NCBI GenBank assembly: GCA_944350445.1 | Contig: CALVOW010000005.1 | Location: 997 to 64,996, forward strand | Length of the DNA: 64,000 nucleotides | From: an uncultured Bacilli bacterium | GTDB lineage: Bacteria > Bacillota_I > Bacilli_A > RF39 > UBA660 | Reading direction: 5' to 3' | Part shown: in pieces, positions 1 through 64,000 of the stretch | Layout: every line of letters begins with the position of its first letter | Position numbering within the stretch: position 1 is the first letter of the stretch | Made by a program: the position numbers and the translations under genes | The notes under the pieces: model-generated | Told to the model about the DNA's origin: nothing | The model's database searches: none | The model's input: the letters and a program-made list of their open reading frames with translations, nothing else

Positions 1-137
1 CTATTGTTATATTACATAAATTAATGCCTTATAAAGTAACGCTTATTCCAGATTATAAAATAAAATGGGAAAATGATTATAAAGATAGCAAATTGTTAGA
101 AAGAGAATTACCAGAAATTAAATTTTTTTCTAATTAA
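1..137 (+). CDS. 3' end of an unidentified protein-coding gene that starts upstream of the window
   Basis: An open frame enters from the left edge and ends at TAA 135-137 (..KLMPYKVTLIPDYKIKWENDYKDSKLLERELPEIKFFSN*). No family recognised. Confidence 0.3.
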   Translation, partial: IVILHKLMPYKVTLIPDYKIKWENDYKDSKLLERELPEIKFFSN

Positions 138-468
138 GAATATAAATTAAGGAAAATTTAAGGAGTTAGAAAAAATTTGTCTAGTATTAAAAGAAAGTTT
201 AGAATAAAAAAAGTTATATTATAGTCTAAATACAAAAATTAGATATTTTTAAAAAATCAACTAAAAGAAAAACATTAATTAAAAAATAGATGAAAATCAG
301 CAAGTGGAAAATAAAGTTAAAAAGTTGTTTTAACTAAATCATTTTAAAAAATTTAGTTTAATATTTTTTTCTTGACTCTCCACTTGACTGGAATGATATT
401 ATTTTAGATGAAAAGGGGGAAAAGAGTTTTTTATTAGATATTAATCAATAAAAAATAAAATAAGTAGT

Positions 469-2241
469 ATGGAAGAAAATTTTAAAGAAAATAGAAAATT
501 AACCAAAAAAGATTATAAAAAAATATTTGAAAACATAAAAAAGAGTTATAAATTTGTTAAAAGCAACAAAAAAAGTTTAATTATATGTATCATAGTTTCA
601 ATTTTAACCATTCCAGTAAGCGTCTTAACTCCAATATTGTCAGCTCAGATTCTTTTAGCCTTAAATGGAAGTTTATATGAAGACTTATTGAAAATATCCG
701 CCTTTATATTTATTGTTTATAGTATTCAACACTTGCTTTGGTTTATGTCAAGAATTGTCTATAAAAAATATATTGTTAATGTTGTTTATGGTATTCAAAA
801 AGAATTAATGAAAGAAACCTTTAAATTATCTAGTGAATGTTTTGATGAACATGGAACCGGGATATTCATTGATAGATTAAGGCAAGATACTAATGTAATT
901 GCTAATATATTTGATGATTTAGCAAATATATTAATACAAATTTTTAGTAATTTAGGAATATTTATTGTTATTTTTACAATATCAAAAATTATGTTTTTGT
1001 ATTTTGTCTTATGTGGTATTAATGAATTTATAGTTTCTAAGAAAAGAATAAAAATTTATTATGAAAGATTCGGAGAAATTCGTGATTTAGAAGAAAAAAA
1101 TACAGGTCTTGTTGCCGAGCTTATTCGAGGTGTTCGAGATGTTAAAGTTTTAAATTCAACCGATGTATTTATGAAAAAATTCGATAAGCGTGTAAGTGAA
1201 GTGAATGATAAAAATATTAAATTAACTATAAAAAATAATAAATTTTACTTATTTAGTGAAGAAATAAACGAAGTTTTAGATTACTTATTTTACTTTATAG
1301 GAGTTATGCTAACTAATTTTAATTTGTTAACAGCTAGTAACTTTGTAGTACTTTATATGTATAGATCAAAAGCAAGATATTTATTTACATATATTGTTAG
1401 TATGATGGAAAGTATTAAAACATTTAATTTTTCGGCTAATCGAGTGTATGAAATTATAGATGGTGAAAAATTTTCCAAAGAAAAATTTGGTAATATCAAA
1501 CTAAATCATATTAATGGAGATTTTGAATTTAAAAATGTTAGTTTTGCTTATAAAAAAGAAAAAGAGATTTTACACAATATTAGTTTTAAAGTAAAAGCGA
1601 ATACGACGGTTGCCTTTGTTGGCAAAAGTGGAAGTGGAAAATCAACAATATTTAGTTTATTAAATAAATTATATAATGTAGATGATGGAAAAATTTTTAT
1701 AGATGGATATGATATAAATACTTTAACCAAAGATTCGATTAGAAATAATATGTCAATTATTACCCAAAATCCCTATATATTTAATTTATCAATAAGAGAT
1801 AACTTGTTATTAGTTAAAGAAAAAGTTACGGAAAAGGAAATGATTAAAGCTTGTAAAACGGCTTGCTTGCATGACTTTATTATGAGTTTACCAAATGGTT
1901 ATGATACGATTGTTGGCGAAGGGGGTATAACTTTATCAGGAGGAGAGCGTCAACGTTTAGCCATAGCTAGGGCTTTAATTAAGAAAACGGAAATAATTTT
2001 ATTTGATGAAGCAACTAGTGCTCTTGATAATGAAACCCAAGAAAAAATCCAAAAAGCAATACATAATTTAAAAGGAAAATATACTATACTAATAATTGCT
2101 CATCGCTTATCAACGATTGTAAATAGTGATAAAATTATTATGATCGATAAAGGAAAAATAGTAGGGGAAGGAACTCATAAATATTTAATGGAAAAATCTT
2201 TAAAATATCAAAAACTATATCAAGCAGATTTACTTAAATAA
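469..2241 (+). CDS. ABC transporter, fused permease/ATP-binding protein (type I exporter, MsbA/LmrA-like)
   Basis: 590 aa. An N-terminal multi-TM domain is followed by an NBD with Walker A GKSGSGKST, signature LSGGERQR, Walker B ILFDEATSALD and H-loop IAHRLS. Confidence 0.85.
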   Translation: MEENFKENRKLTKKDYKKIFENIKKSYKFVKSNKKSLIICIIVSILTIPVSVLTPILSAQILLALNGSLYEDLLKISAFIFIVYSIQHLLWFMSRIVYKKYIVNVVYGIQKELMKETFKLSSECFDEHGTGIFIDRLRQDTNVIANIFDDLANILIQIFSNLGIFIVIFTISKIMFLYFVLCGINEFIVSKKRIKIYYERFGEIRDLEEKNTGLVAELIRGVRDVKVLNSTDVFMKKFDKRVSEVNDKNIKLTIKNNKFYLFSEEINEVLDYLFYFIGVMLTNFNLLTASNFVVLYMYRSKARYLFTYIVSMMESIKTFNFSANRVYEIIDGEKFSKEKFGNIKLNHINGDFEFKNVSFAYKKEKEILHNISFKVKANTTVAFVGKSGSGKSTIFSLLNKLYNVDDGKIFIDGYDINTLTKDSIRNNMSIITQNPYIFNLSIRDNLLLVKEKVTEKEMIKACKTACLHDFIMSLPNGYDTIVGEGGITLSGGERQRLAIARALIKKTEIILFDEATSALDNETQEKIQKAIHNLKGKYTILIIAHRLSTIVNSDKIIMIDKGKIVGEGTHKYLMEKSLKYQKLYQADLLK

Positions 2242-2372
2242 AAAATACAAAATAGAAAAATAATATAAAATTTAAATTATGAATAGAGTAAAATAACGTT
2301 ATAAATTTTAGTTACTTTTACCAATTTTTTGAAAAATATCTTTTCATTTACATAAACTTAAATGGAGGATAT

Positions 2373-4973
2373 ATGACAAATAAGGGTTTAAGTAAAGAAA
2401 GTGTAATTTTAAGTCGAAAAAAATATGGAAGTAATGAAATAGAAGTTCATAAAAAAAATAAATTTTTATCCTTGCTTTTAGAGTCTCTTGGAGATCCAAT
2501 TATTAAAATTTTGTTAATTGCCTTAGCAATTAAAATAGTTTTTCTCTTTCAAGATTTTGATTTTTATGAGACAATTGGTATTTTTATTGCTGTTTTTTTA
2601 GCTACTTTTATTTCAACAATTTCTGAATATGGTAGTGAAAAAGCTTTTGAAAAATTAGGAAGTGAAGCTAGTCATATTAATGTTCGAGTAAAAAGATCAG
2701 GGGTTGTTACCGTTATTAATATAAGTGAAGTTGTTGTTGAAGATATTGTTCTACTTGAATCCGGCGATCTTATTCCGGCTGATGGTATATTGTTAGAAGG
2801 AAATATTAGTGTTGATGAATCAATTTTAAATGGTGAAAGCAAAGAAACCAAAAAAAGTCCTAGTATCCTTAAATCGGATACAAAAACTAATAAACTTTAC
2901 CGTGGAACAACCGTTTATTCTGGATATGGTCTAATGCAAGTTACAAGTGTTGGATTAAATACAATGTATGGTAATTTGGCCTTAGAATTACATGAAAATG
3001 AACCAATTAGTCCTTTAAAAAATAGATTAACGGATTTAGCGAAAATAATTAGTCGAATTGGTTATGTTGGAGCTTTTTTAGTTGTAATTGCCTTTTTATT
3101 TTCAAAAATTGTTATGGAAAATAATTATGATTTGCAATTGATTAAAGAAACAATTACTAACTTTCCGCTTATGATGAATTATTTAATATATGCCTTAACA
3201 CTTAGTGTTACAATCATTGTTGTTGCTGTTCCCGAAGGTTTGCCAATGATGATAACTTTGGTTTTATCTAGTAATATGAAAAGAATGTTAAAAAATAACG
3301 TTTTAGTAAGAAAACTAGTGGGAATTGAAACAGCTGGCAATATTAATGTTTTATTAACCGATAAAACAGGAACTTTAACCAAAGGAAAATTAGAAGTAAC
3401 CAAACTTTTAAATGGTACTTTACAAGAAATAAAAAGAGAAGATTTAAATTCTTTTAATAATAAAGTTTATTTCGATGCTTTATTTTATAATACAGATAGT
3501 ATTTTTACCAAAGAAAATGCCGTTATTGGTGGTAACTCAACCGATCGAGCCATATGTAAATTTTTAAATAAAAATATTGCTGTTAAAAAAGAAGTTCTTT
3601 TTAAAAAACATTTTGATAGTCGTGATAAATATAGTTCTGTTACGTTAAAAGATAAAGAAAAAATTACTTATTTCAAAGGTGCTAGTGAAGTTTTACTTCC
3701 TAAATGTCAAAAATATTTAGTAAATGGAAAAGAAGAAAGACTCCCTAATATTAATGGTATAAATGAAAGTATTCAAAAAGCAATGTCAGATGGAATTCGG
3801 GTTATTACACTTGCTTATAAAAAAGGTGATAGTTATTTAAATGATTTAGTTTTTATGGGGCTTATTTATTTAAAAGATGAATTAAGAGATGAAGCAATAA
3901 ATGGTATTGATTTAATAAAAAAGGCTGGTATTCAAGTTATAATGATAACTGGGGATAGCAAAGAAACAGCTACCTCAATTGCCAAAGAAGCGGGAATTTT
4001 AACATCTGATTTAGATTTAGTATTAACAAGCTCGGAAATGAACCAATTAACTGATGAAAAATTAAAAGAGAAAATCAAAAATATTCGCATAATTGCAAGA
4101 GCCTTACCAAGTGATAAAAGTAGGTTAGTTAGAGTTTTAGAAGAAATGCATTTAGTCGTTGGGATGACAGGAGATGGTGTCAATGATGCCCCTGCTTTAA
4201 AAAAAGCTAATGTTGGATTTGCGATGGGAAGTGGTACGGAAGTAAGTAAAGAAGCGGCGGATATTGTAATTTTAGATAATAACATTTTATCAATTTCCAA
4301 AGCAATCCTTTATGGAAGAACAATTTTCAAAAGTATTCGCAAATTTATTATCTATCAATTAAGTGTTAATATGACAGCTTTACTTTTATCAATTATTGGT
4401 CCCTTTATAGGTTTTACATCCCCAATTACAATTGTTCAAATGTTATGGCTTAATATGATAATGGACACTTTTGCTGCCTTAGCATTTTCGTTTGAACCTC
4501 CTTTACTGGAATATATGGAAGAAAAACCTAAAAAAATGAATGAAAAAATTATTAATAGTTATATGTATAATGAAATTATTTTAACTGCTATTTATTCAGG
4601 AACTTTATGTATTTTATTTTTAAAATTACCGATTATAAGACATATTTTTCGAATAGGTGATAATTATAAATATCTAATGACAGCTTATTTTGCTTTATTT
4701 ATTTTTATTGGTATTTTTAATTCTTTTAATGCCAGAACTTATCGAATTAATATCTTTTCCAATATTTTGAAAAATAGGATTTTCTTATTTGTAATTGGTT
4801 TTATTATAAGTGTTCAAATTTATTTAATTTATTTTGGTGGTGATTTATTTCGAACTTATGGACTAACTGCCAAAGAATTTTTGATAATTTTAGCAATTGC
4901 TCTTTCGGTTTGGCCGGTTGATGCCATTCGCAAATTAATATTAAAAAAATTCGGTTTTAAGCGAGCGGTTTAA
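2373..4973 (+). CDS. P-type ATPase, Ca2+-transporting type (P2, PMCA/SERCA-like)
   Basis: 866 aa. Has the phosphorylation motif DKTGTLT, the hinge MTGDGVNDAPALKKA, TGDSKETA, an NGES actuator motif and a 10-TM layout. Confidence 0.85.
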   Translation: MTNKGLSKESVILSRKKYGSNEIEVHKKNKFLSLLLESLGDPIIKILLIALAIKIVFLFQDFDFYETIGIFIAVFLATFISTISEYGSEKAFEKLGSEASHINVRVKRSGVVTVINISEVVVEDIVLLESGDLIPADGILLEGNISVDESILNGESKETKKSPSILKSDTKTNKLYRGTTVYSGYGLMQVTSVGLNTMYGNLALELHENEPISPLKNRLTDLAKIISRIGYVGAFLVVIAFLFSKIVMENNYDLQLIKETITNFPLMMNYLIYALTLSVTIIVVAVPEGLPMMITLVLSSNMKRMLKNNVLVRKLVGIETAGNINVLLTDKTGTLTKGKLEVTKLLNGTLQEIKREDLNSFNNKVYFDALFYNTDSIFTKENAVIGGNSTDRAICKFLNKNIAVKKEVLFKKHFDSRDKYSSVTLKDKEKITYFKGASEVLLPKCQKYLVNGKEERLPNINGINESIQKAMSDGIRVITLAYKKGDSYLNDLVFMGLIYLKDELRDEAINGIDLIKKAGIQVIMITGDSKETATSIAKEAGILTSDLDLVLTSSEMNQLTDEKLKEKIKNIRIIARALPSDKSRLVRVLEEMHLVVGMTGDGVNDAPALKKANVGFAMGSGTEVSKEAADIVILDNNILSISKAILYGRTIFKSIRKFIIYQLSVNMTALLLSIIGPFIGFTSPITIVQMLWLNMIMDTFAALAFSFEPPLLEYMEEKPKKMNEKIINSYMYNEIILTAIYSGTLCILFLKLPIIRHIFRIGDNYKYLMTAYFALFIFIGIFNSFNARTYRINIFSNILKNRIFLFVIGFIISVQIYLIYFGGDLFRTYGLTAKEFLIILAIALSVWPVDAIRKLILKKFGFKRAV

Positions 4974-5035
4974 AAAAAATTAAAATAGGTAATAGTTTAT
5001 TTTTCTATCCATGATATAATAATAAAGAGGTGGAT

Positions 5036-5422
5036 ATGAAAAAAGGATTTACATTAGTTGAATTATTAGGAGTAATTGTTGTTATTGCAATTCTTGGAAC
5101 TTTGGCTGTTGTATCAGTTAATTATTTAGTAAATAACGGTAAACAAGGGGTTTATGAAAACTATGAAACAACTTTAAAGGGAGCAGCTGAAAATTATCTG
5201 ATTAATCATATGGATGAGGTTCCTAATCAAAATGCTAGTATAACAAAAACCTTAGATGAGTTAGTTGCTAGTAATGAAATAGAAAGATTAAAAGATCCTA
5301 ATGGAGGGGATTGTGATTCTAGTTATGTAGTTATATCTAGAGGAGCTGATGTTTCTAATAACTTTAATTTAAGTTATAAAGTTTGTTTAATTTGTGATAA
5401 TTATCGAAGTGATGGTTGTTAA
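5036..5422 (+). CDS. Prepilin-type N-terminal cleavage/methylation domain protein (ComGC/pseudopilin-like)
   Basis: MKKG|FTLVELLGVIVVIAILG is a class III signal peptide with Glu at +5. I moved the start from GTG 5030 to ATG 5036. No assembly genes lie nearby. Confidence 0.7.
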   Translation: MKKGFTLVELLGVIVVIAILGTLAVVSVNYLVNNGKQGVYENYETTLKGAAENYLINHMDEVPNQNASITKTLDELVASNEIERLKDPNGGDCDSSYVVISRGADVSNNFNLSYKVCLICDNYRSDGC

Positions 5423-5440
5423 TATTATTTCCAAATTAAA

Positions 5441-5490
5441 AATGTAGAAAGTTATTTTAATTTAATAATTTTCTACATTTTTATTTTTTT
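5441..5490. terminator. Bidirectional intrinsic terminator between the convergent pilin-like and HIT genes
   Basis: Hairpin atgtagaaa(5442-5450)/tttctacat(5470-5478), followed by a T-run on the plus strand and preceded by an A-run. Confidence 0.5.
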
Positions 5491-5493
5491 TAA

Positions 5494-5892
5494 TTATTCA
5501 TTGGTTGTAAGCATCTTTTTAATTTCTTTTAAATCTTTTAAAAGGTCTTTATTTGAAAAATGTTTAACTTCATCATTTTTATATCTCGGTATAAAGTGCA
5601 TATGCATATGTTTTATTTCTTGTCCATAGTCGAGATTGGTTGATAAAGTTAGACCATCACAATTTAATTTTTCTTTATAAATAGGATATAATTTTTGATA
5701 AATTTTTTGCATATGAAGTAAAATGTCATCGGGTATTTCTAATATATCTTGAAAATGTTTTTTGGGAATGATTAAAGTATCCCCATTAGTAGTTGGATTA
5801 ATATCTAAAAAGGCTAAAACTAGTTCATCTTCATAAATAATTTCACTTGGTATTTCAGAATTAATGATTTTACAAAATAAACAATCTTTCAT
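5494..5892 (-). CDS. HIT (histidine triad) family nucleotide hydrolase
   Basis: 132 aa with the histidine triad motif HMHMHFIP near the C-terminus and an N-terminal CLFCKI. Confidence 0.85.
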   Translation of the reverse strand: MKDCLFCKIINSEIPSEIIYEDELVLAFLDINPTTNGDTLIIPKKHFQDILEIPDDILLHMQKIYQKLYPIYKEKLNCDGLTLSTNLDYGQEIKHMHMHFIPRYKNDEVKHFSNKDLLKDLKEIKKMLTTNE

Positions 5893-5899
5893 ATCTCAC

Positions 5900-6973
5900 C
5901 TAATTTAAATATTCTGTTAATGGTTTTAAACGGTATTTTAATTCAGGCATTTCACTTGTTAAAACAAAACCTGATCTGGCATTAATTACATCTGGTATAC
6001 GGTTAACGACAGTTGCACAAGTAAGTTCTACCGTTTGGGGACGATTAACAACAATAGTTGTATCAGGTTCACCATAAACTGTCCATTCGTTTTTGTCAAA
6101 ATCTTCTTTGGAATAGACTTTTCCGATACATTCACTTTCTATTTCAATACCTTCTTTAGTTTTTGTTGTAACAACAGCACTCATTCCTGTTGCAAGTCCT
6201 GCTTTAATATCCATATTAAGTGTATTAGAATGAATATCATGATTACAAGTAATAGGTACACATTTTTGTGTTTGACTGATAACGTTAAGTCCTAATTTGG
6301 AAGCTAACCAACCATTGGTATTCCACATATAACTTGGAGAAAATTTACCATTGTTGATTAATTCTTGACGTTTTTCGGGCGTTATATCATCACTACTTGC
6401 AACATCTCTTGCAAATTCTTCTAAGGTTAAACCTGCTCCATGAGCTTTGGCAAGGGCAATACCATAATCTTCAACATTATAAGAAGAACTTCCTTTAATT
6501 TTCGTTATTTTAAATGTTGACCCAGAAATAACACTAATTAAATTTCCCCAATAAACATCTTGATACCCACTTCCGGTGATTGTACAATTATTTTCTTTGG
6601 CAATTTTATCTAATTCCTTAGTTAAAGTTGGATTAGAATTATAAGAATCAAAAGCTTCTTCACAAGTTGTAATAGCATTTACTCCGTTTAGGGCACATAT
6701 TTTTAAAACCTCGTAAACATCACTTAATAAACTCATAGTTGTAACAATAGCAATATCTGGTTTTAATTCTTTTAAACTTTTATCTAAATCAAGAACATTT
6801 TGAATTTCTAAATCCGATTTAACTTCTGTAAAGATACTCGATATAGATTTACCAATAATTTTTTCATTTATATCAAAAGCTCCTATTAAATTACAACCTT
6901 TATCAAGTAAATAACGCATCGTATAACGACTCATCTTCCCACAACCAATTTGCACTGCATTAATTTCTTTCAT
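5900..6973 (-). CDS. NAD(P)-binding DapB-like oxidoreductase (amine dehydrogenase / 2,4-diaminopentanoate dehydrogenase-like family)
   Basis: 357 aa with an N-terminal Rossmann motif VQIGCGKMSRY. The overall resemblance to DapB-N-like amine dehydrogenases is recalled from memory, not searched. Confidence 0.45.
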   Translation of the reverse strand: MKEINAVQIGCGKMSRYTMRYLLDKGCNLIGAFDINEKIIGKSISSIFTEVKSDLEIQNVLDLDKSLKELKPDIAIVTTMSLLSDVYEVLKICALNGVNAITTCEEAFDSYNSNPTLTKELDKIAKENNCTITGSGYQDVYWGNLISVISGSTFKITKIKGSSSYNVEDYGIALAKAHGAGLTLEEFARDVASSDDITPEKRQELINNGKFSPSYMWNTNGWLASKLGLNVISQTQKCVPITCNHDIHSNTLNMDIKAGLATGMSAVVTTKTKEGIEIESECIGKVYSKEDFDKNEWTVYGEPDTTIVVNRPQTVELTCATVVNRIPDVINARSGFVLTSEMPELKYRLKPLTEYLN

Positions 6974-7104
6974 TTATCTTCCTCCTAAAATAATTATAAT
7001 ATAACTAATTTTTAAAAGCAATTAGAAAAAAAGGAAAATTCAAATTAAATTTTGATAAATTTAAAAAAATGGTAGCATTTCTAAAAACTTTATGATAGAA
7101 TAAT

Positions 7105-7296
7105 TCATGTGAAATTAAAAAAATCTATTAAATATTCGAAGTAATATAAAATATTTTCTAGAAAGTTAAGGGTTGATGGAACTTAATATTATTTTATATG
7201 AAAGGCTGCTTATTTAGGATTTCGGGATACCGTTATAAAAATTAAGACCAAATTAGGATGGTAACGCGGTTAATTCGCTCCTAGGTTGGTCTTTTT
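7105..7296 (+). promoter_or_regulatory. T-box riboswitch leader, probable Ala specifier (GCU), upstream of the P-loop kinase gene and alaS
   Basis: Stem I distal motifs (agaaag .. ggttgatggaac). Specifier-loop context gaaagGCTgctta. T-box sequence aattaggatggtaacgcgg (7250-7269). Terminator gaccaa..ttggtc (7246-7291) followed by ttttt. Confidence 0.75.
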
Positions 7297-7314
7297 ATTA
7301 TTTAGGAGGATGTT

Positions 7315-7866
7315 ATGGGAAAAGTTATTGCTATTGTTGGAATGTGTGGAAGTGGCAAAAGTGTTGCTAGTGATTATTTAGTTGCTATTGGCTATAAAAA
7401 GGTTTATTTTGGAGGAGTTACCATGGAAAAATTACAAGAAAATAACATGGAAATAACTCCTGAAAATGAAAAATATATGCGTGAAAAATTACGAAAAGAA
7501 TTAGGAATGGGAGCCTATGCGAAAATCTTACTTCCAAGAATTTTAGAATATCAAGCATATTCTAATGTGGTTTTAGATGGTCTTTATTCTTGGGATGAAT
7601 ATCTTATTTTAAAAGATGAATTAAAAGATAATTTAAGTGTTATAGCCATTGTTACTAATCGAAATATTCGTTATGAAAGGTTATTGGTTCGTGAAGTTCG
7701 ACCTTTAACTAACAAAGAAGCCGAAAGTCGTGATATTTCAGAAATTGAAAACTTAGCCAAAGGTGGCCCTATTGCTATGGCTGACTATTTTCTATTAAAC
7801 AATGCTGATAAAGATACCTATATTAAAAATTTACAAGAAATTTTAAAAGATATAGAATTGAGGTAG
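7315..7866 (+). CDS. P-loop nucleotide/nucleoside kinase-like protein (dephospho-CoA kinase / AAA-ATPase-like)
   Basis: 183 aa with Walker A GMCGSGKS at the N-terminus. First gene behind the Ala T-box, 2 nt upstream of alaS. Confidence 0.5.
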   Translation: MGKVIAIVGMCGSGKSVASDYLVAIGYKKVYFGGVTMEKLQENNMEITPENEKYMREKLRKELGMGAYAKILLPRILEYQAYSNVVLDGLYSWDEYLILKDELKDNLSVIAIVTNRNIRYERLLVREVRPLTNKEAESRDISEIENLAKGGPIAMADYFLLNNADKDTYIKNLQEILKDIELR

Positions 7867-7868
7867 TT

Positions 7869-10547
7869 ATGAAAAAATTAACAAGTTTAGAAATTAGAAA
7901 AATGTGGTGTGATTTTTTTAAAAGTAAAGGACATCAAATTGTTGAAAGTGCTCCTTTAATTCCCAAAGATGATGATTCACTTCTTTGGATTAATGCTGGA
8001 GTTACACCCTTAAAAAAATATTTTGATGGAAGTATTGTTCCTGATAATCGAAGAATTGCTAATATTCAAAAATGTATTCGTACGAATGATATTGAAAATG
8101 TTGGAGTAACAAGACGTCATCAAACCTTTTTTGAAATGATGGGAAATTTTTCAGTAGGTGATTATTTTCGTGATGAAGCTATAAGTATGGCTTTTGAACT
8201 TTTAACTAGTCCGAAATGGTTTAATATTCCCATTGAAAAACTATATTTTACAGTTTATACCAACGACCAAGAAACTTATGATAAATGGGTTGAGCTTGGG
8301 GTTTTAGAGTCCCATATTGTAAAACTTGATGATAATTTTTGGGAAATTGGAGAAGGTCCTTGTGGCCCAGATACCGAAATTTTCTTTGATCGAGGCGAAA
8401 AATATGACTACGATAATCGGGCTTTCGAACATTTTCAAAAAGGAGAAGACAACGAACGTTTTGTAGAGATTTGGAATAATGTTTTTAGCCAATTTAATGC
8501 CAAAGAAGGGGTAGAGAGAAGTAAGTACAAAGAACTTCCTAGTAAAAATATTGATACCGGAGCTGGTCTTGAAAGATGGGCTTGTGTTTTTCAAGATGTT
8601 GATAGCAATTTTGATACCGATTTATTCTTACCAATTATTAAACAAATTGAAGAATTAAGTGGCGCTTTATATGATGGCTCAATGCCATATAAAGTAATAG
8701 CTGATCATATAAGGGCTTTAACTTTTGCTTTGGCTGACGGAGCTAGTTTCGATAATGTTGGTCGTGGCTATATTTTAAGACGTCTTTTAAGAAGAAGTGT
8801 TCGATATGGAAGAAAATTAGATTTACAAGGAACTTTCATGTATAAATTAGTCGATTCCGTAGTTACTAATATGAAAGATGTTTATCCATATTTAATTGCT
8901 AAACAAGAATATATTGAATCTTTAATTAAAGAAGAAGAAGAATTATTCTTAAAAACCTTAGATAAAGGTGAAAAAAAATTATATGAATTAATGGATGAAT
9001 CTCTTGATAATAAAATAAGTGGAGCTGATGCTTTTAAATTATATGATACTTACGGATTCCCATTTGAACTAACTCTTGAGTATTTGGAAGAAAAAGGTTA
9101 TACAACTAGTCGATTAGAATTTGAAAAATGCATGAATAAACAAAAAGAATTATCGAAAAGTAATCAAAAACAAAACGAATCTTTTAAAAGTCAAAATGAA
9201 CTATTATTAAATTATAAAGATACTTCAGAATTTGTTTATGAAGTTTACGAACTAAAAGGAAAAATAATAGCTTTAATAGATAATGATAAGTTTGTTGATA
9301 GTATTTCCAAAGTTGGTTTAGTAGTTCTTGATAAAACGTGTTTTTATTCCAAATCAGGTGGGCAAATTAGTGATACCGGAATGTTAATTGGTAAAAACTT
9401 TAAAGCTAGAGTTCTAGATGTTTTTAAAGCTCCAAATGGTCAAAATATTCACAAAGTTAAAGTTTTAAGTGGAAAAATTGAAAAAGATGATTTCGTAGAT
9501 GAATTAATTGATAAAGATAAACGACTTAATATTGAAGCAAATCACTCTTGTGTACACATTTTACAGCTTGCTTTACAAAAGGTAATTGATAAAGATATTT
9601 ATCAAGCTGGAAGTAAAGTAACTGCTGATTATTTACGTTTTGATTTTAATTATCATGGAAAAATTACGGATGAAAATTTAATTCAAGTTGAAGAATTTGT
9701 AAATGATTATATTCAAAAAGAAATACCAAGGGAAACGAAAATTGTTGATTATAATAATATTGATAAAAATTCTGTTATGGCTCTTTTTACGGATAAATAT
9801 AAAGATAAAGTTAGAGTAGTGGAAATAGGTGATTCCAAAGAACTTTGTGGGGGATGTCATGTCAAAAACACCAAAGATATTTTGGAATTTGCTATTACTT
9901 CTTTTGAAAATAAAGGTAGTAATACTTATCGAATTATCGGAGCTACAAAAGACAATATCGAGACAAATTTATTATTAGCAGCTAAACCATATAACGATAA
10001 TATTGTCAAAAATATTATGAAAGCCAAAAGTATTATTTTAATGGCTAAAAAGGATGGTCTTAGTCTTACTTTTGATAGTAAATTAGATAATCAAAAACCA
10101 ACTAGATATAAAGATATTGTTGAATTAAAAAGAAAAGATAGTGATATTTCTAATTCCTTACATGAATTAGATAAAAAATATCAAAAATTAAAGTCAGAAA
10201 TGGTTGTAAGTAATTTAGACAAGTTTGAAAAAAATATTAAAAAAGTAGGGGATATTAATCTATTGCTTCAAAAAGTGTATGATGAAGATATTACCGATTT
10301 AAAAAATATTTTAGATACTCTTGCCAATAAATATCTAAATAGCTTTATTATGTTTGTTAATATAAAAGATAATATTCCAACAATTGTTGCAAGAAGTAAT
10401 TCACAAATTGATGCTTCAGAAATGGTCAAATTAGTTGCCAGTATGAACGGTGGTAATGGGGGAGGATCAAGTAAATTTGCAAGTGGAGCTGGAAAAACTT
10501 TAGAACATATTGATGAAAGCTTAAAAGAAATTGAAAATAGGATCTAA
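7869..10547 (+). CDS. alaS: Alanine--tRNA ligase
   Basis: 892 aa. Class II AlaRS N-terminus (FFKSKGHQIVESAPLIP..DDSLLWINAGV), editing-domain HSCVHILQ and CGGCHV, and a C-terminal DHHA1-like GGNGGGS. Confidence 0.95.
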   Translation: MKKLTSLEIRKMWCDFFKSKGHQIVESAPLIPKDDDSLLWINAGVTPLKKYFDGSIVPDNRRIANIQKCIRTNDIENVGVTRRHQTFFEMMGNFSVGDYFRDEAISMAFELLTSPKWFNIPIEKLYFTVYTNDQETYDKWVELGVLESHIVKLDDNFWEIGEGPCGPDTEIFFDRGEKYDYDNRAFEHFQKGEDNERFVEIWNNVFSQFNAKEGVERSKYKELPSKNIDTGAGLERWACVFQDVDSNFDTDLFLPIIKQIEELSGALYDGSMPYKVIADHIRALTFALADGASFDNVGRGYILRRLLRRSVRYGRKLDLQGTFMYKLVDSVVTNMKDVYPYLIAKQEYIESLIKEEEELFLKTLDKGEKKLYELMDESLDNKISGADAFKLYDTYGFPFELTLEYLEEKGYTTSRLEFEKCMNKQKELSKSNQKQNESFKSQNELLLNYKDTSEFVYEVYELKGKIIALIDNDKFVDSISKVGLVVLDKTCFYSKSGGQISDTGMLIGKNFKARVLDVFKAPNGQNIHKVKVLSGKIEKDDFVDELIDKDKRLNIEANHSCVHILQLALQKVIDKDIYQAGSKVTADYLRFDFNYHGKITDENLIQVEEFVNDYIQKEIPRETKIVDYNNIDKNSVMALFTDKYKDKVRVVEIGDSKELCGGCHVKNTKDILEFAITSFENKGSNTYRIIGATKDNIETNLLLAAKPYNDNIVKNIMKAKSIILMAKKDGLSLTFDSKLDNQKPTRYKDIVELKRKDSDISNSLHELDKKYQKLKSEMVVSNLDKFEKNIKKVGDINLLLQKVYDEDITDLKNILDTLANKYLNSFIMFVNIKDNIPTIVARSNSQIDASEMVKLVASMNGGNGGGSSKFASGAGKTLEHIDESLKEIENRI

Positions 10548-10548
10548 T

Positions 10549-11481
10549 ATGAATTGTAAGTTATACATTTTAGAAGGAGAAAATGAATTTTTAATTCAAA
10601 AAGAAATTGATTTACTCATTAAAAAAGTTAATTTAAAAAAAGAAGATTTAGAATTTATTTCTTATAATCTTTTAGATACTAATTTAGATAATGTTGTAGA
10701 AGATTTAGACACTTATAATATGTTTTTAAAGAAAAAAGTTATAACAGTAACTAATCCTATCTTTTTAGAAGAAAAAATTCCTGATAACTTTCCAATTAAA
10801 AGCTTTTTAAAATATATGAAGAATCCTAGTGATAATATTTTAATTTTTATTACTAAAAAAGTTAATAATCGCTTAAAACTTACAAGTGAAATTTTAAATT
10901 ATTTTACACTTATTAAAATAAAAGAGATAAGTCCTTTTGCCTTTTTAAAGGAAAATATTCAAGGATACAAAATGGATTCTTCCCTTATTTCCTATTTTTT
11001 AAATAAAGTAGGAACAGATTTTCATAATATTTTTCAAGAAATCGAAAAATTAAAAATTTATAAAATTAAAACCAAAGAGATTTTGAAAGAAGATATTGAT
11101 TTAATTACCAATTCCAATATCGAAGCTAATATTTTTGATTTAATTGAAGCAATTATTAAAAAAGATAAGAAAAAAAGTTATCAGTTATACAATCATTTTA
11201 TTAGTAATGGGACCGAGATTTTTCAAATTTTAATTCTTTTAGCTAGTCAAATCAGATTAATTTATAATGTTAAAACTTTGGCTAATTTCGATGATTTTTC
11301 GATAAGTCAAATTTTAGAAGTAAAAGAATATCCTGTAAAATTAGCACGAAGTAGGGGATATAGTTATTCTAAACAAGAACTTTTGCATCTTTTACATGAG
11401 CTTTCTTTAATGGATGAAGATATTAAAAGTGGTAAGCAATTACCGGATATTTCTTTTTTAACTTTTATTATGCAAATGTAA
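10549..11481 (+). CDS. holA: DNA polymerase III delta subunit
   Basis: About 310 aa with typical HolA C-terminal helices (IFDLIEAIIKKDKKKSYQLY..LLASQIRLIYNVK). The start is moved from TTG 10531 to ATG 10549. Confidence 0.7.
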   Translation: MNCKLYILEGENEFLIQKEIDLLIKKVNLKKEDLEFISYNLLDTNLDNVVEDLDTYNMFLKKKVITVTNPIFLEEKIPDNFPIKSFLKYMKNPSDNILIFITKKVNNRLKLTSEILNYFTLIKIKEISPFAFLKENIQGYKMDSSLISYFLNKVGTDFHNIFQEIEKLKIYKIKTKEILKEDIDLITNSNIEANIFDLIEAIIKKDKKKSYQLYNHFISNGTEIFQILILLASQIRLIYNVKTLANFDDFSISQILEVKEYPVKLARSRGYSYSKQELLHLLHELSLMDEDIKSGKQLPDISFLTFIMQM

Positions 11482-11530
11482 TTGCAAATTTAAACTATTT
11501 GTGATACGATTTGTTTAATGTGAGGTGTAT

Positions 11531-12157
11531 ATGAAAGAAATCGTTTTAAATCATCCAATGGTTGAACATAAAATATCTATTTTAAGAAGTGAATCAACAA
11601 GTACCAAAGAATTTCGCGAATTAATTAGTGAATTAGCAACAATTTTGTGTCTTGAAGCTTTAAAAGATGCTCCTTTAAAAGAAATATCTATTAAAACGCC
11701 AATTACGGTTTGTAAAGGAAAGACAATTGATGAGAATAATTATGCTTTTGTACCTATTTTAAGAGCAGGAATGGGTATGGTTGATGGAGTTTTAACCTTA
11801 ATGCCAAATGCCAAAATTGGTCATATTGGTCTTTATCGAAACGAAGATACCTTAGAACCAGTTGAATACTATTGTAAATTACCAAAAAATATTGAAAATA
11901 AAACAGTTATCCTTTTAGATCCCATGTTAGCAACCGGAGGATCTGGATCAGCTGCCATTTCTATGTTAAAAAAACGTGGAGTTAAAAAAATCAAATTTTT
12001 ATCTATTATTGCCGCTCCTGAAGGTTTAGAAAGAATTCAAACTGATCATCCAGATGTTGAAATCTATACAGCTTATAAAGATTTAAAATTAAATGATGTA
12101 GGTTACATTGTTCCAGGCCTTGGTGATGCCGGAGATAGAATATTTGGAACCAAATAA
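11531..12157 (+). CDS. upp: Uracil phosphoribosyltransferase
   Basis: PRPP-binding loop [13 protein letters not shown] and C-terminal [17 protein letters not shown]. Start taken as ATG 11531. Confidence 0.95.
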
Positions 12158-12171
12158 GGAGCATAAAAAAA

Positions 12172-12579
12172 ATGAAAAAATTTTTTCAAGAATTTAAAAA
12201 ATTTATAGCCAAAGGTAATGTCCTTGATTTAGCTATTGCTGTTGTCATTGGTAATGCTTTCAATAAAATTATTTCTAGTTTAGTAAGCGATATAATAATG
12301 CCTTTGGTGGGAATTATTATTGGAGGAATTAATCTAACTGGAATAAAAGTTACACTTGGCTCATCAACTTTATATTTAGGCCAATTTGCCCAAAATGTAA
12401 TCGATTTTTTAATTATTGCTTTTTCAATTTTCCTAGTTATAAAAGTCTTTAATAAATTAAGTCATAAAAAAGAAGAAGAAAAGAAAACTGAAGTTAAAAA
12501 AAGTGATGAAATTCTTTTATTAGAAGAAATTCGTGATTTATTAAAAGAAAATCAAAAAAGTAAGAAAAATGAAAAATAA
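12172..12579 (+). CDS. mscL: Large-conductance mechanosensitive channel
   Basis: 135 aa. N-terminus [23 protein letters not shown] and two TM helices, typical of MscL. Confidence 0.9.
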
Positions 12580-12689
12580 ATATTTTTCAAGAATTCCTAA
12601 CGGAATTTTTTTTTAATTCGAAAGTATTTTTATAAAAATCATCAGCAAACACTAAATTTAAAGTCTCAATAAAATCAAAAAATAATTTA

Positions 12690-13037
12690 TTAATCGCTTG
12701 TTCTTTTGACATACTTCTTACTTCTTTCCATTTTTTCTTGTAAAAGGAATTCAAATGCATATAATTCATTACTAATATAATCTGTCGAATCAGAAAATAA
12801 ATTATCACAATTTAATTCAAAAATAATATTAGAAATCTCTTTTAATTTTTCTAAATCAATCAAAAAAATGTTTTTCTTATTTTTTAAAATATCTTTAAAC
12901 TGAGTTATAATATTTTTAACTCTTTCTAAATCTTCTAAATTATATTTTAGTTCTGAAATAACGTTTTTAGATAATAAATCAATTTTAACTAATATATTAT
13001 CTAAATGTTTTAACATTTCATTAGTGTTTTCTTCCAT
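12690..13037 (-). CDS. Hypothetical coiled-coil protein (possibly frameshifted or overlapping a second small ORF, 12587-12808)
   Basis: 115-aa ORF. A second frame carrying plausible protein sequence (MSKEQAINKLFFDFIETLNLVFADDFYKNTFELKK) overlaps its 3' end. Confidence 0.35.
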   Translation of the reverse strand: MEENTNEMLKHLDNILVKIDLLSKNVISELKYNLEDLERVKNIITQFKDILKNKKNIFLIDLEKLKEISNIIFELNCDNLFSDSTDYISNELYAFEFLLQEKMERSKKYVKRTSD

Positions 13038-13364
13038 ATAAATAATTCCTTTCTTGATAGGTATTATACTATACGGTAGACTTTATCCGCAACCTAATCA
13101 ATTAAAATCTTAAAAAAATCAACAGCCTTTAAAAATAAATTAAAATGTAATATAATAATACTTAACAAACCAAAGATTGCTCTTTCATGTAATTAAGTGA
13201 TTTTAATATGAAGATAATAGTGCAAATAAAAAAATAGTATATTTTTGAGACTTTGATAGAATGATTGTAAGTAGTTATTTGCTTAACTTATTTAAAAAAA
13301 TTAAATTAAAAGATTTTGACAAATTAGTTTATAAAAAAAGAAAAAACTGCCATAATCAGTTTTT

Positions 13365-13451
13365 TTACATATAAATTAATCCACAAATAAAAGCTGCTAC
13401 CATAATTACTAATAAAAAAATGGTAATTATTTTTACTGTTTTCTTTTTCAT
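13365..13451 (-). CDS. Small hydrophobic peptide (28 aa), function unknown
   Basis: ATG at 13451 is preceded by the strong RBS gaggtg. Peptide MKKKTVKIITIFLLVIMVAAFICGLIYM. Hairpin aaaactg..cagtttt with a T-run lies immediately downstream (13344-13366). Confidence 0.3.
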   Translation of the reverse strand: MKKKTVKIITIFLLVIMVAAFICGLIYM

Positions 13452-13598
13452 AAACACCTCAATATTATTATACAAATAAAATATAATTATTTCAATGCTT
13501 AACTAAAAGTCCAAAGAAAAAATTACAATTTTGTAATTATTATTTTTCTAATTTACTTCTTAAATTAGACGTGATATACTTAACGTGAGTGTGATAAT

Positions 13599-14996
13599 AT
13601 GAATCAAAAGAAAGAATTAATCAAAAATACAATTATTATATCAATTGGCAAGTTTTCAACACAATTAGTTAGTTTTTTACTTTTACCACTTTATACTAGT
13701 TTATTAACTACTAGTGAATATGGTCAATATGACTTTTTAAATACTATTTCTATTTTTTTAATTCCATGTGTTACTTTATTGATGGAAGAGGGGATGTTTC
13801 GTTTTTTAATTGATGCTAAAAACGATAAAGATAAAAGGGAAATATTTTCAGCTACGACGATTTTTTCCCTTCTTAGTTTTCTTGTTTGGAGTATTTTAAT
13901 TTTTATAGTTGGTTATTTTTTAGATTATCCATATACTATTTATTTAATCTTTTACATCTTAGCTAGTATCTTATCAGCTTTGGCTGGTTCGTCAGCTAGA
14001 GGAATGAGTAAGTTTAAACTTTACTCTTTATTTTCTTTTTTATCAAGTTTAGCTACGATTGTTTTAAATATTTTATTCATTGTTGTTCTTAAAATGGGAC
14101 TTCCTAGTTTATTTTTATCATATATAATCGGAAACAGTTTAGTATCGATTTGGTTATTATTAAAAATTAAGATTTTAAAATATGTCAAACTTAAATATAT
14201 AAATAAAAAACGAGTTACGGAAATGATAAAATATTCATTTCCGTTAGTTCCTAATAGTATTTCTTGGAATGCTATTGCTCTTACTGATCGTTTATTAATT
14301 GTTAATTTTTTAGGGGACTCGCAAAATGGAATTTATTCGGTCGGAAATCGTTTTCCAACTATTATTAATACTTGTTATAGTTATTTTAATTTATCTTGGA
14401 AAGAATCAGCTAGTAAAGTTTTAAAACAAGATGATAAAGATGACTTTTATAATAGTGTTTATATTAATTTAAATCATTTCTTAATTTGCGTTTCTATTTT
14501 AATAATTGCTTTTTTACCATTTGTATTTAATATTTTAGTTAAAAATGATTATCGAGAAGCCTATTTATACATTCCGATTATGATAATATCTGTTTATTTT
14601 TCTAATTTATCTAACTTTTGTAGTGGTATATTTTCAGCTTATAAAGATACCAAAATTTTAGCTAAAACAACGATTATAGCCACGATTATTAATTTTTTAA
14701 TTGGGATATTATTGATTCAAAAAATCGGTTTATACGCATCAGCCCTTTCAACTTTAATTGCTTATTTTACAATTTATCTTTATCGCAATTATAAATTAAA
14801 AAAATATATTGTTTTAAAAAAAGATCGTTATACACTTTTTAGTCTCTTAGTTTTAGGAATTGTTATTGGTCTTTATTATACAAAAAATATTTATCTTTGT
14901 TTATTAGGACTTGTTATTGCCATTTTTTATTCTTATTATTTAAATAAATCTTTTATAAAATTGCTTATAAAAAAATTAAAAAGAAAGAAGGAGTAG
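13599..14996 (+). CDS. Polysaccharide/oligosaccharide flippase (Wzx-like, MOP superfamily)
   Basis: 465 aa, about 12-14 TM helices, with a typical N-terminus (KNTIIISIGKFSTQLVSFLLLPLYTSLLTTSEYG). Confidence 0.7.
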   Translation: MNQKKELIKNTIIISIGKFSTQLVSFLLLPLYTSLLTTSEYGQYDFLNTISIFLIPCVTLLMEEGMFRFLIDAKNDKDKREIFSATTIFSLLSFLVWSILIFIVGYFLDYPYTIYLIFYILASILSALAGSSARGMSKFKLYSLFSFLSSLATIVLNILFIVVLKMGLPSLFLSYIIGNSLVSIWLLLKIKILKYVKLKYINKKRVTEMIKYSFPLVPNSISWNAIALTDRLLIVNFLGDSQNGIYSVGNRFPTIINTCYSYFNLSWKESASKVLKQDDKDDFYNSVYINLNHFLICVSILIIAFLPFVFNILVKNDYREAYLYIPIMIISVYFSNLSNFCSGIFSAYKDTKILAKTTIIATIINFLIGILLIQKIGLYASALSTLIAYFTIYLYRNYKLKKYIVLKKDRYTLFSLLVLGIVIGLYYTKNIYLCLLGLVIAIFYSYYLNKSFIKLLIKKLKRKKE

Positions 14997-14997
14997 T

Positions 14998-16203
14998 GTG
15001 TTAGTTTTAAAAATAATTTTCCTGATTTTAAACTTACTTTTATTTATAAATGGATTTCATTTTGTTTTCTTTGCTTTGTTACCATTTTTTAAAAAAGAAA
15101 AAAAGATGAAAGATTTTAAACCCAAAACAAGATTTTTAATTTTAATTGCCGCTCGAAATGAAGAGTTAGTAATACCTGATTTAATTGATAGTATTAAAAG
15201 TCAAAATTATCCAAAAGAATTAGTAAAAACTTATGTGCTTCCTAATAATTGTTTTGATAAAACCAAAGAAGTTAGTATTAAACATGGGGCTATGATATTA
15301 GAACCTGAAATAAAAGTAAATACTAAAGGGGAAGTTTTAAATTATGCTTTTAAATACTTTCAAGACAAAGATTTTTTTGATGCCTATTTAATTTTAGATG
15401 CTGATAATATTTTACATCCTAACTTTCTAAAAGAGGTGAATAATAGTTTTTTAAATGGTGAAAAGGTTGTTCAAGGATTTCGAGATTCTAAAAACTTATA
15501 TGACAATGCTATTAGTTGTAGCCATAGTTTATTCTTTTATTTACAAAATTTATTTTTAAATGAAACAAGACAAAGAATCTCACAAAGTGCCAATATCAAT
15601 GGAACTGGTTATGCCTTCTTAAAAGAAATACCTCAAAAAATTAATTATAAAGCGAAAACTTTAACAGAGGATATTGAATTTACAACGACTTGTGCGATTG
15701 CTGGTATTAAAATAGGTTATAATAAAAAAGCTTGCTTTTATGATGAACAAGCCACCTCTTTAAAAGTATCAATCAAACAAAGAAAACGTTGGGTTAAAGG
15801 GACCATTCAAGTTTTTAAAAATTATTATATTCCTTTATTAAAAAGCATGCAAAAGAAATTAACTTTAAATAAATTAGATATTTTCTTTATCTTAATAGCT
15901 CCTTTTATGCAAATTTTAACTCTTATTTCGACGATTCTTGCTAATATTATTTATTTTAATATATATATACTTATTTCATCTTTTTTAGCTCTTTATCTAG
16001 CAACTTCTTTGGTTAGTTTATTTTTAATTAAATATTATCAAAAAAATATTTCCAAAGCTCTACCAGGTATTTTCTATTTTGCTATTTTTAATATTTTTTG
16101 GATTCCAATTTCTATTTTCGCTTTTTTAAGTAATAAAAATAATTGGGATGAAATTAAACATACAAAAAGCATCAAAATGCAAGAATTACTAGAAAAAAAT
16201 TAG
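14998..16203 (+). CDS. Membrane-bound family 2 glycosyltransferase (processive type)
   Basis: 401 aa with DAD (LILDADN) and the QxxRW-type motif QRKRW. TM helices flank the catalytic domain. Confidence 0.75.
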   Translation: MLVLKIIFLILNLLLFINGFHFVFFALLPFFKKEKKMKDFKPKTRFLILIAARNEELVIPDLIDSIKSQNYPKELVKTYVLPNNCFDKTKEVSIKHGAMILEPEIKVNTKGEVLNYAFKYFQDKDFFDAYLILDADNILHPNFLKEVNNSFLNGEKVVQGFRDSKNLYDNAISCSHSLFFYLQNLFLNETRQRISQSANINGTGYAFLKEIPQKINYKAKTLTEDIEFTTTCAIAGIKIGYNKKACFYDEQATSLKVSIKQRKRWVKGTIQVFKNYYIPLLKSMQKKLTLNKLDIFFILIAPFMQILTLISTILANIIYFNIYILISSFLALYLATSLVSLFLIKYYQKNISKALPGIFYFAIFNIFWIPISIFAFLSNKNNWDEIKHTKSIKMQELLEKN

Positions 16204-16211
16204 GAGGATAT

Positions 16212-18578
16212 ATGAAAGATACATTTAATACGGATATTCAGCATGGTTTAACAAGTCAAGAAGTTACAGAAAGAATTCAAAAAAACTTAGTTAATTATAA
16301 TAATCAACCAAGAACCAAAAGTATTAAAGAAATTATTTATAGTAATCTCTTTACTTACTTTAATTTTTTAAATATCTTTCTTGGAGCAGCTGTAATTCTT
16401 GCTGGGTTATTTTCTGGAAGACTTTTATATTCACTTAAAAACTGTTTATTTATGGGAGTAATTTTTTGTAATACAGTTATTAGTACTGTTCAAGAAATTG
16501 TTTCTAAAAAAATAATTGATAAATTATCGGTTATTTCAAGTAGTAAAGCTACGGTTTTACGTGATGGCAAAGAAGAAGTAATTGAAATGGATAATATTGT
16601 TTTAAATGATATTGTTTTACTTAAAAATGGTAATCAAATTATTGTTGATTCTATTATTCGCGATGGGGCAGTGGAAGTAAATGAATCATTTATTACGGGT
16701 GAGTCTAATACTATATTAAAAAAGAAAGGGGATACTTTATTATCTGGAAGTTTTGTTGTCTCAGGAAGTTGTGTAGCTGAGGTTATTCATGTTGGAAAAG
16801 ATAATTATATTAATACCATATCTAGTGAAGCTAAATATATAAAAGAAAATAACTCCGTTATTTTAAATTCTTTTGAAAAAATCGTTCGGATTTTATCAGT
16901 TATCATTATTCCTCTTGGAGCTGCTTTATTTTGTAATCAATATTTAATAATTGGTAGTAGTATCAGTGATGCTATTATTAATACGGTTGCCGCCCTTATT
17001 GGAATGATACCCGAAGGTTTAGTTTTACTTACTAGTTCTGTAATGGCGGTTAGTATTATAAGACTTGGGAAATATAAAGTTTTAGTTCAACAATTATATT
17101 GTATTGAAACCTTATCAAGAGTAAATGTAATTTGTTTAGATAAAACGGGAACGATTACAACTGGAAATATGAAAGTTTATGATATTATTCCAAATAAAAA
17201 TTATACCAAAGGAGAATTTGCAAAAATTCTTGAAAAAATAACGATGGCTTTATATGATGATAGCCCAACGTTTAAAGCCTTAAAAGATAGGTTTAATAAA
17301 GATATAAAAGTTGATGTTTTAGAGAAAATTACTTTTTCATCTGAAAGAAAATTTTCAGCAGTAAGATTAACTGAAGGATCATTTTATATTGGAGCATATG
17401 AATATGTTTTAAAGAGTGAAAAGAATTTAGATTATTCTCTAATTAATGATTATCAACAAGATTATCGTATTTTAGTTGTTTGTAAAAATCAAGAACAATT
17501 AAGTGAAACCCCAACTAATTTAGAAGTTATTGGTTTTGTTTTAATTGAAGATGAAATTAGGAAAGAAGCTAAAGATACTTTGGAATATTTTAAAAGCCAA
17601 GGAGTTAAAATTAAGATTATTTCCGGTGATAATCCACTTACAGTTTTAAATATAGCTAAAAAAGCGGGAATTAAAGATGATTTAAAAGCGATTGATGCAA
17701 GTATCATCAACGAAGATAATGTTGAAGAATTAGTTGTTGAAAATGATATTTTTGGTCGGGTTACTCCAAGAGGTAAAAAATTAATTATTTTAGCTCTTAA
17801 AAAATTAGGTTATATAACAGCTATGACCGGGGATGGTGTCAATGATGTTTTAGCCTTAAAAGAAGCTGATTGTTCGGTTGCTATGGCCAGTGGGTCTGAT
17901 GCAGCTAGAGCTGTTAGTCAAATCGTTCTTTTAGATAATAACTTTGCCTCAATGCCAAAAATTGTGGCGGAAGGACGTCGAACTATTAATAATATTGAAC
18001 GAAGTGCTTCTTTATTATTAGTTAAAACCATTTATACCATTTTAATTATTTTAACTTGTCTATTTACGCAAAATGAATACTTTTTTATCCCAATTCAATT
18101 AACTTTAATTACAACCTGTACAATCGGTATTCCATCATTTGTTTTAGCCTTAGAACCTAATACTAATATTGTTTCTGGTAACTTTATTTTAAAAATATTT
18201 AAAAATAGTATTCCTGCTGGAGTTACTGTATTCTTAAATATTGTTATCATTATTCTTTTCGAAAATGCTTTTGCACTTTCCGATGAGGTTGTCAATGCCT
18301 TAGCAGTTTTATTAACTGGTACAACAGGATTTATTCATTTATATAAAATATCTAAACCATTTAATTTATTGAGAGGTTTCTTATTTGCATTTTTATTACT
18401 AGCATTTTTATACGGGGTTATTTTCCAATATTCTTTCTTTGATTTAAGTAGTATGAATTTACAAATTGCCCTTATTCTCTTCTTATTAATTATCTTTTCA
18501 GCTAATTCTTATGATTTTTTACATAATATTTTATTTCGTCTTACTGATTCTAGAAAAAAAGAAGAAGTTATTAAATAA
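16212..18578 (+). CDS. Cation-transporting P-type ATPase (substrate not assignable)
   Basis: 788 aa with TGES (ITGESN), DKTGTIT, and MTGDGVNDVLALKEA. Confidence 0.8.
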   Translation: MKDTFNTDIQHGLTSQEVTERIQKNLVNYNNQPRTKSIKEIIYSNLFTYFNFLNIFLGAAVILAGLFSGRLLYSLKNCLFMGVIFCNTVISTVQEIVSKKIIDKLSVISSSKATVLRDGKEEVIEMDNIVLNDIVLLKNGNQIIVDSIIRDGAVEVNESFITGESNTILKKKGDTLLSGSFVVSGSCVAEVIHVGKDNYINTISSEAKYIKENNSVILNSFEKIVRILSVIIIPLGAALFCNQYLIIGSSISDAIINTVAALIGMIPEGLVLLTSSVMAVSIIRLGKYKVLVQQLYCIETLSRVNVICLDKTGTITTGNMKVYDIIPNKNYTKGEFAKILEKITMALYDDSPTFKALKDRFNKDIKVDVLEKITFSSERKFSAVRLTEGSFYIGAYEYVLKSEKNLDYSLINDYQQDYRILVVCKNQEQLSETPTNLEVIGFVLIEDEIRKEAKDTLEYFKSQGVKIKIISGDNPLTVLNIAKKAGIKDDLKAIDASIINEDNVEELVVENDIFGRVTPRGKKLIILALKKLGYITAMTGDGVNDVLALKEADCSVAMASGSDAARAVSQIVLLDNNFASMPKIVAEGRRTINNIERSASLLLVKTIYTILIILTCLFTQNEYFFIPIQLTLITTCTIGIPSFVLALEPNTNIVSGNFILKIFKNSIPAGVTVFLNIVIIILFENAFALSDEVVNALAVLLTGTTGFIHLYKISKPFNLLRGFLFAFLLLAFLYGVIFQYSFFDLSSMNLQIALILFLLIIFSANSYDFLHNILFRLTDSRKKEEVIK

Positions 18579-18589
18579 AAAGACATATT

Positions 18590-19822
18590 TCACTCTATGT
18601 CTTTTTCTATTTTTTGCAAATTTTCGAGTTTTTCTTGAACTTGCTTTAAAGTTCTTTCATAATTACTTGTTTCCTTAGGAATATAATATTTTTTATTTTT
18701 AATATTGTCAGGCAAATACTGTTGATTTACCCAAGCATTTTTATAATCATGCGGATATTTATAATCTTTAGAATTAGTTTTAATATGATTAGGAGGATTA
18801 CCACATCTTCCAGTATCAATGTCTTCCAAGGCTTTGTTAATAGCTAGATAGGCACTATTTGATTTAGGTGATAAAGCTAGTTCAATTACAACATTGGCAA
18901 GAGGAATAATAGCTTCTGGTAAACCAACTCTTTCACTTGCACTAATAGCAGCCATGACTTTTGGTCCCATTGAAGGATTAGCAAGACCAATATCTTCATA
19001 ACAAATAACTGTTAAACGTCTAAAAATACTATCCAAATCCTCAGCTTTTAACATTCTCCCTAAATAATGTAAACTAGCATTGACATCACTTCCCCGAATT
19101 GACTTTTGAAAAGCACTTAAAACATCATAATAACCATCTTCATTTTTATCATGAAAGAAATTATGTTTATTATTAAGACTTTTTAAAAAATCTAAATTAA
19201 TATTTCCATCTTTTGAAGAATAATAAGCAAGTTCTAAAAGATTATAAGCATATCGTAAATCAGAACCAGAAACATTAGCAATATAATGAAGACTATTATT
19301 ATCAATTTGTAAATTTGGCAGAATGTTTTTCTTAACAGCTTTTTCAAGTCCTTCAAAAATATCATCTTCTGACATCGGTTTTAATTCAAACAAATGACAT
19401 CTACTTCTAATAGCCGGATTAATACTATGAAAAGGATTACTAGTAGTCATACCAATAAGCGTAATTAAACCACTTTCTATTTGTGGTAATAATAAATCTT
19501 GTTTATCCTTATTTAAACGATGAATTTCATCTAAAATTAAAACTAAGCCATCATAAAGTTTAGCTTCCTCAAAAACAACTTGAAAATCATGTTTATCATT
19601 AATAGTCGCATTTAACATACGGTATCTAACATTAAGATCATTAACTAGACTAATAGCAATACTCGTTTTACCAATACCAGGTTTTCCATATAAAATCATT
19701 GAAAAAATTTTTTGATTTTTGACTAAATTTGATAAAACTTTATCTTCACCAATTAAATGTTTTTGTCCTAAACAATCTTTTAAAGTTGTTGGTCTTAATA
19801 AAATAGCTAATGGTTTTTCCAT
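18590..19822 (-). CDS. rarA: Replication-associated recombination protein A (AAA ATPase)
   Basis: Walker A GKPGIGKTS, Walker B LVLILDEIHR, and a C-terminal MgsA domain (YDVLSAFQKSIRGSD). Confidence 0.9.
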   Translation of the reverse strand: MEKPLAILLRPTTLKDCLGQKHLIGEDKVLSNLVKNQKIFSMILYGKPGIGKTSIAISLVNDLNVRYRMLNATINDKHDFQVVFEEAKLYDGLVLILDEIHRLNKDKQDLLLPQIESGLITLIGMTTSNPFHSINPAIRSRCHLFELKPMSEDDIFEGLEKAVKKNILPNLQIDNNSLHYIANVSGSDLRYAYNLLELAYYSSKDGNINLDFLKSLNNKHNFFHDKNEDGYYDVLSAFQKSIRGSDVNASLHYLGRMLKAEDLDSIFRRLTVICYEDIGLANPSMGPKVMAAISASERVGLPEAIIPLANVVIELALSPKSNSAYLAINKALEDIDTGRCGNPPNHIKTNSKDYKYPHDYKNAWVNQQYLPDNIKNKKYYIPKETSNYERTLKQVQEKLENLQKIEKDIE

Positions 19823-19915
19823 ATTTCACCTCATTTATTACTATTCTATCACGTAATAAAGATAAGATAAAGATTTTAATTGTTAGGAAAACTAATTTGT
19901 GATATAATAATTTTG

Positions 19916-20848
19916 ATGTTTATGAAAAATAATAAAAACATAGTAAATGGTAATATAGAAGATTATAAAATAGATTATTTAACCTATATTCAACTAGAAA
20001 AAAAATTATCAAAGAATACCTATTTAAATTACAAATTAGATTTAGATAAATATTCTATTTATTTAAGAAAAAATAACATTTATAATGTCGAAGATATTAA
20101 TTTAGATATAGTTAGAGATTATTTAAAATATTTAAATAAAGCCAATCTTAAAGCTAAAAGTATTACAAGACATATAACTTCTATTAAAGAATTTCATAAA
20201 TATTTAACCAAAATGCATTTAGTTTCGAAAAATATTACTTTAAATCTAGAAAATTTAAAATTAGAAAAGCATTTACCAACTGTTTTAAAACAAGATGAGA
20301 TCGAAAAAATATTAAATATTTCGTTAGATAATGCTTTTAAATATCGTGATAAAGCTATGCTAGAATTAATGTATGGATCAGGTTTAAGAGTATCAGAACT
20401 GGTTAATTTAACCGTTTATAGTATTGATTTAGAAAACGATATTATTTTAATTGAAGGAAAGGGTAATAAAGAGAGAATTGTTCCTATTAATGAACATACC
20501 AAAAAGGCTGTTTTAAATTATTTAAGTGTTCGAAATAGTCTTTGTAAAAAGAAAAATGGTAATTCTGATAAATTATTTTTAAATAATCATGGTAAAGGAA
20601 TTACAAGACAAGGATTTAATTTAATCTTAAAAAAAATTCTTGAAAAAAATGATATAAAAACTCATGCAACTCCCCATACATTAAGACATACTTTTGCAAC
20701 CGATTTATTAAATGGAGGAGCAGATCTGCGAAGTATTCAAGAATTATTAGGTCATTCTGATTTAGTAACAACAAGGATTTATACCCATGTTGTAAATAAT
20801 AAATTAAAAGAAGATTACATAAAATATAATGCAAGAAAAGAGGAGTAA
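19916..20848 (+). CDS. xerD: Tyrosine site-specific recombinase XerD/XerC family
   Basis: Catalytic C-terminus HTLRHTFATDLL..LGHSDLVTTRIYTHV. It lies upstream of deoB, as in Bacillus. The start is uncertain (TTG 19880, ATG 19916 or ATG 19922). Confidence 0.85.
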   Translation: MFMKNNKNIVNGNIEDYKIDYLTYIQLEKKLSKNTYLNYKLDLDKYSIYLRKNNIYNVEDINLDIVRDYLKYLNKANLKAKSITRHITSIKEFHKYLTKMHLVSKNITLNLENLKLEKHLPTVLKQDEIEKILNISLDNAFKYRDKAMLELMYGSGLRVSELVNLTVYSIDLENDIILIEGKGNKERIVPINEHTKKAVLNYLSVRNSLCKKKNGNSDKLFLNNHGKGITRQGFNLILKKILEKNDIKTHATPHTLRHTFATDLLNGGADLRSIQELLGHSDLVTTRIYTHVVNNKLKEDYIKYNARKEE

Positions 20849-20850
20849 AG

Positions 20851-22014
20851 ATGAAATTTAAGCGTATTTTTTTAATTGTTTTAGATTCCCTGGGAGTAGG
20901 AGAGAGTGTTGATGCAAGTAATTATAATGATAAAGGAGCTAATACTCTTGGTAATATTTTAAAAAATTATGATTTATTTATTCCCAATTTAAAAAAATTA
21001 GGTTTTTTAAATACTTTAACCATGAATAATAAAGAAAGTGAAGCTTATTATACAATTGCAAGACCTAAAAACAAAGGAAAAGATTCCTTATCTGGTCATT
21101 ATGAATTAATGGGAATTGAAAATAGTATTCCCTATAAAACTTTTAATGAAACGGGATTTCCAAGAGAATTATTAGAAACAATTGCTAATCAAACAAAAAG
21201 AGGAATAATTGGCAATATTGTTGGAAATCCTACTAGTATTATTAATAAACTTGCAAAAAGACATATTGAAACTGGAGCTTTAATTATTTATACAACAAGT
21301 GACTCTAATTTAGAAGTTGCTGCTTCTGAGGATATTATTCCGATTAATGAGTTATATCAATATGCAGAAATTATTAGAGAAATTACCAAAAGAGAAGAGT
21401 GGAAAGTAGGAAGAGTAGTGGCACGCCCTTTTAAAGAACAAGACGGTGAATATATTTTAACTAATAATACAAGATATTTTACTTTAATGCCTCCAAATAA
21501 AAGCGTTTTAGATATTTTAAAAAATAATAATTTACAAGTAATTTCGATTGGTAAAGTTCATGATCTTTATAATGGCTATGGCATTACGAAAATTATTAAA
21601 TCTGGAAATAATCAAGAAGGTTTAAATAAATTATTAAGTATTATGGATAAAAATTTTACAGGTCTTTGCTTTTTAAATTTAAGTGATTTTGATACTTTAT
21701 ATGGTCATCAAAGAGATGTAAAAGGATATGCCAAAGAAATTGAGAAATTAGATGTAGAGATTCCGATTATTTTAAATAAATTAAATCTTGACGATTTATT
21801 AATTATAACAGCTGATCATGGTTGTGATCCAACCATGCCAGGCTTTAATCATACAAGAGAAAATGTTCCAGTTATTGTATATTCACGATTATTCAAAGAA
21901 CCTAAACAATTAGATGTATTAGAAAGTTTATCGGATATAGGTGCAACAATTGTTAATAATTATGATCTTGAAAGACCATGGATGGGAACAAGTTTTTTAG
22001 ATAAATTAAAATAA
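20851..22014 (+). CDS. deoB: Phosphopentomutase
   Basis: 387 aa with N-terminal VLDSLGVGE and the metal-binding ITADHGCDPT, typical of DeoB. Confidence 0.9.
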   Translation: MKFKRIFLIVLDSLGVGESVDASNYNDKGANTLGNILKNYDLFIPNLKKLGFLNTLTMNNKESEAYYTIARPKNKGKDSLSGHYELMGIENSIPYKTFNETGFPRELLETIANQTKRGIIGNIVGNPTSIINKLAKRHIETGALIIYTTSDSNLEVAASEDIIPINELYQYAEIIREITKREEWKVGRVVARPFKEQDGEYILTNNTRYFTLMPPNKSVLDILKNNNLQVISIGKVHDLYNGYGITKIIKSGNNQEGLNKLLSIMDKNFTGLCFLNLSDFDTLYGHQRDVKGYAKEIEKLDVEIPIILNKLNLDDLLIITADHGCDPTMPGFNHTRENVPVIVYSRLFKEPKQLDVLESLSDIGATIVNNYDLERPWMGTSFLDKLK

Positions 22015-22083
22015 ATAAACTTTTATAGGCATTTACATATATTAATATGGAGGTGCTTTTTTATTAAATTTAATTATAAAGAT

Positions 22084-22503
22084 ATGTTAAATCAGTATTT
22101 AACAAATATATACATGTTAAGAAATAATATATATAATTTACATTTTAATATTAAAGGCGAGGGTAGTAGTGGTTTTCATGAAAAGTTAAACTATGATATA
22201 GAAGAAGTTAATAAATTTTATGATAGTTTAGCTGAATTAATAAAAAAAATAGGAGGATATCCTATTATGAATTTAGAAGAAATTAAAATGATTTCTACTA
22301 TTAAAGAAATATCTAGTAAAGATTATACTAAAAAGGAGGCTGAAAATCTTTTATTAAATGATTTAACAGTTATAAATAGTATGAATAAGCAAGTAGGGGA
22401 ATATGCCCTTAAAAACTATGATTTGACGAGTATAAATCTTGTACTAGATTTTGATAAATATTTACAAAAAAGGATTTGGTTACTAGAGATGGATAAGAAT
22501 TAA
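22084..22503 (+). CDS. dps: Dps family (ferritin-like) DNA-protection protein
   Basis: 139 aa. LNQYLTNIYMLRNNIYNLHFNIKG and the following helices match the Dps four-helix pattern. Confidence 0.7.
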   Translation: MLNQYLTNIYMLRNNIYNLHFNIKGEGSSGFHEKLNYDIEEVNKFYDSLAELIKKIGGYPIMNLEEIKMISTIKEISSKDYTKKEAENLLLNDLTVINSMNKQVGEYALKNYDLTSINLVLDFDKYLQKRIWLLEMDKN

Positions 22504-22509
22504 TAATTA

Positions 22510-22668
22510 TTATTGAAGTTCATTAGATTCAAAACGATCGTCGCATTTATCACAAATATTTTGGTTTGATTTAGCATCTATTTTATTTTTAGCTGAATTT
22601 GTCATATTGTTTGATTTAGTTTTATTTGTCATTTTGCTATCAAACTTTTTATTTTTTTTGTTTTTCAT
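22510..22668 (-). CDS. Small K/N-rich protein (52 aa), unknown
   Basis: Not in the ORF track (under 60 aa). RBS aagggtga is followed by ATG 22668. Sequence MKNKKNKKFDSKMTNKTKSNNMTNSAKNKIDAKSNQNICDKCDDRFESNELQ. Confidence 0.3.
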   Translation of the reverse strand: MKNKKNKKFDSKMTNKTKSNNMTNSAKNKIDAKSNQNICDKCDDRFESNELQ

Positions 22669-22726
22669 TTTATCACCCTTTTATATTATGTGAAATTATA
22701 AATTTAATATGTAAAAAATGAATACA

Positions 22727-22771
22727 CTTCCCCTATCAAAATTTGGTATTTAAATAGGGGAAGTTTTATTT
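22727..22771. terminator. Stem-loop with flanking T/A runs at the outer edge of the CRISPR island
   Basis: cttcccctat (22727-22736) pairs with ataggggaag (22754-22763). ttttattt follows on the plus strand and a weaker T-rich tail on the minus strand. Confidence 0.4.
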
Positions 22772-22842
22772 AAAATAGTTATAAATTTAAGTGCTCTAAA
22801 ACGAATCGAGAAAGATAAAATTAATTAAAAGCTAATATAAAG

Positions 22843-23096
22843 TAATAAAAGCAACATTAAACTAGATGTTAATTCAAATAATAATAATATTATATATAAT
22901 ATTTTGATATTTATACGCCCAAAATTATTTTCAATTCAACTTCATATAATATATATTATGTTAACTTCTGTAATTGGTATATTTAAACCTTATTACCCTA
23001 CTTTTCCTCCTTTCGTCACAGAACAGTTTAAGGTACCTATCCGGGCGTATATGCTATCAGTACACTACTTTATAGGTAGTGTATAATAAAAGCACT
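22843..23096 (-). ncRNA. Unclassified structured element, copy A (homologous to 24676-24893)
   Basis: Read on the minus strand, directly after the stop of ORF 23097-23327. Hairpin acactac-N7-gtagtgt (23062-23082) is followed by actgat. A long-range pairing joins tatacgccc with gggcgtata (about 22912-22920). It shares 16-mer and 10-mer blocks with copy B, and its core is locally GC-enriched. Confidence 0.4.
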
Positions 23097-23327
23097 CTAT
23101 TTTTGAGCACTATTTTTACAGATGTTAATAATTTCTAACAATTCTTTTTCACAACCTTCTGCTTGTTTATAAACAACCTTAAAATCATTAGGATTTTTTA
23201 GATTTTCTATATTGTTATAATTAGTTTTTAACAAACATATTAACCCATTCATTTTTTTTAAATCATTTTTATATTCTTTTCTAATATAACTATCTACTTC
23301 TTCTAATAAATGATATTGTTTATTCAT
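23097..23327 (-). CDS. Small phage-derived ORF (76 aa), candidate immunity-type protein
   Basis: Its ATG overlaps the TGA of the upstream gene fragment (ATGA). The position is equivalent to ORF 24894-25091 in the large insert. No family recognised. Confidence 0.4.
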   Translation of the reverse strand: MNKQYHLLEEVDSYIRKEYKNDLKKMNGLICLLKTNYNNIENLKNPNDFKVVYKQAEGCEKELLEIINICKNSAQK

Positions 23328-23506
23328 TTGGCTTTTTCACCCTCTTTAACTAAAATTATACCACGATTTAATATAATATACATATCATTCTGCTTAACAA
23401 CATCATAATTTGATAATATTGTTGTTGCACTTTCATTTGAATTCATATAATCAAGAATTGTTGTCACTTTATCGCCGTATTTATTATAATATTCTTCCAG
23501 ATTATT
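23324..23506 (-). pseudogene. 3'-terminal 60 codons of a foreign (phage-like) gene, truncated exactly at the last CRISPR repeat
   Basis: The minus-strand frame is open from the repeat boundary: NNLEEYYNKYGDKVTTILDYMNSNESATTILSNYDVVKQNDMYIILNRGIILVKEGEKAK*. It has no start codon of its own. Confidence 0.5.
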
Positions 23507-23507
23507 G

Positions 23508-24436
23508 GTTTTAATACCATTTAAAATGTCATAGAACTAAAACTTATACTCTACATTATCAGTATAAATCTCTGTTTTAATACCATTTAAAATGTCATAG
23601 AACTAAAACTCAATTGTCGACAGTTTGGAGGTGATAAACGTTTTAATACCATTTAAAATGTCATAGAACTAAAACCGAAATTAATAATATCAAAAAAACC
23701 AGTGGTATATCGGAAACAAGTCCGAATCGACCTACTGGTTTTTCTGAAAATAATATACCACAATCTAGCAATAATGTCAAATCGGATACATCTACTAAGT
23801 ATTCTATGCAAGAAATTCAAGATAATACACTGTTAAATAATTCTAAATCAAACCAACAACCACAAAATTCCACAAAGTCTAAACATACTGATTATATAAA
23901 TAGTGAAGTAAATTATTTAGCTGATCAAATAGATAACATAAATAATAATGATAAAGTGACATTTGAAGATATAGATGAAATTGTTTACAATTCTCCATAT
24001 TATAAGTTTTAATACCATTTAAAATGTCATAGAACTAAAACTATTAATTTCCTCCTTTTAAATCATAAATGGTTTTAATACCATTTAAAATGTCATAGAA
24101 CTAAAACCTGGTAGCCATTTTCAACTTTTACTATTTGTTTTAATACCATTTAAAATGTCATAGAACTAAAACACTATTAAAGATCCATTTTATAATCAAA
24201 CAGTTTTAATACCATTTAAAATGTCATAGAACTAAAACAACTAAAATGTCATTTCCAATGAAGTTATAGTTTTAATACCATTTAAAATGTCATAGAACTA
24301 AAACATAATCTAAAATGGACTATTGACATATAACGTTTTAATACCATTTAAAATGTCATAGAACTAAAACAAATTATTATAATAACCAAGAACACTTTCT
24401 GTTTTAATACCATTTAAAATGTCATAGAACTAAAAC
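23508..24436 (-). CRISPR. CRISPR array, leader-distal segment: 10 identical 36-bp repeats
   Basis: Repeats start at 23508, 23574, 23640, 24006, 24072, 24137, 24203, 24269, 24335 and 24401. The repeat in transcription sense is GTTTTAGTTCTATGACATTTTAAATGGTATTAAAAC. Spacers are 29-30 nt, except for one 330-nt segment. Confidence 0.95.
23676..24005 (+). other. Oversized (330-nt) inter-repeat segment: internal fragment of a foreign coding sequence
   Basis: Bounded by perfect repeats (23640-23675 and 24006-24041). One plus-strand frame is open across the whole segment (EINNIKKTSGISETSPNRPTGFSENNIPQSSNNVKSD..NYLADQIDNINNNDKVTFEDIDEIVYNSPYYK). Confidence 0.8.
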
Positions 24437-24611
24437 TTAAATCCTCTTTACTTGGTAAGTTTCTAGTCTTTCTAGCTACTTCTTTTTTTAAAGCTTCATT
24501 AAATTCTTCTTGAGTAGCGAAAGCTTTTTCCACTTTTTCTTCTGTAGTCTGTGTTTCTACATTTTCAGTTACTTTTTCTTCTGTAACATTTTGAACATTT
24601 TCTTGTTCCAT
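24437..24611 (-). pseudogene. 5' fragment of a phage scaffold-like gene, truncated by a CRISPR repeat
   Basis: RBS gaagggag is followed by ATG 24611. The acidic N-terminus MEQENVQNVTEEKVTENVETQTTEEKVEKAFATQEEFNEALKKEVARKTR resembles Firmicute phage scaffold proteins. The last residues of the tracked ORF are encoded by the repeat. Confidence 0.5.
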
Positions 24612-24675
24612 AAATTCTCCCTTCTTTTAAGTCATTAAGTTGGACTTAACCATTCTTTATTGTCTTTATGTTGGA

Positions 24676-24893
24676 CATAATAAAAGAACGTATTTCTACG
24701 TCCTGAAGTGCGTTTATAAGCACTGTACTGACGATAGAATGCCGTTTATTCCCACTTACCCTACTCTGTGTTATCAGCTGGTTCACATTTTGCCTTATCT
24801 AGTGGGTTTAGTTGAATAGAATACGTCTATTCCTGTGCCTCGCGTCATCAGTACACTACTTATAAATATAAAGTAGCGCATAATAAAAGAGCA
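24676..24893 (-). ncRNA. Unclassified structured element, copy B (between the small ORF and the scaffold gene)
   Basis: Minus strand. The ORF terminator (aagagca..tgctctt + ttattat) comes first, then hairpin gcgctactt-N9-aagtagtgt (24853-24879). A closing helix joins gtactga..cg with cgtcagtac. Internal hairpins are gaataga/tctattc, cccact/agtggg and agtgc/gcact. A GAAA-capped terminator ggacgta-gaaa-tacgttc + ttttattat closes it, then the RBS of the scaffold gene about 60 nt later. Confidence 0.45.
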
Positions 24894-25091
24894 TTATTTT
24901 GCTCTTAATTTCATTTCTTTTATATCTTTAATATAAATATTATAATTACCTACATATATTGAAGAATCATCTTCATCTTCGTCAAAAAAAATACCAGTTA
25001 TTTTTTCTCCACTATTTAAAATCACTTCAACTTCTTTTTGAAAGCAATTTAAATACCTTTGTGCAAATTCTTTATTTGTCATTATCATCAC
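24894..25091 (-). CDS. Small phage ORF (65 aa) downstream of the MuF-type gene; candidate immunity protein
   Basis: Overlaps the MuF-like stop by 20 nt. Acidic 65-aa product MMIMTNKEFAQRYLNCFQKEVEVILNSGEKITGIFFDEDEDDSSIYVGNYNIYIKDIKEMKLRAK. The assignment rests on position only. Confidence 0.4.
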   Translation of the reverse strand: MMIMTNKEFAQRYLNCFQKEVEVILNSGEKITGIFFDEDEDDSSIYVGNYNIYIKDIKEMKLRAK

Positions 25092-25899
25092 CTCTTATGT
25101 TTTTAAACTGTGCATTGTTGCTTGCTGGCACAATATGAACACCATTTTTTTCAGAATAATGAATTACAAATGAATTAGTTTCTTCTTCAACATTATAATT
25201 TTTATTAATATAAACTCCAATCACTTTATTTGTACTACATATTTCTTTATTTTGAATATTGCCTTTTATAGTTAATGGTGTGTATCCCTTTGTTGCATAT
25301 TCATTTACCAGTTTTTGTTCTTCTTTTATATCAATATTGAAATAACTCTTTCCTTGAATATATTTTTCACTATTTATATTGTGTTTCAGTTGCTTATCTT
25401 CATTTATCTTTATCAAATTTGGATTTTCTTTAATTTTATTATTTCGTAAAAGCAATTGTTTATATCCATTTAATGCTACTTCATCTGTAACATTATTATA
25501 CACCTTTTTTGCTTCTTTTAGCAAGTTTTCTTTTTTTTCTTTTTTATTTTTCCAATTTTGATAAGTTTTAGTACTTTTTTCTTTAACTTTAGGACTTAAC
25601 TCAGTGCTGCCAATCCATTCATTAGCAGTAATTCTAGTTCTACCAGTCTTATCTAAGAAACTTAAATATTCTTTTTTAGTGTTACTTAAACTATTTTGTT
25701 TTATTTTTATATAAGTAGGCTCTGCTCCGGTTTGTTTAAGCATTGCTATTTCTCTTTTTTTGTTGCGAATAGCTCTTTCGTATTGACGTTGTCTTTGTTT
25801 TTCTACATAAGCCTCATCATTTTCTTTTTTTGTAAAGTCCATTTCTCTTTTTTTTGATAAACCAGGAACAAACATATATCTTGAATGACCACAATTAAT
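25072..25899 (-). pseudogene. Exon 2 of a phage MuF/SPP1-gp7-type minor capsid gene with a C-terminal toxin-like extension (exon 1 absent)
   Basis: Starts INCGHSRYMFVPGLS (NC(R/G)H motif at the end of the MuF domain). YVEKQRQRQYERAIRNKKRE is typical of Firmicute minor capsid proteins. The tail ..NSFVIHYSEKNGVHIVPA is like MuF-fused nuclease/toxin modules. The tracked Met at 25902 is an artefact of the intron end. Confidence 0.6.
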
Positions 25900-26199
25900 C
25901 ATTTCTTGTTAGCTTATATTTCTATAAGTGTCGGACTATATCTTCCTCTAATAGAGGCATCGCATTTCAAATAACGTATCAATAGTTATCTTACATGGCT
26001 AAACTCATCACCATTAGTCTCTACACCTTTTTATAAATATTTCCACACATAACCATAAGCTGTTTTTCGATAAGTATGTCCTTTCAAAACCTTTACTATA
26101 ATGGAACTTGCGTTTAAAGATTTTGTCATGTTGTTTTTTATTAACCATCTTTCGGCTTCTCTAATTCCATTAAATTCCATTACTAATTTATTGTTTTTA
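25900..26199 (-). mobile_element. 3' portion of a group I intron (subgroup IA-like) carrying a homing endonuclease remnant, truncated by a CRISPR repeat
   Basis: Minus strand. P7 5' strand ggtgtagagac, then two hairpins (atgg..ccat and ataac..gttat, P7.1/P7.2-like). P8 is cctct-atta-gagg, with J8/7-like aagatatagtc and P7 3' strand cgacac. P9 is cttata-gaaa-tataag, with terminal G at 25900. The boundary is independently confirmed by spacer 27028-27057. Confidence 0.75.
26031..26198 (-). pseudogene. C-terminal 55 codons of an intron-encoded homing endonuclease (NUMOD/HTH-type DNA-binding tail)
   Basis: The frame is open from the repeat boundary: KNNKLVMEFNGIREAERWLIKNNMTKSLNASSIIVKVLKGHTYRKTAYGYVWKYL*. 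The pattern ..EA...L......I..VL.G...TA.GY.W.Y is the usual C-terminus of phage GIY-YIG/HNH homing endonucleases. Confidence 0.55.
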
Positions 26200-28215
26200 G
26201 TTTTAATACCATTTAAAATGTCATAGAACTAAAACATTTCTTTTTTGCTTTTTCCATTTTTATTTGTTTTAATACCATTTAAAATGTCATAGAACTAAAA
26301 CGCATTTGCAACTACTGATTTGTTTTCTGCAGTTTTAATACCATTTAAAATGTCATAGAACTAAAACTTTACTCTACCTACAACACCATTTCTAGCAGTT
26401 TTAATACCATTTAAAATGTCATAGAACTAAAACTACACAATAACACAATAACGCCAAAAGCAAGTTTTAATACCATTTAAAATGTCATAGAACTAAAACC
26501 ATAAGTTGTAATATCTATAAATTCATCTGGTTTTAATACCATTTAAAATGTCATAGAACTAAAACATTTCTTTTTTGCTTTTTCCATTTTTATTTGTTTT
26601 AATACCATTTAAAATGTCATAGAACTAAAACGCATTTGCAACTACTGATTTGTTTTCTGCAGTTTTAATACCATTTAAAATGTCATAGAACTAAAACACT
26701 GACTTATGCTATACTATATTTGTAATTGTTTTAATACCATTTAAAATGTCATAGAACTAAAACCGACAACTTTAATCTTCCAAAACTTCAATTGTTTTAA
26801 TACCATTTAAAATGTCATAGAACTAAAACTAACACCTATGTATTGATAAAACATTTCAGGTTTTAATACCATTTAAAATGTCATAGAACTAAAACCTACG
26901 ACGCGGTTGGCTTCTCGCTTGAGGAGTTTTAATACCATTTAAAATGTCATAGAACTAAAACCTAGTAAATGTTTAACCCCCTTGATATCTTGTTTTAATA
27001 CCATTTAAAATGTCATAGAACTAAAACGAATATTTGGTATTAATTGTGGTCATTCAAGTTTTAATACCATTTAAAATGTCATAGAACTAAAACACATCTA
27101 CATAACTAAACCCTTGTGGCGTAGTTTTAATACCATTTAAAATGTCATAGAACTAAAACCATTGCACTTATTTTATGACTAATATAGGAGTTTTAATACC
27201 ATTTAAAATGTCATAGAACTAAAACATAATTACATTTTCTAATTTCGATAGGTAAGTTTTAATACCATTTAAAATGTCATAGAACTAAAACAGAATATGA
27301 ATTTTACGAAATCAATTATATGTTTTAATACCATTTAAAATGTCATAGAACTAAAACAGGTGTTAAGACTGCTACAGAGGTAGTATCGTTTTAATACCAT
27401 TTAAAATGTCATAGAACTAAAACAGTGTAATGATGTATGAAAAATTACCTTTTGTTTTAATACCATTTAAAATGTCATAGAACTAAAACATTAATATAAG
27501 CGTCACTATTCCAAGAACAGTTTTAATACCATTTAAAATGTCATAGAACTAAAACTAAGTAGCTTTTAATGAAGATTTAACTTCTGTTTTAATACCATTT
27601 AAAATGTCATAGAACTAAAACTGATTAGCTATTGTTCCTAATGGCGGAGGTGTTTTAATACCATTTAAAATGTCATAGAACTAAAACATCATACATGATC
27701 ACATATTCATCGGGATGGTTTTAATACCATTTAAAATGTCATAGAACTAAAACTATTAGACAATTATATTGTCTCACATATTAGTTTTAATACCATTTAA
27801 AATGTCATAGAACTAAAACAAACATACTTAATTCTTTCTATAACCTTTTGTTTTAATACCATTTAAAATGTCATAGAACTAAAACATATCAATCATTTTA
27901 CTACTATCTTCGGGTGTTTTAATACCATTTAAAATGTCATAGAACTAAAACAATAGAATTGGAGTTTATTGTGTCAATGCAGTTTTAATACCATTTAAAA
28001 TGTCATAGAACTAAAACTCTTTGTTTACTAGCTTATATGTAATTCCGGTTTTAATACCATTTAAAATGTCATAGAACTAAAACGCGACTACTAATCAATC
28101 GACGACTACTAATGTTTTAATACCATTTAAAATGTCATAGAACTAAAACTTATAATCTCTAATTTGAAGCGAATAGCTCGTTTTAATACCATTTAAAATG
28201 TCATAGAACTAAAAC
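26200..28215 (-). CRISPR. CRISPR array, leader-proximal segment: 31 identical 36-bp repeats and 30 spacers of exactly 30 nt
   Basis: Repeats start at 26200 + 66k for k = 0..30. The sequence is the same as in segment 1. It is transcribed from the leader at 28216-28296 toward lower coordinates. Confidence 0.97.
26530..26661 (-). repeat. Duplicated repeat-spacer-repeat-spacer block (identical to 26200-26331)
   Basis: Spacers atttcttttttgctttttccatttttattt and gcatttgcaactactgatttgttttctgca each occur twice (26236/26566 and 26302/26632). Confidence 0.9.
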
Positions 28216-28296
28216 CTCAAATGGTTTTAATTCTAAAAGATCCATAGAAAATCAGTTATTTTAAATGATATTTATTTCTACAACATTCTATAATTA
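28216..28296 (-). promoter_or_regulatory. CRISPR leader (between the csn2 stop and the first repeat)
   Basis: 81-nt AT-rich segment. In transcription sense it ends ..ccATTTGAG directly before repeat 1. It contains a degenerate repeat-like copy at 28224-28256. Confidence 0.7.
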
Positions 28297-28974
28297 TTAT
28301 AACACAAATTCTTCTAATTCATTATCAATAATTAATTTATTTTCATAATTAAGTTTTACTCCATAGCTTTGACTATCAATTAAAATTATTGTTATATTAT
28401 TATAAATAGCATATTTATATAATTCTTCTAATTCTTCTTTCGATAATAACTGTTTTAAGTTTACCAAAAACAAAATTTCATTTGTTTTTAAAACAGACTC
28501 TAAGTCAATTAACAAAAGTAAATTATCAAGTAAATCATTTTTATCATTTATAGATACTTTAAATAATTTAATAATATCATCAATTATTAAATCTTCGTTT
28601 AAAATTAATGGAAGATCAATATTTTTTAATATATTAGCTACACTTTTATACATTTTTTTATAAATATTAAATATTTGTTGTTTGTCTATGTCGCTTAAAT
28701 TATTAATTATTTTTTTATTTAAAGAATTAAGATTTTTTTTAGAATTTAAATCAAGATCAAAAAAATTAATATATATTTCAATTTTTGATTGAAGATTTAT
28801 TTCTTCATTTTGATTATCATAAAAATATAGTTCATTTGTATAATCACCATTTTTTATAAGATATAAATCACTAATAAATTTATAAAACATTTTCTTGTTT
28901 TCAATTTCAACAACTTGAATATTACTATCATTTAAAAAAATATTATTATTAAAATAATTCACTCGTAAATTCAT
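28297..28974 (-). CDS. csn2: CRISPR-associated protein Csn2 (type II-A signature)
   Basis: 225 aa, the last gene of the cas operon, directly followed by leader and array. Size and N-terminus (MNLRVNYFNNNIFLNDSNIQVVEIENKKMFYKF) are typical of canonical Csn2. Confidence 0.85.
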   Translation of the reverse strand: MNLRVNYFNNNIFLNDSNIQVVEIENKKMFYKFISDLYLIKNGDYTNELYFYDNQNEEINLQSKIEIYINFFDLDLNSKKNLNSLNKKIINNLSDIDKQQIFNIYKKMYKSVANILKNIDLPLILNEDLIIDDIIKLFKVSINDKNDLLDNLLLLIDLESVLKTNEILFLVNLKQLLSKEELEELYKYAIYNNITIILIDSQSYGVKLNYENKLIIDNELEEFVL

Positions 28975-29291
28975 AAAACAACCAACCTATCTTCACTATT
29001 AATTATTTTGGTATTTTCACAACCGGAAATAAATTCAATTTTTGAATATTGTTTTTCCGTTATCGTTAAAACTTGAATAATCCCTTTTTTAGGAGCTTTT
29101 TTTCTAATTCTTTCAATTAATAATTTAGATTGTTCACTGTTTAAAACTATTTTAGAATAAACAGATTCTTGCATCATTAAAAAGCCTTCATTTATTAAAA
29201 ATTTTCTAAACATTATATAATTTTTTCGATCTTTTAAATAAACGTTTGGTAAATCAAAGAAAACAATTGTTCGCACTACTCTATCCCTCAT
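28971..29291 (-). CDS. cas2: CRISPR-associated endoribonuclease Cas2
   Basis: About 106 aa starting MRDRVVRTIVFFDLP (Cas2 beta1 with conserved Asp). The tracked ORF extends to 29321, but ATG 29291 abuts the cas1 stop. Confidence 0.85.
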   Translation of the reverse strand: MRDRVVRTIVFFDLPNVYLKDRKNYIMFRKFLINEGFLMMQESVYSKIVLNSEQSKLLIERIRKKAPKKGIIQVLTITEKQYSKIEFISGCENTKIINSEDRLVVL

Positions 29292-30150
29292 AAATAAAAT
29301 CCTTATATTCTTTATTTTCACTTAAAACCTTAAAAGTATTTTTCACATAAAGTTCAATAATATCTTTTAAAGTATATTTTTTTGAATTAAAAGTATAAAT
29401 ATTATTAAAAATATTAATTATATCAAGTTTTAAATTACTATCTAATTCTCTCTCTTGATTATAATAAACAAAAGCATCAATTATAACTCGAAATGGTTCC
29501 ATTAAATCACAAGCCAAATTAAAAGGGTTAAATTCATTTTTATGGTGAATTCCTAATTGTGTTAAATACCCATTGTTAGTTATTTCTTTACTAATTGTTG
29601 ATAATAAAATAGCATAGCCATAATTTAATTTAGCATTTATGATGTCGTTATTACCTCTTGAAAATTTTTTTCCAAATAAGGCATTAAAATAAACCTTAGA
29701 AGCATGTCCTTCGCGATTACTTTTATCCCCTACTCCCACTTCATCAACATAACTAAAAACAAGATTTGCTTGTTTACTTTTAATTTTTTTTAGTAAAAAA
29801 GCTTGATTTATAATTTTATTTTTAACAATTAAAGTCCATAAATTATCTTTATTTTTTAATGTCCATTTTGTTTGTTCAATGATTTTTTTACTGGAATTAT
29901 GCCGAGAATAAAATGGCTGTATTTGACCATAAGGATTATGTTTTTCATCGCAAAAAATAATATTAATTTTGTTATCAGTTAATTCTTTCAATAAATAAGA
30001 AGAAATAGATACAGATATAGAATCAACTATAATTGTATCTATTTCTGATAAGTGAATATATTTTTCTTCAATATCTTTTTTAACGACTAAAAATCTATTC
30101 TTGTAACTTATTTTGGCTTGATTAGCGATGACAACTGTTCTAAAACTCAT
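29281..30150 (-). CDS. cas1: CRISPR-associated endonuclease Cas1 (type II)
   Basis: 289 aa, overlapping the cas9 stop. Typical type II Cas1 N-terminus (SFRTVVI..AKISYKNRFLVVKK) and a conserved C-terminal helical domain (GIHHKNEFNPFNLACDLMEPFR). Confidence 0.9.
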   Translation of the reverse strand: MSFRTVVIANQAKISYKNRFLVVKKDIEEKYIHLSEIDTIIVDSISVSISSYLLKELTDNKINIIFCDEKHNPYGQIQPFYSRHNSSKKIIEQTKWTLKNKDNLWTLIVKNKIINQAFLLKKIKSKQANLVFSYVDEVGVGDKSNREGHASKVYFNALFGKKFSRGNNDIINAKLNYGYAILLSTISKEITNNGYLTQLGIHHKNEFNPFNLACDLMEPFRVIIDAFVYYNQERELDSNLKLDIINIFNNIYTFNSKKYTLKDIIELYVKNTFKVLSENKEYKDFIYEG

Positions 30151-33100
30151 ATCGACTCTCTTTAAGACCAGCAGGAGATTTAAATATTAAAGTTCCAGAC
30201 TTAATATTTATCCCATTTTGTCGTCCTATTCGACTACTCATTTTTTTATCATGAAGTTTTATTTTATCTAAATTTGCATTAGTTGAATTACATTTTAACA
30301 TTTTAAATATTTCTTGTATAACTTCTACTTTCGAAATACTTGTTTTATCATCATTGTTTATTTGCAAATTAAGATTTTGAAATTTATTTAATGATTTAAG
30401 TAATTTAAATTTTTCTAATTCATTACTATATAATGGATAAGAAAGTTCAATTTTATCTAATATTAAATCATATAATTCAATTATTTGTTTATCAAAAATT
30501 TCTAACCAATATTTTTTACCTTCGAAATTATTTTTATAACTTGGAATTCTTTGATTAAAAATAAAATTCAATAAATTTTTATATTTAATTTGTTCTTCTT
30601 TAGTTAACTTAAATTCAATATTATTAATAACTTCAGCAGATTTAGTACCACAACCAGTTATACAACATTTTTGATTTTTATATATTATTTCAATATTAAA
30701 AGGTATTCTATCTTTTTCTATAATATAATTATCACAGTTTAACTCTTTTATAATATAATTATTAATTTCTTCTTTTAAATTTTTCTTTTTAGTTAAAATA
30801 ACTGGTATTCCTATTAATGCTTTTTCTTCTTTATTCTTTTTTTGATACTTAACTAATATCATATATGAATATTGACAAGATGTATAACCACCATATATTT
30901 TAGGATCTAAGTTTTCTTTGATATTTATTAAAGATTTATTAGAAGTTGCTTTATAAATAGTTTCTTTATAAAATGCACCAGTATTAATAAAAGTTTTTTT
31001 ACTTATTAAAATATCATTTCGATATAAAGTATTGGCAATTTTTTCAATAAATTCCTTGGTATTAAATAATACTTCTCCAGTTTTTTCATCAATTTTTAAA
31101 TAATTTTCATCAATACTATTAATAACATAACCATATTTTAATTCATTATAACGTTTTTCAGTAAGTAATTTTTTAACTAATTCAAAAAATTCTGATTTAT
31201 TTAAAGTTCTTTTTAAATATTTTGTTTGATAAATTCCCAAAGTAATTGCTAAATAAGCATCATGAGCATGATGGTAATCATTTAAATTACGATATTTATA
31301 CAATTTAAATCTTTGACGGTAATTACTAGAAATATTGGCTTTTAAATAAATTACATTGGTATTTTTATATAAGCTTTTTAAAATATTAGCTACATGTTTA
31401 GTAATTTGTCTAGTTTCAACTAATTGACGATTGATAAATCCTTCAATATCTTTGTCGGTAAAATCAGTACGCATTAAATTGTTGTACTTCTTAGAAGACA
31501 TTAATTCTATTTCTTTTAAATGTTTCCACCAACCACTTTGTTTTTGAAATTCCCTTGGTAAAACTAGGTTATCACGTTTAATTTGATTTTCTTCTTTTAA
31601 TACCAAGGCTTTATTATCAATAGAATCATCTTTAATTAAAGTTTGAGGTAAGATATGATCAACTTCATATTTATCTGTATATAAGTCTTCAAAAATAATA
31701 GATGTACCAGAATATAAACTTTTACCTTCTTGTAAGAAGTATAAAAATAATTTTTCTTTATCAATTTTTTCAACATTTTTAAGTTTATCTTTTAATTCTT
31801 GATAATTTTTAATTTCGGTTTTATTTTGGTCATATATATTTAATAGTCTTTTTTTCCGATCATCTTTTCTAACTTTCTTTTCATCACTTCTTGACATTTC
31901 TATACTAATATTCTTTGGTTCGTATCCCATATAATCAATTATTTCTTGAACTACTTTTAAAGCTTGATAAATTCCTCGTTTAGTAGCAGGGGAAGTAGCC
32001 AAATCACTAACTAAGGAGTAATCTAATTTCGTAATTTCTTCTTGATTATTTTCTTCTTGAATAAATTTTTGAAAATTATATTGTGGATTATTGATAATTT
32101 GCATGAAATTTTCTTTGGTTTCCCACATTAAATCCATTATTGATTTAAAAGTATTACTTTCTTCATCATAATAGTATTTTGTTTCTAACAATTTTCTTGA
32201 TAAATTACTCCATCCTTTATAATTTTTAGTTAAAATAGTATTCATTTTTGGTAATAAATTAGGATATAATTCTGTAATTTCTTCTTTTAATATTTCTTTA
32301 TCTTCTAAAACAGTTATTAATTCTATAATTTTTTCAGCGTCATCTATTGTTAAATTTGTATCTTTAAAAATACCATTATCACCAAAAAAATCTATATAAG
32401 AATCCATATTATTAGCAAATTTTAAATCAGATGAATAACCATCAATTCTAATATCAGCACTATCTAAATCAATATACATTGATATTTCATTGGTTGTTCT
32501 TAAATAATTTTGAAATTTTTTATCGGTTAAACTACCTTTATTTTTTAAGAAAAATTCTTTATATATTTTATGTTGAAATGCTAAATCTATTTCTTTATCA
32601 TTTATTTTAATTTGCTTTAATTCATTTAAAACTTTAAATTTTGAATATAAAAGAGAATTATTAGGAATAGCATATTCATCTAATAAATAACTAGATTTAC
32701 CTATCATTCTATAAATAAAATTTTTAGCTGATTTTCGAATATCAACAACTTCTTCAAAATTATAAGGCGTTATTTTTCCTTTACTTTTTCTTACCATCCA
32801 AGCAAAAGGATGATTTTCATTTGCAACTAAAGGTCCAACATAATAAGGAATTCGAAATTTTAAAAGTTTAACAATTTTATATTCGCCTTTTACTTTTTCT
32901 AACAAAAAATGATAATATTGTCCTTGATTTTCAAGAATAATTTTTAGTTCGGCTAGATTTAATTGATAAGGAAATTTACCATTTTGGGTATCAGCTATTC
33001 TTGGCAAGAAAGAACTATTTTCCATACTATCTAATATCTTTTTAATTTGTTCTTGATTTTCCTTAGTAGTTATTTGTTCCAAAACTTTTTTTAATTCATT

Positions 33101-34267
33101 AGTAAATTCGGTATAAGTTAATTGATTTCTTATATATTTAGTATAAACAGATAATTCTTCTTTATTATCTTTAATTTTATCTTTAAATAGTCTTCTAAAA
33201 TTACTTTGATAAGGACGAATTAAATCTTTAATAAGGTGTAAATCCTTCTTTTGTTTATTATAATTAGCAACCATTAAATTAGAAATACTAGCACTATCTT
33301 GATTTTTAAAAAGTTGTTTTAAAGAAATCATATCATATAACTCTTTAAAAGCATTAATTACTTCAAATTCTTCTGGTAATTCACTTTGTAATTTATCTAT
33401 TTCCTTATCTATATTTATATCTGTAAAATCTATCTTTTTAACATTTTCGATATTTTTAGCAAATAAATTTTCTAAATTAGCATTACTGCCAGCTAATAAA
33501 GATGCTATTTCTTTACTAACTTTATTGTGAAATTGCGTTGTTAATTCTTTTATAATTGCTTTCTTTTTATCATTTTTATTTTGAATATAAAAGGCATTTT
33601 CTAATTCTTTTAGATTAATATTATCAATACTTGGTTCTTGATTATAAATATCTGTACATATTTCAAAAATTGTATTTAAAACTTCTTCTAATTTTTCTCG
33701 AACATTGATTTTTTCGATATTAAATTCGTCCATATTATAATTAAAATTACCACGATATTTAATAATATGATGAATTGCTAAGTAAATAAGGCGAAGATCC
33801 TCTTTTTCTTTATTAATAATTAATTTTTTTCTTAAATGATAAATAGTTGGATATTTATTATCTACGCAACTAATCATTCTTTTATTTTGATAAATTACTT
33901 CTCTTTTTAAATTACTAAAAATTTCTTTTTTATCGTAATTAGTTAAAGGTATTTTTTTATTTTTAATATCATCAGGACTAATATTACTTGTTTTTAATTT
34001 TTGAAAAAAAGTAGGATCAACTTTATTTATTTCTTCTCTAAACTCATCTTGTAACAATCTAATTCTCTCCCGTCTTCTGTCATATCTTCTCCTTGTACTT
34101 CGAAAATTTCTTCTATCAACAGCTGTTGTTGCCATGTCAAATAATCTAACTCCCCATAAAGATTTTTGTTTATTACCTTTTTTAATTATGTTAAAATTAT
34201 CATCAATAACAGCATAACCTACTGATGCTGTTCCAATATCAAGTCCAATATTATAATCTTTTTGCAT
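30140..34267 (-). CDS. cas9: CRISPR-associated endonuclease Cas9 (type II-A, SpCas9-sized)
   Basis: 1375 aa. RuvC-I IGLDIGTASVGYAV, an Arg-rich bridge helix RRNFRSTRRRYDRRRERIRLL, HNH YEVDHILPQ..DNKALV, and RuvC-III NDYHHAHDAYL. Confidence 0.97.
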   Translation of the reverse strand: MQKDYNIGLDIGTASVGYAVIDDNFNIIKKGNKQKSLWGVRLFDMATTAVDRRNFRSTRRRYDRRRERIRLLQDEFREEINKVDPTFFQKLKTSNISPDDIKNKKIPLTNYDKKEIFSNLKREVIYQNKRMISCVDNKYPTIYHLRKKLIINKEKEDLRLIYLAIHHIIKYRGNFNYNMDEFNIEKINVREKLEEVLNTIFEICTDIYNQEPSIDNINLKELENAFYIQNKNDKKKAIIKELTTQFHNKVSKEIASLLAGSNANLENLFAKNIENVKKIDFTDINIDKEIDKLQSELPEEFEVINAFKELYDMISLKQLFKNQDSASISNLMVANYNKQKKDLHLIKDLIRPYQSNFRRLFKDKIKDNKEELSVYTKYIRNQLTYTEFTNELKKVLEQITTKENQEQIKKILDSMENSSFLPRIADTQNGKFPYQLNLAELKIILENQGQYYHFLLEKVKGEYKIVKLLKFRIPYYVGPLVANENHPFAWMVRKSKGKITPYNFEEVVDIRKSAKNFIYRMIGKSSYLLDEYAIPNNSLLYSKFKVLNELKQIKINDKEIDLAFQHKIYKEFFLKNKGSLTDKKFQNYLRTTNEISMYIDLDSADIRIDGYSSDLKFANNMDSYIDFFGDNGIFKDTNLTIDDAEKIIELITVLEDKEILKEEITELYPNLLPKMNTILTKNYKGWSNLSRKLLETKYYYDEESNTFKSIMDLMWETKENFMQIINNPQYNFQKFIQEENNQEEITKLDYSLVSDLATSPATKRGIYQALKVVQEIIDYMGYEPKNISIEMSRSDEKKVRKDDRKKRLLNIYDQNKTEIKNYQELKDKLKNVEKIDKEKLFLYFLQEGKSLYSGTSIIFEDLYTDKYEVDHILPQTLIKDDSIDNKALVLKEENQIKRDNLVLPREFQKQSGWWKHLKEIELMSSKKYNNLMRTDFTDKDIEGFINRQLVETRQITKHVANILKSLYKNTNVIYLKANISSNYRQRFKLYKYRNLNDYHHAHDAYLAITLGIYQTKYLKRTLNKSEFFELVKKLLTEKRYNELKYGYVINSIDENYLKIDEKTGEVLFNTKEFIEKIANTLYRNDILISKKTFINTGAFYKETIYKATSNKSLINIKENLDPKIYGGYTSCQYSYMILVKYQKKNKEEKALIGIPVILTKKKNLKEEINNYIIKELNCDNYIIEKDRIPFNIEIIYKNQKCCITGCGTKSAEVINNIEFKLTKEEQIKYKNLLNFIFNQRIPSYKNNFEGKKYWLEIFDKQIIELYDLILDKIELSYPLYSNELEKFKLLKSLNKFQNLNLQINNDDKTSISKVEVIQEIFKMLKCNSTNANLDKIKLHDKKMSSRIGRQNGINIKSGTLIFKSPAGLKESRYEF

Positions 34268-34300
34268 ATTGACATACCTCCTATAATATGTTATATTTAA

Positions 34301-34392
34301 GTAGTCTTAATACCATTTAAGATGTCATAGAGAGTTAAAATAAAGGTTTACCCTAAACATTAACTTATGAAACTGGTTAGCCAGTTTTTTTT
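34301..34392 (+). ncRNA. tracrRNA
   Basis: Divergent from cas9. The anti-repeat cttaataccatttaagatgtcatagag matches the plus-strand repeat apart from two substitutions. A nexus-like agttaaaataaagg follows, then the terminator hairpin actgg-ttag-ccagt and T8. A tataat -10 box lies at 34282-34287. Confidence 0.8.
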
Positions 34393-34542
34393 ATGACAAA
34401 AATTAATTTTTGAAAAATTAAGTACTACCATCTAAATAGATGATACCATATTTTGGAAATTTTTACTATTAATTTTTAATTTAAAAAACCAGTTACTCTT
34501 TCTGAATAACTGGATTTTTCATTATCATTAAATTGTTATATA

Positions 34543-34833
34543 TTATTTTTTATAATAATTCTTATTTTTATAATAATTTTTATTTTTGTAATAGTATTTA
34601 TTTTTATTATTATTTTTCTTTTTTAAAGGAACTTTATTACTTTCTTCAATTACATCTTCCGGATGATTGTAAATAACGTTTTCTTGTAAAGCCTGTTTTT
34701 TCTTTAAAGGTTTTACAAACACTTGCAAATATGTCCAAAAAATACCAATTAAAAGCGCTAATGCTGCAATATAATAAAATGTTAAATTCCAAGAATCATT
34801 ATATTTTGTAACAGTTTCTAAAATATTTATCAT
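34543..34833 (-). CDS. Small membrane protein with a Lys/Asn/Tyr-repeat C-terminal tail
   Basis: 96 aa with one TM helix (ALALLIGIFWTYLQVF). The tail is KKNNNKNKYYYKNKNYYKNKNYYKK. Confidence 0.4.
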   Translation of the reverse strand: MINILETVTKYNDSWNLTFYYIAALALLIGIFWTYLQVFVKPLKKKQALQENVIYNHPEDVIEESNKVPLKKKNNNKNKYYYKNKNYYKNKNYYKK

Positions 34834-34870
34834 AATACCACCTTCTTATTCTTCCCATTTTTTTTTAAAT

Positions 34871-35638
34871 CTATGCAGCTCGTGTTTGAATTTCTGCTAT
34901 TTTTTCAAGAACTTCTTTGGCATTTTCATCAGTAATACCAGTAAAACCTAATTCTTTTAAAGCTTGAGCTGTTACAGTATTTAATTCTTCAGTTCGACTT
35001 AATTTTTCTTCATGTTTTCTTTCAATTTCTTGAACAAAACGACGATGTGTCTCAGCTATCTTACTCTTAGCTGCTCCCCCATTATTATAAAGAGCAAAAG
35101 CACTAAAAATGATACTTTCAAAATTAAATTGTTGATCTTGATTGAATAAAAATTCCATAGGATCAGTAAAGCCCATTAATTTAGAAACAAAACAAAGTAA
35201 ATATTTTAATTCTTTACTATTACCCATACTTTGTAAATAATGATATAAGTAAACATAAGTATTATAAGTATCTTTGGTATGATCATCATGAAGTCTATCT
35301 TTTAAAAGCGAAATAATATCGGTTAAAATTTCAACTTCTTTACGATTAAACCCTTTTAAATCGATTAGATTACTTCCTGATAAAGCAACTTTAACACCTT
35401 CATTTAACTTTGTATCTATTTTAATAATATATTCTCCATCTATCTCTATATTATCTAAATCTGCTTCTTTTTTAATTTCCAATAATTGCATTAATCTAGT
35501 TGCTTTCTCACTTGGCCAATCTTCTAGTTTATCAAGAGCTAAATAATTATATAACATTTGTCTTGAAACTCCTAAATATTTTGCTAATCTTACTTTTGAA
35601 ACTCCTATTTCGGATAGTATATTATTAATTTTACTCAT
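34871..35638 (-). CDS. Helix-turn-helix (XRE-type) domain protein
   Basis: 255 aa with an N-terminal HTH ILSEIGVSKVRLAKYLGVSRQMLYNYL. The C-terminal domain is unassigned. Confidence 0.55.
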   Translation of the reverse strand: MSKINNILSEIGVSKVRLAKYLGVSRQMLYNYLALDKLEDWPSEKATRLMQLLEIKKEADLDNIEIDGEYIIKIDTKLNEGVKVALSGSNLIDLKGFNRKEVEILTDIISLLKDRLHDDHTKDTYNTYVYLYHYLQSMGNSKELKYLLCFVSKLMGFTDPMEFLFNQDQQFNFESIIFSAFALYNNGGAAKSKIAETHRRFVQEIERKHEEKLSRTEELNTVTAQALKELGFTGITDENAKEVLEKIAEIQTRAA

Positions 35639-35720
35639 CCTAGTACCTCCTCTAAACTAATTTTATCAAATTCTTTATTTTTGTCAATAAAATAATAATA
35701 TTGGTTAAAAAAACCATTGA

Positions 35721-36830
35721 TTATAATAAATACCATAATTTTTCATTATTTTTTAAAACTTCTTTAATAATTCCTCCGCCTAAACATTCTTCGCCTTGAT
35801 AAAGAACACAAGCTTGTCCTGGAGTTACAGCTTTAACATCATGATAAGAAACCAAAATTTCGCCATTTTCTAAATATTTTATTTTAACAGGAATGTCCTT
35901 TTGGCGGTATCGAAATTTAGCGGTTGCTTGTTCTGGCCTTAAATCACTAAGAAAATTCATGCTTTCAACGATGCAACTATCACTTTTTAAATACTCATTA
36001 TTTTCTCCAAAAGCAACATATAAAACATTCTTCTCTAAATTCTTACCAACTACAAACATTTTATCTTGATTTCCCCCAATATTTAAACCTTTTCGCTGAC
36101 CAATTGTATAATACATAAGACCCGAATGCTCCCCTACTTTTTCCAAAGTTTCAATATCAAGTACATCACCAGGTTTACTAGGTAAATAATTTTTTAAAAA
36201 TTCTTTAAAATTTCTTTCACCAATAAAACAAATTCCAGTTGAATCTTTTTTAGTAGCAGTAATTAAATCATATTTTAAAGCAATTTCTCGCACTTCACTT
36301 TTAAGTAAATTACCAATTGGAAACAAAACATTTTTTAATTGTTCTTTTGTAAGTTGGGATAAGAAATAAGTTTGATCTTTATTATCATCAACTGCTCTTA
36401 AAAGTTTACCATCTTGAATTCTTGCATAATGTCCAGTTGCAATAAAATCGGCTCCTAATTTTAAAGCTTCTTTAATGAATAAATCAAATTTAATATATTT
36501 ATTACACATAATATCAGGATTTGGAGTTCTCCCCTTTTTCAATTCATCTAAAAAGTAAGTAAAAACAAAGTCCCAATATTCTTTTATAAAATCTACTCGA
36601 TACAAAGGAATATCTAATTTTTTACATACTGCTAAGGCATCATTATAATCACTTTCCTGAGGACAAATCGGTTTATCTAAATTAGGATTTCCTAAATAAT
36701 CATTATTAATACTACTATCCCAATTTCTCATGAAAAGGCCAATTACTTCATATCCTTGTTGTTTTAAAAGAATTGCAGCAACACTAGAATCAACGCCACC
36801 AGACATTCCAATAACTACTTTCTTTTTCAT
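35721..36830 (-). CDS. mnmA: tRNA 2-thiouridine(34) synthase
   Basis: PP-loop [12 protein letters not shown], with catalytic Cys contexts NPDIMCN and GICFIGE. Start taken as ATG 36830. Confidence 0.93.
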
Positions 36831-36929
36831 TAATACCACCACATTTACTAAACATGTATATTATACATCAAATCACTATAAATAACAATTTTATTTTTCT
36901 AAAAAGTTAAAAAAAGTTCATTTATTTTT

Positions 36930-37553
36930 TTAAATGAACAAAGTGAAAAATTTCATCACAAAATCAGCTAAAAAAGTTTCATATAAAGTCGAAATTAATA
37001 AAACAATACTTGAAAATAATAATACTTGAAAATATTTTTTCATAAACTCGTTATTATTAATATTTTTTCTTAAAAATAAAACTTTAAATAAGCGAATCGA
37101 TAAATTAATACCATAAAACGATACCAACATATAAATAAGTAAGTTTAGAAGTTGCGTTGGAAATAAGTAAAGAATTCCTCCTAAAATACCTTTAAAACTA
37201 TAAAGAGAAATAATTATTCCCACCGAAAAACCAGTTATTAAACTTTTAAAATATAAAATAAACGGATTTAAAACTATCCCAATTATTGATATACCAAAAA
37301 TAAAAAGTAAAAGTAAATAGAAAAAATTAACTCCCAAGTTATTTAAAAAATTTCCTATGTAATTAATACTTTCATTATTTTTAAGATTTAAAAAATAAGT
37401 TTCAACAATCTCTCCTACTTCTTTTTTGTCATTATAACTTAATATATTTGCTAAAACAATTCCTGATAAAAAGCCTAAAATAATAATTGTTATTAAGAAT
37501 AAATACTTGTATTTATTTTTCTTTAATTCTTGCCAAAAATTTTTCTTTTTCAT
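36930..37553 (-). CDS. Stage II sporulation protein M-like membrane protein
   Basis: 207 aa, about 5 TM helices. The size and hydrophobic pattern fit the SpoIIM/DUF95 family. Weak assignment. Confidence 0.4.
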   Translation of the reverse strand: MKKKNFWQELKKNKYKYLFLITIIILGFLSGIVLANILSYNDKKEVGEIVETYFLNLKNNESINYIGNFLNNLGVNFFYLLLLFIFGISIIGIVLNPFILYFKSLITGFSVGIIISLYSFKGILGGILYLFPTQLLNLLIYMLVSFYGINLSIRLFKVLFLRKNINNNEFMKKYFQVLLFSSIVLLISTLYETFLADFVMKFFTLFI

Positions 37554-37611
37554 TATTCACCCAATTAACTTTATGAAGAAATTAAAAAAAAAGTACTAGT
37601 TTTTGTACTTT

Positions 37612-38682
37612 TTAAAATAATCTTAAAATATCATTGAAAGTTACATAAATTAGTAAAGCTAGTAATAAGAAAAATCCAATATTATGAATTAAATTCTCCG
37701 TTTCAGCTTTGACTGGTTTTCCTTTTATTTTTTCAATTATTAAGAATAAAATTCTTCCTCCATCAAAGGCTGGGAAAGGAATTAAATTCATAATACCAAC
37801 ATTGATACTTAAAAGCGCAATTAAATTTAAAATGCTATACCAACCCATACTTCTTGTCATATCAACAGCTGTATAAATTCCAACTGGTCCAGATAATTGA
37901 CTAAGACTAACACCACCAATAAATAATTCTTTTAAAGTAATAAATACTTGTCTAGAAATTGAATAGAATTTTTGAAAACCATATTGAAGTGATTTTAGAA
38001 AACCTTTTTCTAAGGTATTGGTAAATTGAATTCCAAATCCGTATTGTTTTTCTTCTTTTTCTTCCCCAGTTAAAGGTGTAACTTCATAGGTATAAACCTC
38101 ACCATCACGTCTAACTTCAAACTCTGTTGTTTGACCGTCTTGAATAGTTAGATATAATTGCACATCATCTAAGGTTTTGGTTCTTTTTCCAGCAATGGAT
38201 ATAATTTCATCCCCTGTTTCAAGACCAACAAGAGCAGCTGGAGAATCCGGAATAACATAAGGTATATTCGTTGATAAATCTGGACTACCAAAAATTAAAG
38301 CGGATAAAAACAAAATCAAAATTGCTAATATAAAATTATTTCCCGCTCCAAAAAACATTACTAAAAATCTTTGCCAAACAGGTTTTGATTGCATAAGATT
38401 TTCTTTTTTAACGTTTTTATCTTCTTCTAAACCTTCGCCAGCTAATTGTACAAACCCACCAACAGGAATTGCTCGAATACAATAAATTGTTTCGCTAACT
38501 TTTTTCTTAGCTTTTAATTTTTTTTCACGTCTTTTTTTGGTGCTATAAATTACTGGTCCCATACCAATTGAAAATTCATAAACATGAATTTTAAACATCT
38601 TTGCAAAAATAAAATGACCAAATTCATGCACTAAAACAATAAGACCTAATATAAAAATAAAATATATAATTGATACAATCAT
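37612..38682 (-). CDS. rseP: RIP (site-2) zinc metalloprotease RseP/RasP
   Basis: HEFGHF at the N-terminus, a central PDZ domain, and C-terminal NLIPFPAFDGGR. Confidence 0.85.
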   Translation of the reverse strand: MIVSIIYFIFILGLIVLVHEFGHFIFAKMFKIHVYEFSIGMGPVIYSTKKRREKKLKAKKKVSETIYCIRAIPVGGFVQLAGEGLEEDKNVKKENLMQSKPVWQRFLVMFFGAGNNFILAILILFLSALIFGSPDLSTNIPYVIPDSPAALVGLETGDEIISIAGKRTKTLDDVQLYLTIQDGQTTEFEVRRDGEVYTYEVTPLTGEEKEEKQYGFGIQFTNTLEKGFLKSLQYGFQKFYSISRQVFITLKELFIGGVSLSQLSGPVGIYTAVDMTRSMGWYSILNLIALLSINVGIMNLIPFPAFDGGRILFLIIEKIKGKPVKAETENLIHNIGFFLLLALLIYVTFNDILRLF

Positions 38683-38690
38683 GTTTCCTC

Positions 38691-39479
38691 CTAAAATAAT
38701 CCACTGATAAGTATATATGTCATTGTAACAAAAATAATACTGTCAAGTCGATCTAATACTCCCCCATGACCTGGTATTAAATTACTAAAATCTTTTATCC
38801 CCTCATGTCTTTTGATAGACGATTTTATTAAATCCCCAAGTTGACCGATAATTGTTAATAGTAAAGTCAATATGATAACTAAATAAACATTTTGATAATC
38901 TAACATAAATATATAAAATAAACTAGCAACAATACAACCTACTAAACTCCCTCCAATACAACCTTCAACTGTTTTATTTGGTGATATTAAAGGAGCAACT
39001 TTATGCTTACCAAACGCTTTACCTGTAAATAAGGCAAAAGAATCAGTTACTGTTGTAATTAATAATAAATAAATCAGTAAATAAATATCTTTGTTACGAA
39101 TATGAAGAAAATTATTAAAAGAAATACCAATAAATAAAGTAATTCCCATTAAATAAAAAGCATCTTTATAATTATATTTTTCTTGATTATTAATAAACAC
39201 TAACATTAAAAGATAAATAAATATTAAAATAGTTAAAATTCGATAATCAAAATCAATTAATAGGTTACTTTCAAAAACATTAGATAAAATAATAAAAGCA
39301 GTTAATAAATAAGTAATTATTTTTATAACAAGCGGTAAATTCTTTTTTAATCTTAATAATTCATAAATGGCAATCATTCCTAAAACAGTAATAAACATAT
39401 AAAATGGCCACGAACCAATTAGTAATAAAGGAACGAAAATTATTAGCATAACAATTGCACTTATAACTCTTTCTTTCAT
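38691..39479 (-). CDS. cdsA: Phosphatidate cytidylyltransferase
   Basis: C-terminal signature GDLIKSSIKRHEGIKDFSNLIPGHGGVLDRLDS. Start taken at ATG 39479, behind the RBS ggagg. Confidence 0.85.
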   Translation of the reverse strand: MKERVISAIVMLIIFVPLLLIGSWPFYMFITVLGMIAIYELLRLKKNLPLVIKIITYLLTAFIILSNVFESNLLIDFDYRILTILIFIYLLMLVFINNQEKYNYKDAFYLMGITLFIGISFNNFLHIRNKDIYLLIYLLLITTVTDSFALFTGKAFGKHKVAPLISPNKTVEGCIGGSLVGCIVASLFYIFMLDYQNVYLVIILTLLLTIIGQLGDLIKSSIKRHEGIKDFSNLIPGHGGVLDRLDSIIFVTMTYILISGLF

Positions 39480-39557
39480 ATCGCCTCCAAATCTTACTAT
39501 CCACAAAAATGATTATACACTTCTCTTAAAAAAATAGCAAGAAAAAAAAGAGTATTT

Positions 39558-39839
39558 CTACTCTCCAACATAAACATTTGCTACTTTACGTGATCCTTTT
39601 TGTTCAAATTTTAAAGTTCCCGTAACTGTTGCAAATAAAGTATCATCGCTTCCTTTTTTAACATTTAATCCAGGATGAACTTTGGTTCCTCTTTGACGAT
39701 AAATAATTGAACCAGCACTAATATATTCACCATCACTAGCTTTAGCACCAAGTCGACGTCCGGCTGAATCACGACCATTAGTTGAAGAACCTTGTCCTTT
39801 TTTATGAGCAAACAACTGAATATTTAATTCTAATTTCAT
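39558..39839 (-). CDS. rpmA: 50S ribosomal protein L27 (with cleavable N-terminal extension)
   Basis: [25 protein letters not shown]. The extension before AHKK is the Prp cleavage substrate typical of Bacillota. Confidence 0.95.
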
Positions 39840-39841
39840 CT

Positions 39842-40138
39842 TTAAACACCTTCCTTTACTTGAATATTTTTTGGATACTTAGTACTTAATTTTTCTAATA
39901 AATCTAACATATTATTTATTAGAGTTAAAGTAATCTTATCAAAACTTTGAATTGTAATTTTTATATTACCACTTTTTACTTCATAAGATATGGCTTTGGC
40001 ATTAAAATCTATAATAGCATTGAGACTTGTTATTACAATACTACTTACCGCACTGCAAACAATGTCTTTATCATAATCAGCATATAAAGCATGACCGGTA
40101 ATTAAAATTTTTTCTTTGCTTTTTTTTACAAGAATCAT
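39842..40138 (-). CDS. prp: Ribosomal-processing cysteine protease Prp
   Basis: 98 aa, lying between rplU and rpmA. Conserved His/Cys dyad ([15 protein letters not shown]). Confidence 0.8.
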
Positions 40139-40140
40139 AA

Positions 40141-40440
40141 TTAACCAATTTTTTTAATTTCAACTTTTGTATAAGGTTGTCTATGTCCTTGTTTTTTTCT
40201 GGTTGAGGTTGTATTAGGTTTATATTTAAAGATTTTAATTTTAGAACCTTTACCATGTTTTAAAATAACACCTTCAACACTTGCATCTTTAATAGTTGGA
40301 TTTCCAATTGTATTATCTTTCATTAAAACTTCTTCAAATGTAACTTTATCACCAATAGCTCCATTTAATTTTTCAACATAGATAATACTTCCTTCTTCAA
40401 CATAGTATTGTTTACCACCTGTTTTAATAACTGCTTTCAT
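40141..40440 (-). CDS. rplU: 50S ribosomal protein L21
   Basis: MKAVIKTGGKQYYVEEGSIIYVEKL is a canonical L21 N-terminus. Confidence 0.95.
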   Translation of the reverse strand: MKAVIKTGGKQYYVEEGSIIYVEKLNGAIGDKVTFEEVLMKDNTIGNPTIKDASVEGVILKHGKGSKIKIFKYKPNTTSTRKKQGHRQPYTKVEIKKIG

Positions 40441-40573
40441 TTTTCCTCCTTTTTTCTAGACTCGCTTTAAAGGTACAAATTTCTTTGTTTCTAACCTTTT
40501 CAAGGCGGTTTGAGCTTAGAGGCTTCAAACATATAGATTTTATCATAGAAAAATCTCTAAGTCAAACATTTTT

Positions 40574-42106
40574 TTACTCCCACTCAATAGTTGCTGGGGG
40601 TTTTGAAGTTATATCATACACAACCCGATTAATATGATTTACTTCATTAACTATTCTTTTGGATATAATTTCTAAAACATCATAGGGAATTTTTGAGAAA
40701 TTGGCCGTCATAAAATCATCAGTTGTAACAGCTCTTAATGCTAACATATAATCATAAGTTCTTTCGTCTCCCATAACCCCAACCGATTTTATATTAGTTA
40801 AAACGGCAAAATATTGATTAATATCTTTATCAAAATTATGCTTTTTTATTTCTTCTCGGAAAATATAATCGGCATCTTTTAAAATAGTCAGTTTTTCTTC
40901 GGTAATCTCACCAATAATTCGAATAGCAAGCCCTGGCCCTGGAAATGGTTGGCGATTAACTAAATCGAAACTCAAACCAAGTTCAATACCAACTTGTCTT
41001 ACTTCATCTTTAAATAAATCTCGAAGGGGTTCAACGATTTCTTTAAAATCAACATGTTCTGGTAACCCTCCAACATTATGATGACTTTTAATAACGGAAC
41101 TTTTGCCAATACCCGATTCAACAACATCCGGATAAATCGTTCCTTGAACTAAATAATCAACTGTTCCAAGTTTTTTAGCTTCACTTTCAAAAACACGAAT
41201 AAATTCTTCCCCAATAATTTTTCGTTTCTTTTCAGGATCGGTTACATCTTTTAATTTTTCTAAAAAGCGATCCTTGGCATCAACTTTAATAAAATTAACA
41301 TCTTCTCTATTACCAAAAGTCTTAACAACTTCCTCAACCTCGCCTTTTCGAAGAAGTCCATGATCAACAAAAATGCAAGTTAAATTAGAACCAACCGCAG
41401 ATGATAATAAAGAAGCTGCAACACTTGAATCAACGCCACCTGATAGAGCACAAAGAACTTTTTGATCTTTAATTTTTTCTTTTAATTCCAAAATTTTGTT
41501 TTTAACAAACATATCCATTTTCCAAAGACCCTTGCAACCACAGATATTTTTAACAAAATTTTCAATTATTTTTTCCCCGTTTTTTGTATGATTTACCTCA
41601 GGATGAAATTGCACTCCATAAAATTTTTTTTCTAAATTAGCAAATCCGGCTATTTCACAAGTTTTCGTTTTCGCAATTTTTAAAAAATCAACTGGCAATT
41701 TCGAAACATAATCTGTATGACTCATTAAACAAATATTTTTAACTTCTAATCCTTTAAATAAAGGTATATTATTTTGAAGTTCTACTTCCATTTGCCCATA
41801 TTCACGTTTAGTAGCTCTTTGAACTTCTCCTCCAAGCGCCTCGGCCATAAATTGCATACCATAGCAAATTCCTAAAATTGGAATACCAAGTTCAAAGATT
41901 TCTAAGTCACATGAGGGAGCATTCTCTTGATAAATACTAGCTGGTCCACCCGTAAAGATAATTCCTTTGGGCTTAATTTTTTTAATTTCAGAAATTGTAA
42001 TTGTATAAGGGCGAATCTCAGAATAAACATTTTTTTCACGGACACGTCTTGCAATTAATTGATTATATTGTCCACCAAAATCAATAATTAAAATTTTCTC
42101 TTCCAT
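40574..42106 (-). CDS. guaA: GMP synthase (glutamine-hydrolysing)
   Basis: An N-terminal GATase (GICYGMQ), the ATP pyrophosphatase SGGVDSSV, and a C-terminal ..KPPATIEWE. Confidence 0.95.
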
Positions 42107-42111
42107 ATAAC

Positions 42112-43608
42112 CTACTCAACATCCTTCGTGAATACATCATGTGCTCCACCTTCCCGAATACTAACACTTGAAACAAGGGTAAGACGAGCTTTTTCATGTA
42201 ATTCTTTAATCGTAATAGCTCCACAATTACACATCGTAGATTTTATTTTTTCAAGAGTAACATTTAAATTTTCTTTTAAAGAACCAGCATAAGGAATATA
42301 AGAATCGACTCCTTCTTCAAAAGTTAATTTGGTTTTATTACCACCTAAATCATATCTTTGCCAATTTCTAGCCCGATTTGAGCCTTCTCCCCAATACTCT
42401 TTATAAAATGACCCATTTTTCTTAACAATTTTCGTTGGACTTTCATCAAAACGAGCGAAATAGCGACCCATCATCACAAAATCAGCTCCCATAGCTAAGG
42501 CTAAAGTTATGTGGTAATCATGAACGATTCCCCCATCTGAACAAATTGGAATATATTTGCCAGTTTCTTGAAAATACTCATCCCGAGCTTTGCAAACATC
42601 CATTAAACTACTAGCCTGTCCTCGACCAATTCCCTTGGTTTCTCTAGTTATACAAATTGAGCCACCGCCAACCCCAACTTTAATAAAATCAGCTCCGGCG
42701 TCTGCCAAATACTTAAATCCTTCCGCATCAACAACATTACCAGCGCCAATTTTAACATTTTCACCATAATGCTCGCGAACAAAGTCAATCGTTTCCTTTT
42801 GCCAAATTGAATAACCATCACTAGAATCAATACATAAAATATCAACTCCAGCTGCAAGTAAAGCCGGAATTCTTTCTTTATAATCACGCGTATTAATACC
42901 AGCTCCAACAATATAACGTTTTTTAGCATCTAAAAGCGAATTGCTATTATTCTTTCTATCATCATAATCTTTGCGAAAAACTAAATATTTTAAATTTTCT
43001 TCTTTATCAAGAATTGGTAAACAACTAATTTTCTTCTCCCAAATTAAATCATTAGCTTCTTTTAAAGTAATACCTTCAAAAGCATAAACTAAATCTTCCT
43101 TTTTGGTCATAAATAAAGAAATTGAATCATCTAAATTATCTCTTGATAAACGATAATCTTTATCAGTTACAAGTCCTAAAAATTTGCCATTATCAAGTCC
43201 ATTACTAGTTATCATAACGGTTGAATGCCCTGTTTTTTCAACTAAATCAACTACTTCTTTTAAAGTAGCAGTTGGCTTTACATTGGAATCACTAATAACA
43301 AAGCCAGCTTTATTCTTTTTAACATTTTGAATCATCTTGGCTTGTGACTCAATACTTTGGGAACCGAAGATAAAAGATACTCCCCCTTCCCTAGCTAAAC
43401 TAATCGCCATATTCTCTCCAGAAACAGATTGCATGATAGCAGATACCATTGGGACATTTAAACTAATCGCTGGTTCTTCTCCCTTCTTAAAAGCAACAAG
43501 CGGAGTCTTTAAGGAAACATTTTCCGGAATACACTCCTTAGTTGTTAAATTAGGTAACAATAAAAACTCACTAAAAGTTCTTGAAATATCAGGTAATATT
43601 TTACTCAT
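42112..43608 (-). CDS. guaB: IMP dehydrogenase family protein
   Basis: Catalytic loop [13 protein letters not shown], an inserted CBS pair, and a TIM barrel. Start taken at ATG 43608, behind the RBS aggagga. Confidence 0.85.
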
Positions 43609-43894
43609 TTTTCCTCCTCTAATTTTTACCATATTATATATTGAATTTTCAAACTTGGCAAGATAAATTTTAAAAATATTTTTTTCTAACTATTAATATT
43701 AAAAAGAATACTGTCTCTAGTTAGTATTCTTATTCTTAAATTTATTTATTAACTTTAAATTCTAAATAATAACATTATTCATCTTTTTACTCAGCTGTAA
43801 TAAGTATTTCTTTATCACCATAAAGATAATATCTATAAGTTCCTGTTGCAAAGGTTGAATTTCCATCAGTAGATGTAACTCCAAACACGTCATC

Positions 43895-44986
43895 CTAATT
43901 AAAAGCATTGTCTGATTTGTTTATAACTTCTGATATTTGATTATGATTGCTGTATTGAACAGTGTCTATGCCAAAAGCATGGTCACCAATAGTTTGAACA
44001 TTAGCTCCTAGTTCTACTGTTTCAAGATAATTAAAGTAAAATGCATAATTGCCTATTGTAGTTACACTATCAGGGATTATTACATTTATCAAATCATTTC
44101 CCCAAAATGCCATATCAGCTATCGAAGTTACACTATCAGGTATTATTAAACTTGTTAATTCATTTAAAGCAAAAGTACTATTACCTATTGTAGTTACACT
44201 ATCGGGTATTACTACACTTGTTATTCTTGCTGAATCAACTTGATAGTCATATTGAAAAGCATTATCACCTATTGATGTTACTAGATAACCATTTATAGTT
44301 TTTGGTATAATTACATCAATTCCACAAGACTTGTCATAGTCAGTTATTGTAATTGTGGAATTATTAATTATCGTTGTAAAGCAACTAGCATCAACAACTT
44401 CAACTAACCGAAATTTTAATAAATCATCTCTTAATCTTTCGGTTCTCGTTTCATGAGGATCACCATAAGATAAAACTATCTCATACCATATATCTTCTTC
44501 CGTATAAGTATTTTTTCCATCAATTGTAAATTCAAAATATGGTAAATTTACATATGCAGTTTTAATGATATTGTTTTCTTCCAAATACGTTAACGCTTCT
44601 TCATAAAACCAATTATTATCTAACCATTGTTGAAAAGTATAACCGTATCTTGTTCCAGTTCCTCGACAAAAACTTTCATAAGATTCACCTTCCCACATAT
44701 TATCTTCCTCGGAACCAAAAATACTTGTTAAATATGTTACACAAACACTTACTTCTTCTTCAGTTATATTGCTATTATGTTTATAACCACTAATACTGTA
44801 AGGCATAGCATTTTCTATTGTTAATTGATTAGTTTCGTTGTAATGCATATAAATATCCCCAACTACTAATTGAGTATTATTAGTACCTGTTCTATTATAA
44901 TTAAAAGCTGCATAGGTTATTCCTACTGTAAATAATAATATAACTGTAATAACTACTCCTATTATTAAAACCTTTTTTCTTTTCAT
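43895..44986 (-). CDS. Surface protein with BspA-type leucine-rich repeats
   Basis: An N-terminal anchor/signal ([23 protein letters not shown]). The C-terminus carries repeated IPDSVT(T/S)IG..AF units. An in-frame TAG is followed by 35 further open codons (see findings). Confidence 0.6.
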
Positions 44987-45123
44987 ACAAACTCCTTTTC
45001 CCTTTATTCTAATAAGATTATAAATTAAACTATAAGCTTTCTAATTCTTTTTTTACATTAAAAAGACATATAAAAACTTAGTAAATAATTTACTATTTCT
45101 TATATGTCTAATTTTTAATCTTT

Positions 45124-46059
45124 TTAACTACTAAGTAAATTAGTTGTTATTTCTTGAATAACAAATCGATTGTCTACATATTTTAAGATCATTTTTTTAG
45201 ATCCTGTATAACTATAATTTGTCTCATCAAATCTTTTCGATAAAGCAAATATAACTGTAACTTCATCACTATCTATTCGAACATCTACAACATCATGTTT
45301 TAAAGTTTGATATGAAAACTCCGAAAAAGTAAGAACAACTGTATCATCTCTTAAAAAAAGACGAACTCGATCATTTTCTTGAAAATTACTGTTAAAAGTT
45401 ATATTTAAATTATCAATATTTAAATATTTTTTAAAAGCTGTTTTTAAATCACTAAAAGAAATTTCTTTTTTACTAACTAAACAATTTTCTTCCTCTTCCT
45501 CACAAAGAATATAATCGCCTTCAAGTCCCCAAATATAATAAGTTGCAAACTGAATTAAGTCATTATTTTTTAAATTATTAGTATCAATTTGATAAATATT
45601 ATATAAAAAACTTCTTGAATCTTTAATAAAATTTAAAACATCTTCTTCTTTTAGACCATAATCTTTTTTGATATAATCTTGGCAAACTGTTGCTGTATCA
45701 CATTCTAAATTCTTATCCTCTTTTAAATAATTATTATATAAAACAAAAATTAATAAAATAAGAGCAATAAAAATAATAATTGTAAATAAAATACTAACAA
45801 AACTTTGTATATGATCATTTACAGTTTTATTTTTATTTTTAGAAAGATCGGTATTTAAATTTTCTTTAGGTTCTTCTTGTTTAACTTCCTCTATATTAAG
45901 AGGTTTTACATCTTGCAATACTTCTTCATTTAAATTATTTTCTTCCTTAGATATTAAATCAACTCCATCTAAAATTTTTTTGGTTTTATTAGTGTTATTA
46001 TTTTTTTTATAATAATTATTTTTTTCATTATAATAATATTTCTTCTTTTTCTTACTCAT
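45124..46059 (-). CDS. Hypothetical single-pass membrane protein with a K/Y/N-rich N-terminus
   Basis: 311 aa. MSKKKKKYYYNEKNNYYKKNNN.. is followed by a TM helix (FVSILFTIIIFIALILLIFVLY) and an extracellular domain of unknown family. Confidence 0.4.
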   Translation of the reverse strand: MSKKKKKYYYNEKNNYYKKNNNTNKTKKILDGVDLISKEENNLNEEVLQDVKPLNIEEVKQEEPKENLNTDLSKNKNKTVNDHIQSFVSILFTIIIFIALILLIFVLYNNYLKEDKNLECDTATVCQDYIKKDYGLKEEDVLNFIKDSRSFLYNIYQIDTNNLKNNDLIQFATYYIWGLEGDYILCEEEEENCLVSKKEISFSDLKTAFKKYLNIDNLNITFNSNFQENDRVRLFLRDDTVVLTFSEFSYQTLKHDVVDVRIDSDEVTVIFALSKRFDETNYSYTGSKKMILKYVDNRFVIQEITTNLLSS

Positions 46060-46066
46060 AAACTAC

Positions 46067-46297
46067 CTATTCTTCTACTTTAAACTCACTTAAAGATCCA
46101 TCTTCATTCATAATTTTATTAATTGATGTCGTAGCATTTTTTAATTTTTCATCACACGCCTTAGCAAGCTTTAAAGCTTCATTGTATTTATTAATAGCAT
46201 CATCTAATAATATTTCTCCACTTTCAAGTTCTTTAACAATTGTTTCTAGTTTTTTAATATTTTCTTCAAAACTAACTTCTTTTTCATCTTTTTTCAT
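46067..46297 (-). CDS. xseB: Exodeoxyribonuclease VII small subunit
   Basis: 76 aa. SFEENIKKLETIVKELESGEILLDDAINKYNEALKLAKAC is the typical XseB pattern. Confidence 0.85.
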   Translation of the reverse strand: MKKDEKEVSFEENIKKLETIVKELESGEILLDDAINKYNEALKLAKACDEKLKNATTSINKIMNEDGSLSEFKVEE

Positions 46298-46314
46298 ATA
46301 TCATATCCTCCAAC

Positions 46315-47109
46315 TTATATCATTTTTAAAACTTTTTGAAATTCATAATCTTTATTAATATCTTCTAATCTTGTAATTACTAATTTTCCATTTGAAAATT
46401 TATAAAATTCTTCCTTTTCGTCTTTACTTTTATATTTTTTATATTCTAATAACTCACCATTTAAAACGGTTATTTGTTCATTTTCTTTGCCATTAATTTC
46501 ATTTTGAATTGAAATATAAAATTTATCACTTATAATTTGTCTTTTTACTTCTTTATAAAGAACATCTAAATCCAAAATATTATGATTACTTATCATAGCA
46601 TTTATAAAGGTTGCTTCATTAAATTCATCTGTTGTTTTTACTTGAAAAATAATTGAAGTATTTAAATGGGCATTTTTATAATTATAACAATATTTAAAAT
46701 ATTGATCATTTTTATCTCTTATTAATATTTTTGAATTACCATTATTAGTATATTTTTTAATCAATATTTCGCCATTTGCACCTTCATAAGTAATTTTATT
46801 TAAAAGAAAATTATCATCTTCTAAATAAAAAGTTGTTACATAATTTTTACCTAAAATTTGAACCGAAATTGGATCAGTTTCTAAAAAACCAAGAGAAATA
46901 TGCAAAGAAATATCTTTTATTAGACTATATAAAGTAACTTCAATGGTATCATAAGAAAGTCCTATATTGGTTACTAACGGATTTAGAAGATTATATTTTT
47001 TAGCAATTTTTAAAAGTAATGCTTCGGGATCTCTTGTCTCTTTCTTTAAATATTCATTTAAAGTTTTTGCAAATTGATAATTTTTATATTGAATTTTCCC
47101 CTTGTTCAT
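46315..47109 (-). CDS. Hypothetical protein inserted between xseA and xseB
   Basis: 264-aa ORF overlapping the xseA 3' end by 26 nt. No recognisable motif. Confidence 0.4.
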   Translation of the reverse strand: MNKGKIQYKNYQFAKTLNEYLKKETRDPEALLLKIAKKYNLLNPLVTNIGLSYDTIEVTLYSLIKDISLHISLGFLETDPISVQILGKNYVTTFYLEDDNFLLNKITYEGANGEILIKKYTNNGNSKILIRDKNDQYFKYCYNYKNAHLNTSIIFQVKTTDEFNEATFINAMISNHNILDLDVLYKEVKRQIISDKFYISIQNEINGKENEQITVLNGELLEYKKYKSKDEKEEFYKFSNGKLVITRLEDINKDYEFQKVLKMI

Positions 47110-48436
47110 GTATATTCAAAACCTCACTTTCTATAAAACCATCTTTTAATTTTGATTTAATTTTATCCCCTACTTTAACATCTTTAATTGATGTAATTGT
47201 CATATCTTGATTATATGTAATTGTATATCCTCTTTTTAAAGTTGTAATTGGATTTAATATTTCCAGTTTATTCAATAAAGTTTGATAATTATTTGTTTTA
47301 TTTATTAAATATTTTTCCATATTATTATTAATTTTTTTTATTGTATCATTGTATAAATATATTTTATCAATATATAAAACACTAGGATTTTTAAAAATAT
47401 AACTGGCTTTAATTAAATTTAAAGTATTTATTTTATTATTTAGATAAGCTTTAATATTGGAATTTAATTTTTCAAATAAAGAATCAAAAAGTTGTTCTTT
47501 AGCTTCATAAATTATAACCGGATTTTTGAATATTCTTCTATCCGTTAAATTTTTTAACCTTTGACTTGCCATATTTAATTTCGTTGTCATGGCTTTTTGA
47601 AGTCTAATTGTAACTTGTTCCAAATAATTTTTAACATCTGGTAAATTAGGAACAGCCATCTCAGCGGCTCCGGTTGGGGTTGGGGCTCTTTTGTCAGCCA
47701 CAAAATCAGCAATTGTAAAGTCAATTTCATGACCAACGGCCGAAATTATTGGAACCTTCGCTTCATAGATAGCTTTAGCAACAATTTCTTCATTAAAAGG
47801 CCACAAGTCTTCAAGAGAGCCACCTCCTCTACCTACAATTAAAACATCTAAATCATAAGTATCGGCCATTTTTATTTTTTTAACTATATCTTGACTTGCT
47901 AAATCACCTTGCACGAGTGCTGGAAATAAAATGGTTTCACAAAGGGGCCAACGTCTTTTAATAGTTGATAAAATATCCTTAATAGCTGCTCCTGTTGGAG
48001 CAGTAACAATACCAATTCTTCTTGGAATCTTCGGAATTTTTTTCTTATGACTTTCTAAAAACAATCCTTCTTTTTTAAGTTTTTCTTTTAACTGTTCAAA
48101 GGCTAAATATAAAGACCCAACTCCATCTTCCATAATTTCTTCGACATAAATTTGATAAGAGCCACTGGCTTCATAGACACTTACTCTTCCAGTTACTAAA
48201 ACTTTCATACCATCATATAACTGAAATTTAACCAAACTGGCATAAGTTTTAAACATAATAGCATTGATTCTTGATGTTTCATCTTTTAATGTAAAATAAA
48301 AATGTCCTCTTGAATGGTTTTTAAAATTAGAAATTTCCCCTTTTAAGAAAACGATACCAAGATTTGGATCGTTATCTATTTTATATTTTAAATATTTATT
48401 TAATTGCGTAACAGTAATATAATTATTCTTTTCCAT
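47084..48436 (-). CDS. xseA: Exodeoxyribonuclease VII large subunit
   Basis: 450 aa with an N-terminal OB fold (ITVTQLNKYLKYKID.. VFLKGEISNFKNHSRGHFYFTLKD) and a catalytic core (GIVTAPTGAAIKDI.. RGGGSLEDLW). Confidence 0.9.
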   Translation of the reverse strand: MEKNNYITVTQLNKYLKYKIDNDPNLGIVFLKGEISNFKNHSRGHFYFTLKDETSRINAIMFKTYASLVKFQLYDGMKVLVTGRVSVYEASGSYQIYVEEIMEDGVGSLYLAFEQLKEKLKKEGLFLESHKKKIPKIPRRIGIVTAPTGAAIKDILSTIKRRWPLCETILFPALVQGDLASQDIVKKIKMADTYDLDVLIVGRGGGSLEDLWPFNEEIVAKAIYEAKVPIISAVGHEIDFTIADFVADKRAPTPTGAAEMAVPNLPDVKNYLEQVTIRLQKAMTTKLNMASQRLKNLTDRRIFKNPVIIYEAKEQLFDSLFEKLNSNIKAYLNNKINTLNLIKASYIFKNPSVLYIDKIYLYNDTIKKINNNMEKYLINKTNNYQTLLNKLEILNPITTLKRGYTITYNQDMTITSIKDVKVGDKIKSKLKDGFIESEVLNIHEQGENSI

Positions 48437-48836
48437 TTAAATCCTCATTATGATAAATTGCATCCATTGCTGCATTTATCATTTTAACAACATTTAAATC
48501 ACTGTATTTTTTAGCAAGTTCAATTGTTTCATTAATACAAACAACTGCTGGAGTATCTGTATACATAAGTTCATAGATTCCAAGCGATAAAATAGCTTTA
48601 TCAACTTTACTAAGTCTATCAATAGTCCAATCTTTTAAATATAAATTAGCTAGCTTGGATATTTTTTCTTGATTTTTAAGAACTCCATCAATTGAACTTT
48701 TAACAAAGTCATTTTCAATTTCTAATTGTTCTTTAATTAAAGTATTAACATCATATTTTACATTTGTATTTTCTAAAATATAAACTTGATACAACACTTT
48801 AATAATTATATCCCTTAACTCGGATCTATTTTTCAT
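48423..48836 (-). CDS. nusB: Transcription antitermination factor NusB
   Basis: 137 aa. NRSELRDIIIKVLYQ.. and ..DTPAVVCINETIELAKKY are typical of NusB. It lies upstream of xseA, as in many Bacillota. Confidence 0.9.
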   Translation of the reverse strand: MKNRSELRDIIIKVLYQVYILENTNVKYDVNTLIKEQLEIENDFVKSSIDGVLKNQEKISKLANLYLKDWTIDRLSKVDKAILSLGIYELMYTDTPAVVCINETIELAKKYSDLNVVKMINAAMDAIYHNEDLNGKE

Positions 48837-48857
48837 AAAACCACCAACTTCATTGTA

Positions 48858-49742
48858 TCATAAAATCTTAAAAAATTTTAATATTTTTTGTACAATTTCT
48901 AAAAATATAGTAATAAATCGTTTAAAAAAAGAATTTTTAGAAGAAGTATCATTCGCATTATCATCATCAGTAGTATTATTTTCGTCATCTTCTTTGCTAG
49001 TATCATCTTTTTCTTCTTCTTTTTCGGTATTTTCTTCTTCTAGGTCATCGTCATTATCTTCAATATTTTCTTCTTTTAAATATAAATTACCAAATTCTTC
49101 ACTATAAGCAACCCACATATTGGCAGAAATTTTTATCCAAAGATAATCATCTCTTTGCTCTTCTTCCAAAATATTATAAAAACCTGGATTAATATAACCT
49201 AATATTTCCCCATTTGGCTCTTTTCTTACTCGTAAATTTGAAACAGTTATTTCATATTGCGATACTTCTTCATTTCTTTGAACGGGACTTCCTAAATAAG
49301 AAATAGGCAGTGTATATTCATATTTTTCAAAGTCTTCCCAACCTTTATCATTCCAAGCTTTATTGCGATTTTCTGTTTTAAACCAACCAAAATGTAGATG
49401 TATTCCTGTTGCTTGTCCAGTTTCTCCCGTATAACCAATTATTGTGTTAGAATCAACTTTTTGACCGTTTTTAACAGAATAACTATCTAAATGATAATGT
49501 AGACCTGTTTTCCCAAGCCTTGGATACTTAACGTATACATATTTAGCTCCGGTTGAATCAGTTCCACAACCAGTAATCTCTCCATCTTCAATAGCATATT
49601 GGGCTAATTTTTTATCATTAGTTCCGTAATCTACTCCTTGATGAAACTGGTTTTTTCCAGTAATGGGATTTATTCTATTACCAAAGGTACTTGTTATATA
49701 AGGATCAAAATTTTTAAATATTAATTTACCATTTTTACTCAT
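48858..49742 (-). CDS. M23 (LytM-type) metallopeptidase with an SH3-like domain and an acidic C-terminal tail
   Basis: HQGVDY (HxxxD) and GIHLHFG (HxH) are both intact. The tail is rich in D/E. Start taken at ATG 49742, behind the RBS ggaggtgg; the tracked ORF extends to 49868. Confidence 0.75.
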   Translation of the reverse strand: MSKNGKLIFKNFDPYITSTFGNRINPITGKNQFHQGVDYGTNDKKLAQYAIEDGEITGCGTDSTGAKYVYVKYPRLGKTGLHYHLDSYSVKNGQKVDSNTIIGYTGETGQATGIHLHFGWFKTENRNKAWNDKGWEDFEKYEYTLPISYLGSPVQRNEEVSQYEITVSNLRVRKEPNGEILGYINPGFYNILEEEQRDDYLWIKISANMWVAYSEEFGNLYLKEENIEDNDDDLEEENTEKEEEKDDTSKEDDENNTTDDDNANDTSSKNSFFKRFITIFLEIVQKILKFFKIL

Positions 49743-49815
49743 TTTCCACCTCCTAAAATATTTTATTAAGCTTAAATAAAAAAGAATAATTAGATAATCT
49801 AAGTTTCTAATTATT

Positions 49816-50139
49816 CTACTCAACCATTTCACCAATTTTTTTAAAAATAAATTTAATAACAGAATCAACCGTATTTTCCAATTTTTCGGAAATATTTAAA
49901 GAGGTTTTACTCGTTTTTGATGAATAATCTTTTTCTTCTTGTAAGTAAGACTCCAAAGATACATCTAAACCGGCTTGAATATCTTTCTCAAACTGTTCAA
50001 TCATTTGGTTAGTTAAGTTAACTTTCTCCCCTTGCATTCTTTCATAATAACCATTTGAATAAGCAAAAAATAAAGCTAAAAAGCCAAGAATTAATAAAAA
50101 AAGAAAAACTTTACTAACTTTTTTTAAATCTAATTTCAT
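49816..50139 (-). CDS. Small membrane protein downstream of spoIIP (YqxA/DUF3679-like by position)
   Basis: 107 aa with one N-terminal TM helix. The position after spoIIP mirrors B. subtilis spoIIP-yqxA. Weak assignment. Confidence 0.35.
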   Translation of the reverse strand: MKLDLKKVSKVFLFLLILGFLALFFAYSNGYYERMQGEKVNLTNQMIEQFEKDIQAGLDVSLESYLQEEKDYSSKTSKTSLNISEKLENTVDSVIKFIFKKIGEMVE

Positions 50140-50169
50140 CTTATCACCACTTAAAATATACTAAATATT

Positions 50170-51072
50170 TTATTCAGTTTTTGTCGTTTTAAGACTATTT
50201 AAATAATTATATAAACAATTAGCAACTACTTTTAAAGAATTACTAACTTCTTCAATCGTATTATCAACTCCCCCTACTTCAATTAAAATAACATTAGGAC
50301 TAATATCTTGATTGTAAACACCATTAACACCAGCCCCTTGTTTTTCATAAATGCCCCTCGATAAGCCTTTATAATTTTCATTTAAATAATCATTTAATTT
50401 AGTTAATACTTTTTTATTTTCCTGATAATTAGGATTTTCTAAACCTAGTAAAAACATAACTTTGGCATAACTTACTCCATCAATTGTCGTTGTCGTTGCT
50501 TCTCTTTTAACACTATCTCGGTGGAGATCAACAAAATACGTTATAGTATCATATTCACTTCTCCTTGTTTCTAATAAATCTCTACTTACTTCATAAGCCA
50601 TACTATAAGCCATATTTTTACTATTTAAAATATCAATTGTATTTTCACTTTCAACAAGACTAGAAATTCCTAACTTTTTTAATTCTTCTTCAAGAATATA
50701 ACTAGCTGTTTTGACATTAGGAACTATGTTATATACATCGTTTTTTGTATAAGAATATTCTTCACTTGAATGCGTATTATAAATATAAAAAAGAGGTTCT
50801 TCGGTATTATATAAAACTTTATTTACCTGAGACAAATCTTCATTTAAGCTATTATTTATTTTAAAATGCGAATCATTTTTTTTTAAACTTTTAATATAAA
50901 GATCAACAAAATCTATTTTATAAAAACTAGTATTTTCTTTTTGAAAACTTTTTGTTAAAACATCTAAAAAAATACTTGGTAAATTCTTTAATTCTTTTTG
51001 ATAACTAATGTATAAAGATAATGTTAATAAAGCTATGATAAAACTTGGAAATATTACTTTTTTTAGTTTCAT
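50170..51072 (-). CDS. spoIIP: Stage II sporulation protein P-like amidase
   Basis: An N-terminal anchor, YIYNTHSSEEY, VDLHRDS and IEVGG, as in SpoIIP. Start taken as ATG 51072. Confidence 0.7.
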   Translation of the reverse strand: MKLKKVIFPSFIIALLTLSLYISYQKELKNLPSIFLDVLTKSFQKENTSFYKIDFVDLYIKSLKKNDSHFKINNSLNEDLSQVNKVLYNTEEPLFYIYNTHSSEEYSYTKNDVYNIVPNVKTASYILEEELKKLGISSLVESENTIDILNSKNMAYSMAYEVSRDLLETRRSEYDTITYFVDLHRDSVKREATTTTIDGVSYAKVMFLLGLENPNYQENKKVLTKLNDYLNENYKGLSRGIYEKQGAGVNGVYNQDISPNVILIEVGGVDNTIEEVSNSLKVVANCLYNYLNSLKTTKTE

Positions 51073-51124
51073 GATTATCACCAATCAATTTTATGTAAAA
51101 GAAAAAAAGATTATGATTAAATCT

Positions 51125-53071
51125 TTATTCTGTAAAATAGCCAACTTCAGTTAAACTTCGCGAATTACCGATTATGGTTTGAATAGTAGTAGCACTTTTA
51201 TCTTTATAAAAAAGAGCAATTGAACCACCACCATCTAAATTAGTTCCGGTTTGACAATTTAGATCTAACATAATATTAATTAAATCATTTCTTGATAAAT
51301 CGCTTCCAGTAATTAATACAAAATTATTGGTATTAACTTGACAAATTGCTTGTCTATTAACTTTACTAGAAATACTTGGCATACTTGTTGTAATATTACT
51401 TTTTACCCCATTAACTACTAAAGGGGAAGCAAACGTAAAAGTATTTTTAATGCCAGATGCTATTACTTCGTTAGCCCAAGTTCTTTTAGCATTTATTTCA
51501 GCTTGAGTACTTGCTTTGCTGTCTGTAAATATTCGCAGTGTATTATTAGAATCAATTCCTGTAATAAACCAAGTTTTATAAGCTTTATCATAGACGTTAC
51601 GAATAACCTTGCCATTGGTTATTACCAAAGTTCCAACACTTGTTTTATTATATTTAGAATACTTAGAAACACTTGAAGCATCATAAGTATCTTCTAAATA
51701 AAAACCACTGGCATTAAAACCAACTACCAACTTATTTCCTAAATTATTAGCATTAATAGCCATTTCTAATAATTTTTTAGGTCGATATAAAACAAAACCA
51801 TAGTCAGGAGAGTCATATTTTTTTAATTGATTGTAGGGATCTTTTGCCCAAACTCTTGTAATATAATAACTACTTTTTTTAGTAATATAAACTTTTAAAG
51901 TATTAGTCTCTGATTTTTTTATTACTGTTTCACTACTACCAGGAATAATTGGATCAAGTGCTGAATTATCAATAACTTGACAAGTTATTTTCTTAAAGTT
52001 AGAAGCCTTATCATAAACAGTAACCGAAATAATATCATTTGGTTTTTTATTATAAGAAAAAGATGAATTATTAGAATTAGCAATCGTTATAGTCCCATCT
52101 TGATAAACATAATTTTTAATACCACTTAAATTATCACTAGCTACAACTTTAATCGCTGTGTTATTAGGATTTATCGTTGCTGTACAAGATACTTTAGGAG
52201 TTATTTTATCAATATTATTTACTGTTATAACTTTTTGAAATATATCGCCATTTTGATTATATGCCAAAAAAGTATAAGTTCCATTATTAGTAATTGAATA
52301 TGTAGCTGTTTTTTCGTTTTTCACTATTTTATTTGGTAAAACAAGGGCTAAAAAATTATCACCAATAACAGATACGGAAGCTACTATAGTTTCATTAGTA
52401 TAAGATGTCGTTGAAAGTGAAACAGTAATTACTAATGAATCATCAACTACTACAATAGTTCTAGTCAATTCTTTTTGGATATTATTATAAGATATTTTAT
52501 AGGTTAATTTATATTCTCCAACTAATGATGTATCAATTTGACCACTAACTTCAACAGCATCAGTTAAATCTAAATTGCCGTATGAAGCCTTATATCCTAG
52601 TTCTTGATAATTACCATTAAGAGGAATAGTAACTACATCATCACCAATTAACGAAAAATCTAAATCAAACGTTTCTTCTTCGGCTTCCTCTCCAGTAGTT
52701 TCTTCGTCAGTACTTACGACTTCAACAATTCTTTCTTTGAAAATATTAGCAATTTGATATTTAATAACATAAGTCCCAGGTTTATTAATATCCAAATTAT
52801 TTTCAACGACAATTAAATCTGTTTTTAACTGTCCAAGAGTATCAATAGCATAATAACCAGGTTCTATATATTCCTCACCAACTTCTAAAGTCATTTTCGA
52901 AGAACCAAATAAAACAATTTGTAATTCATTTTCAGTTACAATAGAATTAGTATTGTCATTTTTAAAGAAAAGAAAAAAGGCTGAAAAAATGAGAATTAAA
53001 ACAATTGCCACTAAACTAATAATAATATTTCTTTTGTACCGAAAAAAATTTAAAAGCCTATTCTCTTTCAT
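51125..53071 (-). CDS. Membrane-anchored protein with Ig-like (DUF5011-type) repeats and a C-terminal phosphodiester glycosidase (DUF2233-like) domain
   Basis: 648 aa. Repeated YIEPGY.A.D....L / KPGTYVIKYQ modules and a C-terminal NLDGGGS motif. Confidence 0.5.
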   Translation of the reverse strand: MKENRLLNFFRYKRNIIISLVAIVLILIFSAFFLFFKNDNTNSIVTENELQIVLFGSSKMTLEVGEEYIEPGYYAIDTLGQLKTDLIVVENNLDINKPGTYVIKYQIANIFKERIVEVVSTDEETTGEEAEEETFDLDFSLIGDDVVTIPLNGNYQELGYKASYGNLDLTDAVEVSGQIDTSLVGEYKLTYKISYNNIQKELTRTIVVVDDSLVITVSLSTTSYTNETIVASVSVIGDNFLALVLPNKIVKNEKTATYSITNNGTYTFLAYNQNGDIFQKVITVNNIDKITPKVSCTATINPNNTAIKVVASDNLSGIKNYVYQDGTITIANSNNSSFSYNKKPNDIISVTVYDKASNFKKITCQVIDNSALDPIIPGSSETVIKKSETNTLKVYITKKSSYYITRVWAKDPYNQLKKYDSPDYGFVLYRPKKLLEMAINANNLGNKLVVGFNASGFYLEDTYDASSVSKYSKYNKTSVGTLVITNGKVIRNVYDKAYKTWFITGIDSNNTLRIFTDSKASTQAEINAKRTWANEVIASGIKNTFTFASPLVVNGVKSNITTSMPSISSKVNRQAICQVNTNNFVLITGSDLSRNDLINIMLDLNCQTGTNLDGGGSIALFYKDKSATTIQTIIGNSRSLTEVGYFTE

Positions 53072-53143
53072 ATCTACCTCTAACTAATTTTAATAAATTT
53101 CTAAATAAATAGCAAGAAAAAATCTAATTTATTTTAAAATAGA

Positions 53144-55567
53144 TTAGATTTTTTCATTATCTTTTAATAACTCAATTTTTGTAATTTTAAAGCCTGATTC
53201 AATTTCTTTAAATTTTAAATTTTTAACAAACAAAGTTGCTTGAAAATCTTTTTTAGCTTTTGCAATTGTTTCTTTAATTTCTTTTGCAGCACTTATTTCT
53301 AAATTCGTAACTTCAGTTTTTAAAGATAAATTATTGCTTGATTTTTCTCCTCTAACGATGCTAATAATATCAACAATTATATTACCAAATTCTTTTTCTT
53401 GCCCAAAATTAAAGTTTAATTCTTTAATTTCGGTTAAATGAATTGATTTTTTATCATGATATATTTCTTGATAAATTTCTTCAGTAATATATGGAAAGAA
53501 AATACTAAAATCTTGTAATAATTTATAAAGAATTATATAAACTGTTTTTTGACCTGAATATCTTGGTTCACTTCCGAATTCTTCCGGACGATACAAACGA
53601 TGTTTAACAATTTCAATATAGTCATCACAAAAATTCCAAAAGAACTTTTCTAAGTGATTTAAGGCAAGTCCAACTTCAAATTCATCTAAGTATTTTAAAA
53701 AGCCTTTTTCCATATCTTGAAAACGAGCTAAAATCCATTTATCAATATATTCGTAGTTAGTGAATTCTTTATCTTGAAAATCAGCTAAATGCATTTCAAT
53801 AAATTTGGAAACATTAAAAATTTTATTAATTAATTTTTTACCACGAAGCAATGTCTCTTCACTAAAGGTAATATCGGTTCCAAGTCGACCAGATCCAGCC
53901 CAATAACGAATAACATCAGCCGAATATTCATTGATTAAATCGATTGGTTCAGCTTTGCTATTACCTTTACTTTTACTAATTTTTTCACCTTTATTAGCCA
54001 TAACAAAACCGGAAATCATAACATTATTCCAAGGTCTTTCTTGAAAATGATAAAATGATTTAACTATAGTATAAAAATCCCAAGTTCGAATTATTTCCGA
54101 AGCATTACTGCGTAAACTCATAGGTCTTAAGATAGCTTCATAGTTATCTTTTTCACCGTATCGCATATTGATAAGCGGGGTAACTGAGGAAGTAGCCCAA
54201 GTATCCATAACATCAGTTTCAGGTCGAAAATTAGTTCCTCCACATTTTGGACATTTTTGTATTTTTGGTTTATCTACTAAAGGGTTAACTGGTAAATCGG
54301 TAAGATTGGCAAAGATTGGGTCGTGACAATTTTCACAATACCAAACTGGAAAAGGTACTCCAAAATATCTTTGACGAGATATACACCAATCCCACATTAT
54401 ATTTGAAACCCATTCATTGTATCTTGTTTGCATATGACTAGGATACCAATTAATAGATTCACCAATTTTTAAGAAGTCATCTTTATGATTCATAATATCT
54501 ATAAACCATTGTTTCATAACGGAATACTCAACTTCCGTTCCACATCTTTCATGCGTTTGTACTTCATGCTCTAATTCTTCAATTTTTAAAACATAACCAG
54601 CTTCTTGTAAATCTTCAATAATTTTCTTTCTAGCTGCCTTTATTTTTAAACCACCATAATTTAAAATCTCATCTTTTATTCTACCATCTTCCGTAAAAAT
54701 ATATTTAAGTTCTAAATTATACTTCTTCCACCAATAAATATCCGTTTGATCACCAAACGTACAGCACATAACAATACCGGTTCCTTTTTCACTATCAACT
54801 AATTCATCAGCCATAATCGGAACTTCGACATCAATAATTGGAATATGCGCCGTTTTACCAATTAAATGTTTATGTTTTAAATCATCAGGATTAACGAAAA
54901 CCGAAACAATGGCTGGTAATAATTCAGGACGGGTTGTTGCAATGACAAACTCTTCGCCATCTTCAACCGTTTTAAACTTGATATAATTAAAAGTTGTTTT
55001 CACTTTTTTGGTTTCAAGTTCAGCTTGAGCAATGGAAGTTAAACATTCATTACACCATAAAGCTGGACTTTCTTTATGATAACAATGTCCCTTTTTAACT
55101 AAATCTAAAAAAGAACTTTGACTTATTTTAATTGTTTTTGGACTAACTGTTTTATAATGAATATTCCAATCGGTACTAACTCCAAGTCTCGTGAATAATT
55201 CTTGAAATTCTGCTTCATATTTATCAGTTGTTTCATAACATAACTTTGAAAAGGCTTCCCGACCTATTTCATGAGCTTTCTTTCCTTGTTCTTTTTCAAC
55301 TAATCTTTCACTGGGAAGACCATTATCATCAAACCCAAACGGATAAAAAATATTGTATCCGCGAAGTCTTTTATATCTAGCAATCATTTCCGTTTGCGAA
55401 TAAGAAAAAATATGCCCAATATGAATTTTCCCATTTACAGTTGGAGGTGGTGTATCTATAGAAAATACTTCCCTCTCATCCGGCTTAAATTCATAAATTT
55501 TTTCATCTCGCCAATAATTTAACCATTTTTCTTCTTTTTCTTTGGCATTATACTTTTTATCTAACAT
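53144..55567 (-). CDS. valS: Valine--tRNA ligase (short form)
   Basis: 807 aa. HIGH motif PPPTVNGKIHIGH, KMSKS motif KISKSKG, and a CP1 editing domain. The upstream T-box carries a GUA (Val) codon in the specifier position. Confidence 0.85.
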   Translation of the reverse strand: MLDKKYNAKEKEEKWLNYWRDEKIYEFKPDEREVFSIDTPPPTVNGKIHIGHIFSYSQTEMIARYKRLRGYNIFYPFGFDDNGLPSERLVEKEQGKKAHEIGREAFSKLCYETTDKYEAEFQELFTRLGVSTDWNIHYKTVSPKTIKISQSSFLDLVKKGHCYHKESPALWCNECLTSIAQAELETKKVKTTFNYIKFKTVEDGEEFVIATTRPELLPAIVSVFVNPDDLKHKHLIGKTAHIPIIDVEVPIMADELVDSEKGTGIVMCCTFGDQTDIYWWKKYNLELKYIFTEDGRIKDEILNYGGLKIKAARKKIIEDLQEAGYVLKIEELEHEVQTHERCGTEVEYSVMKQWFIDIMNHKDDFLKIGESINWYPSHMQTRYNEWVSNIMWDWCISRQRYFGVPFPVWYCENCHDPIFANLTDLPVNPLVDKPKIQKCPKCGGTNFRPETDVMDTWATSSVTPLINMRYGEKDNYEAILRPMSLRSNASEIIRTWDFYTIVKSFYHFQERPWNNVMISGFVMANKGEKISKSKGNSKAEPIDLINEYSADVIRYWAGSGRLGTDITFSEETLLRGKKLINKIFNVSKFIEMHLADFQDKEFTNYEYIDKWILARFQDMEKGFLKYLDEFEVGLALNHLEKFFWNFCDDYIEIVKHRLYRPEEFGSEPRYSGQKTVYIILYKLLQDFSIFFPYITEEIYQEIYHDKKSIHLTEIKELNFNFGQEKEFGNIIVDIISIVRGEKSSNNLSLKTEVTNLEISAAKEIKETIAKAKKDFQATLFVKNLKFKEIESGFKITKIELLKDNEKI

Positions 55568-55620
55568 AATTCCTGTCGAGTAGACAAACTCGACTTACCT
55601 CTCTTTCATTATTATTTCAA

Positions 55621-56423
55621 GTGAAAGGCTCGTCTGTCTGCCCCTCACAGAACCCATCGTGCCCTATTAAGGCAATAGGCTCTTCATATAAATCTTTTGA
55701 TTTAACCTATATTAACTTTAATTCGTGGAATAGGCATTGAAAATCTTGCCCATATTCTATTAAATATTTCATATGTCATACTTTTCTTTTGATGTCTTCT
55801 ATTTAGTATTCTATATGTACTCCATTTAACATATATATAATTGAAGTTTCTTATACTTTATAGATTGACTTCTTATATCTCCTCTTTCTTTTTCCATTTC
55901 TTTTTACCTCCATGTGTAATTAATGTTTCTATTAGAGAAACGATTTATATGCTAGTCCCTTCGCTCCAGAGTCATTACTTCCTTCACCACTACTATGAAC
56001 TAGTCCGACTACTTATAAGTCTTTTACCTAACTTAGTTTTCAATACCTTGCTTTGGTATACCCCTTACTATTGGCAATTTTAAACCTTTTAGACTTGAGG
56101 AACTTATAAGTTCTCCCAGGTATGCTTAATATACCTTGTGAACTCGCCGAGTTCTTAGACCCCGATGGAATTTATAATATCTCGCATTAACGATATTACA
56201 AATGTTGCTTGCTGTAGAAAGGAGTACATAAGCTTCCATATTTATTGTTTTAATAACGAGGCTCAATCACTTCACGCTTTCGCATTTCGGCTCGAACACT
56301 TTCTTGTCTACGCTTAAACCTAATCTCACGACTTTGGCTCCAAGACTAGATACTGGCTCTTTGCTAGAGATTACCAGATTAGGAGTTTCACCCAATTATA
56401 TATTAAGCACCAAACTGGCGCAC
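55621..56423 (-). mobile_element. ORF-less group II intron (Ll.LtrB/IIA-like by motif resemblance) in the valS 5' leader
   Basis: The minus strand starts GTGCGCCAGTTTGGTGCTTAA. Domain I strings are GGGTGAAACTCC and GCCGAAATGCGAAAGCGTGAAG. A J2/3-D3-like CATAGTAGTGGTGAAGGAAGTAATG is present. The D4 RBS GGAGGTAAAAAGAAATG is followed by only a 23-codon ORF. Domain V is GAGCCTATTGCCTTAATAGGGCACGATGGGTTC (55650-55682). D6 ends ..GCCTTTCAC at 55621. Confidence 0.75.
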
Positions 56424-56427
56424 CCTT

Positions 56428-56650
56428 CAAAAATAAAAAAAGACCAAGTCCAAAGGACGAAGTCTTCGTGGTACCACCTTATTTTGTAATAAAATTACCT
56501 TAAAATCTTAATGCGATTAACATTATATCTTACTAAACTCAGATATAATTCTCCAAAGCTACCTTCTGTTAGATTCTTTATTAGTTTCCACCAACCACTA
56601 ACTCTCTGAAAAGTTATCTAACATACTCCTCTTCTTCAACGAATTTAGTT
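56428..56650 (-). promoter_or_regulatory. T-box riboswitch leader, probable Val specifier (GUA), for valS
   Basis: Minus strand. Stem I motifs are cagagagt .. ggttggtggaaac. The specifier context gaagGTAgcttt parallels the Ala leader. T-box sequence aaggtggtaccacg (56468-56481). Terminator gacttcgtcc-tttg-ggacttggtc followed by tttttttattttt (56428-56441). Confidence 0.75.
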
Positions 56651-56725
56651 TATAGTATCATATTTTTTTTAAAAAAGCAAACTCTATTTTTTTCTAAACA
56701 TCCTATAGTTTTTTTATTTCTAAAT

Positions 56726-58819
56726 TTATTTTTTTGATATATTTTCATCATATTCATTTTCCATTTGTAATTGTTTTGCAAATTGTTCCATAACCATTTT
56801 TTCACAATAAGTACGATCAGCAAATTCGCGACTATCGTTAAAAGGACTCATATGTTTATCACTTAATACATAATCATGATTTCTATTCGTTAAGGCATCA
56901 AACTCAAAATAAGGTTCTTTATCACCTATCGGTTTATTATATACTAACAAAAGATTTTGATAAAAATAAACAAAGTTTCTATCAAAAAAATATAATAAAT
57001 TTGCGGTTTGATAACTATTAATTCTCTCTAAAACCTCATGATTTCCAACATAAGTTGCCTTCTTAAAAAATTCAGCTAAAGAAATATAATCAGCTTTTGC
57101 TGTTCTCTCAGAAATAGTTTTAAGAGGCTTGGAAGGATCTAGTGGTCTGATTAAAATTTCCGTTCCAAGTTTATCTAATGTACAAACCATACCATTTTTT
57201 CGAGAAATAAATATTCTATTAGATGGTTTTAAACTATCAATGATTTCTTCAGTAAGAGGCATATTTTTAAAACTAATTTGATCTAATTTAGAAATATTTC
57301 TATATAAAGTATCATCATCTAAGGTCTGTAAAAAATTTAATACTTTATCCAAGTTTTTAAAAATTATATTAATGTCTTTTAAAGAAATAGGAAAAGCATA
57401 ATAATAAAAACTATTCATTATTTTATTTTTTAATCTATTTCTTTCAGAAGATTCCATTACTTCCTCTTGCATTGAACTATCTTCTTTAAAAGATTTTAGA
57501 AAATCTTTTATTCCAGCTTCATTTTGAAATTTTTTCTCTTGCAATAATTGAAAAAGCTTTAATTTTCCAGTTTCTTCTTGGAAATTTTGAAAACGAAAGG
57601 TTGAAAGAAATTCAAGAGTCATATTTAAATCACTTGAGTTTGTATTCTCTAAAAGTTTAAGAGTTTCTCTTAAGACATTAGCTTCTAACATAATCTTATC
57701 AATCGGTAAATTAAGAGATGCTTTATAAAAATACGAAATTAAAGAACGTTTAGTTATCTCTTTTAAAGTTGCAATTTGTTTTTCTGCTTTCTTTTCTTCT
57801 AATCTTTTTTTAGCTTTAATTTTTTTTATTTCTTCATCAAAATTATTTCTTATAGCACATAATTCTTGGTTAGATTTTACTTCATCAATTAAAGCTAAAT
57901 ATTTTTCTACTACCTCTTGATATATTTCTTCTTTAAACCTCTGAAAATAATTTTTTAGTTTGTTTTTTCTTTCTAATAGTTCTAATTTTTCTTTTAGTAT
58001 CGTTTTAAGCTCTTCTTGGAATTTTTTTTGTAAAGCTACAATTTCTTTTTTCTCTTTTGATCTATCTAATTCTTGACTATAATAATTTACTAATTCCCTT
58101 GTTTTTTCATCTTGATATTTTTCACTTATTTCTTTTAATTCAATTTGAAAATTTCGTTTAGCTTCTTTCCATTCTTTGAATCGTTTTTCTTCTTTTAATT
58201 GAATTGCTTTTTGTTCATATTCTTCTTCAAGTTTTCTTAATTCTTGTAGTGTATAAACATTATCTGTTAATTCTAAATAATAAATTGCAAGTTTTGAAAC
58301 ATCATCATCTTTAGCAAGTTTAATAGTAAAAAGCAAATTTTTTTTAAAACTATCTTTTTCTGTTTGATAATATATTTTTTCTTTAATAACTTTAATTTCT
58401 TGATTAAATTCTTCTTTTTGTTTTTTTAATTCTTCTAAAGTTTTAATTTTTTCAATTTTATTCAAATAATTCTTACAAAGATTTATAACTTCTTTATAAC
58501 TACCATATTTAGATTGTAAAGCACGAATATCATTTTTCCAAGTAGCAACAAATATATTTTTTTCCTTTTCCTCGTTTTCAAGTTTTTCATTACGAACTTT
58601 ATTTTTTAACAATTCATAAGCCGAATTCACAATTGCAAGAATCGTATCATCATTATCAGTTCTATCTGAGTGAAATCTAAAAGCAATAGGATGATAAACT
58701 TTACGAAGTTCATCTTCCGTATAACCGGGTTTTAATCCAAAAATATTAAGTGCATTATTATAACTATTATTTGAATCATAAATTTTAATTTTTTTTAAAA
58801 ATTCATCATTATTTTCCAT
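56726..58819 (-). CDS. J-domain-like protein with a long internally repetitive coiled-coil region
   Basis: 697 aa. The N-terminus LKPGYTEDELRKVYHPIAFRFHSDRTDND..NSAYELL resembles a DnaJ J-domain, with HSD in place of HPD. About 4-5 tandem 55-aa units follow, each carrying ..EL..L..EF..EIK. Confidence 0.45.
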   Translation of the reverse strand: MENNDEFLKKIKIYDSNNSYNNALNIFGLKPGYTEDELRKVYHPIAFRFHSDRTDNDDTILAIVNSAYELLKNKVRNEKLENEEKEKNIFVATWKNDIRALQSKYGSYKEVINLCKNYLNKIEKIKTLEELKKQKEEFNQEIKVIKEKIYYQTEKDSFKKNLLFTIKLAKDDDVSKLAIYYLELTDNVYTLQELRKLEEEYEQKAIQLKEEKRFKEWKEAKRNFQIELKEISEKYQDEKTRELVNYYSQELDRSKEKKEIVALQKKFQEELKTILKEKLELLERKNKLKNYFQRFKEEIYQEVVEKYLALIDEVKSNQELCAIRNNFDEEIKKIKAKKRLEEKKAEKQIATLKEITKRSLISYFYKASLNLPIDKIMLEANVLRETLKLLENTNSSDLNMTLEFLSTFRFQNFQEETGKLKLFQLLQEKKFQNEAGIKDFLKSFKEDSSMQEEVMESSERNRLKNKIMNSFYYYAFPISLKDINIIFKNLDKVLNFLQTLDDDTLYRNISKLDQISFKNMPLTEEIIDSLKPSNRIFISRKNGMVCTLDKLGTEILIRPLDPSKPLKTISERTAKADYISLAEFFKKATYVGNHEVLERINSYQTANLLYFFDRNFVYFYQNLLLVYNKPIGDKEPYFEFDALTNRNHDYVLSDKHMSPFNDSREFADRTYCEKMVMEQFAKQLQMENEYDENISKK

Positions 58820-58975
58820 ATATACCTTTCACTTAAAAAGTGGTAGTGTCTAAAATTTTTAAAACATCTACCTATTTTTTTATATTCCAATAATTTTCTT
58901 TTACATAAAAAGTATAACAAAATGTAGTTTCCTTGTCAATTCGTTGAAATCTTAACAAACAAAATTATTATCAAT

Positions 58976-59698
58976 TTATTTGCTTAATTTTTTTTCAACT
59001 TCCAAAAGCATATTATTAGCTTGTTCATAATTAGCAACATCCAAAGTCAATAAATCAGAAATAGAAATACCTAATTTTTTAATAAGATATAAAATTACAT
59101 ATTTATACTCCGTATACATTTCTTCCGGATTAAAATTCTTACCATAAGTAATAAATCTATCATCACTTAAATCACAAAGTTTAATATCGGTATCCTTATA
59201 TAAAACATTTAAAGTAGGCTCTTTATTTTTTTCTCTCTTAGCTAAATCTAAATGACTAATTTGATTTAAATCCAATTCTCTTAAAGCAAGCAATAAATTT
59301 TTTAAAATTTTCAGTAAAGTAACATTATCTTTGGCTGAATAAGTAGTCAAATCTTGATAATCTAAATGCGGAGTTAATATTGATCCACAAATTCTCTCAT
59401 TTACATAAACTATTCCTAAGTCAAAATCAGTTAAATGAATATTTGCTTGTTTAGAAAGTAAATATTCAATTAACTCTTTATTAACAAATGGTTTATCATT
59501 GTAGCGATAAGTTCGTTCAAAAATCTTTTTGGCAAAAGTTTTGGAATTAATACGTAAATAATGATATAAATTCTGATCTAATTTTAGTAATTTTTCCCCA
59601 TGTAAAAATATTGATCCCGAAAAACCCGAATCACTTATTAATTTTCCATCATCAATAGCATCTTTTAATTCATTAACATTAAATTTTAATATTTCCAT
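58976..59698 (-). CDS. Hypothetical protein with a protein-kinase-like catalytic-loop pattern
   Basis: 240 aa. ISHLDLAKREKN (HxDLxxxN-like) and IKLCDLSDD (DFG-like). Weak assignment, made by eye only. Confidence 0.3.
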   Translation of the reverse strand: MEILKFNVNELKDAIDDGKLISDSGFSGSIFLHGEKLLKLDQNLYHYLRINSKTFAKKIFERTYRYNDKPFVNKELIEYLLSKQANIHLTDFDLGIVYVNERICGSILTPHLDYQDLTTYSAKDNVTLLKILKNLLLALRELDLNQISHLDLAKREKNKEPTLNVLYKDTDIKLCDLSDDRFITYGKNFNPEEMYTEYKYVILYLIKKLGISISDLLTLDVANYEQANNMLLEVEKKLSK

Positions 59699-59798
59699 AT
59701 TTCCCCCTTTATAATTGAGCTAAATTATATCATAATTTTTATATATTGTCAAATTTTACAAATGCTTAAAAACATGGTAAAATAATCTCGAAAGTGAA

Positions 59799-61787
59799 GT
59801 GGTATTTTTGAAAAAAAGACTAAATAAATTTTTATATAATACGATTATTTTAAGTACTTGTCTTTTTTTAATTGAAATAATATTTAAACTTGTTAGTAAT
59901 CAAACAATTTTTGATATAGCTAGTATTAGAATCTTATTTAGTAGTATTTTTATTAGCATGATTATAAGTTATATAGAACTTTTTATAAAAGATAAAATGG
60001 TTCCCAAAATTAATATTATTATTGTTTTCATCTTATCAATTTATAGTATTTTACAAGTTGGCTTTAATAATTTTATTGGGGTTTATATATCTTTTAATGT
60101 AACTAGTCAAGCTGGAGCAGTATTGAGTTATATTTTAGATTTCTTTAAAAGTTTTTATTGGTATTATTATTTCCTATTAGTTCCTTTTATATTGTTAATA
60201 ATTTTTTATGAATTAATTCAAAAAAGAAAAATAAAAATTTCTTTAACACGAATTGATAAAACTAAAGCTACTTTTGCTCTTATTAGTTTTTTACTTGTCT
60301 TTGGGTTTTTATACTATGTAACAATTAGTTTAGACGTTTTTCAAAATAAATTACAAACTATTTCTAATAAAGAATTATTTAAAAGTCCAAGTAATCCAAG
60401 TGTTGCTATTAGACAGTTTGGAACAACTATGTATGCTATTTTAGATATTAAAAATTTATTTCAAACTGATGATATAAATATTGAGCAAAATACTCCAACT
60501 TATAATCAAGATCCTAGTATAGATGTGGATGATAGTAAATGGTTAGAATTGATTGACAATGAAGATGAAATTGTTCTAAACTATTTAAATAATTATTTTA
60601 TTAATAATACTTATACTGGCACTAATAGTTATACAGGTTTATTTGAAGATAAGAATTTAATTGTTATTATGATGGAATCAGTAAATGATATTTTTATTAA
60701 TGAAGATTTATATCCTAATTTTTATAAATTATTAAGTGAAGGATATTATTTTAAAAATAATTATTCACCAAGAAATTCTTGTGCAACTGGTAATAATGAA
60801 TTTAGTGGTATGACAGGTCTTTATTCAATTTATAATAAATGTACTTCCAATGCTTATAGTAGTAATGTTTATCCAGAAAGTATTTTTAATTTATTTAACA
60901 GAAAAGGTTATCAAACAACTTCGATGCATGATTATACTGAAAAATATTATGCTAGAAGAGAATTTCATACTAATATGGGATCAGGTAGATATTATGATGT
61001 TGATGATTTAAAACTTGAATATAATACTAGATATGAAGAATGGGCAAGTGATGAAGAGTTTATGAAAGAAGTTGTGAAAATTTTAAATCAGTATGATGAA
61101 GATGATAAATTTATGACTTGGTTAACAACTGTTACTTCCCATCAACCATATGGAGAAAGTTTATATGGTAATAAATATTTGTATTTATTCGAAGGAGAAA
61201 AATATAATAATTATCATATAAAATTAAAACGATATATGTCAAAATTAAAAGTATTAGATGATGGACTTGGAGTTTTATTAGAGGGATTAGAAAGCCAAGG
61301 GAAATTAGAAGATACAGTTATTGTTTTATATGGAGATCATTATCCTTATGGACTTTCTAATAGTGTCTTAGAAACAGCTCTTCCATATAGTATTGAGGAA
61401 AAATATGAAAACGAACGAGTTCCTTTTGTTATTTGGTCAAGTGATATAGAAGCAACTACTTATACTGATTATACTTCTTATGTAAATATTCTACCAACTA
61501 TAGCTAATTTATTTAATTTAGATTTTGATTCTAGATATTATACAGGTACTGATTTATTTTCTAATTTATACGAAAGTTTAGTAGTATTTGCTGACGGTTC
61601 TTGGAAAAATGAAAAGGCCTTTTATGATGCATATACAGGAAATATTACTTATTATGGTAATGAAGAATATACCATTGAAGAAATTATTGAAATTAATCAT
61701 CTAGTAGAAAATAAAATAAAATATAGCAATTTAGCTATTCAACACGATTATTTTAATTATTTATACAATGCTTTATATAATGAATAA
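59799..61787 (+). CDS. LTA synthase family protein (membrane-anchored sulfatase/phosphoglycerol transferase)
   Basis: 662 aa with N-terminal multi-TM helices. The extracellular alkaline-phosphatase-superfamily domain carries LIVIMMESV, TVTSHQPY and YGDHYPYG. Confidence 0.7.
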   Translation: MVFLKKRLNKFLYNTIILSTCLFLIEIIFKLVSNQTIFDIASIRILFSSIFISMIISYIELFIKDKMVPKINIIIVFILSIYSILQVGFNNFIGVYISFNVTSQAGAVLSYILDFFKSFYWYYYFLLVPFILLIIFYELIQKRKIKISLTRIDKTKATFALISFLLVFGFLYYVTISLDVFQNKLQTISNKELFKSPSNPSVAIRQFGTTMYAILDIKNLFQTDDINIEQNTPTYNQDPSIDVDDSKWLELIDNEDEIVLNYLNNYFINNTYTGTNSYTGLFEDKNLIVIMMESVNDIFINEDLYPNFYKLLSEGYYFKNNYSPRNSCATGNNEFSGMTGLYSIYNKCTSNAYSSNVYPESIFNLFNRKGYQTTSMHDYTEKYYARREFHTNMGSGRYYDVDDLKLEYNTRYEEWASDEEFMKEVVKILNQYDEDDKFMTWLTTVTSHQPYGESLYGNKYLYLFEGEKYNNYHIKLKRYMSKLKVLDDGLGVLLEGLESQGKLEDTVIVLYGDHYPYGLSNSVLETALPYSIEEKYENERVPFVIWSSDIEATTYTDYTSYVNILPTIANLFNLDFDSRYYTGTDLFSNLYESLVVFADGSWKNEKAFYDAYTGNITYYGNEEYTIEEIIEINHLVENKIKYSNLAIQHDYFNYLYNALYNE

Positions 61788-61807
61788 AAACAAGAAAAAT
61801 CTTGTTT

Positions 61808-62758
61808 TTATTTTGGAAATAATATTAAAGAAAGTAAAAAGAAAATACTAATACTAAATCCTATCAAAAAATTTAAAGTAATTTGATTAACAAATCCCCT
61901 TTTTTTAGAAAGTGATTTATTTTCTTCTTTTTGCTTTTTATATTGATTTAGAGAATCATAAACTTTACTATAATCAATTTTATCGTAGGTATCACATTTT
62001 TCTTTAATACCAGCCACTCCGGGATAGTTTTTATTCATATAAGGGCGAAATTGGTGTTCCATATTAGCATAAACATCAGCATACAAAGAAACAGCTTCCT
62101 CACCTAATTCTTCTCTTAAAATAGTAAATCTTTCTTTAAGTTGTGAAAAAGCCAATTTATCACAAATTTCTTTGCCAAAGATTTGTTGTAATTCAAAAGC
62201 TATTTTTGTTTCTTTGGGATAACCACAACAAGAAGTTTCTAAACCATATTTTGAAGCTAGTTCCCTTGTTTTTAATTCATTAAATCCTTCAGCTAAAGCT
62301 GATGAGCCTCCCGATCCACATATATGCATCACTTCATGTAATAAGATCTCACGAAAATATTCAACTGGCGTTTCCCCTTTTAAAATTACATGTTCAACAA
62401 AATCACGATAAGTATTATCATTTATAATCATATTATTTTTATCATGAGTTTGATGACTTTTATCAAGACCATATTCAGGAAATTGTGATAAAGCCTGAAT
62501 AGCTTTATAAGCATCAAGAGGCAAATGAATAGTACTATCAGATGGTTTTGCAAATAAAGAAATTGTACCAGTATTTTCTATTTGCACCAAGTCTTTAAAA
62601 TCTGTAATTTTACTTAATTTTTCTTTTATATCTGTAGGTACTTTATCTTTGTATTCATGTAAAATAATTTTTACGTAACGCATAAATAAATCAGCAATTT
62701 GGCTTCTATCAGCTTCAATATCATAATTTTTCATCTTAATATTACTCCTTATTATCAT
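61808..62758 (-). CDS. Hypothetical protein with an HExxH zinc-metallopeptidase motif and a C-terminal TM anchor
   Basis: 316 aa. LLHEVMHICGSGG, with a C-terminal FLIGFSISIFFLLSLILF. Confidence 0.35.
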   Translation of the reverse strand: MIIRSNIKMKNYDIEADRSQIADLFMRYVKIILHEYKDKVPTDIKEKLSKITDFKDLVQIENTGTISLFAKPSDSTIHLPLDAYKAIQALSQFPEYGLDKSHQTHDKNNMIINDNTYRDFVEHVILKGETPVEYFREILLHEVMHICGSGGSSALAEGFNELKTRELASKYGLETSCCGYPKETKIAFELQQIFGKEICDKLAFSQLKERFTILREELGEEAVSLYADVYANMEHQFRPYMNKNYPGVAGIKEKCDTYDKIDYSKVYDSLNQYKKQKEENKSLSKKRGFVNQITLNFLIGFSISIFFLLSLILFPK

Positions 62759-62872
62759 GATATTTTTTAATTTTATTTTAATATATAAATATTATATCAT
62801 TATTATTAATATTTTATTAAAAAAAATAAAAAGAAATTAAACTTAAGCAATTTCTTTTTATATTAATAACAA

Positions 62873-64000
62873 TCATAAACTAATTTCAAAAGGATCATTT
62901 TTAAGTCCAGTTCCCCCTGTTATCCTAACTGCTGATGACAGATTGATGGAAGGACGAGCCATTAGCGTATTCGACAAATTTCTTTGCATCGTAAACTCGG
63001 TAGAATGTGCATACCACACGTCCGAGGAAGAATAGGAATTTATTAACCACATATTTTCCGACAAATACGATCCATTTCCTTGCTGGCTTGCAAACATTTC
63101 GCCATATCTTGGTAATCCGACATAGCCGGTCCAGATATTACTTGTTTTTTCACAATCAGTTGTCGTTACTGTATCACTGGCAGTAGCACAAATTGATACT
63201 TTGTAACTTGCATCATCACCTATCGTTCCCAAATAATAGGTTCCTTCAACTAACATATTTTTATAAGTTTCACTGATGGAATTATACCAAGTATTATTCA
63301 AATAATAATCCCAATATATATCACTAGTACCATTTCCATAAGTTGCACTACTTGAAAAAGATTTACTTATCACAACTCCACTTTCATCTCCTACATAATC
63401 CATTTTATTTAATTTTGTAGTATTGTTTTCAATTCCAACGATTCGGTATAACTCACCATCAAAATTTACATATTCGCCACTTGTTCTTGTATTTAAAAGC
63501 GTTGTATTAACTATTGCCATATCCTTATCTCCACTTATTGTGTATGGGTCACTACTGGTGCCATTTCCTCCGTTTATCGTGATTCCTGCTTGTAGTTTTA
63601 TTGATGGACGAACCCCAGGTCTGACGGAGACCGGATAGTTGTTGACTGCAACTCCAATAAAGTTCACATACCAAACGCGAGAGGAAGAAAAAGAATTCAA
63701 TAACCACCAATAATAGCCTAAATTTAAGTAACTAGGATTGATATTATCATTTCCATAAGGAATAAAATCTTCATAACTTTTATAAAATTCATAACTATTT
63801 AAAAGCCCTACGGGAGCAGTTACCATGGTTGTTTCCGTCGGTTTAATACTTTCATCACTAGTTTCTGTTGCATTCCAACTAGCATCAGTTACAATGATAT
63901 TTTCATAATTATATAAAGTACTCAAAAAATCTTCATTTAACCATTGATATATATAAGATTTATCATTTTCATCAGTATAAAAATTAACATTACTTCCAAA
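62873..64000 (-). CDS. Secreted/surface protein with two repeated W-L-x-S..(V/A)RPSI(K/N)L..G.G...DP(Y/F) modules; 5' end lies outside the window
   Basis: The frame stays open from 63925 to the window edge (..SYIYQWLNEDFLSTLYNY..), so the TTG start in the track is not the real start. Duplicated modules end in VRPSIKLQAGITINGGNGTSSDPYTISG and ARPSINLSSAVRITGGTGLKNDPFEISL. Confidence 0.45.
   Translation of the reverse strand, partial: FGSNVNFYTDENDKSYIYQWLNEDFLSTLYNYENIIVTDASWNATETSDESIKPTETTMVTAPVGLLNSYEFYKSYEDFIPYGNDNINPSYLNLGYYWWLLNSFSSSRVWYVNFIGVAVNNYPVSVRPGVRPSIKLQAGITINGGNGTSSDPYTISGDKDMAIVNTTLLNTRTSGEYVNFDGELYRIVGIENNTTKLNKMDYVGDESGVVISKSFSSSATYGNGTSDIYWDYYLNNTWYNSISETYKNMLVEGTYYLGTIGDDASYKVSICATASDTVTTTDCEKTSNIWTGYVGLPRYGEMFASQQGNGSYLSENMWLINSYSSSDVWYAHSTEFTMQRNLSNTLMARPSINLSSAVRITGGTGLKNDPFEISL

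Follow-up and report, generated by a model that had tools for sequence, protein, structure and literature searches.

The window, a 64,000-nt stretch of DNA, belongs to a gut lineage of uncultured Bacilli whose genome measures ~1.3 Mb and has 26% GC. It harbors a CRISPR array adjoined by an operon of cas9, cas1, cas2 and csn2, as is characteristic of type II-A systems. The features of this locus are the following.

23508..28215, minus strand: CRISPR array, 41 identical 36-nt repeats
28216-28296: array leader
28297-28974, minus strand: csn2 (ORF; Pfam Cas_Csn2)
28971-29321, minus strand: cas2 (ORF; Pfam CRISPR_Cas2)
29281-30150, minus strand: cas1 (ORF; Pfam Cas_Cas1)
30140..34267, minus strand: cas9, 1375 aa (ORF; Pfam and phmmer), SpCas9-like type II-A effector
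34304..34331, plus strand: anti-repeat, upstream of cas9 and divergent from it, highest-scoring site when aligned locally with the reverse-complemented repeat

The Pfam domains Cas9-BH, REC, HNH_4, RuvC and PI are matched by the identical cas9 gene of strain contigs, and phmmer aligns the cas9 product to SpCas9 chains over residues 1-1157 (E ~1e-140). The alignment stops at that residue, and the PAM-interacting domain gives no phmmer alignment to SpCas9. The anti-repeat, which scores 46 in local matching to the reverse complement of the repeat versus 19-25 elsewhere, is probably the tracrRNA. The 36-nt repeat starts with GTTTTAG and separates 38 spacers of 29-30 nt (36 unique, modal length 30), together with one segment of 1763 nt and another of 330 nt, neither of which has the 30 +/- 1 nt of a canonical Cas1-Cas2 spacer; repeat length, 30-nt spacers and a tracrRNA-type anti-repeat are again those of a type II-A system.

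The PAM of the system can be read from the spacers of the species. A set of 298 unique spacers was collected from ~30 strain loci, and 51 of them have protospacers when at most 3 mismatches are allowed. NGG lies 3' of 29 of these 51 protospacers, against ~2.4% expected, with G at +2 in 33 and at +3 in 41, while G at PAM position 1 occurs in none and the upstream (5') flank carries no signal. As judged from these flanks, the PAM is NGG, with NAG as a minor class, which is what the sequence-only reading had predicted and had proposed to check on protospacers. The locus thus resembles SpCas9-type II-A systems in its cas9-cas1-cas2-csn2 genes, its 36-nt GTTTTAG repeat, its 30-nt spacers, the anti-repeat upstream of cas9 and a 3' NGG PAM with an NAG minor class, and differs from them in the unaligned PAM-interacting domain, in the lack of G at PAM position 1 (0/51) and in its host lineage of uncultured gut Bacilli.

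The two long segments and the DNA that follows the last repeat hold these features.

23056..23507, minus strand: phage-derived 'trailer', matching phages L094 and L095 at 94% identity over 455 nt
23475..23477, minus strand: CGG at the PAM position of 30-mer T2; TGG at the same site in L094 and L095
23478..23507, minus strand: 30-mer T2, directly after the last, perfect repeat; 28/30 identical to L094 6567-6596 and L095 1043-1072
23676..24005, minus strand: 330-nt insert, antisense fragment of a large polyvalent-protein (LPD3-type) gene
24437..24466, minus strand: 30-mer B, leader-distal junction of the 1763-nt insert, adjoining repeat R32
24437..26199, minus strand: 1763-nt phage fragment in spacer position (Pfam, phage colinearity)
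24897-25082: 62-aa ORF in the 1763-nt insert
25072-25902: Ntox50 ORF with MuF exon 2 in the 1763-nt insert
26167..26169, minus strand: TGG at the PAM position of 30-mer A; TGG at the same site in L093
26170..26199, minus strand: 30-mer A, leader-proximal junction; 29/30 identical to L093 734-763

Read on the minus strand, the 1763-nt insert begins with 30 nt (26199-26170) and TGG (26169-26167), the trailer with 30 nt (23507-23478) and CGG (23477-23475), and the 330-nt insert with 30 nt (24005-23976) and TCT (23975-23973), exactly as the sequence-only reading had it. Its expectation that GG falls at a fixed position only a few percent of the time agrees with the measured dinucleotide frequencies: the genome has 2.2%, DNA of related phages 2.4% and the inserts 2.4-2.7%. 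The probability of at least two GG in three at this pre-specified offset is ~0.001-0.003 (about 0.002). A fourth, independent junction in strain L040 has TGG at +31-33, which makes 3 of 4 (P ~1e-4). The junction of another strain, L056 (AAT at +31-33), is followed by an rve/Mu-type transposase and was set aside as a transposon insertion. An array in another species of the family (L002) contains a 903-nt coding fragment with ATT at +31-33.

It could be argued that these NGGs are there by chance and that the segments reflect misassembly or illegitimate recombination of an unrelated kind, as the window offers just three junctions and one of them is without NGG. Apart from the probabilities of ~0.002 for two of three and ~1e-4 for three of four, this account is opposed by the same structures in many independent ENA and Logan assemblies and by homology breakpoints that match the 30-mer boundaries to the base, and it is extremely improbable. 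At least 15 independent assemblies from across the population contain the inserts, which are therefore not an assembly artefact; junction anatomy and this recurrence rule out both an artefact of that kind and a phage-borne mini-array. The identical Csn2 is indexed in 101 collection blocks, and the ORF of the trailer in 355.

The 1763-nt insert, whose two ends are the same in at least 12 strain contigs, holds the C-terminus of a GIY-YIG homing endonuclease, the 3' part of a group I intron and MuF exon 2, then a structured/terminator region and, last, the beginning of the phage gene that comes next. Two terminator-like hairpins lie in it, at 24906-24887 and 24704-24685. It is matched by the Pfam families Phage_min_cap2 and Ntox50. 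Rfam, run on 21000-35000, has its sole match in the CRISPR repeat, below the gathering score; neither the intron remnant nor the structured element gives a hit. Nucleotides 1-335 of the insert match the phage contig L093, which carries MuF exon 1, the group I intron and exon 2, and nucleotides 301 to 1763 are colinear with phages L031-L035 and L009. The homology of L093 starts at nucleotide 1 of the insert, and its counterpart of 30-mer A lies inside an intact 209-aa GIY-YIG gene and is followed by TGG. At the other end, phage homology ends at the last base of the insert, which stops exactly at the NGG-flanked 30-mer B: the homologue of this 30-mer is followed by AGG in 3 of 5 related phages (L031, L033, L009) and by AAG in the other two (L032, L035). 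Since 30-mer B adjoins repeat R32, it should remain usable as a guide. Searches of the GenBank phage collection with the insert and with the array gave trivial matches only, and no spacer of the array itself matches the retained phage DNA.

What the trailer retains of a 249-aa phage protein is its C-terminal 60 codons; it also holds a 76-aa ORF, which is intact, and a terminator-like hairpin. L094 and L095, phages that encode terminase, portal, MuF, the 249-aa protein, the 76-aa ORF and scaffold, are homologous to the trailer from the repeat junction onwards, with the counterparts of T2 inside the 249-aa gene. At both NGG junctions the array passes into phage DNA precisely where, on the repeat side, a PAM-flanked 30-mer begins (A in L093; T2 in L094 and L095), these three phage contigs being free of CRISPR repeats. 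The proposal of a spacer followed by its PAM is borne out at both, as the same 30-mers with TGG stand inside intact phage genes. No repeat lies downstream of the trailer, whose distal end joins chromosomal DNA; from ~23049 downward the sequence is common to strains without the CRISPR locus (L069). The trailer of strain L040 is a different one, with 30 nt, TGG and then a 5'-truncated phage gene. In strain L066 the array still ends canonically, in a terminal repeat that is degenerate, and another trailer follows; the perfect last repeat of the window is therefore derived. IMG/VR yielded nothing in a protein-pattern scan with the 76-aa ORF of the trailer or in exact-pattern scans with T2 and the region of A.

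The 330-nt insert, present in strains L041, L058 and L059, is an open frame on the plus strand. A search for its close source found distant LPD3-type polyvalent proteins only, which have 57-78% identity and carry PF18798, and an IMG/VR protein-pattern scan for the fragment found nothing. Only one nucleotide homologue extends to the distal end of the insert (L026, 74%), and it has diverged too far for a PAM to be read. This insert is the one segment of the three that does not carry the NGG signature.

The anatomy of these junctions bears on a second explanation, the site-specific integration of a prophage into a CRISPR repeat followed by decay through deletion. Integration of a phage into type II-A repeats has a precedent in PhiAP1.1 of Streptococcus pyogenes, whose attP matches the repeat (bioRxiv 10.1101/2020.10.09.333658). 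The likeness lies in phage DNA inside a type II-A array that is remodelled and can lose spacers. However, PhiAP1.1 is inserted as a whole prophage by its integrase at an attB inside the repeat, whereas the window has fragments only, with junctions at spacer boundaries and no integrase in the inserts; an attB in the repeat with hybrid attL/attR, an integrase and a whole prophage are not what the locus contains. The flanking repeats are all perfect and complete, the phage homology sets in 30 nt before a PAM, inside structural or homing-endonuclease genes rather than at an attachment site, the related phages have no repeat-like sequence at the junction positions, and NGG at +31-33 is not predicted. 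By its junction anatomy, integration into the repeat is largely refuted, and very unlikely to explain the segments.

The long segments were probably generated by homologous recombination between spacers and their protospacers in phage DNA, with subsequent loss of the remaining phage. We infer the order of events, together with any role of RecA or Cas9, as follows. An ordinary 30-nt spacer would recombine with the matching protospacer of an infecting phage, so that phage DNA enters the array, and the recombinant would read repeat, 30-mer, PAM (NGG) and phage DNA, because the phage sequence runs on past the protospacer. A second junction of this type, at 30-mer B, would form the far end of the 1763-nt insert; the distal boundary of this 30-mer coincides with that of a PAM-flanked phage 30-mer in L031, L033 and L009. 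A double crossover could produce such an end, although it is more plausible that a whole phage integrated at spacer A and that a deletion then spanned from protospacer B in the phage to spacer B in the array. Cleavage of protospacer B by Cas9 could favour this deletion through single-strand annealing. In the trailer, the proximal junction would be spacer T2 followed by CGG and the distal end would have been joined to the chromosome, an event that would have replaced the original degenerate terminal repeat, so that the last repeat is perfect. The products would be stable and the retained PAM harmless, because the proximal 30-mers, no longer followed by a repeat, should give no crRNA.

Several points count against recombination. 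Homologous exchange over just 30 bp is rare, and the 1763-nt insert needs two such exchanges, or one and a precise deletion. The junction 30-mers would once have been spacers, and the sequence-only reading had proposed to look for them as such in related strains, an expectation that failed: A, B, T2 and the 30-mer of the L040 trailer (T3) are absent from the 298 ordinary spacers of ~30 loci, and two scans of JGI metagenomes found neither a repeat-preceded 30-mer B nor the region of A and its PAM. Given how small the sampling is and how old the events are, this absence is weak evidence. The TCT of the 330-nt insert, the ATT of L002 and the AAG in two of five phages at B are also counted on this side.

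It has also been considered that aberrant adaptation produced the segments, Cas1-Cas2-Csn2 with Cas9 having integrated an unusually long, incompletely trimmed prespacer whose PAM-distal end was measured from one PAM and whose other end was cut at a second PAM or left unprocessed. NGG at +31-33 and a PAM site beside the far end of the 1763-nt insert would also be expected in this case, and the single repeat, 30 nt, TGG and phage DNA of L040 could resemble a failed second integration step. Against it, all 298 normal spacers measure 29-31 nt, which points to a strict ruler. Integration does not make trailer fragments that lack a downstream repeat and are joined to the chromosome, and we know of no report of kilobase prespacer integration, a literature search having found none. 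Aberrant adaptation is accordingly regarded as unlikely. Both mechanisms had been put forward in the sequence-only reading, and recombination fits better than an untrimmed prespacer, because the far end of the 1763-nt insert stops at an NGG-flanked 30-mer and the trailer is without a downstream repeat.

Spacer-target recombination is established, and laboratory work has shown that it can lead to the transduction of CRISPR loci. In staphylococci, recombination between phages and CRISPR loci at spacer targets was reported by Varble et al. 2019 (Nat Microbiol 4:956; via PMC8616872 and bioRxiv 10.1101/2020.10.09.333658). These staphylococcal cases were reportedly laboratory events, detected as transducing particles. 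Going by secondary descriptions, the window shares with the staphylococcal recombinants a crossover inside ~30 bp of spacer/target homology and a hybrid of repeat, spacer and contiguous phage DNA that includes the PAM side of the target. In contrast to them, the products here are fixed in a natural gut species, retain 0.45-1.8 kb of phage DNA and would come from at least three events at one locus, and one product would have a different spacer at each of its ends.

The 1763-nt insert and both trailers, T2 and T3, can be traced to one shared site in related phages, where the MuF minor-capsid region has its C-terminal polymorphic-toxin end and an intact small ORF lies downstream. This ORF is complete in all three resolved fragments and in sense with the pre-crRNA. 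A rather doubtful but conceivable reading is that the array acts as a recurrent capture site for one phage module, the CRISPR memory doubling as a gene-capture device. If true, orphan immunity genes against phage-delivered toxins would be kept under selection, and the cassettes would be swapped via further recombination with incoming phages.

The giant 'spacers' look like a natural fossil of spacer-to-phage recombination, a process known so far mainly from the laboratory. If so, the locus provides natural, base-resolved footprints of spacer-target recombination, fixed in a widespread gut species, where one locus would have undergone the process three times or more, with the retained PAM as its diagnostic mark. 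Recombination would account for the perfect terminal repeats and for 'giant spacers', which programs for finding arrays tend to throw out, and it offers a signature for mining other arrays, namely a repeat, one spacer length, a PAM and foreign DNA. CRISPR arrays could in this way lose memory and gain phage genes in a single step.

The array belongs to a type II-A locus in a host genome assembly of 1.34 Mb and 26% GC, whose closest public relatives are uncultured gut Bacilli MAGs. The elements of the locus are:

34304-34331, anti-repeat, immediately upstream of cas9
30140-34267, minus strand, cas9
29281-30150, minus strand, cas1
28971-29321, minus strand, cas2
28297-28974, minus strand, csn2
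81 nt, leader
28215 to 23508, minus strand, CRISPR array with 41 identical 36-nt repeats
26199-24437, minus strand, oversized segment of 1763 nt
26169-26167, minus strand, TGG at +31-33 (the bases after 30 nt from the leader-proximal repeat) of the 1763-nt insert
24005-23676, minus strand, oversized segment of 330 nt
23975-23973, minus strand, TCT at +31-33 of the 330-nt insert
23477-23475, minus strand, CGG at +31-33 of the trailer, the phage-derived DNA directly after the last repeat

The array has 40 inter-repeat segments; 38 measure 29-30 nt, and 36 of these are unique. S24 and S25 recur as S29 and S30 (26236-26331 and 26566-26661) through an exact 168-nt duplication of two spacer-repeat units, and S26, S28 and S30 are present in other strains without it. 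Some strains of the species (L068-L070, L065) lack the whole CRISPR-cas island, whose site lies between a 96-aa gene and a 52-aa ORF adjoining a ferritin gene; L065 harbors a different element there, encoding a REP_ORF2-G2P replication protein. In one strain the array is broken after S32 by an element encoding an rve/Mu-type transposase (L056 4557-5768).

The sequence-only reading had noticed NGG at +31-33 in two of the three long segments, and had expected GG at a fixed offset only a few percent of the time. Both statements hold, as TGG and CGG are found in two of them and TCT in the 330-nt insert, and the genome, the related phages and the inserts themselves all have GG at 2.2-2.7% of positions, so that its presence in two of three junctions at a pre-specified offset has P ~0.001-0.003. 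When strain L040 is included, NGG occurs at +31-33 in three of the four proximal junction types of the species (P ~1e-4), and the single testable distal junction is likewise PAM-adjacent. The NGG observation is correct and non-random. The 330-nt insert, which holds part of an LPD3-type polyvalent-protein gene in antisense, lacks a PAM at +31-33, and homologue searches found no close source sequence for it. Another species of the family (L002, G155:C40) carries a 903-nt segment, the 29th of 30 inter-repeat segments, which is a gene fragment open end to end in one sense frame (300 codons) and has ATT at +31-33. Therefore, the signature is not carried by every oversized segment.

From other samples, about 30 contigs of this species were collected through exact matches to Csn2 and to the ORFs of the insert and the trailer; their arrays, once parsed, yielded 298 unique spacers. 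These were searched, with up to 3 mismatches, against eight IMG/VR phage loci and a prophage outside the window, at ~35-67 kb of C2, another contig of the same genome. Protospacers were found for 51 of the 298 spacers; NGG follows 29 of them, with G in 33 and A in 12 at +2, and G in 41 at +3. Therefore, these flanks point to an NGG PAM with a minor NAG class, as had been predicted, and protospacer orientation confirms that the PAM-proximal end of the spacer faces the leader-distal repeat. At +1, G is never found (A 12, C 12, T 27), and the upstream flank of the 51 protospacers shows no feature; the four junction PAMs (TGG, CGG, TGG, AGG) all fit the absence of G at +1. Seven spacers of the window match the C2 prophage imperfectly (23-29 of 30), five of them followed by NGG. 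S04 and S15 match it at 29/30 with a TGG PAM, the lone mismatch lying 2-3 nt from the PAM, and S23 at 28/30 with CGG. Spacers of other strains, ~19 in all, match it perfectly; this prophage looks like a seed-escape variant tolerated as a lysogen.

The 1763-nt insert is phage DNA, composed in order of:

the last 55 codons of a homing endonuclease
~130 nt with G at the end
an ORF matching the C-terminal end of the Phage_min_cap2 (MuF) profile, fused to an Ntox50 toxin domain
24897-25082, a 62-aa ORF
a structured region with two terminator-like hairpins (24906-24887, 24704-24685)
the start of the next phage gene

Between nt 301 and its last nucleotide, the insert runs colinear with IMG/VR phages L031-L035, with L009 (a prophage in another genus) and with the host's own prophage, at identities of 80-93%. 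Phage homology ends at the last base of the insert, and the phage homologue of B, the leader-distal 30-mer (24466-24437), is followed by AGG (L031, L033, L009) or AAG (L032, L035). A search for longer proteins placed the 55-aa fragment within a 209-aa GIY-YIG endonuclease encoded on L093, a 1073-nt contig without CRISPR repeat, in the order MuF exon 1, group I intron, endonuclease, intron 3' part, MuF exon 2. The leader-proximal 30-mer A (26199-26170) lies within this endonuclease gene (29/30), followed by TGG, and the L093 homology to the array starts exactly at insert nt 1. With homology starting at the first base and stopping at the last, both ends fall, to the base, at the edges of 30-mers that are flanked by a PAM and lie on the same phage strand. 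In phages whose MuF exons are joined without an intron, S18 (27028-27057) matches the exon junction (26-27 of 30, opposite strand, CAG flank); the group I intron with its GIY-YIG endonuclease splits this site in the insert (25900-26030) and in L093, with only 19 nt left matching.

The trailer opens with 60 codons, continuing from the last repeat, that share 97% identity with the C-terminus of a 249-aa protein; phage contigs L094 and L095 encode this protein (gene order terminase, portal, MuF, 249-aa gene, 76-aa ORF, scaffold). Identity is 94% over the 455 nt from the junction up to a terminator-like hairpin, and T2, the first 30-mer of the trailer (23507-23478), is matched there at 28/30, followed by TGG. 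The proposal of a former spacer followed by its PAM is therefore supported at base resolution in both NGG cases, A in L093 and T2 in L094/L095. The DNA below ~23049 is common to strains without any CRISPR locus (L068-L070). Terminal CRISPR repeats are usually degenerate, and the last repeat of the window's array is perfect. In L066 the array ends conventionally, in a degenerate terminal repeat with another short trailer behind it, so that the perfect last repeat of the window is derived. L040 has a single repeat and then a different 5'-truncated phage toxin gene, in a segment that likewise opens with 30 nt (T3) and then TGG. In phage coordinates, the T2 and T3 trailers end no more than ~30 nt apart, at a conserved hairpin motif, which suggests that one may have replaced the other in an additional exchange involving a different phage. 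In each of the three captured phage fragments, a small ORF remains intact in array sense direction, immediately after the C-terminus of a MuF-associated toxin truncated at its 5' end; these small ORFs may be orphan immunity genes:

24897-25082, 62 aa
23100-23327, 76 aa
L040 8571-8756, 61 aa

A GC-richer element without Rfam match follows the small ORFs in both phage-derived segments (24676-24893, 22843-23096) and in phages L016, L020 and L031, and carries terminator-like hairpins (24906-24887, 24704-24685, 23111-23091).

At least 12 contigs, which stem from different samples and assemblers, share both ends of the 1763-nt insert (variants of 1734-1770 nt), and their leader-side spacers are wholly different. 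Strains also have the 330-nt insert and the T2 trailer in common, and misassembly is excluded. The exact 276-aa insert ORF is indexed in 52 collection blocks; among the places listed, it lies in or beside a CRISPR array in 10 of 10, and in a phage contig in none.

The simplest account of the long segments is that a spacer underwent homologous recombination with its target, a process reported to yield hybrids of phage and CRISPR DNA (Varble et al. 2019, as described in PMC8616872 and 10.1101/2020.10.09.333658). A crossover in spacer A would place the PAM and downstream phage DNA after A, and a second exchange at spacer B, equally possible as single-strand annealing after a Cas9 cut of protospacer B in the integrated phage, would remove the remaining phage DNA along with the spacers in between. 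In the trailers, a spacer defines the proximal junction alone. Stability of the product is expected, since A has lost the repeat behind it, so that no crRNA against the A-plus-TGG site should form, B still adjoins a repeat, and the retained phage DNA has no match among the spacers of this array. Integration by Cas1-Cas2 of an untrimmed or double-PAM prespacer would likewise put NGG at +31-33, but it fits poorly, because normal spacers are all 29-31 nt long and no repeat follows the trailer fragments. The junction positions exclude a PhiAP1.1-type integration of a prophage into the repeat (10.1101/2020.10.09.333658). The terminal 30-mers were sought as ordinary spacers in related strains, and this expectation was not borne out: A, B, T2 and T3 are absent among the 298 spacers of the ~30 contigs, and two metagenome scans (B after a repeat, the A/PAM region) found nothing. 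As regards spacer-target recombination, the captured segments are a natural, repeated variant of a process known from the laboratory, and not a new kind of system.

Follow-up and report, generated by a model that had tools for sequence, protein, structure and literature searches.

A 330-nt slice of a phage polyvalent-protein gene as an ancient over-length spacer in a type II-A CRISPR array of an uncultured Bacilli bacterium

CRISPR arrays are read as lists of memories of about 30 nt, and most pipelines discard longer inter-repeat stretches as errors. In canonical type II-A acquisition, Cas9, Csn2, Cas1 and Cas2 take up 30-bp prespacers chosen by NGG. Longer phage DNA in arrays has one documented route, the spacer-protospacer recombination that Varble et al. 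(2019, Nat Microbiol) reportedly described for phages and CRISPR loci. Integration of a prophage into type II-A repeats, with spacer loss and transfer on excision, is documented for PhiAP1.1 of S. pyogenes, whose insertion can disturb transcription of downstream spacers (10.1101/2020.10.09.333658). As for the integrase itself, S. pyogenes Cas1-Cas2 yields mostly one-ended integrations in vitro, and the authors propose maturation by repair (PMC8390005). On the phage side, polyvalent proteins have a mosaic make-up; they are packaged, and a metallopeptidase built into them cuts them into units (Iyer et al. 2017, PMC5512222).

Here we describe an array in which one spacer position is filled by a 330-nt gene fragment. 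The array lies in a 64,000-nt stretch (the window) of contig CALVOW010000005.1, assembly GCA_944350445.1, from an uncultured Bacilli bacterium (RF39; UBA660) whose draft genome has 1.34 Mb, 26% G+C and 46 contigs. Its 36-nt repeat occurs in 41 identical copies, with 0 expected by chance, and repeats of this type are present in ten of 201 genomes of the family. The locus is of type II-A and is transcribed on the minus strand, with the leader near 28216-28296 and the oldest spacers near the trailer end at 23508. Between the repeats are 40 stretches: 38 of 29-30 nt, one of 1763 nt and one of 330 nt. Coordinates are given in Table 1.

Table 1. Features of the CRISPR locus and of the 330-nt segment, in window coordinates.
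Feature	Position	Strand	Basis
Type II-A CRISPR array	23508-28215	-	41 identical 36-nt repeats; repeat/spacer listing and NGG 3' of minus-strand-read spacers
Perfect repeat, trailer side of the segment	23640-23675	-	36-nt repeat listing
330-nt over-length spacer, frame from 23677	23676-24005	+ (coding strand)	Open frame, homologues, junctions and population
Putative 20-nt crRNA guide of the unit, at the spacer end next to the downstream repeat	23676-23695	-	Inferred from type II-A crRNA maturation
Conserved cassette: post-LPD3 tail (EINNIKKTSGISETSPNRPTGFS) and inter-domain linker (..NNIPQS..NVKSD.STKYSMQE)	23677-23830	+	Protein and DNA homologues
Strong hairpin between A-run and T-run, terminator-like on both strands, inside the conserved cassette	23690-23747		Folding energies and z-scores
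Promoter-like site: TTGACA, 17 nt, TG-extended TATATT	23752-23780	- (crRNA direction)	11/12 positions, consensus match only
Start of a further module (..SEVNYLADQIDNINNNDKVTFEDIDEIVYNSPYYK)	23831-24005	+	No relative in searches
Perfect repeat, leader side of the segment	24006-24041	-	36-nt repeat listing
csn2	28297-28974	-	Pfam Cas_Csn2, above curated cut-off
cas2	28971-29321	-	Pfam CRISPR_Cas2, above curated cut-off
cas1	29281-30150	-	Pfam Cas_Cas1, above curated cut-off
cas9 (1375 aa)	30140-34267	-	Pfam Cas9_REC/PI/RuvC/HNH/BH, above curated cut-offs

Some further features of the window were recorded. A diverged copy of the repeat, with 8 mismatches, lies directly upstream of cas9 (34304-34339) and is likely the tracrRNA anti-repeat. 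Inside the array, a block of 168 nt is duplicated: spacers 11 and 12 recur as spacers 16 and 17 (26236-26331 and 26566-26661). Finally, Rfam finds a group II intron domain at 56150-56388 (minus strand), directly downstream of a T-box leader at 56450-56648 (minus strand).

The segment occupies a spacer position of the array next to cas9-cas1-cas2-csn2, and its length lies outside the roughly 30 nt of a spacer. With canonical type II-A acquisition it shares the single spacer position, the perfect duplicated repeats, the active array, the phage origin and the inheritance as a unit. It differs in being 330 nt long instead of 30, in having no NGG at either testable position, and in probably having no working guide. 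Given this length and the absence of NGG, both the ruler and PAM selection would have been bypassed.

The initial annotation described an oversized piece of coding sequence between perfect repeats, and this holds. The two bordering repeats are among the 41 identical copies, and the length contrasts with the 29-30 nt of 38 of the 40 spacers. As had been claimed, a frame on the plus strand is free of stops throughout, within a stop-to-stop ORF of 121 codons (23647-24012); it runs directly into the leader-side repeat (..YYK-F-stop). The other five frames of the segment contain 2-16 stops under table 4, and table 11 brings extra stops only. The argument that so long a frame is improbable by chance is borne out as well, with any fully open frame appearing in only 20 of 20,000 dinucleotide-preserving shuffles. 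The frame is also antisense to crRNA transcription, as stated: the four cas genes adjoin position 28215 on the minus strand, and NGG follows the minus-strand-read spacers in their targets.

The segment was further said to be unrelated to the 1763-nt insert, and we find no similarity between the two, so the array has taken up long DNA at least twice. The two are neighbours 400 nt apart, separated by six normal spacers. In the 1.34-Mb draft genome we found neither a second copy of the segment nor a protein relative.

In a draft of 46 contigs, where repeats invite misjoins, a collapsed or chimeric assembly has to be considered, and the initial annotation named it as a possible refutation. The junction comparison was confined to runs whose word share was not small. 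Contigs built at k=31 from three independent chicken-gut metagenome runs, belonging to three studies, cover 23649-24034, 23647-24034 and 23640-24035 with 0 differences. Each contains the whole segment and extends 27-36 nt into the left repeat and 29-30 nt into the right one. In a run from a fourth study, the contig spans 23648-23999 and bridges only the left junction. Furthermore, the identical 330-nt sequence is found between perfect repeats in ten longer assemblies, and the segment is unchanged in more than a dozen assemblies made with different assemblers. With junctions seen in four studies (both of them in three) and in all these assemblies, an artefact is refuted and has next to no probability left.

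Two apparent exceptions were dismissed. Contig joints that seem to skip the segment (23677 to 24001 in run X7, 23676 to 26197 in run X6) looked like an insert-free allele; they are ordinary 30-nt spacers of other strains aligned on the repeats. In L048, an apparent spacer of 119 nt consists of Ns that fill a scaffold gap.

The segment also recurs across strains. A 68-aa ORF called inside it (P0010) is recorded in 41 blocks of the collection, for which 22 contigs were read. Around the segment the arrays vary: in one, an additional old spacer stands between spacers 1 and 2; spacer 1, spacer 2 or spacers 5-8 are missing from others; and in one variant the segment directly adjoins an insert of the 1763-nt type. 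Several segment-bearing arrays have quite different leader-side spacers. More array variants were retrieved by means of the 76-aa gene beyond the trailer. Two arrays, L044 and L047, have younger spacers in common with the insert-bearing arrays, and the block holding both long inserts is lost from them. Such losses of neighbouring units are as expected for repeat-repeat deletion.

In all variants read the sequence of the segment is identical, except for one variant ORF with a single residue change. Since the exact segment is found in arrays with differing leader-side spacers, it is old, is inherited like any repeat-spacer unit, and was in place before these strains diverged. The array has since gained at least 37 normal spacers.

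As for the origin of the segment, its first half is homologous, at the protein and the DNA level, to large phage polyvalent proteins. This makes it a slice of a real gene, as the initial annotation proposed, and the comparison with phage proteins suggested there identifies the donor family as an LPD3 polyvalent-protein gene. In large protein collections, proteins of 844 to 2218 aa match segment residues 1-50 to 1-80 with 55-78% identity and E-values of 7e-14 to 4e-7. The cassette is 66-78% identical in amino acids to P0001-P0009 and P0011, and the first ~50 codons (~155 nt) show 82-85% DNA identity to loci L010-L014. Conservation of the frame in homologues, which the claim depended on, thus holds over its first half.

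The polyvalent-protein relatives have 1,745-2,218 aa. P0003 has its LPD3 domain (PF18798) up to residue 572 and matches the segment from residue 575 on; with 2 residues between, the segment starts directly after that domain. LPD3 itself is not in the segment: the 110 aa give no Pfam match, nor any in PHROGs. The linker that closes the cassette recurs between modules of such polyvalent proteins. The two loci that were read, those of P0004 and P0009, are prophage structural modules in which the gene is flanked by lysis genes (lysin) and, on the opposite side, by those for terminase, capsid and head. Their host flanks are only 68-73% identical to this genome; their hosts are therefore relatives of other species.

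The segment thus resembles the phage-type LPD3 polyvalent proteins (PMC5512222) in its post-LPD3 tail and linker, in its 1,745-2,218-aa homologues in prophage structural modules and in mosaic domain order. It differs from them in being only a fragment, in lacking the LPD3 domain itself and in having a second module without relatives. It is a genuine and ancient over-length spacer, an internal piece of a large phage polyvalent-protein gene.

The second half comprises the first ~60 codons of the next module, following the post-LPD3 cassette. For this half, tblastn and blastn against GenBank phages gave chance AT-rich matches only, and no relative was found by tblastn against plasmids, in IMG/VR, in GTDB genome contigs and JGI metagenome contigs, or in region-restricted protein searches. 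In a HMMER scan of 1.8 billion representatives, the sole match was P0010, which is the ORF called within this array. Among 60 relatives and 400 genomes of the family, matches were to the first half or the linker only; the weaker genome matches G189:C9 and G144:C16, considered as further cases, are not inside arrays. In run X5, one other contig shares the second half up to 23955 and then diverges in frame. The mosaicism of polyvalent proteins would explain a second half without relatives. The donor of the segment itself was not found in GenBank phages, plasmids, IMG/VR, GTDB or JGI contigs.

We now turn to the route of entry. One possibility is spacer-protospacer recombination, by which two ordinary spacers, derived from one strand of a single phage gene at a distance of 270 nt, would have recombined with the phage so that the phage DNA between them replaced the intervening repeat or repeats. 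This also gives long phage DNA flanked by repeats, would also yield exact repeat borders, and the array heavily targets related phages. The prediction is that nucleotides 31-33 of the insert are the PAM of the leader-side spacer, and that a donor PAM stands just beyond the trailer-side end. The PAM is NGG, as found in 12 of the 17 protospacers of minus-strand-read spacers (on the resident prophage of contig C2 and on a phage contig).

The expectation of a PAM after the terminal 30-mers was not borne out for the segment. Positions +31-33 read TCT, with ATC and CTA at offsets -1 and +1, and turning TCT into NGG would need two changes, one of them non-synonymous. At the trailer side the flank was taken from relatives only 82-87% identical and not from the donor: before the homologous start, L010 and L012 read ..CATTTTTAT, which in crRNA sense is TAA, as imposed by a Tyr codon kept in all five homologues. 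A missing PAM is no absolute proof, since five of the 17 protospacers, in imperfect targets, are also without NGG.

The spacer record may also speak against recombination. Not one of 108 spacers from the array variants matches the segment relatives L010 or L012, and the two putative parent spacers occur in no variant array. The terminal 30-mers of the segment were likewise absent as separate spacers from these 108, in a sample of about 20 array variants that covers the younger lineages. With both testable ends failing, we regard recombination as an unlikely origin of the segment.

The neighbouring insert behaves differently. The 1763-nt insert has TGG at +31-33 and, at the outer test position beyond its trailer-side end, AGG in a related phage contig that runs on past 24437, and spacer-protospacer recombination is its likely mechanism. 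The phage DNA beyond the last repeat (the trailer flank) likewise has CGG at the first test position. The same array therefore holds two pieces with NGG after their leader-side 30-mers, which is a point in favour of recombination for the segment too. The PAM test nevertheless separates the segment mechanistically from the 1763-nt insert.

Two variants of the end test were tried and rejected. Uptake of the segment in flipped orientation does not fit at the testable positions: TAT follows the first plus-strand 30-mer, and the last minus-strand 30-mer is preceded by ATA, not CCN. An origin of the ends in Cas9 cutting does not fit either, there being no GG 3 nt from either end on either strand.

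Some observations concern the phages around this array. Beyond the last perfect repeat, 23062-23506 is 97.5% identical over 445 nt to phage contig L045:3822-4266, so the array trailer seems to be replaced by phage DNA. On L045 the identical 76-aa protein is encoded between a 221-aa gene and a scaffold gene. Spacer 23 (27028-27057) matches the 1763-nt insert with its first 19 nt only (25881-25899), and the C2 prophage with all 30 nt and 4 mismatches. Exactly where this match ends, the phage of the 1763-nt insert carries extra DNA, a homing-endonuclease remnant; the uninterrupted form was seen in run X6.

The resident prophage lies outside the window, at about 33-67 kb of contig C2, and is matched by many spacers. 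The spacers of this strain differ from it by single seed mismatches near the PAM (spacers 26 and 37) or in the PAM. Other strains have spacers with a perfect match and NGG, and should therefore be able to exclude this prophage.

The segment is homologous to the phage genes from base 1-2 of the spacer position onwards, and both flanking repeats are perfect. This exact start and the intact repeats fit integrase chemistry and not random breakage. Together with the lack of a PAM at the testable ends, the exact fit to a spacer position favours integration of a long unprocessed fragment by Cas1-Cas2.

We propose the following sequence of events. A long untrimmed phage fragment would have had its two 3' ends joined by Cas1-Cas2 with Csn2 to both borders of the repeat that was then leader-proximal. 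Two half-site reactions could account for this, or integration at one end with repair joining the other. Cas9/PAM selection and the 30-bp ruler would both have been inactive, and gap filling would then have duplicated the repeat. The S. pyogenes reaction offers a chemistry by which each 3' end can be joined to a repeat border independently; it was seen in vitro with 26-nt substrates, whereas the segment has hundreds of bases (PMC8390005). In the literature, we found no experiment or paper in which type II-A integrases insert fragments of hundreds of bases in vivo.

Against the integrase route, two other long pieces in the same array have ends like those of former spacers, and one common mechanism would be more economical. 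Taken as a whole, our best explanation is an ancient slice of a polyvalent gene, inserted by the adaptation integrase independently of PAM and ruler and probably without a role in interference. We hold it tentatively, at somewhat less than an even chance.

The borders of the segment also bear on a capture without Cas proteins, in which template switching or a few bases of homology would have joined the repeat ends to phage DNA, with one spacer replaced. In very AT-rich DNA short matches to repeat ends are frequent, and the frame continues into the repeat, so a donor could share bases with the repeat start. On the trailer side, however, only 1-2 bases are common to the repeat end and the flank of the relatives. 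For random joints, both borders would fall at repeat edges in about 1 in 4,000 cases, by the estimate (1/66)^2. Furthermore, we found no phage-borne copies of the repeat, or sequence like it, in the related phage loci or the genome, except for the tracrRNA anti-repeat. Such a capture seems to us rather improbable.

A remnant of a mobile element is more doubtful still. Here an element would have integrated site-specifically in a repeat, as PhiAP1.1 did, or a unit would have come from another array, and a deletion would have left 330 nt. The documented prophage integrations into type II-A repeats and the frequent repeat-repeat deletions of this array make it conceivable, and phage DNA bounded by repeats in a type II-A array is common to both cases. 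PhiAP1.1, however, is a whole prophage with an integrase and a repeat-mimicking att site (10.1101/2020.10.09.333658), whereas the segment is a 330-nt internal gene fragment without these. It is one uninterrupted internal piece of a structural-module gene, with no att-adjacent genes, integrase or internal deletion joint, and import from another array merely shifts the question. We consider this origin very unlikely.

A second long slice was found in a genome of another genus, G200. At L015:489-1391 (G200:C40), a 903-nt stretch lies between perfect type II-A repeats near the trailer and is followed by degenerate repeats. It is open over 300 codons in one frame of the transcribed strand and encodes the LPD3 domain in full, scoring 43 bits where the cut-off is 27. 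Its positions +31-33 are ATT, not NGG; NGG is the PAM of the window's array and may not be that of G200. No close donor of this slice was found. LPD3 was found in only 13 of 401 family genomes. That two genera each have a long slice from this rare gene region is suggestive, although two cases are too few to test.

No other short LPD3 frame proved to be an array slice. Those in L062 and L064 are small genes between repeated terminator-promoter units, and the one in L069 is beside a tandem array of 159-nt units that is not a CRISPR array. This last array deserves a description: at L069:306-1101 (G378:C13), five tandem units of ~159 nt stand beside a 282-aa LPD3 gene, each with a promoter-like box, a conserved ~70-nt stretch and a T-run, and Rfam has no matching family. 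The units may represent small RNA genes arrayed on a mobile element.

In terms of structure, the cassette holds a strong hairpin, at -24.3 kcal/mol sense and -27.8 antisense, with Z-scores of -5.8 and -6.3. It is kept in L010 (12416-12491), L012 (12290-12365) and L017 (1497-1596), and has no Rfam family. Between phages its inner stem is changed on both sides, from CGGA/UCCG to CAGG/CCUG, along with two amino acid changes (E to G, P to L). In the four distinct sequences compared, this two-sided change suggests selection on nucleic-acid structure within a coding region. In the crRNA direction the hairpin looks like an intrinsic terminator, with the promoter-like site just upstream.

The guide of a type II-A crRNA is the 20 nt adjoining the downstream repeat. 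The predicted guide of this unit matches the start of the conserved cassette, without NGG in the related phages, so that interference is unlikely. Judging from the sequence, the segment probably contributes nothing to interference at present.

One may ask if the insert is kept for some other function. It could yield an antisense RNA of 330 nt directed at the phage mRNA for the polyvalent protein; alternatively, a terminator and promoter within it could change how the oldest spacers are expressed. In line with this, the pre-crRNA contains the segment in antisense orientation, the strong hairpin has a U-run behind it in the crRNA direction and stands next to a site matching the promoter consensus at 11 of 12 positions, slices of the LPD3 region occur in two genera, and the segment is nearly invariant among strains. 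Its identity across strains is, however, also expected from recent common descent, the insert was lost in L044 and L047 without visible consequence, and the G200 slice is in sense orientation. A retained function is thus quite unlikely in our judgement.

A broader reading would be that type II-A adaptation occasionally archives gene-sized DNA without PAM or ruler, with the cassette (A-run, hairpin, T-run) as a preferred point of breakage or capture. The captured piece might then alter the expression of older spacers or act as an antisense RNA. Preferred capture at the hairpin cassette would explain why long slices of the LPD3 region are found in arrays of two genera. We put this forward as speculation with a rather low probability.

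New here are the assignment of the donor gene, the evidence from many strains that the unit is old and stable, and the failed PAM test. A 330-nt gene slice in this array is real, old and stably inherited. Its ends misfit the one documented route for long phage DNA, recombination at spacers, which fits the 1763-nt neighbour. This misfit suggests that another route exists, probably one in which an integrase reaction ran free of its length and PAM controls. If true, the insert length accepted by natural type II-A integrases might be far greater than assumed, a point of interest for DNA-recording tools, and CRISPR arrays could preserve fragments of extinct phage genes.

Follow-up and report, generated by a model that had tools for sequence, protein, structure and literature searches.

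[quoted passage not shown] As represented in these two accounts, that recombination resembles what is found at the locus described here in that a spacer supplied the homology and phage DNA was joined to a type II-A array. The products in those accounts were transient packaged hybrids that transduced CRISPR loci in laboratory staphylococci, whereas the present locus appears to hold a stable two-sided replacement that is fixed in natural populations, inherited as a unit and found in several lineages. PhiAP1.1 is a prophage that integrates into the CRISPR repeats of Streptococcus pyogenes (Varble et al., 2020 preprint), and it shares with the present locus repeat-flanked phage DNA in a type II-A array, polar effects on downstream spacers and spacer duplication or loss. 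PhiAP1.1 is, however, a whole inducible prophage with an integrase and an attP that mimics the repeat, while the DNA found here is a fragment that cuts through genes, has ends of spacer length flanked by a PAM, carries no integrase and comes from a phage type without a repeat-like site.

The gene content of the present locus recalls the MuF polymorphic toxins of temperate phages, in which variable C-terminal toxins are carried on the minor capsid protein (Jamet et al., 2017, PMC5576092). Both combine a MuF/Phage_min_cap2 N-terminal region with an Ntox50, ADP-ribosyltransferase or PBECR domain, followed by a small variable ORF; MuF toxins reside in phages and prophages, whereas here the gene is represented by its 3' part alone, together with the downstream ORF, inside CRISPR arrays. 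Arrays interrupted by insertion sequences (IS) likewise hold a unit far longer than a spacer, but IS insertions can occur at any position and bring a transposase and inverted repeats, and the insert described here has none of these features. Orphan toxin-immunity modules reportedly occur downstream of CDI/Rhs loci. They also combine a 5'-truncated toxin C-terminus with an intact immunity gene (a putative one here), in cassettes that vary at a fixed locus; here the cassettes instead sit in a CRISPR array or in the trailer next to it, and they derive from a structural gene of a phage rather than from a secretion-system effector. The accessible literature, as far as checked, holds laboratory recombination and whole-prophage integration only and does not describe fixed kilobase-scale phage blocks as array units, in agreement with a remark in the original prediction.

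The type II-A locus and its phage block

The window, a 64,000-nt stretch of DNA from an uncultured Bacilli bacterium, carries a complete type II-A locus (minus strand) with tracrRNA, cas9, cas1, cas2, csn2, a leader and an array of 41 repeats. The cas9-cas1-cas2-csn2 operon (28297..34267, minus) comprises cas9 (30140-34267), cas1 (29281-30150), cas2 (28971-29321) and csn2 (28297-28974), all on the minus strand and assigned from the ORF list together with Pfam matches (Cas9 domains, Cas_Cas1, CRISPR_Cas2 and Cas_Csn2, respectively) that were precomputed for identical proteins on other contigs. Downstream of csn2 lie the leader (28216-28296, minus) and the array (23508..28215, minus; repeat in minus-strand form GTTTTAGTTCTATGACATTTTAAATGGTATTAAAAC). 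Divergent from cas9 is the tracrRNA anti-repeat (34310..34333, plus), a 24-nt repeat-like match with 3 mismatches and the sole such match outside the array. The operon, the anti-repeat and the array of 36-nt repeats are thus all present, as in a type II-A system. Species-representative genomes lack the window species, with 69% as the best csn2 identity, which places the organism among uncultured gut Bacilli / Mycoplasmatota-like MAGs. The array has a usual period of 66, with 38 ordinary units of 29-31 nt, and lacks a degenerate terminal repeat, all 41 repeats being perfect. Its polarity was confirmed by strain comparison, since strains vary at the csn2-proximal end and agree at the distal end. 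NGG is the inferred PAM, being found beside 7 of 11 protospacers in the window species (2.5% background, p=1.7e-9) and flanking 9 of 10 protospacers in the lineage of L001, a related species.

One spacer position of this array holds 1763 nt of phage DNA (24437..26199, minus). The repeats that bound it (24401-24436 and 26200-26235) are identical to the remaining 39, and its length sets it apart from a canonical Cas1-Cas2 spacer as represented by the 38 ordinary units. From first base to last, the toxin cassette excepted, the block is 90-93% identical to the phage contig L045. At its leader-proximal end are 55 codons and the stop of a GIY-YIG homing endonuclease (26031..26198, minus), which is 5'-truncated at the repeat and 90% identical in nucleotide sequence to the final 56 codons of a 203-aa GIY-YIG endonuclease in L045. 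The 3' part of a probable group I intron follows (25900..26030, minus), with R-like GTAGAGACTAAT and S-like AAGATATAGTCC elements and a terminal G at 25900, after which the 3' splice site was placed by aligning the intron-containing L045 with the intronless phages L002 and L003. The intron interrupts a gene that is contiguous in L002 and L003, and in L045 it carries the called GIY-YIG ORF. The contiguous, intronless minor capsid allele is also recorded by an ordinary spacer of the array (27028..27057, minus), which spans the intron insertion site with 11 nt of exon 1 and 19 nt of exon 2. Rfam gave no group I intron match for the window, for the insert by itself or for the complete L045 intron; positions 25962-26040 are about 80% identical to a Staphylococcus phage stretch for which RF00028 gives a full-length match of 40.9 bits (E 3.5e-9), short of the gathering score of 50.

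Exon 2 of the MuF-type minor capsid gene (25072..25899, minus) falls in a called ORF of 276 aa whose ATG at 25902 is fortuitous. Its product matches PHROG 581 as well as Pfam Phage_min_cap2 (273-365 of 366), and it ends in an Ntox50 toxin domain at about residues 160-276 of the ORF (1-92 of 92, 79 bits). The toxin stop is overlapped by a 65-aa ORF (24894..25091, minus), beyond which lies a structured non-coding element (24680..24906, minus) with intrinsic terminators at 24906-24887 and 24704-24685 around a long stem of roughly 26 bp whose interior is hypervariable. The block closes with the first 58 codons of a 174-aa gene in the scaffold position (24437..24611, minus), cut at the repeat, and its last 20 nt are ACCAAGTAAAGAGGATTTAA. 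All of this lies on the strand of the cas genes, that is, in the sense of pre-crRNA transcription, and the ORF and family scans of the insert gave phage genes only, with no transposase and no integrase. The original prediction was therefore borne out in its description of the block: a 1763-nt unit between two perfect repeats, endonuclease and scaffold genes truncated exactly at these repeats, each listed element (recovered here by L045 comparison, Pfam and terminator analysis), the orientation, and the view that the block is not a transposon. It had overlooked the Ntox50 domain, the missing degenerate terminal repeat and the two further features described next.

The first is a second phage fragment (23004..23507, minus; 3' limit approximate), which abuts the last repeat on the trailer side. 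It begins with a 30-mer (23507 to 23478) followed by CGG and comprises a truncated toxin C-terminus (23507-23324), a 76-aa ORF (23327-23097) and a terminator (23111-23091). The other is a second oversize unit of 330 nt (23676..24005, plus), which is a 110-codon open frame antisense to the crRNA and a fragment of a polyvalent-protein-like mobile-element gene; fragments homologous to it are held by the arrays of L099 and L073. Beyond the window, the related species L001 carries a 4655-nt phage insert in its array, and L029, a strain of the window species with a single repeat, has its own phage fragment with a 30-mer followed by TGG, as read directly in the sequence. With the window block included, such phage fragments number 10 over five lineages. 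The 119-nt "units" on some contigs proved to be 100-N scaffold gaps, and N gaps or overlooked degenerate repeats also accounted for several of the odd units met in the species survey. A side observation is an rve/Mu-type transposase that follows an old spacer on contig L025.

Junctions, donor phage and ends of the block

All the evidence comes from short-read metagenome assemblies. In total, 92 contigs (112 index blocks), drawn from many independent gut metagenomes, carry the ORF that crosses the insert-repeat junction, and the assemblers behind these contigs include metaSPAdes and MEGAHIT at k87-141. Samples with the locus include SAMEA6814446, SAMEA14102217 and ERZ24773487. Because these word lengths exceed 30, a shared 30-nt word is unable to make a chimera. 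Across strains the insert measures 1762-1770 nt (1734 in one), with 0-3 differences between copies, and phage fragments are contiguous with chromosomal genes. The 1763-nt unit is thus confirmed as real and not a misassembly, and the check on independent assemblies that the original prediction had proposed came out in its favor, with the same junction recovered by different assemblers. The leader-side spacers that flank the insert are wholly different between strains. As read from these arrays, the strain comparison shows that the block predates the diversification of the sampled strains, lies in the array's older portion and has been inherited while spacers were gained at the leader end.

The source type of the insert is a siphophage like L045, in which the gene order is terminase, portal, minor-capsid exon 1, GIY-YIG, exon 2, small ORF, scaffold and major capsid. 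The insert is collinear with L045 from its first base and forms contiguous phage sequence. Window-array spacers match the same phage group, and the spacers of L001 match L002 perfectly. The proposed search for a donor succeeded in part: it yielded the L045 type and not the exact donor that has the Ntox50 cassette. Among INPHARED phage genomes, the insert has no close relative at the DNA level and only distant ones at the protein level; exact-word scans of IMG/VR and JGI metagenomes gave neither the Ntox50 cassette nor A with its PAM (see below); and no free phage with the cassette was seen in public phage, IMG/VR and JGI metagenome searches. Eight related phage loci contained no repeat-like sequence with up to 10 mismatches allowed, and no second copy of the insert segment is present elsewhere in the window. 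These two results answer in the negative the possibility, raised at the outset, of a resident prophage or of repeats borne by a phage.

The leader-proximal 30-mer A (26199 to 26170, minus; TAAAAACAATAAATTAGTAATGGAATTTAA) is followed inside the block by TGG (26169 to 26167), and L045 has the identical 33-nt sequence at 9704-9736. The distal 30-mer B (24466 to 24437, minus; CTAGAAACTTACCAAGTAAAGAGGATTTAA) consists of the last 30 nt of the scaffold fragment and, as expected for a canonical spacer, is followed by a PAM in the phage: AGG in L045, in L003 and in the L001 insert. In that insert the proximal 30-mer is followed by TGG, and TGG also follows the distal end in phages that are identical to it there over 60 of 60 nt. 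NGG was found at one spacer length at 6/6 ends (A, B and the trailer fragment of the window, L029, and both ends in L001), compared to a 3.8% background (~3e-9), and the proposed test of the two terminal 30-mers for a PAM thus came out positive. At +31 of the proximal end, NGG was present in 4/4 fragments of NGG-using lineages; it was absent in oversize units of other lineages (L102 u1 and u3, and L068) and in the 330-nt unit of the window, the last of these belonging to an NGG-using species. For each two-sided insert, the two protospacers share one phage strand and the crRNA sense, as replacement requires.

Neither A, B nor the trailer 30-mer was found as an ordinary spacer among 261 spacers on 30 contigs, and all the sampled strains already carry the insert, with the exception of L029. 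Given that no array holds A or B as a plain spacer, the ancestral state is inferred. None of the 261 spacers fully matches a resident fragment, and none of the ten phage-matching spacers of L001 lies inside its own insert.

Origin of the phage block

We consider the 1763-nt unit to be a recombination scar between the array and a phage that it targets, with a probability of about 0.7. The array would once have held two ordinary 30-nt spacers, A matching the GIY-YIG endonuclease gene in the intron of a siphophage like L045 and B matching the scaffold gene of the same phage on the same strand. Homologous recombination at both protospacers would then have put the 1.7 kb of phage DNA that separates them in place of the array DNA between A and B, either by a double crossover or by integration of the whole genome at one spacer and a later deletion at the other, and phage recombinases probably took part. 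The resulting structure is repeat, A with its PAM, phage DNA, B, repeat. From what is expected of type II-A crRNA biogenesis, A would yield no crRNA after the event, as no repeat follows it, and the resident A and PAM would therefore escape self-targeting; B still precedes a repeat and may still give a crRNA. Against a recombination origin, neither an array with A or B as plain spacers nor the exact donor turned up, some oversize units lack NGG at +31, 30 bp is short for RecA-type recombination, and the trailer fragments, being bounded by a repeat on one side only, need an extra event.

Of the two origins put forward in the original prediction, the data favor this spacer-protospacer recombination over the integration of one long untrimmed prespacer by Cas1-Cas2-Csn2 (with Cas9), the ends of which would have been set by PAM-linked processing at two sites. 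Intact adaptation genes, two perfect flanking repeats as after normal integration, and a distal end that is PAM-adjacent like that of any type II-A spacer all agree with such an integration. It predicts a distal PAM only, however, and gives no reason for the same-strand NGG at +31 to +33 of the proximal end in 4/4 fragments; recombination is preferred because both ends are 30-mers with NGG, as they also are in the 4655-nt insert of L001. In the Cas1-Cas2 integrase the two 3' ends are kept at a distance of about one spacer length, so that full-site integration of 1.7-4.7 kb is unexpected, and trailer fragments with one repeat-bounded end are left unexplained. We therefore regard an untrimmed prespacer as improbable.

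An import of the block ready-made, as a phage-CRISPR hybrid that was formed in another cell, transduced and recombined through repeat or cas homology, is rated as similarly improbable. Packaged CRISPR-phage hybrids are reported from spacer-mediated recombination in the accounts of the laboratory work, and the L045-type phage has a large terminase of the Terminase_3 family. The same spacer-protospacer crossover would still have been needed first, which makes import a variant of the recombination explanation rather than a true alternative, and the data fit a local and an imported origin alike.

Entry of a temperate phage into a repeat through a repeat-mimicking attP, as with PhiAP1.1, and later deletion of most of the prophage is very improbable. 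Integration into type II-A repeats is documented, with spacer deletions and duplications, and the window has a spacer duplication adjoining the 1763-nt insert. The block nevertheless ends inside homing-endonuclease and scaffold genes instead of at an att site, consists of 1.8 kb of head genes without an integrase, has PAM-flanked 30-mers at both ends, and comes from a phage type of which the 8 related loci have no repeat-like site at up to 10 mismatches. Least credible of all is an assembly chimera, in which shared 30-mers would have linked spacers A and B of the host to a phage from the same sample: PAM-flanked ends are expected of it too, and the short-read assemblies include scaffolds with N gaps that mimic 119-nt units, but it is contradicted by identical junctions on 92 contigs (many samples, at least two assemblers, k up to 141), by fragments continuous with chromosomal genes, by A and B never being normal units and by the lack of any free phage with the Ntox50 cassette in the searches above.

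Toxin C-termini and small ORFs as array cargo

Each of the 10 phage fragments contains a MuF-toxin C-terminus and a complete small downstream ORF, and all 10 share the orientation of pre-crRNA transcription. Toxin domains other than Ntox50 include ADPrib_exo_Tox in L068 and L102 u3 and PBECR in the homologue P0010, and toxin type and downstream ORF covary across fragments. Cassettes vary between strains at one site with conserved flanks (L041 vs. L105, and the window vs. L029), and the 65-aa ORF is intact in 8/8 insert sequence variants. The small downstream ORFs had no family match in the PHROG and Pfam scans. Judged by its position and by this covariation, the 65-aa ORF is probably an immunity gene to the Ntox50 toxin, and such a cargo, presumably co-transcribed with the pre-crRNA, may have aided the persistence of the recombination scar. 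The 10/10 pattern of toxin and small ORF likewise hints at a selected "orphan immunity" cargo.

The consistent pairing of toxin and ORF, their common orientation and the variation of cassettes at the same site also lead us to a wider reading, which we offer tentatively and hold with distinctly less confidence than the recombination origin. Type II-A arrays in this uncultured low-GC gut Bacilli clade may be where orphan immunity genes against MuF capsid toxins are captured and expressed: spacer-guided recombination would import the cassette, the leader promoter would transcribe it with the pre-crRNA, and a cell that destroys phage DNA by Cas9 would also be protected from the co-delivered toxin. 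The recurrent cargo of toxin and probable immunity gene makes the physical and functional coupling of CRISPR immunity to capsid-toxin immunity a testable idea.

The locus provides natural, population-level evidence for CRISPR spacers as recombination substrates, which previously came mainly from laboratory transduction. It also suggests that arrays can take up phage genes on the kilobase scale and stay free of autoimmunity, since the very spacer whose target is imported would be silenced by the crossover. Tools that recognize spacers by their length will overlook or break up such arrays and label CRISPR loci of the host viral, and the IMG/VR contig behind L001 is indeed a host CRISPR locus that had been flagged as viral.

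The insert in the array

The window DNA is chromosomal and of low GC content (about 25%). Its type II-A CRISPR locus comprises a tracrRNA anti-repeat (34310–34333), cas9, cas1, cas2 and csn2 (34267–28297; Pfam matches on identical proteins), a leader of about 80 nt and an array of 41 identical 36-nt repeats (28215 down to 23508). Thirty-eight array units are 29–31 nt long, the two exceptions being the phage insert of 1763 nt (24437–26199, minus strand) and a unit of 330 nt (23676–24005). No degenerate terminal repeat was found in this array; the final repeat is perfect and lies directly against a truncated ORF. The two repeat-spacer units that hold spacers 24 and 25, immediately on the leader side of the insert, occur twice as exact copies of 168 nt (26200–26367 and 26530–26697). 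Spacer 24 has a perfect match with a TGG PAM in the phage L002, about 100 nt past the distal end of the insert.

The presence of the insert in a spacer position was confirmed. A 65-aa junction ORF, which extends from the scaffold fragment across the junction into the repeat that follows, is evidence of the junction because it exists only when the junction is present. It was recorded on 92 contigs (112 index blocks), which stem from many metagenome projects on the human gut and were assembled from short reads with assemblers that include metaSPAdes and MEGAHIT (k 87–141); a chimeric assembly path via a shared 30-mer is impossible at such k. The junction thus recurs in many independent assemblies from at least two assemblers, which answers the concern over misassembly raised in the original prediction. 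That the segment might belong to a resident prophage with phage-borne repeats was not borne out either, as the window holds no second copy and the related phages contain no repeat-like sequence. The whole unit was found on 15 contigs in 8 variants that are 0–3 changes apart and 1762–1770 nt long (1734 nt in one strain); units of 119 nt in some contigs were N-gap artefacts. The csn2-proximal spacers are almost wholly different between strains with the unit (overall, 261 unique spacers). In every case the insert lies within the old array part common to the strains, so it is an anchor-like unit older than their diversification. In one strain (contig L025), downstream of the insert, an old spacer is followed by an rve/Mu-type transposase gene (4430–5770), an ordinary case of a mobile element interrupting this array.

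A head module with a toxin gene and an intron

The composition originally proposed, from a homing endonuclease C-terminus to the start of a scaffold-like gene, proved correct and is collinear with the genes of L045, a 34.4-kb phage contig from ENA. These are, in order, terminase, portal, minor-capsid exon 1 (301 aa), GIY-YIG endonuclease (203 aa), exon 2 (228 aa), a small ORF, a scaffold-position gene (174 aa) and major capsid. L045 also encodes, between its portal and minor capsid genes (7738–7887), a 49-aa protein with a Pfam match to the Acb2/Tad1-hairpin family, an anti-CBASS/Thoeris sponge family. Alignment of the insert with L045 begins at the first base of the insert, at 90% identity across the endonuclease C-terminus, the 3' part of the intron and the conserved exon 2; alignment is lost across a polymorphic toxin cassette and returns at 93% through the last base. 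Exon 2 of the insert encodes a Phage_min_cap2 C-terminus fused to a complete Ntox50 toxin domain, and this gene is a MuF-type polymorphic toxin in the sense of Jamet et al. 2017 (PMC5576092), who described such toxins. The exact donor with Ntox50 was absent from the searched collections (IMG/VR, JGI metagenomes).

A small 65-aa ORF overlaps the toxin stop codon and is followed by an intrinsic terminator, a stem with a hypervariable interior (60–120 nt) and a second terminator-like hairpin. The stem element (24680–24880; about 11000–11200 of L045) is also found in L001, L002 and L003, in the interval that separates the small ORF from the scaffold gene. Its stem of about 26 bp is conserved, with compensatory changes at 3 pairs, and it had no Rfam match. 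In L005 a tRNA-like sequence, recognized by eye only, occupies this slot.

The intronless L002 and L003 phages have uninterrupted sequence at the intron site. The 3' splice site follows G25900, the last base of exon 1 being T and that of the intron G. Rfam called no intron in the window or L045, and window 25962–26040 is about 80% identical to a Staphylococcus phage stretch that Rfam scored as a full-length group I intron at 40.9 bits (E 3.5e-9), below the gathering threshold. An ordinary spacer (27028–27057) exactly matches the intronless minor-capsid allele across this site (11 nt of exon 1 and 19 nt of exon 2); since it spans the insertion site, phages with the intron, such as the donor type, lack its protospacer. 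A homing intron would let its phage escape CRISPR, and pressure from CRISPR could favour its spread. The PAM-distal 21 nt of the L025 spacer ATTTGAAATGCGATGCCTCTAGTCTAGTAG match the intron 3' region (window about 25972–25952), followed by mismatch. This divergence from the resident intron indicates that the species targets variant introns too, and the mismatched seed would keep the resident insert from self-targeting.

PAM-flanked ends and the origin of the insert

When the 261 spacers were mapped onto related phage contigs, NGG was found 3' of 7 of 11 protospacers, compared to a background of 2.5% (p=1.7e-9). The leader-proximal 30-mer of the insert (A, 26199 to 26170) is followed by TGG inside the insert, and the same 33 nt are present in L045; the distal 30-mer (B, 24466 to 24437) is followed by AGG in L045, L003 and L001. 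L001 (IMGVR_UViG_3300029782_000304), found in IMG/VR, is a further type II-A locus; its repeat is related, and NGG follows 9 of 10 protospacers, eight of which are perfect matches on L002. Its array contains a 4655-nt head-module block (7946–12600), probably the reason why it was flagged as viral in IMG/VR. This block begins with a 30-mer and TGG at its proximal end; at its distal end, TGG continues in L002, L039 and L045, with 60/60 upstream nt identical. The window's trailer fragment (23004–23507, minus strand), which adjoins the last repeat, starts with a 30-mer and CGG, and in L029 of the same species a lone repeat precedes a different fragment with a 30-mer and TGG at its start. All six fragment ends thus have NGG (3.8% expected; about 3e-9), all in the crRNA sense, and both ends of each two-sided insert (window, L001) lie on the same phage strand. 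It should be noted that AAG-like sequences, not NGG, adjoin the protospacers of another lineage (L041, L089), so closely related Cas9 proteins of this clade appear to differ in PAM.

PAM-flanked 30-mers of this kind at the ends are a signature specific to recombination of spacers already present with their protospacers. This was the first of two origins originally proposed and is the best-supported one (probability about 0.7). The other, integration of an untrimmed prespacer, would account for the distal PAM and is unlikely, as it leaves unexplained why the proximal end has NGG at +31. Among the 261 spacers, no arrays with A and B as ordinary spacers were found. The structure left by spacer-protospacer recombination would be self-tolerant: 30-mer A should yield no crRNA against the resident copy because no repeat follows it any more, no spacer among the 261 has a full match in the resident fragments, and the insert of L001 contains none of the targets of its own phage-matching spacers. 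Spacer-target recombination is known from laboratory work, in which it is ascribed to promiscuous phage recombinases (as summarized in PMC8616872 and bioRxiv 10.1101/2020.10.09.333658). The insert represents a variant of this process that occurs naturally, has become fixed and recurs, and the accessible literature yielded no description of kb-scale products fixed in natural arrays.

Toxin tails and small ORFs across lineages

A survey with the fragment proteins and csn2 as queries yielded ten phage-derived fragments that lie inside type II-A arrays or adjoin their ends and that come from five lineages, all of uncultured gut Bacilli or Mycoplasmatota-like MAGs. They are the two window fragments and the L029 variant (8256–8800); the L001 block; two cassettes that alternate at a single trailer site of the L041/L105 lineage, near Candidatus Pelethosoma; three separate units of L102 (1487, 966 and 475 nt); and the last unit of L068 (670 nt). 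All ten have the orientation of the array, start with a 5'-truncated MuF/toxin ORF (Ntox50, ADP-ribosyltransferase or unknown type) and continue with a complete small ORF whose start is adjacent or overlapping. In the window's trailer fragment, for instance, the toxin tail is followed by a 76-aa ORF and a terminator. Homologous toxin tails accompany homologous small ORFs (the tails of this fragment and the second L102 unit are 90% identical) and different toxins accompany different ones, the pattern expected of toxin-immunity pairs. Protospacers of these arrays are scattered over the phage regions examined with no concentration at the toxin cassette, and random segments would rarely all hold a 200–300-nt gene in one orientation.

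Two mutually compatible readings fit these observations. The small ORFs, with a putative immunity function, may be orphan immunity genes retained by selection; orphan immunity against capsid-borne toxins, if shown, would be a new added function. In the other reading, a resident remnant may act as a landing pad, its homology allowing cassettes to be exchanged. The L041 and L105 trailer sites have flanks that are 85–99% identical and unrelated cassettes, and L029 joins the same trailer sequence as the window to an unrelated toxin-tail/small-ORF cassette.

Some oversize units fall outside this pattern. The 330-nt unit and units of L099 (704 nt) and L073 (224 nt) are homologous fragments of a polyvalent-protein-like gene, in either orientation and without a complete ORF. 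The 330-nt unit has no NGG at +31; it derives from a polyvalent-protein-like mobile-element gene (weak LPD3 match in a homologue) and its single open frame, 110 codons long, runs antisense to the crRNA.

Follow-up and report, generated by a model that had tools for sequence, protein, structure and literature searches.

A CRISPR array in the window, the whole 64,000-nt stretch of DNA analysed here, holds a spacer that appears to read across the exon junction of an intron-less phage gene, together with a phage fragment in which the same gene is preceded by the end of a predicted group I intron. We consider it probable that the arrangement arose through capture of the fragment and the later acquisition of a spacer from an intron-less phage, with the intron blocking targeting by that spacer and autoimmunity filtering the spacers that are kept.

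The CRISPR-Cas locus and the matching pair of sequences are located as follows.

23508-28215, minus strand: type II-A CRISPR array with 41 perfect 36-nt repeats, leader at the 28216 side.
28297-34267, minus strand: csn2, cas2, cas1 and cas9 (open reading frames; Pfam assignments made on identical contigs).
34307-34392, plus strand: tracrRNA candidate, an anti-repeat followed by a hairpin and a T-run.
27028-27057, minus strand: junction spacer, number 18 counted from the leader and flanked on each side by a perfect 36-nt repeat.
25881-25899, minus strand: first 19 nt of the MuF exon 2, ATTAATTGTGGTCATTCAA, shared in full with the PAM-distal part (19 nt) of the junction spacer.

The cas9-cas1-cas2-csn2 operon, the 36-nt repeats, the 30-nt spacers and the tracrRNA anti-repeat assign the system to type II-A. 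Three features, namely the minus orientation of the cas genes, the variable spacers adjoining csn2 and the tracrRNA-like anti-repeat at 34307-34392(+), indicate that the crRNA sense is the minus strand. The leader-side spacers are wholly different between strains. The host, an uncultured Bacilli/Erysipelotrichaceae-like bacterium of the gut, has spacers that often target one siphophage family. About a dozen other spacer-protospacer pairs point to NGG as the PAM, with a few CAG or CTG. All contigs compared in this study are metagenome assemblies.

The junction spacer, seen only in the window and in its twin contig L014, reads GAATATTTGGTATTAATTGTGGTCATTCAA on the plus strand and TTGAATGACCACAATTAAT|ACCAAATATTC in crRNA sense, and its coding sense is (G)IFG|INCGHS. 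Its last 19 nt are the reverse complement of 25881-25899 (19/19), and the identity breaks off at 25899/25900. Allowing up to two mismatches, the 19-mer occurs at two places only in the 64 kb, the junction spacer and exon 2, against 0.01 expected. When the 38 normal spacers were searched against the window with BLAST, the junction spacer gave the sole strong match (E 4e-6; runner-up 0.016), and a chance match is ruled out by these values. The match, its abrupt end, which recurs at the same boundary in our sequence comparison, and the improbability of chance had all been put forward in the original prediction, and each is borne out. With the crRNA read from the minus strand, the 11 nt that do not match lie at the PAM-proximal end, in agreement with the predicted displacement of seed and PAM.

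The sequence matched by the junction spacer lies within a large insert of the array, which contains the following parts.

24437-26199, minus strand: whole phage fragment ('giant spacer') of 1,763 bp between two perfect repeats.
26167-26199, minus strand: leader-side end of the fragment, 30-mer X, TAAAAACAATAAATTAGTAATGGAATTTAA, then TGG inside the fragment.
26031-26199, minus strand: C-terminal fragment of an intron-encoded GIY-YIG homing endonuclease (ORF 26031-26180), truncated by the CRISPR repeat.
25900-26030, minus strand: 3' part of a predicted group I intron core (J6/7-P7, P3', P8, J8/7, P9, terminal G at 25900).
25072-25902, minus strand: exon 2 of MuF / minor capsid protein 2 with an Ntox50 toxin domain (Pfam, PHROG).
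24894-25091, minus strand: 65-aa ORF 3' of the toxin domain, with weak family matches only.
24655-24895, minus strand: long hairpin, richer in GC, that separates the toxin cassette from the scaffold gene (MFE -59.5 kcal/mol, z -3.45).
24437-24611, minus strand: N-terminal fragment of a head scaffolding gene, truncated by the CRISPR repeat (weak PHROG scaffold matches).
24437-24466, minus strand: trailer-side end of the fragment, 30-mer Y, CTAGAAACTTACCAAGTAAAGAGGATTTAA, followed in phages by AGG (AAG in some).

The ORF at 25072-25902(-) matches PF06152 (Phage_min_cap2) at profile positions 273-365 of 366 (E 6.5e-15, 55.4 bits, cut-off 26.3) and PF15542 (Ntox50) with E 3.6e-22 (79.4 bits, cut-off 22.2). 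This order confirms a MuF protein with a C-terminal toxin, of which the end part of PF06152 (273-365) is present. The ATG of the ORF (25902-25900) is formed by the last 3 nt of the intron. The MuF proteins of relatives carry PF18810 and PF03496 toxin domains, in contrast to Ntox50 in the window. The 65-aa ORF may encode an immunity protein. About 85 nt at the 3' end of the hairpin are kept in phages, and the scaffold fragment is 92-93% identical to a phage stretch directly upstream of, and running into, the ORF that follows the MuF cassette. A prophage at the array site is ruled out, as the phage DNA extends over 1.76 kb only and has repeats on both sides. The original prediction had located the phage copy correctly inside the array; its nature, a giant spacer with two protospacer-like ends, had been missed.

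A truncation-aware scan of 25898-26032 with the Rfam group I intron model RF00028 matches 25912-26032(-) at model positions 131-253 (E 1.7e-5), with a score of 26.9 bits for a match that is cut at its 5' side and lies below the gathering score of 50. No match is found when the wider region 23400-26300 is scanned, and wide Rfam scans at the gathering and E<=10 thresholds show no group I match in this area. The covariance-model check suggested earlier gives a sub-threshold match in the narrow scan and none in the wide ones, and the model stops at 25912, 12 nt before 25900. We place the splice site at 25900 because of the intron-plus and intron-less alleles and the P10 pairing, and not because of the end of the RF00028 match. 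Judged by these comparisons, 25900 is the 3' end of a putative group I intron, where it had been predicted. The window stretch aligns with the intron of Staphylococcus phage PMBT8, which itself matches RF00028 with 40.9 bits (E 8e-8), and among GenBank phages the single match type is a 79-nt intron core in Staphylococcus Sextaecvirus phages.

Full-length introns with a GIY-YIG gene are present in two phage contigs, L021 and L026. In both, exon 1, the intron with its GIY-YIG gene and exon 2 follow each other among terminase, portal and capsid genes, and the MuF gene is interrupted at exactly the position where the junction-spacer match breaks off. Such alleles, split exactly here, had been named beforehand as supportive. 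The window intron is about 90% identical to the full introns (insert nt 1-688), and its GIY-YIG fragment is the counterpart of the last part of the 203-aa PF01541 protein in L021. At E<=0.1, RF00028 finds nothing in the full-length L021 and L026 loci, where the 600-nt ORF presumably interferes; the 5' part of the L021 intron alone gives no match either.

By inspection, the 5' exon of L021 ends in ...CUCGGU| and the intron in ...AAAUG|. In P1, CUCGGU pairs with GCCGAG (5083-5088), giving a U.G at the splice site, and a P10 contiguous with the P1 guide pairs GUUAAU (5077-5082) with AUUAAC of exon 2. L021 thus follows the splice-site rules of U at -1, a terminal G and P1/P10 from one guide sequence; the terminal G is kept in the window at 25900.

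On the other side of the polymorphism, 37 of the 66 homologue clusters carry the contiguous motif ...GKPAGI(L/F)G|INCGHSRY..., and AGI[LF]GINCxHS is uninterrupted in all 37 of these intron-less clusters. Many DNA loci are also contiguous across the intron site, and the precise absence of the intron restores one reading frame. Uninterrupted coding of AACAAGAAATG-ATTAAT in homologous phage genes had been named as counter-evidence; the 37 clusters read AGI[L/F]G|INCGHS instead. The junction spacer differs from intron-less phage DNA by 2-6 mismatches, which fall at codon third positions, and the closest allele, in phage L044, has 2. The PAM position in these alleles is C-N-G, with the third base of an Ala codon, its wobble position, as N; CGG is present in L038, and several alleles have CAG, which is not NGG.

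A database search for the 30-mer, as proposed earlier, gave no exact 30/30 copy outside arrays in IMG/VR or the JGI metagenomes, and in degenerate-pattern and protein-guided look-ups the best hit still had 2 mismatches. The central proposal, that the spacer represents the exon junction of an intron-less gene, is nevertheless upheld by the 37 contiguous clusters and the wobble-only mismatches, and our findings support the idea that the junction spacer derives from an intron-less allele. The intron-plus phage L026, the intron-less phage L044 and the spacer-bearing strain L014 share the cohort prefix ONAT22.

A spacer across ligated exons might also have been reverse-transcribed from spliced phage mRNA, as in RT-Cas1 systems, for which exon-junction spacers are an accepted sign of RNA-derived adaptation (assay: PMC11662929). 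The junction spacer has GGT (U at -1) at the end of exon 1, as the intron-plus alleles do, and its exon-1 end UUUGGU can pair with the guide GCCGAG through wobbles. However, Cas1 is an ordinary protein of 289 aa whose sole domain is PF01867, the cas operon is devoid of a reverse transcriptase, and intron-less DNA alleles are abundant, some of them with the same GGT (L008 and L009). Since such DNA alleles exist, the junction spacer is explained directly, and an RNA origin is very improbable.

The protospacer of the junction spacer spans -11 to +19 around the intron insertion site. Loss of a contiguous seed and PAM abolishes Cas9 targeting. In intron-plus phages, an intron of about 950 nt lies between the PAM-distal part of the target (19 nt) and its 11-nt seed with the PAM, so that Cas9 with the junction crRNA would cut intron-less phages only. 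From the known mechanism of Cas9 it follows that the intron-plus phages and the chromosomal fragment are out of reach of this crRNA. The fragment copy has AGC at the PAM position, and of the 20 guide nt that a mature crRNA should have it matches just 9, which agrees with the earlier claim that the array copy is not self-targeted.

The fragment would also constrain other spacers. A spacer matching it fully beside a PAM would be autoimmune, and spacers from this region would persist only where the fragment differs at seed or PAM. One other spacer with a long fragment match was found, spacer 3 of strain L018; it matches the strain's own fragment at 25 of 30 nt, and the PAM is absent there. In phage L026 the same spacer has a 30/30 match within the intron, next to an AGG PAM, which indicates that the intron also adds CRISPR targets.

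The fragment is present in 10 metagenome contigs with at least four cohort prefixes. Its copies share 98.3-100% identity between strains, against only about 90% with the closest phage. Two variants with small indels, 1,734 and 1,770 bp long, occur. The 276-aa MuF-Ntox50 protein is found on at least 22 contigs, and among the 10 listed all have the array context. In all strains examined the fragment lies near the trailer end, while the junction spacer is leader-side and in one strain; the intron therefore predates the spacer. We suggest that the 1,763-bp phage piece was fixed between two repeats long ago, and that one strain later gained the 30-nt spacer by ordinary adaptation from the DNA of an intron-less relative. 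This spacer covers a conserved MuF motif, G-I-F-G-I-N-C-G-H-S, into which the intron also homes. Any escape that the intron confers would be a side effect of a presence/absence polymorphism that already existed.

One might regard the mobile intron rather as a selected CRISPR-escape device, which splits the protospacer in an immutable motif while splicing restores the protein. Its target is the most conserved MuF motif (GINCxHS, in 37/37 contiguous clusters), intron-plus phages are immune to the junction spacer by the Cas9 mechanism, and L026, L044 and L014 come under one cohort prefix. However, the polarity of the array makes the intron-plus allele older than the spacer, and the site is spanned by only 1 of 206 unique spacers. 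Moreover, the intron brings about 950 bp of new targets, one of which is used by the L018 spacer against L026, and homing endonucleases pick conserved sites for non-CRISPR reasons. We regard selection for escape as doubtful.

The original prediction also offered uptake near a homing-endonuclease break. In that case the GIY-YIG enzyme of a co-infecting intron-plus phage would have cut the intron-less allele close to the homing site, and the resulting free ends would have fed adaptation. The intron does encode such an enzyme, the protospacer spans -11 to +19 of the insertion site, and type II-A adaptation reportedly prefers free DNA ends. However, this is a single spacer, and roughly a dozen others within about 4 kb are unclustered at the site. 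Among the 206 unique spacers no clustering appears, so the idea is not borne out, and we judge it improbable.

How the fragment entered the array is suggested by its ends. The 30-mer X is identical in L021 and followed by TGG, and L026 has one mismatch and TGG. A second giant insert, of 4,655 bp, occurs in the related array L003/L036, a single contig. All four ends of these two independent inserts (1,763 and 4,655 bp) are 30-mers followed by NGG in phages; with P(GG) = 0.025, the two leader-side PAMs alone would arise by chance with a probability of about 6e-4. The fragment was most likely captured through recombination or gene conversion between resident spacers X and Y and the corresponding phage protospacers. 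A search of 11 arrays and 6 MAG loci, a small sample, turned up neither X nor Y as an ordinary spacer.

A single very long prespacer, integrated by the adaptation machinery with PAM-measured ends and no prior X and Y, is an unlikely source of the fragment. Such an origin would account for its position exactly between intact repeats, for a trailer-side end that adjoins the phage PAM as ordinary spacers do, and for X and Y not being found as separate spacers. However, the length that Cas1-Cas2 measures off between its two active sites is about 30 bp, and one long prespacer would not be expected to carry an NGG 30 nt in from its leader-side end, as both independent inserts do. Recombination between resident spacers and phage remains our preferred route for both inserts. 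On the other hand, the array holds a further long insert:

23676-24005: second oversize spacer, 330 bp.

Its first 30 nt are not followed by NGG, and no phage match was found for it; not all long inserts fit the recombination model.

An assembly chimera, in which array and phage were joined through spacer-protospacer identity, is extremely improbable. De Bruijn assemblers can cross 30-nt identities, and the L003/L036 insert is known from one contig. However, 10 of 10 contigs from several projects and assemblers carry the fragment at 98.3-100% identity, with the same ends and amid differing spacers, whereas known phages are only about 90% identical to the fragment. On these grounds a chimera is rejected for the 1,763-bp fragment.

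Our data provide a natural, sequence-level case in which a predicted self-splicing intron would hide a phage gene from one Cas9 guide and leave the protein intact. Intron-less alleles, intron-plus phages and the spacer-bearing strain all come from human-gut cohorts, so the idea of intron escape is testable with defined sequences. Array relics of phage would also restrict which new spacers a lineage keeps. Both the intron's selective role and the recombination event are deduced from metagenome assemblies. Taken as a whole, it is a rather faint prospect that mobile group I introns in immutable motifs act as protein-neutral target destruction and that junction spacers then select for intron spread. 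An independent second reading, that captured kilobase fragments are kept because they shape spacer persistence or carry a toxin-immunity gene, is as a whole equally tenuous.

Phages reportedly escape Cas9 by point mutations in the protospacer seed or PAM, by deletions and by recombination. The intron likewise removes the contiguous seed and PAM, but here the target is split by about 950 nt of predicted self-splicing intron and the protein is unchanged. A full-text literature search returned no report of a CRISPR target split by a self-splicing intron. The T4 td intron with I-TevI is a phage group I intron with a GIY-YIG homing endonuclease. The introns described here resemble td and that of PMBT8 in a putative RF00028 core (in the window a truncated match), U at -1, the terminal G and the P1/P10 guide, as well as in the endonuclease ORF within a loop and the presence/absence polymorphism at a conserved site; the host gene differs, being MuF / minor capsid protein 2 of gut Bacilli phages. 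MuF-toxin fusions are said to be polymorphic toxins of temperate phages. The window copy shares the MuF / minor-capsid domain followed by exchangeable toxin domains, but is a truncated relic within a CRISPR array.

In the td intron assay, exon-junction spacers prove RNA-derived adaptation by RT-Cas1 (PMC11662929). The junction spacer similarly covers the joined exons on either side of a putative group I intron, whereas the window contains no RT-Cas1. For the fragment, the closest parallel is spacer-target recombination in staphylococci, which, according to the summary in PMC8616872, was demonstrated experimentally with transducing phage-CRISPR hybrids (Varble et al., 2019). As far as that summary describes them, both cases use spacer-protospacer identity as homology for recombination between array and phage; here, in contrast to those experiments, recombination is suggested by PAM signatures alone, and the products would be relics of 1.8 and 4.7 kb that have become fixed in the chromosome between repeats, with two crossovers needed for each. 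These two kilobase-sized fragments, with ends at phage PAMs, are the clearest natural signature of spacer-target recombination found here.

The CRISPR-Cas locus is of type II-A and lies on the minus strand, as judged from the ORFs in the window and from Pfam matches on identical contigs. Its parts are as follows.

30140-34267, minus strand: cas9
29281-30150, minus strand: cas1
28971-29321, minus strand: cas2
28297-28974, minus strand: csn2
28215 down to 23508, minus strand: CRISPR array with 41 perfect 36-nt repeats
34307-34392, plus strand: tracrRNA candidate, upstream of cas9 and divergent, with anti-repeat TTAATACCATTTAAGATGTCATAGAGAGTTAAAATAAAGG followed by a hairpin and a T-run/terminator

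The repeat reads GTTTTAGTTCTATGACATTTTAAATGGTATTAAAAC on the minus strand, and the csn2-proximal spacers are wholly different from strain to strain. This orientation, the tracrRNA-like anti-repeat and the variable csn2 side show that crRNAs are transcribed from the minus strand and that the leader adjoins csn2. The exact repeat also turns up in rumen, roe-deer and Hadza-gut MAGs that are labelled uncultured Erysipelotrichaceae or Bacilli. A pair of neighbouring spacers (ATTTCTTTTTTGC..., GCATTTGCAACTAC...) is duplicated within the array (26236-26331 and 26566-26661), and one of its members matches phage contig L004 at 30/30 with PAM TGG.

Among the 40 inter-repeat segments, 38 measure 29-30 nt and the other two are far longer, at 330 bp (23676-24005) and 1,763 bp (24437-26199). 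The latter is a phage fragment with the following content.

26199-26031, minus strand: last ~55 codons of a GIY-YIG homing endonuclease (ORF; comparison with the intron-plus phage contigs L021 and L026)
26030-25900, minus strand: 3' part of a group I intron (RF00028; alignment with PMBT8)
25899-25072, minus strand: exon 2 of the minor-capsid-protein-2 gene (MuF; Pfam profile 273-365 of 366), fused to Ntox50
25091-24894, minus strand: 65-aa ORF (ORF call)
24895-24655, minus strand: GC-richer long hairpin (MFE z -3.45), which follows the toxin cassette and precedes the scaffold gene
24611-24437, minus strand: start of the head scaffold gene

The 3' ~85 nt of the hairpin are kept in related phages while its interior varies; in L026 (5272-5356), the same intergenic region carries a skipping-rope RNA (RF02924, 56.8 bits) just 5' of the conserved 3' segment. 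Ntox50, PF18810 (PBECR2) and PF03496 (ADP-ribosyltransferase) replace one another as the MuF C-terminal domain of related phages (P0010, P0036, P0040, P0064), an exchange typical of polymorphic toxins. P0004 (10 contigs) is a 273-aa variant of the array-borne ORF with another N-terminus (MVIQDICLFLVYQ...). A frameshift would be consistent with it, and would suggest that the reading frame of the fragment is under no strong constraint.

The junction spacer (27028-27057) is the 18th from the leader and is seen only in the window and in its twin strain L014. As originally predicted, its last 19 nt are the reverse complement of 25881-25899, the start of MuF exon 2, and identity breaks off abruptly at 25899/25900. 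With up to two mismatches allowed, the 19-mer occurs in the window at only these two sites (0.01 expected), and a comparison of all spacers against the remaining window sequence gave this as the only strong match (E 4e-6). In crRNA sense the spacer reads TTGAATGACCACAATTAAT followed by ACCAAATATTC, so the 11 non-matching nt are PAM-proximal.

The idea that the spacer represents the exon junction of an intron-less gene is borne out by the phage homologues. In 37 of 66 clusters, the protein runs unbroken through ...AGI(L/F)G-INCxHS..., and intron-less phage DNA differs from the 30-mer by 2-6 mismatches, every one at a codon third position (two in the nearest loci, L039, L043, L044 and L047). Six non-array clusters begin at MINCGHS; these calls take in exon 2 only and represent intron-plus alleles. 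The expectation of a contiguous 30-mer beside a PAM held in part: the site is unbroken, but neither IMG/VR nor the JGI metagenomes yielded an exact 30-mer other than in arrays. When further spacers of this species are matched to the same phages, the PAM that emerges is NGG, with CAG/CTG in a few cases. Beside the junction target the triplet is C-N-G, in which N falls on the third position of an Ala codon; it is mostly CAG, and CGG in L038.

Phage contigs L021 (34 kb) and L026 each carry a full-length copy of the intron, in the order MuF exon 1, intron with a 203-209-aa GIY-YIG ORF, and exon 2, downstream of terminase and portal genes in L021 and of portal in L026. In the window, a scan limited to 25898-26032 matched RF00028 with 26.9 bits (E 1.7e-5, model 131-253, 5'-truncated), and the stretch aligns with the RF00028-scored intron of Staphylococcus phage PMBT8. 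The covariance model match reaches only to 25912, short of the predicted 3' end at 25900, but that end is indicated by the L021 guide pairing, an in-frame TAA (25911-25909) and the comparison with intron-less genes. In L021, exon 1 ends with ...GGAATACTCGGT, the intron (5049-6003) ends with ...AAATG, and exon 2 starts with ATTAACTGTGG. Its guide segment GTTAAT-GCCGAG (5077-5088) pairs with both exons: GCCGAG with the 5' exon end CUCGGU, placing U.G at the splice site, and GTTAAT with exon 2 AUUAAC, forming P10. By this pairing and comparison, the group I intron is genuine and its 3' end is 25900.

Two further elements are recorded here. In L021, a 49-aa ORF (3738-3887) situated between portal and MuF carries the Acb2/Tad1 hairpin domain (PF24729), whose family consists of sponge proteins that act in anti-defence. 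In the window, a group II intron D1-D4 match (Rfam, 146.6 bits; 56150-56648, minus strand) immediately follows a T-box leader (131.3 bits), and an 807-aa ORF (53144-55567) comes ~580 nt farther downstream.

The fragment's 276-aa ORF occurs in identical form on at least 22 contigs, and all 10 places listed for it fall in this array, at varying distance from csn2. Their record prefixes (SAYO22, BRZ, ONAT22, FRAN19 and an unprefixed ERZ16268139 scaffold) span several projects and assemblers. The fragment is 98.3-100% identical among strains, its ends are always identical, and the nearest phage is ~90% identical, which excludes an assembly chimera. By these comparisons the fragment has long been fixed in the genome. 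Since it is common to the strains and the junction spacer is confined to the window and L014, the intron-plus allele was in the lineage earlier than the spacer. In one strain, L018, a transposase (rve, Mu-transpos_C_2; 4557-5768) directly follows the first post-fragment spacer.

Cas9 needs a PAM and a contiguous seed. Intron-bearing DNA places ~950 nt between the 19 PAM-distal nt and the seed and PAM, and the chromosomal fragment has AGC at the PAM position; both would therefore escape the junction crRNA. The crRNA of S. pyogenes is trimmed to 20 nt; the same trimming here would leave just 9 of the 20 guide nt paired with the chromosomal fragment. The allele comparison supports the structural claim that the spacer corresponds to the intron-less junction, whose seed and PAM the intron would remove.

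With a full match to the fragment beside a PAM, a spacer would direct cutting of the host chromosome. In a set of 206 unique spacers drawn from 11 arrays, just two match the fragment over a long stretch, the junction spacer and L018 spacer 3, and both fail at its seed and PAM. The latter matches the L026 intron at 30/30 with PAM AGG, versus 25/30 with GAT in the PAM place for its own fragment. This pattern fits an autoimmunity filter, in numbers too small for statistics. The L026 match also shows that the intron can itself be targeted. For the junction spacer, escape from CRISPR is a valid consequence of the intron; that the intron was selected as an escape device is unproven, and is weakened by the earlier presence of the intron-plus allele and by the spacer in L018 that targets the intron. 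A full-text literature search returned no paper that describes CRISPR escape through an intron that splits the protospacer. Acquisition of the spacer after an endonuclease break is a minor possibility, as is an RNA origin, for which an assay of RNA-derived spacers exists (PMC11662929).

How phage DNA of this length entered the array may be read from the insert ends. In another contig, L003 (one contig with L036), perfect repeats enclose a 4,655-bp piece of a phage head module that lacks the intron (3946-8600). It lies five spacers from the trailer end of a related array with repeat GTTTTAGATCTATGTCATCTTTGATGGTATTAAAAC, and it has a PAM beside both ends.

Terminal 30-mers of the two inserts and the triplets that follow them
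Window 1,763 bp, leader side: TAAAAACAATAAATTAGTAATGGAATTTAA, then TGG in phages and also inside the fragment
Window 1,763 bp, trailer side: CTAGAAACTTACCAAGTAAAGAGGATTTAA, then AGG (L003, L005, L021, L026) or AAG in others
L003/L036 4,655 bp, leader side: TAAAGTTAGACCGTGGTCTAGTTCTACTTA, then TGG inside the insert; no separate phage match found
L003/L036 4,655 bp, trailer side: TCATATGATCAAGGTGAAACATTAGATACA, then TGG in phages

Normal adaptation does not predict the leader-side PAMs; GG occupies 2.5% of positions in these phages, and the joint chance of the two is ~6e-4. The 330-bp insert, which lies between perfect repeats and recurs in L020 and L011, lacks this signature: its first 30 nt in crRNA sense are followed by TCT, not NGG, and it has no match among GenBank phages. 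In a third lineage (L022-L025), whose II-A array has 75 repeats, an intron-less MuF fragment of ~1.2 kb (L022 about 5898-7112) directly follows the terminal degenerate repeat and precedes host NUDIX, HNH and UvrD genes. Together with the other two inserts, it means that the same phage region was captured three times with different ends. The pre-recombination state, with the end 30-mers as ordinary spacers, was not found in 11 arrays or 6 MAG loci. The ends are most simply explained if each insert is a stretch of phage DNA bounded by two protospacers, which was copied into the array when these recombined, or underwent gene conversion, with two resident spacers. Such spacer-protospacer capture is fairly probable. 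Recombination between spacers and their targets is known experimentally, according to the account of Varble et al. 2019 in PMC8616872.
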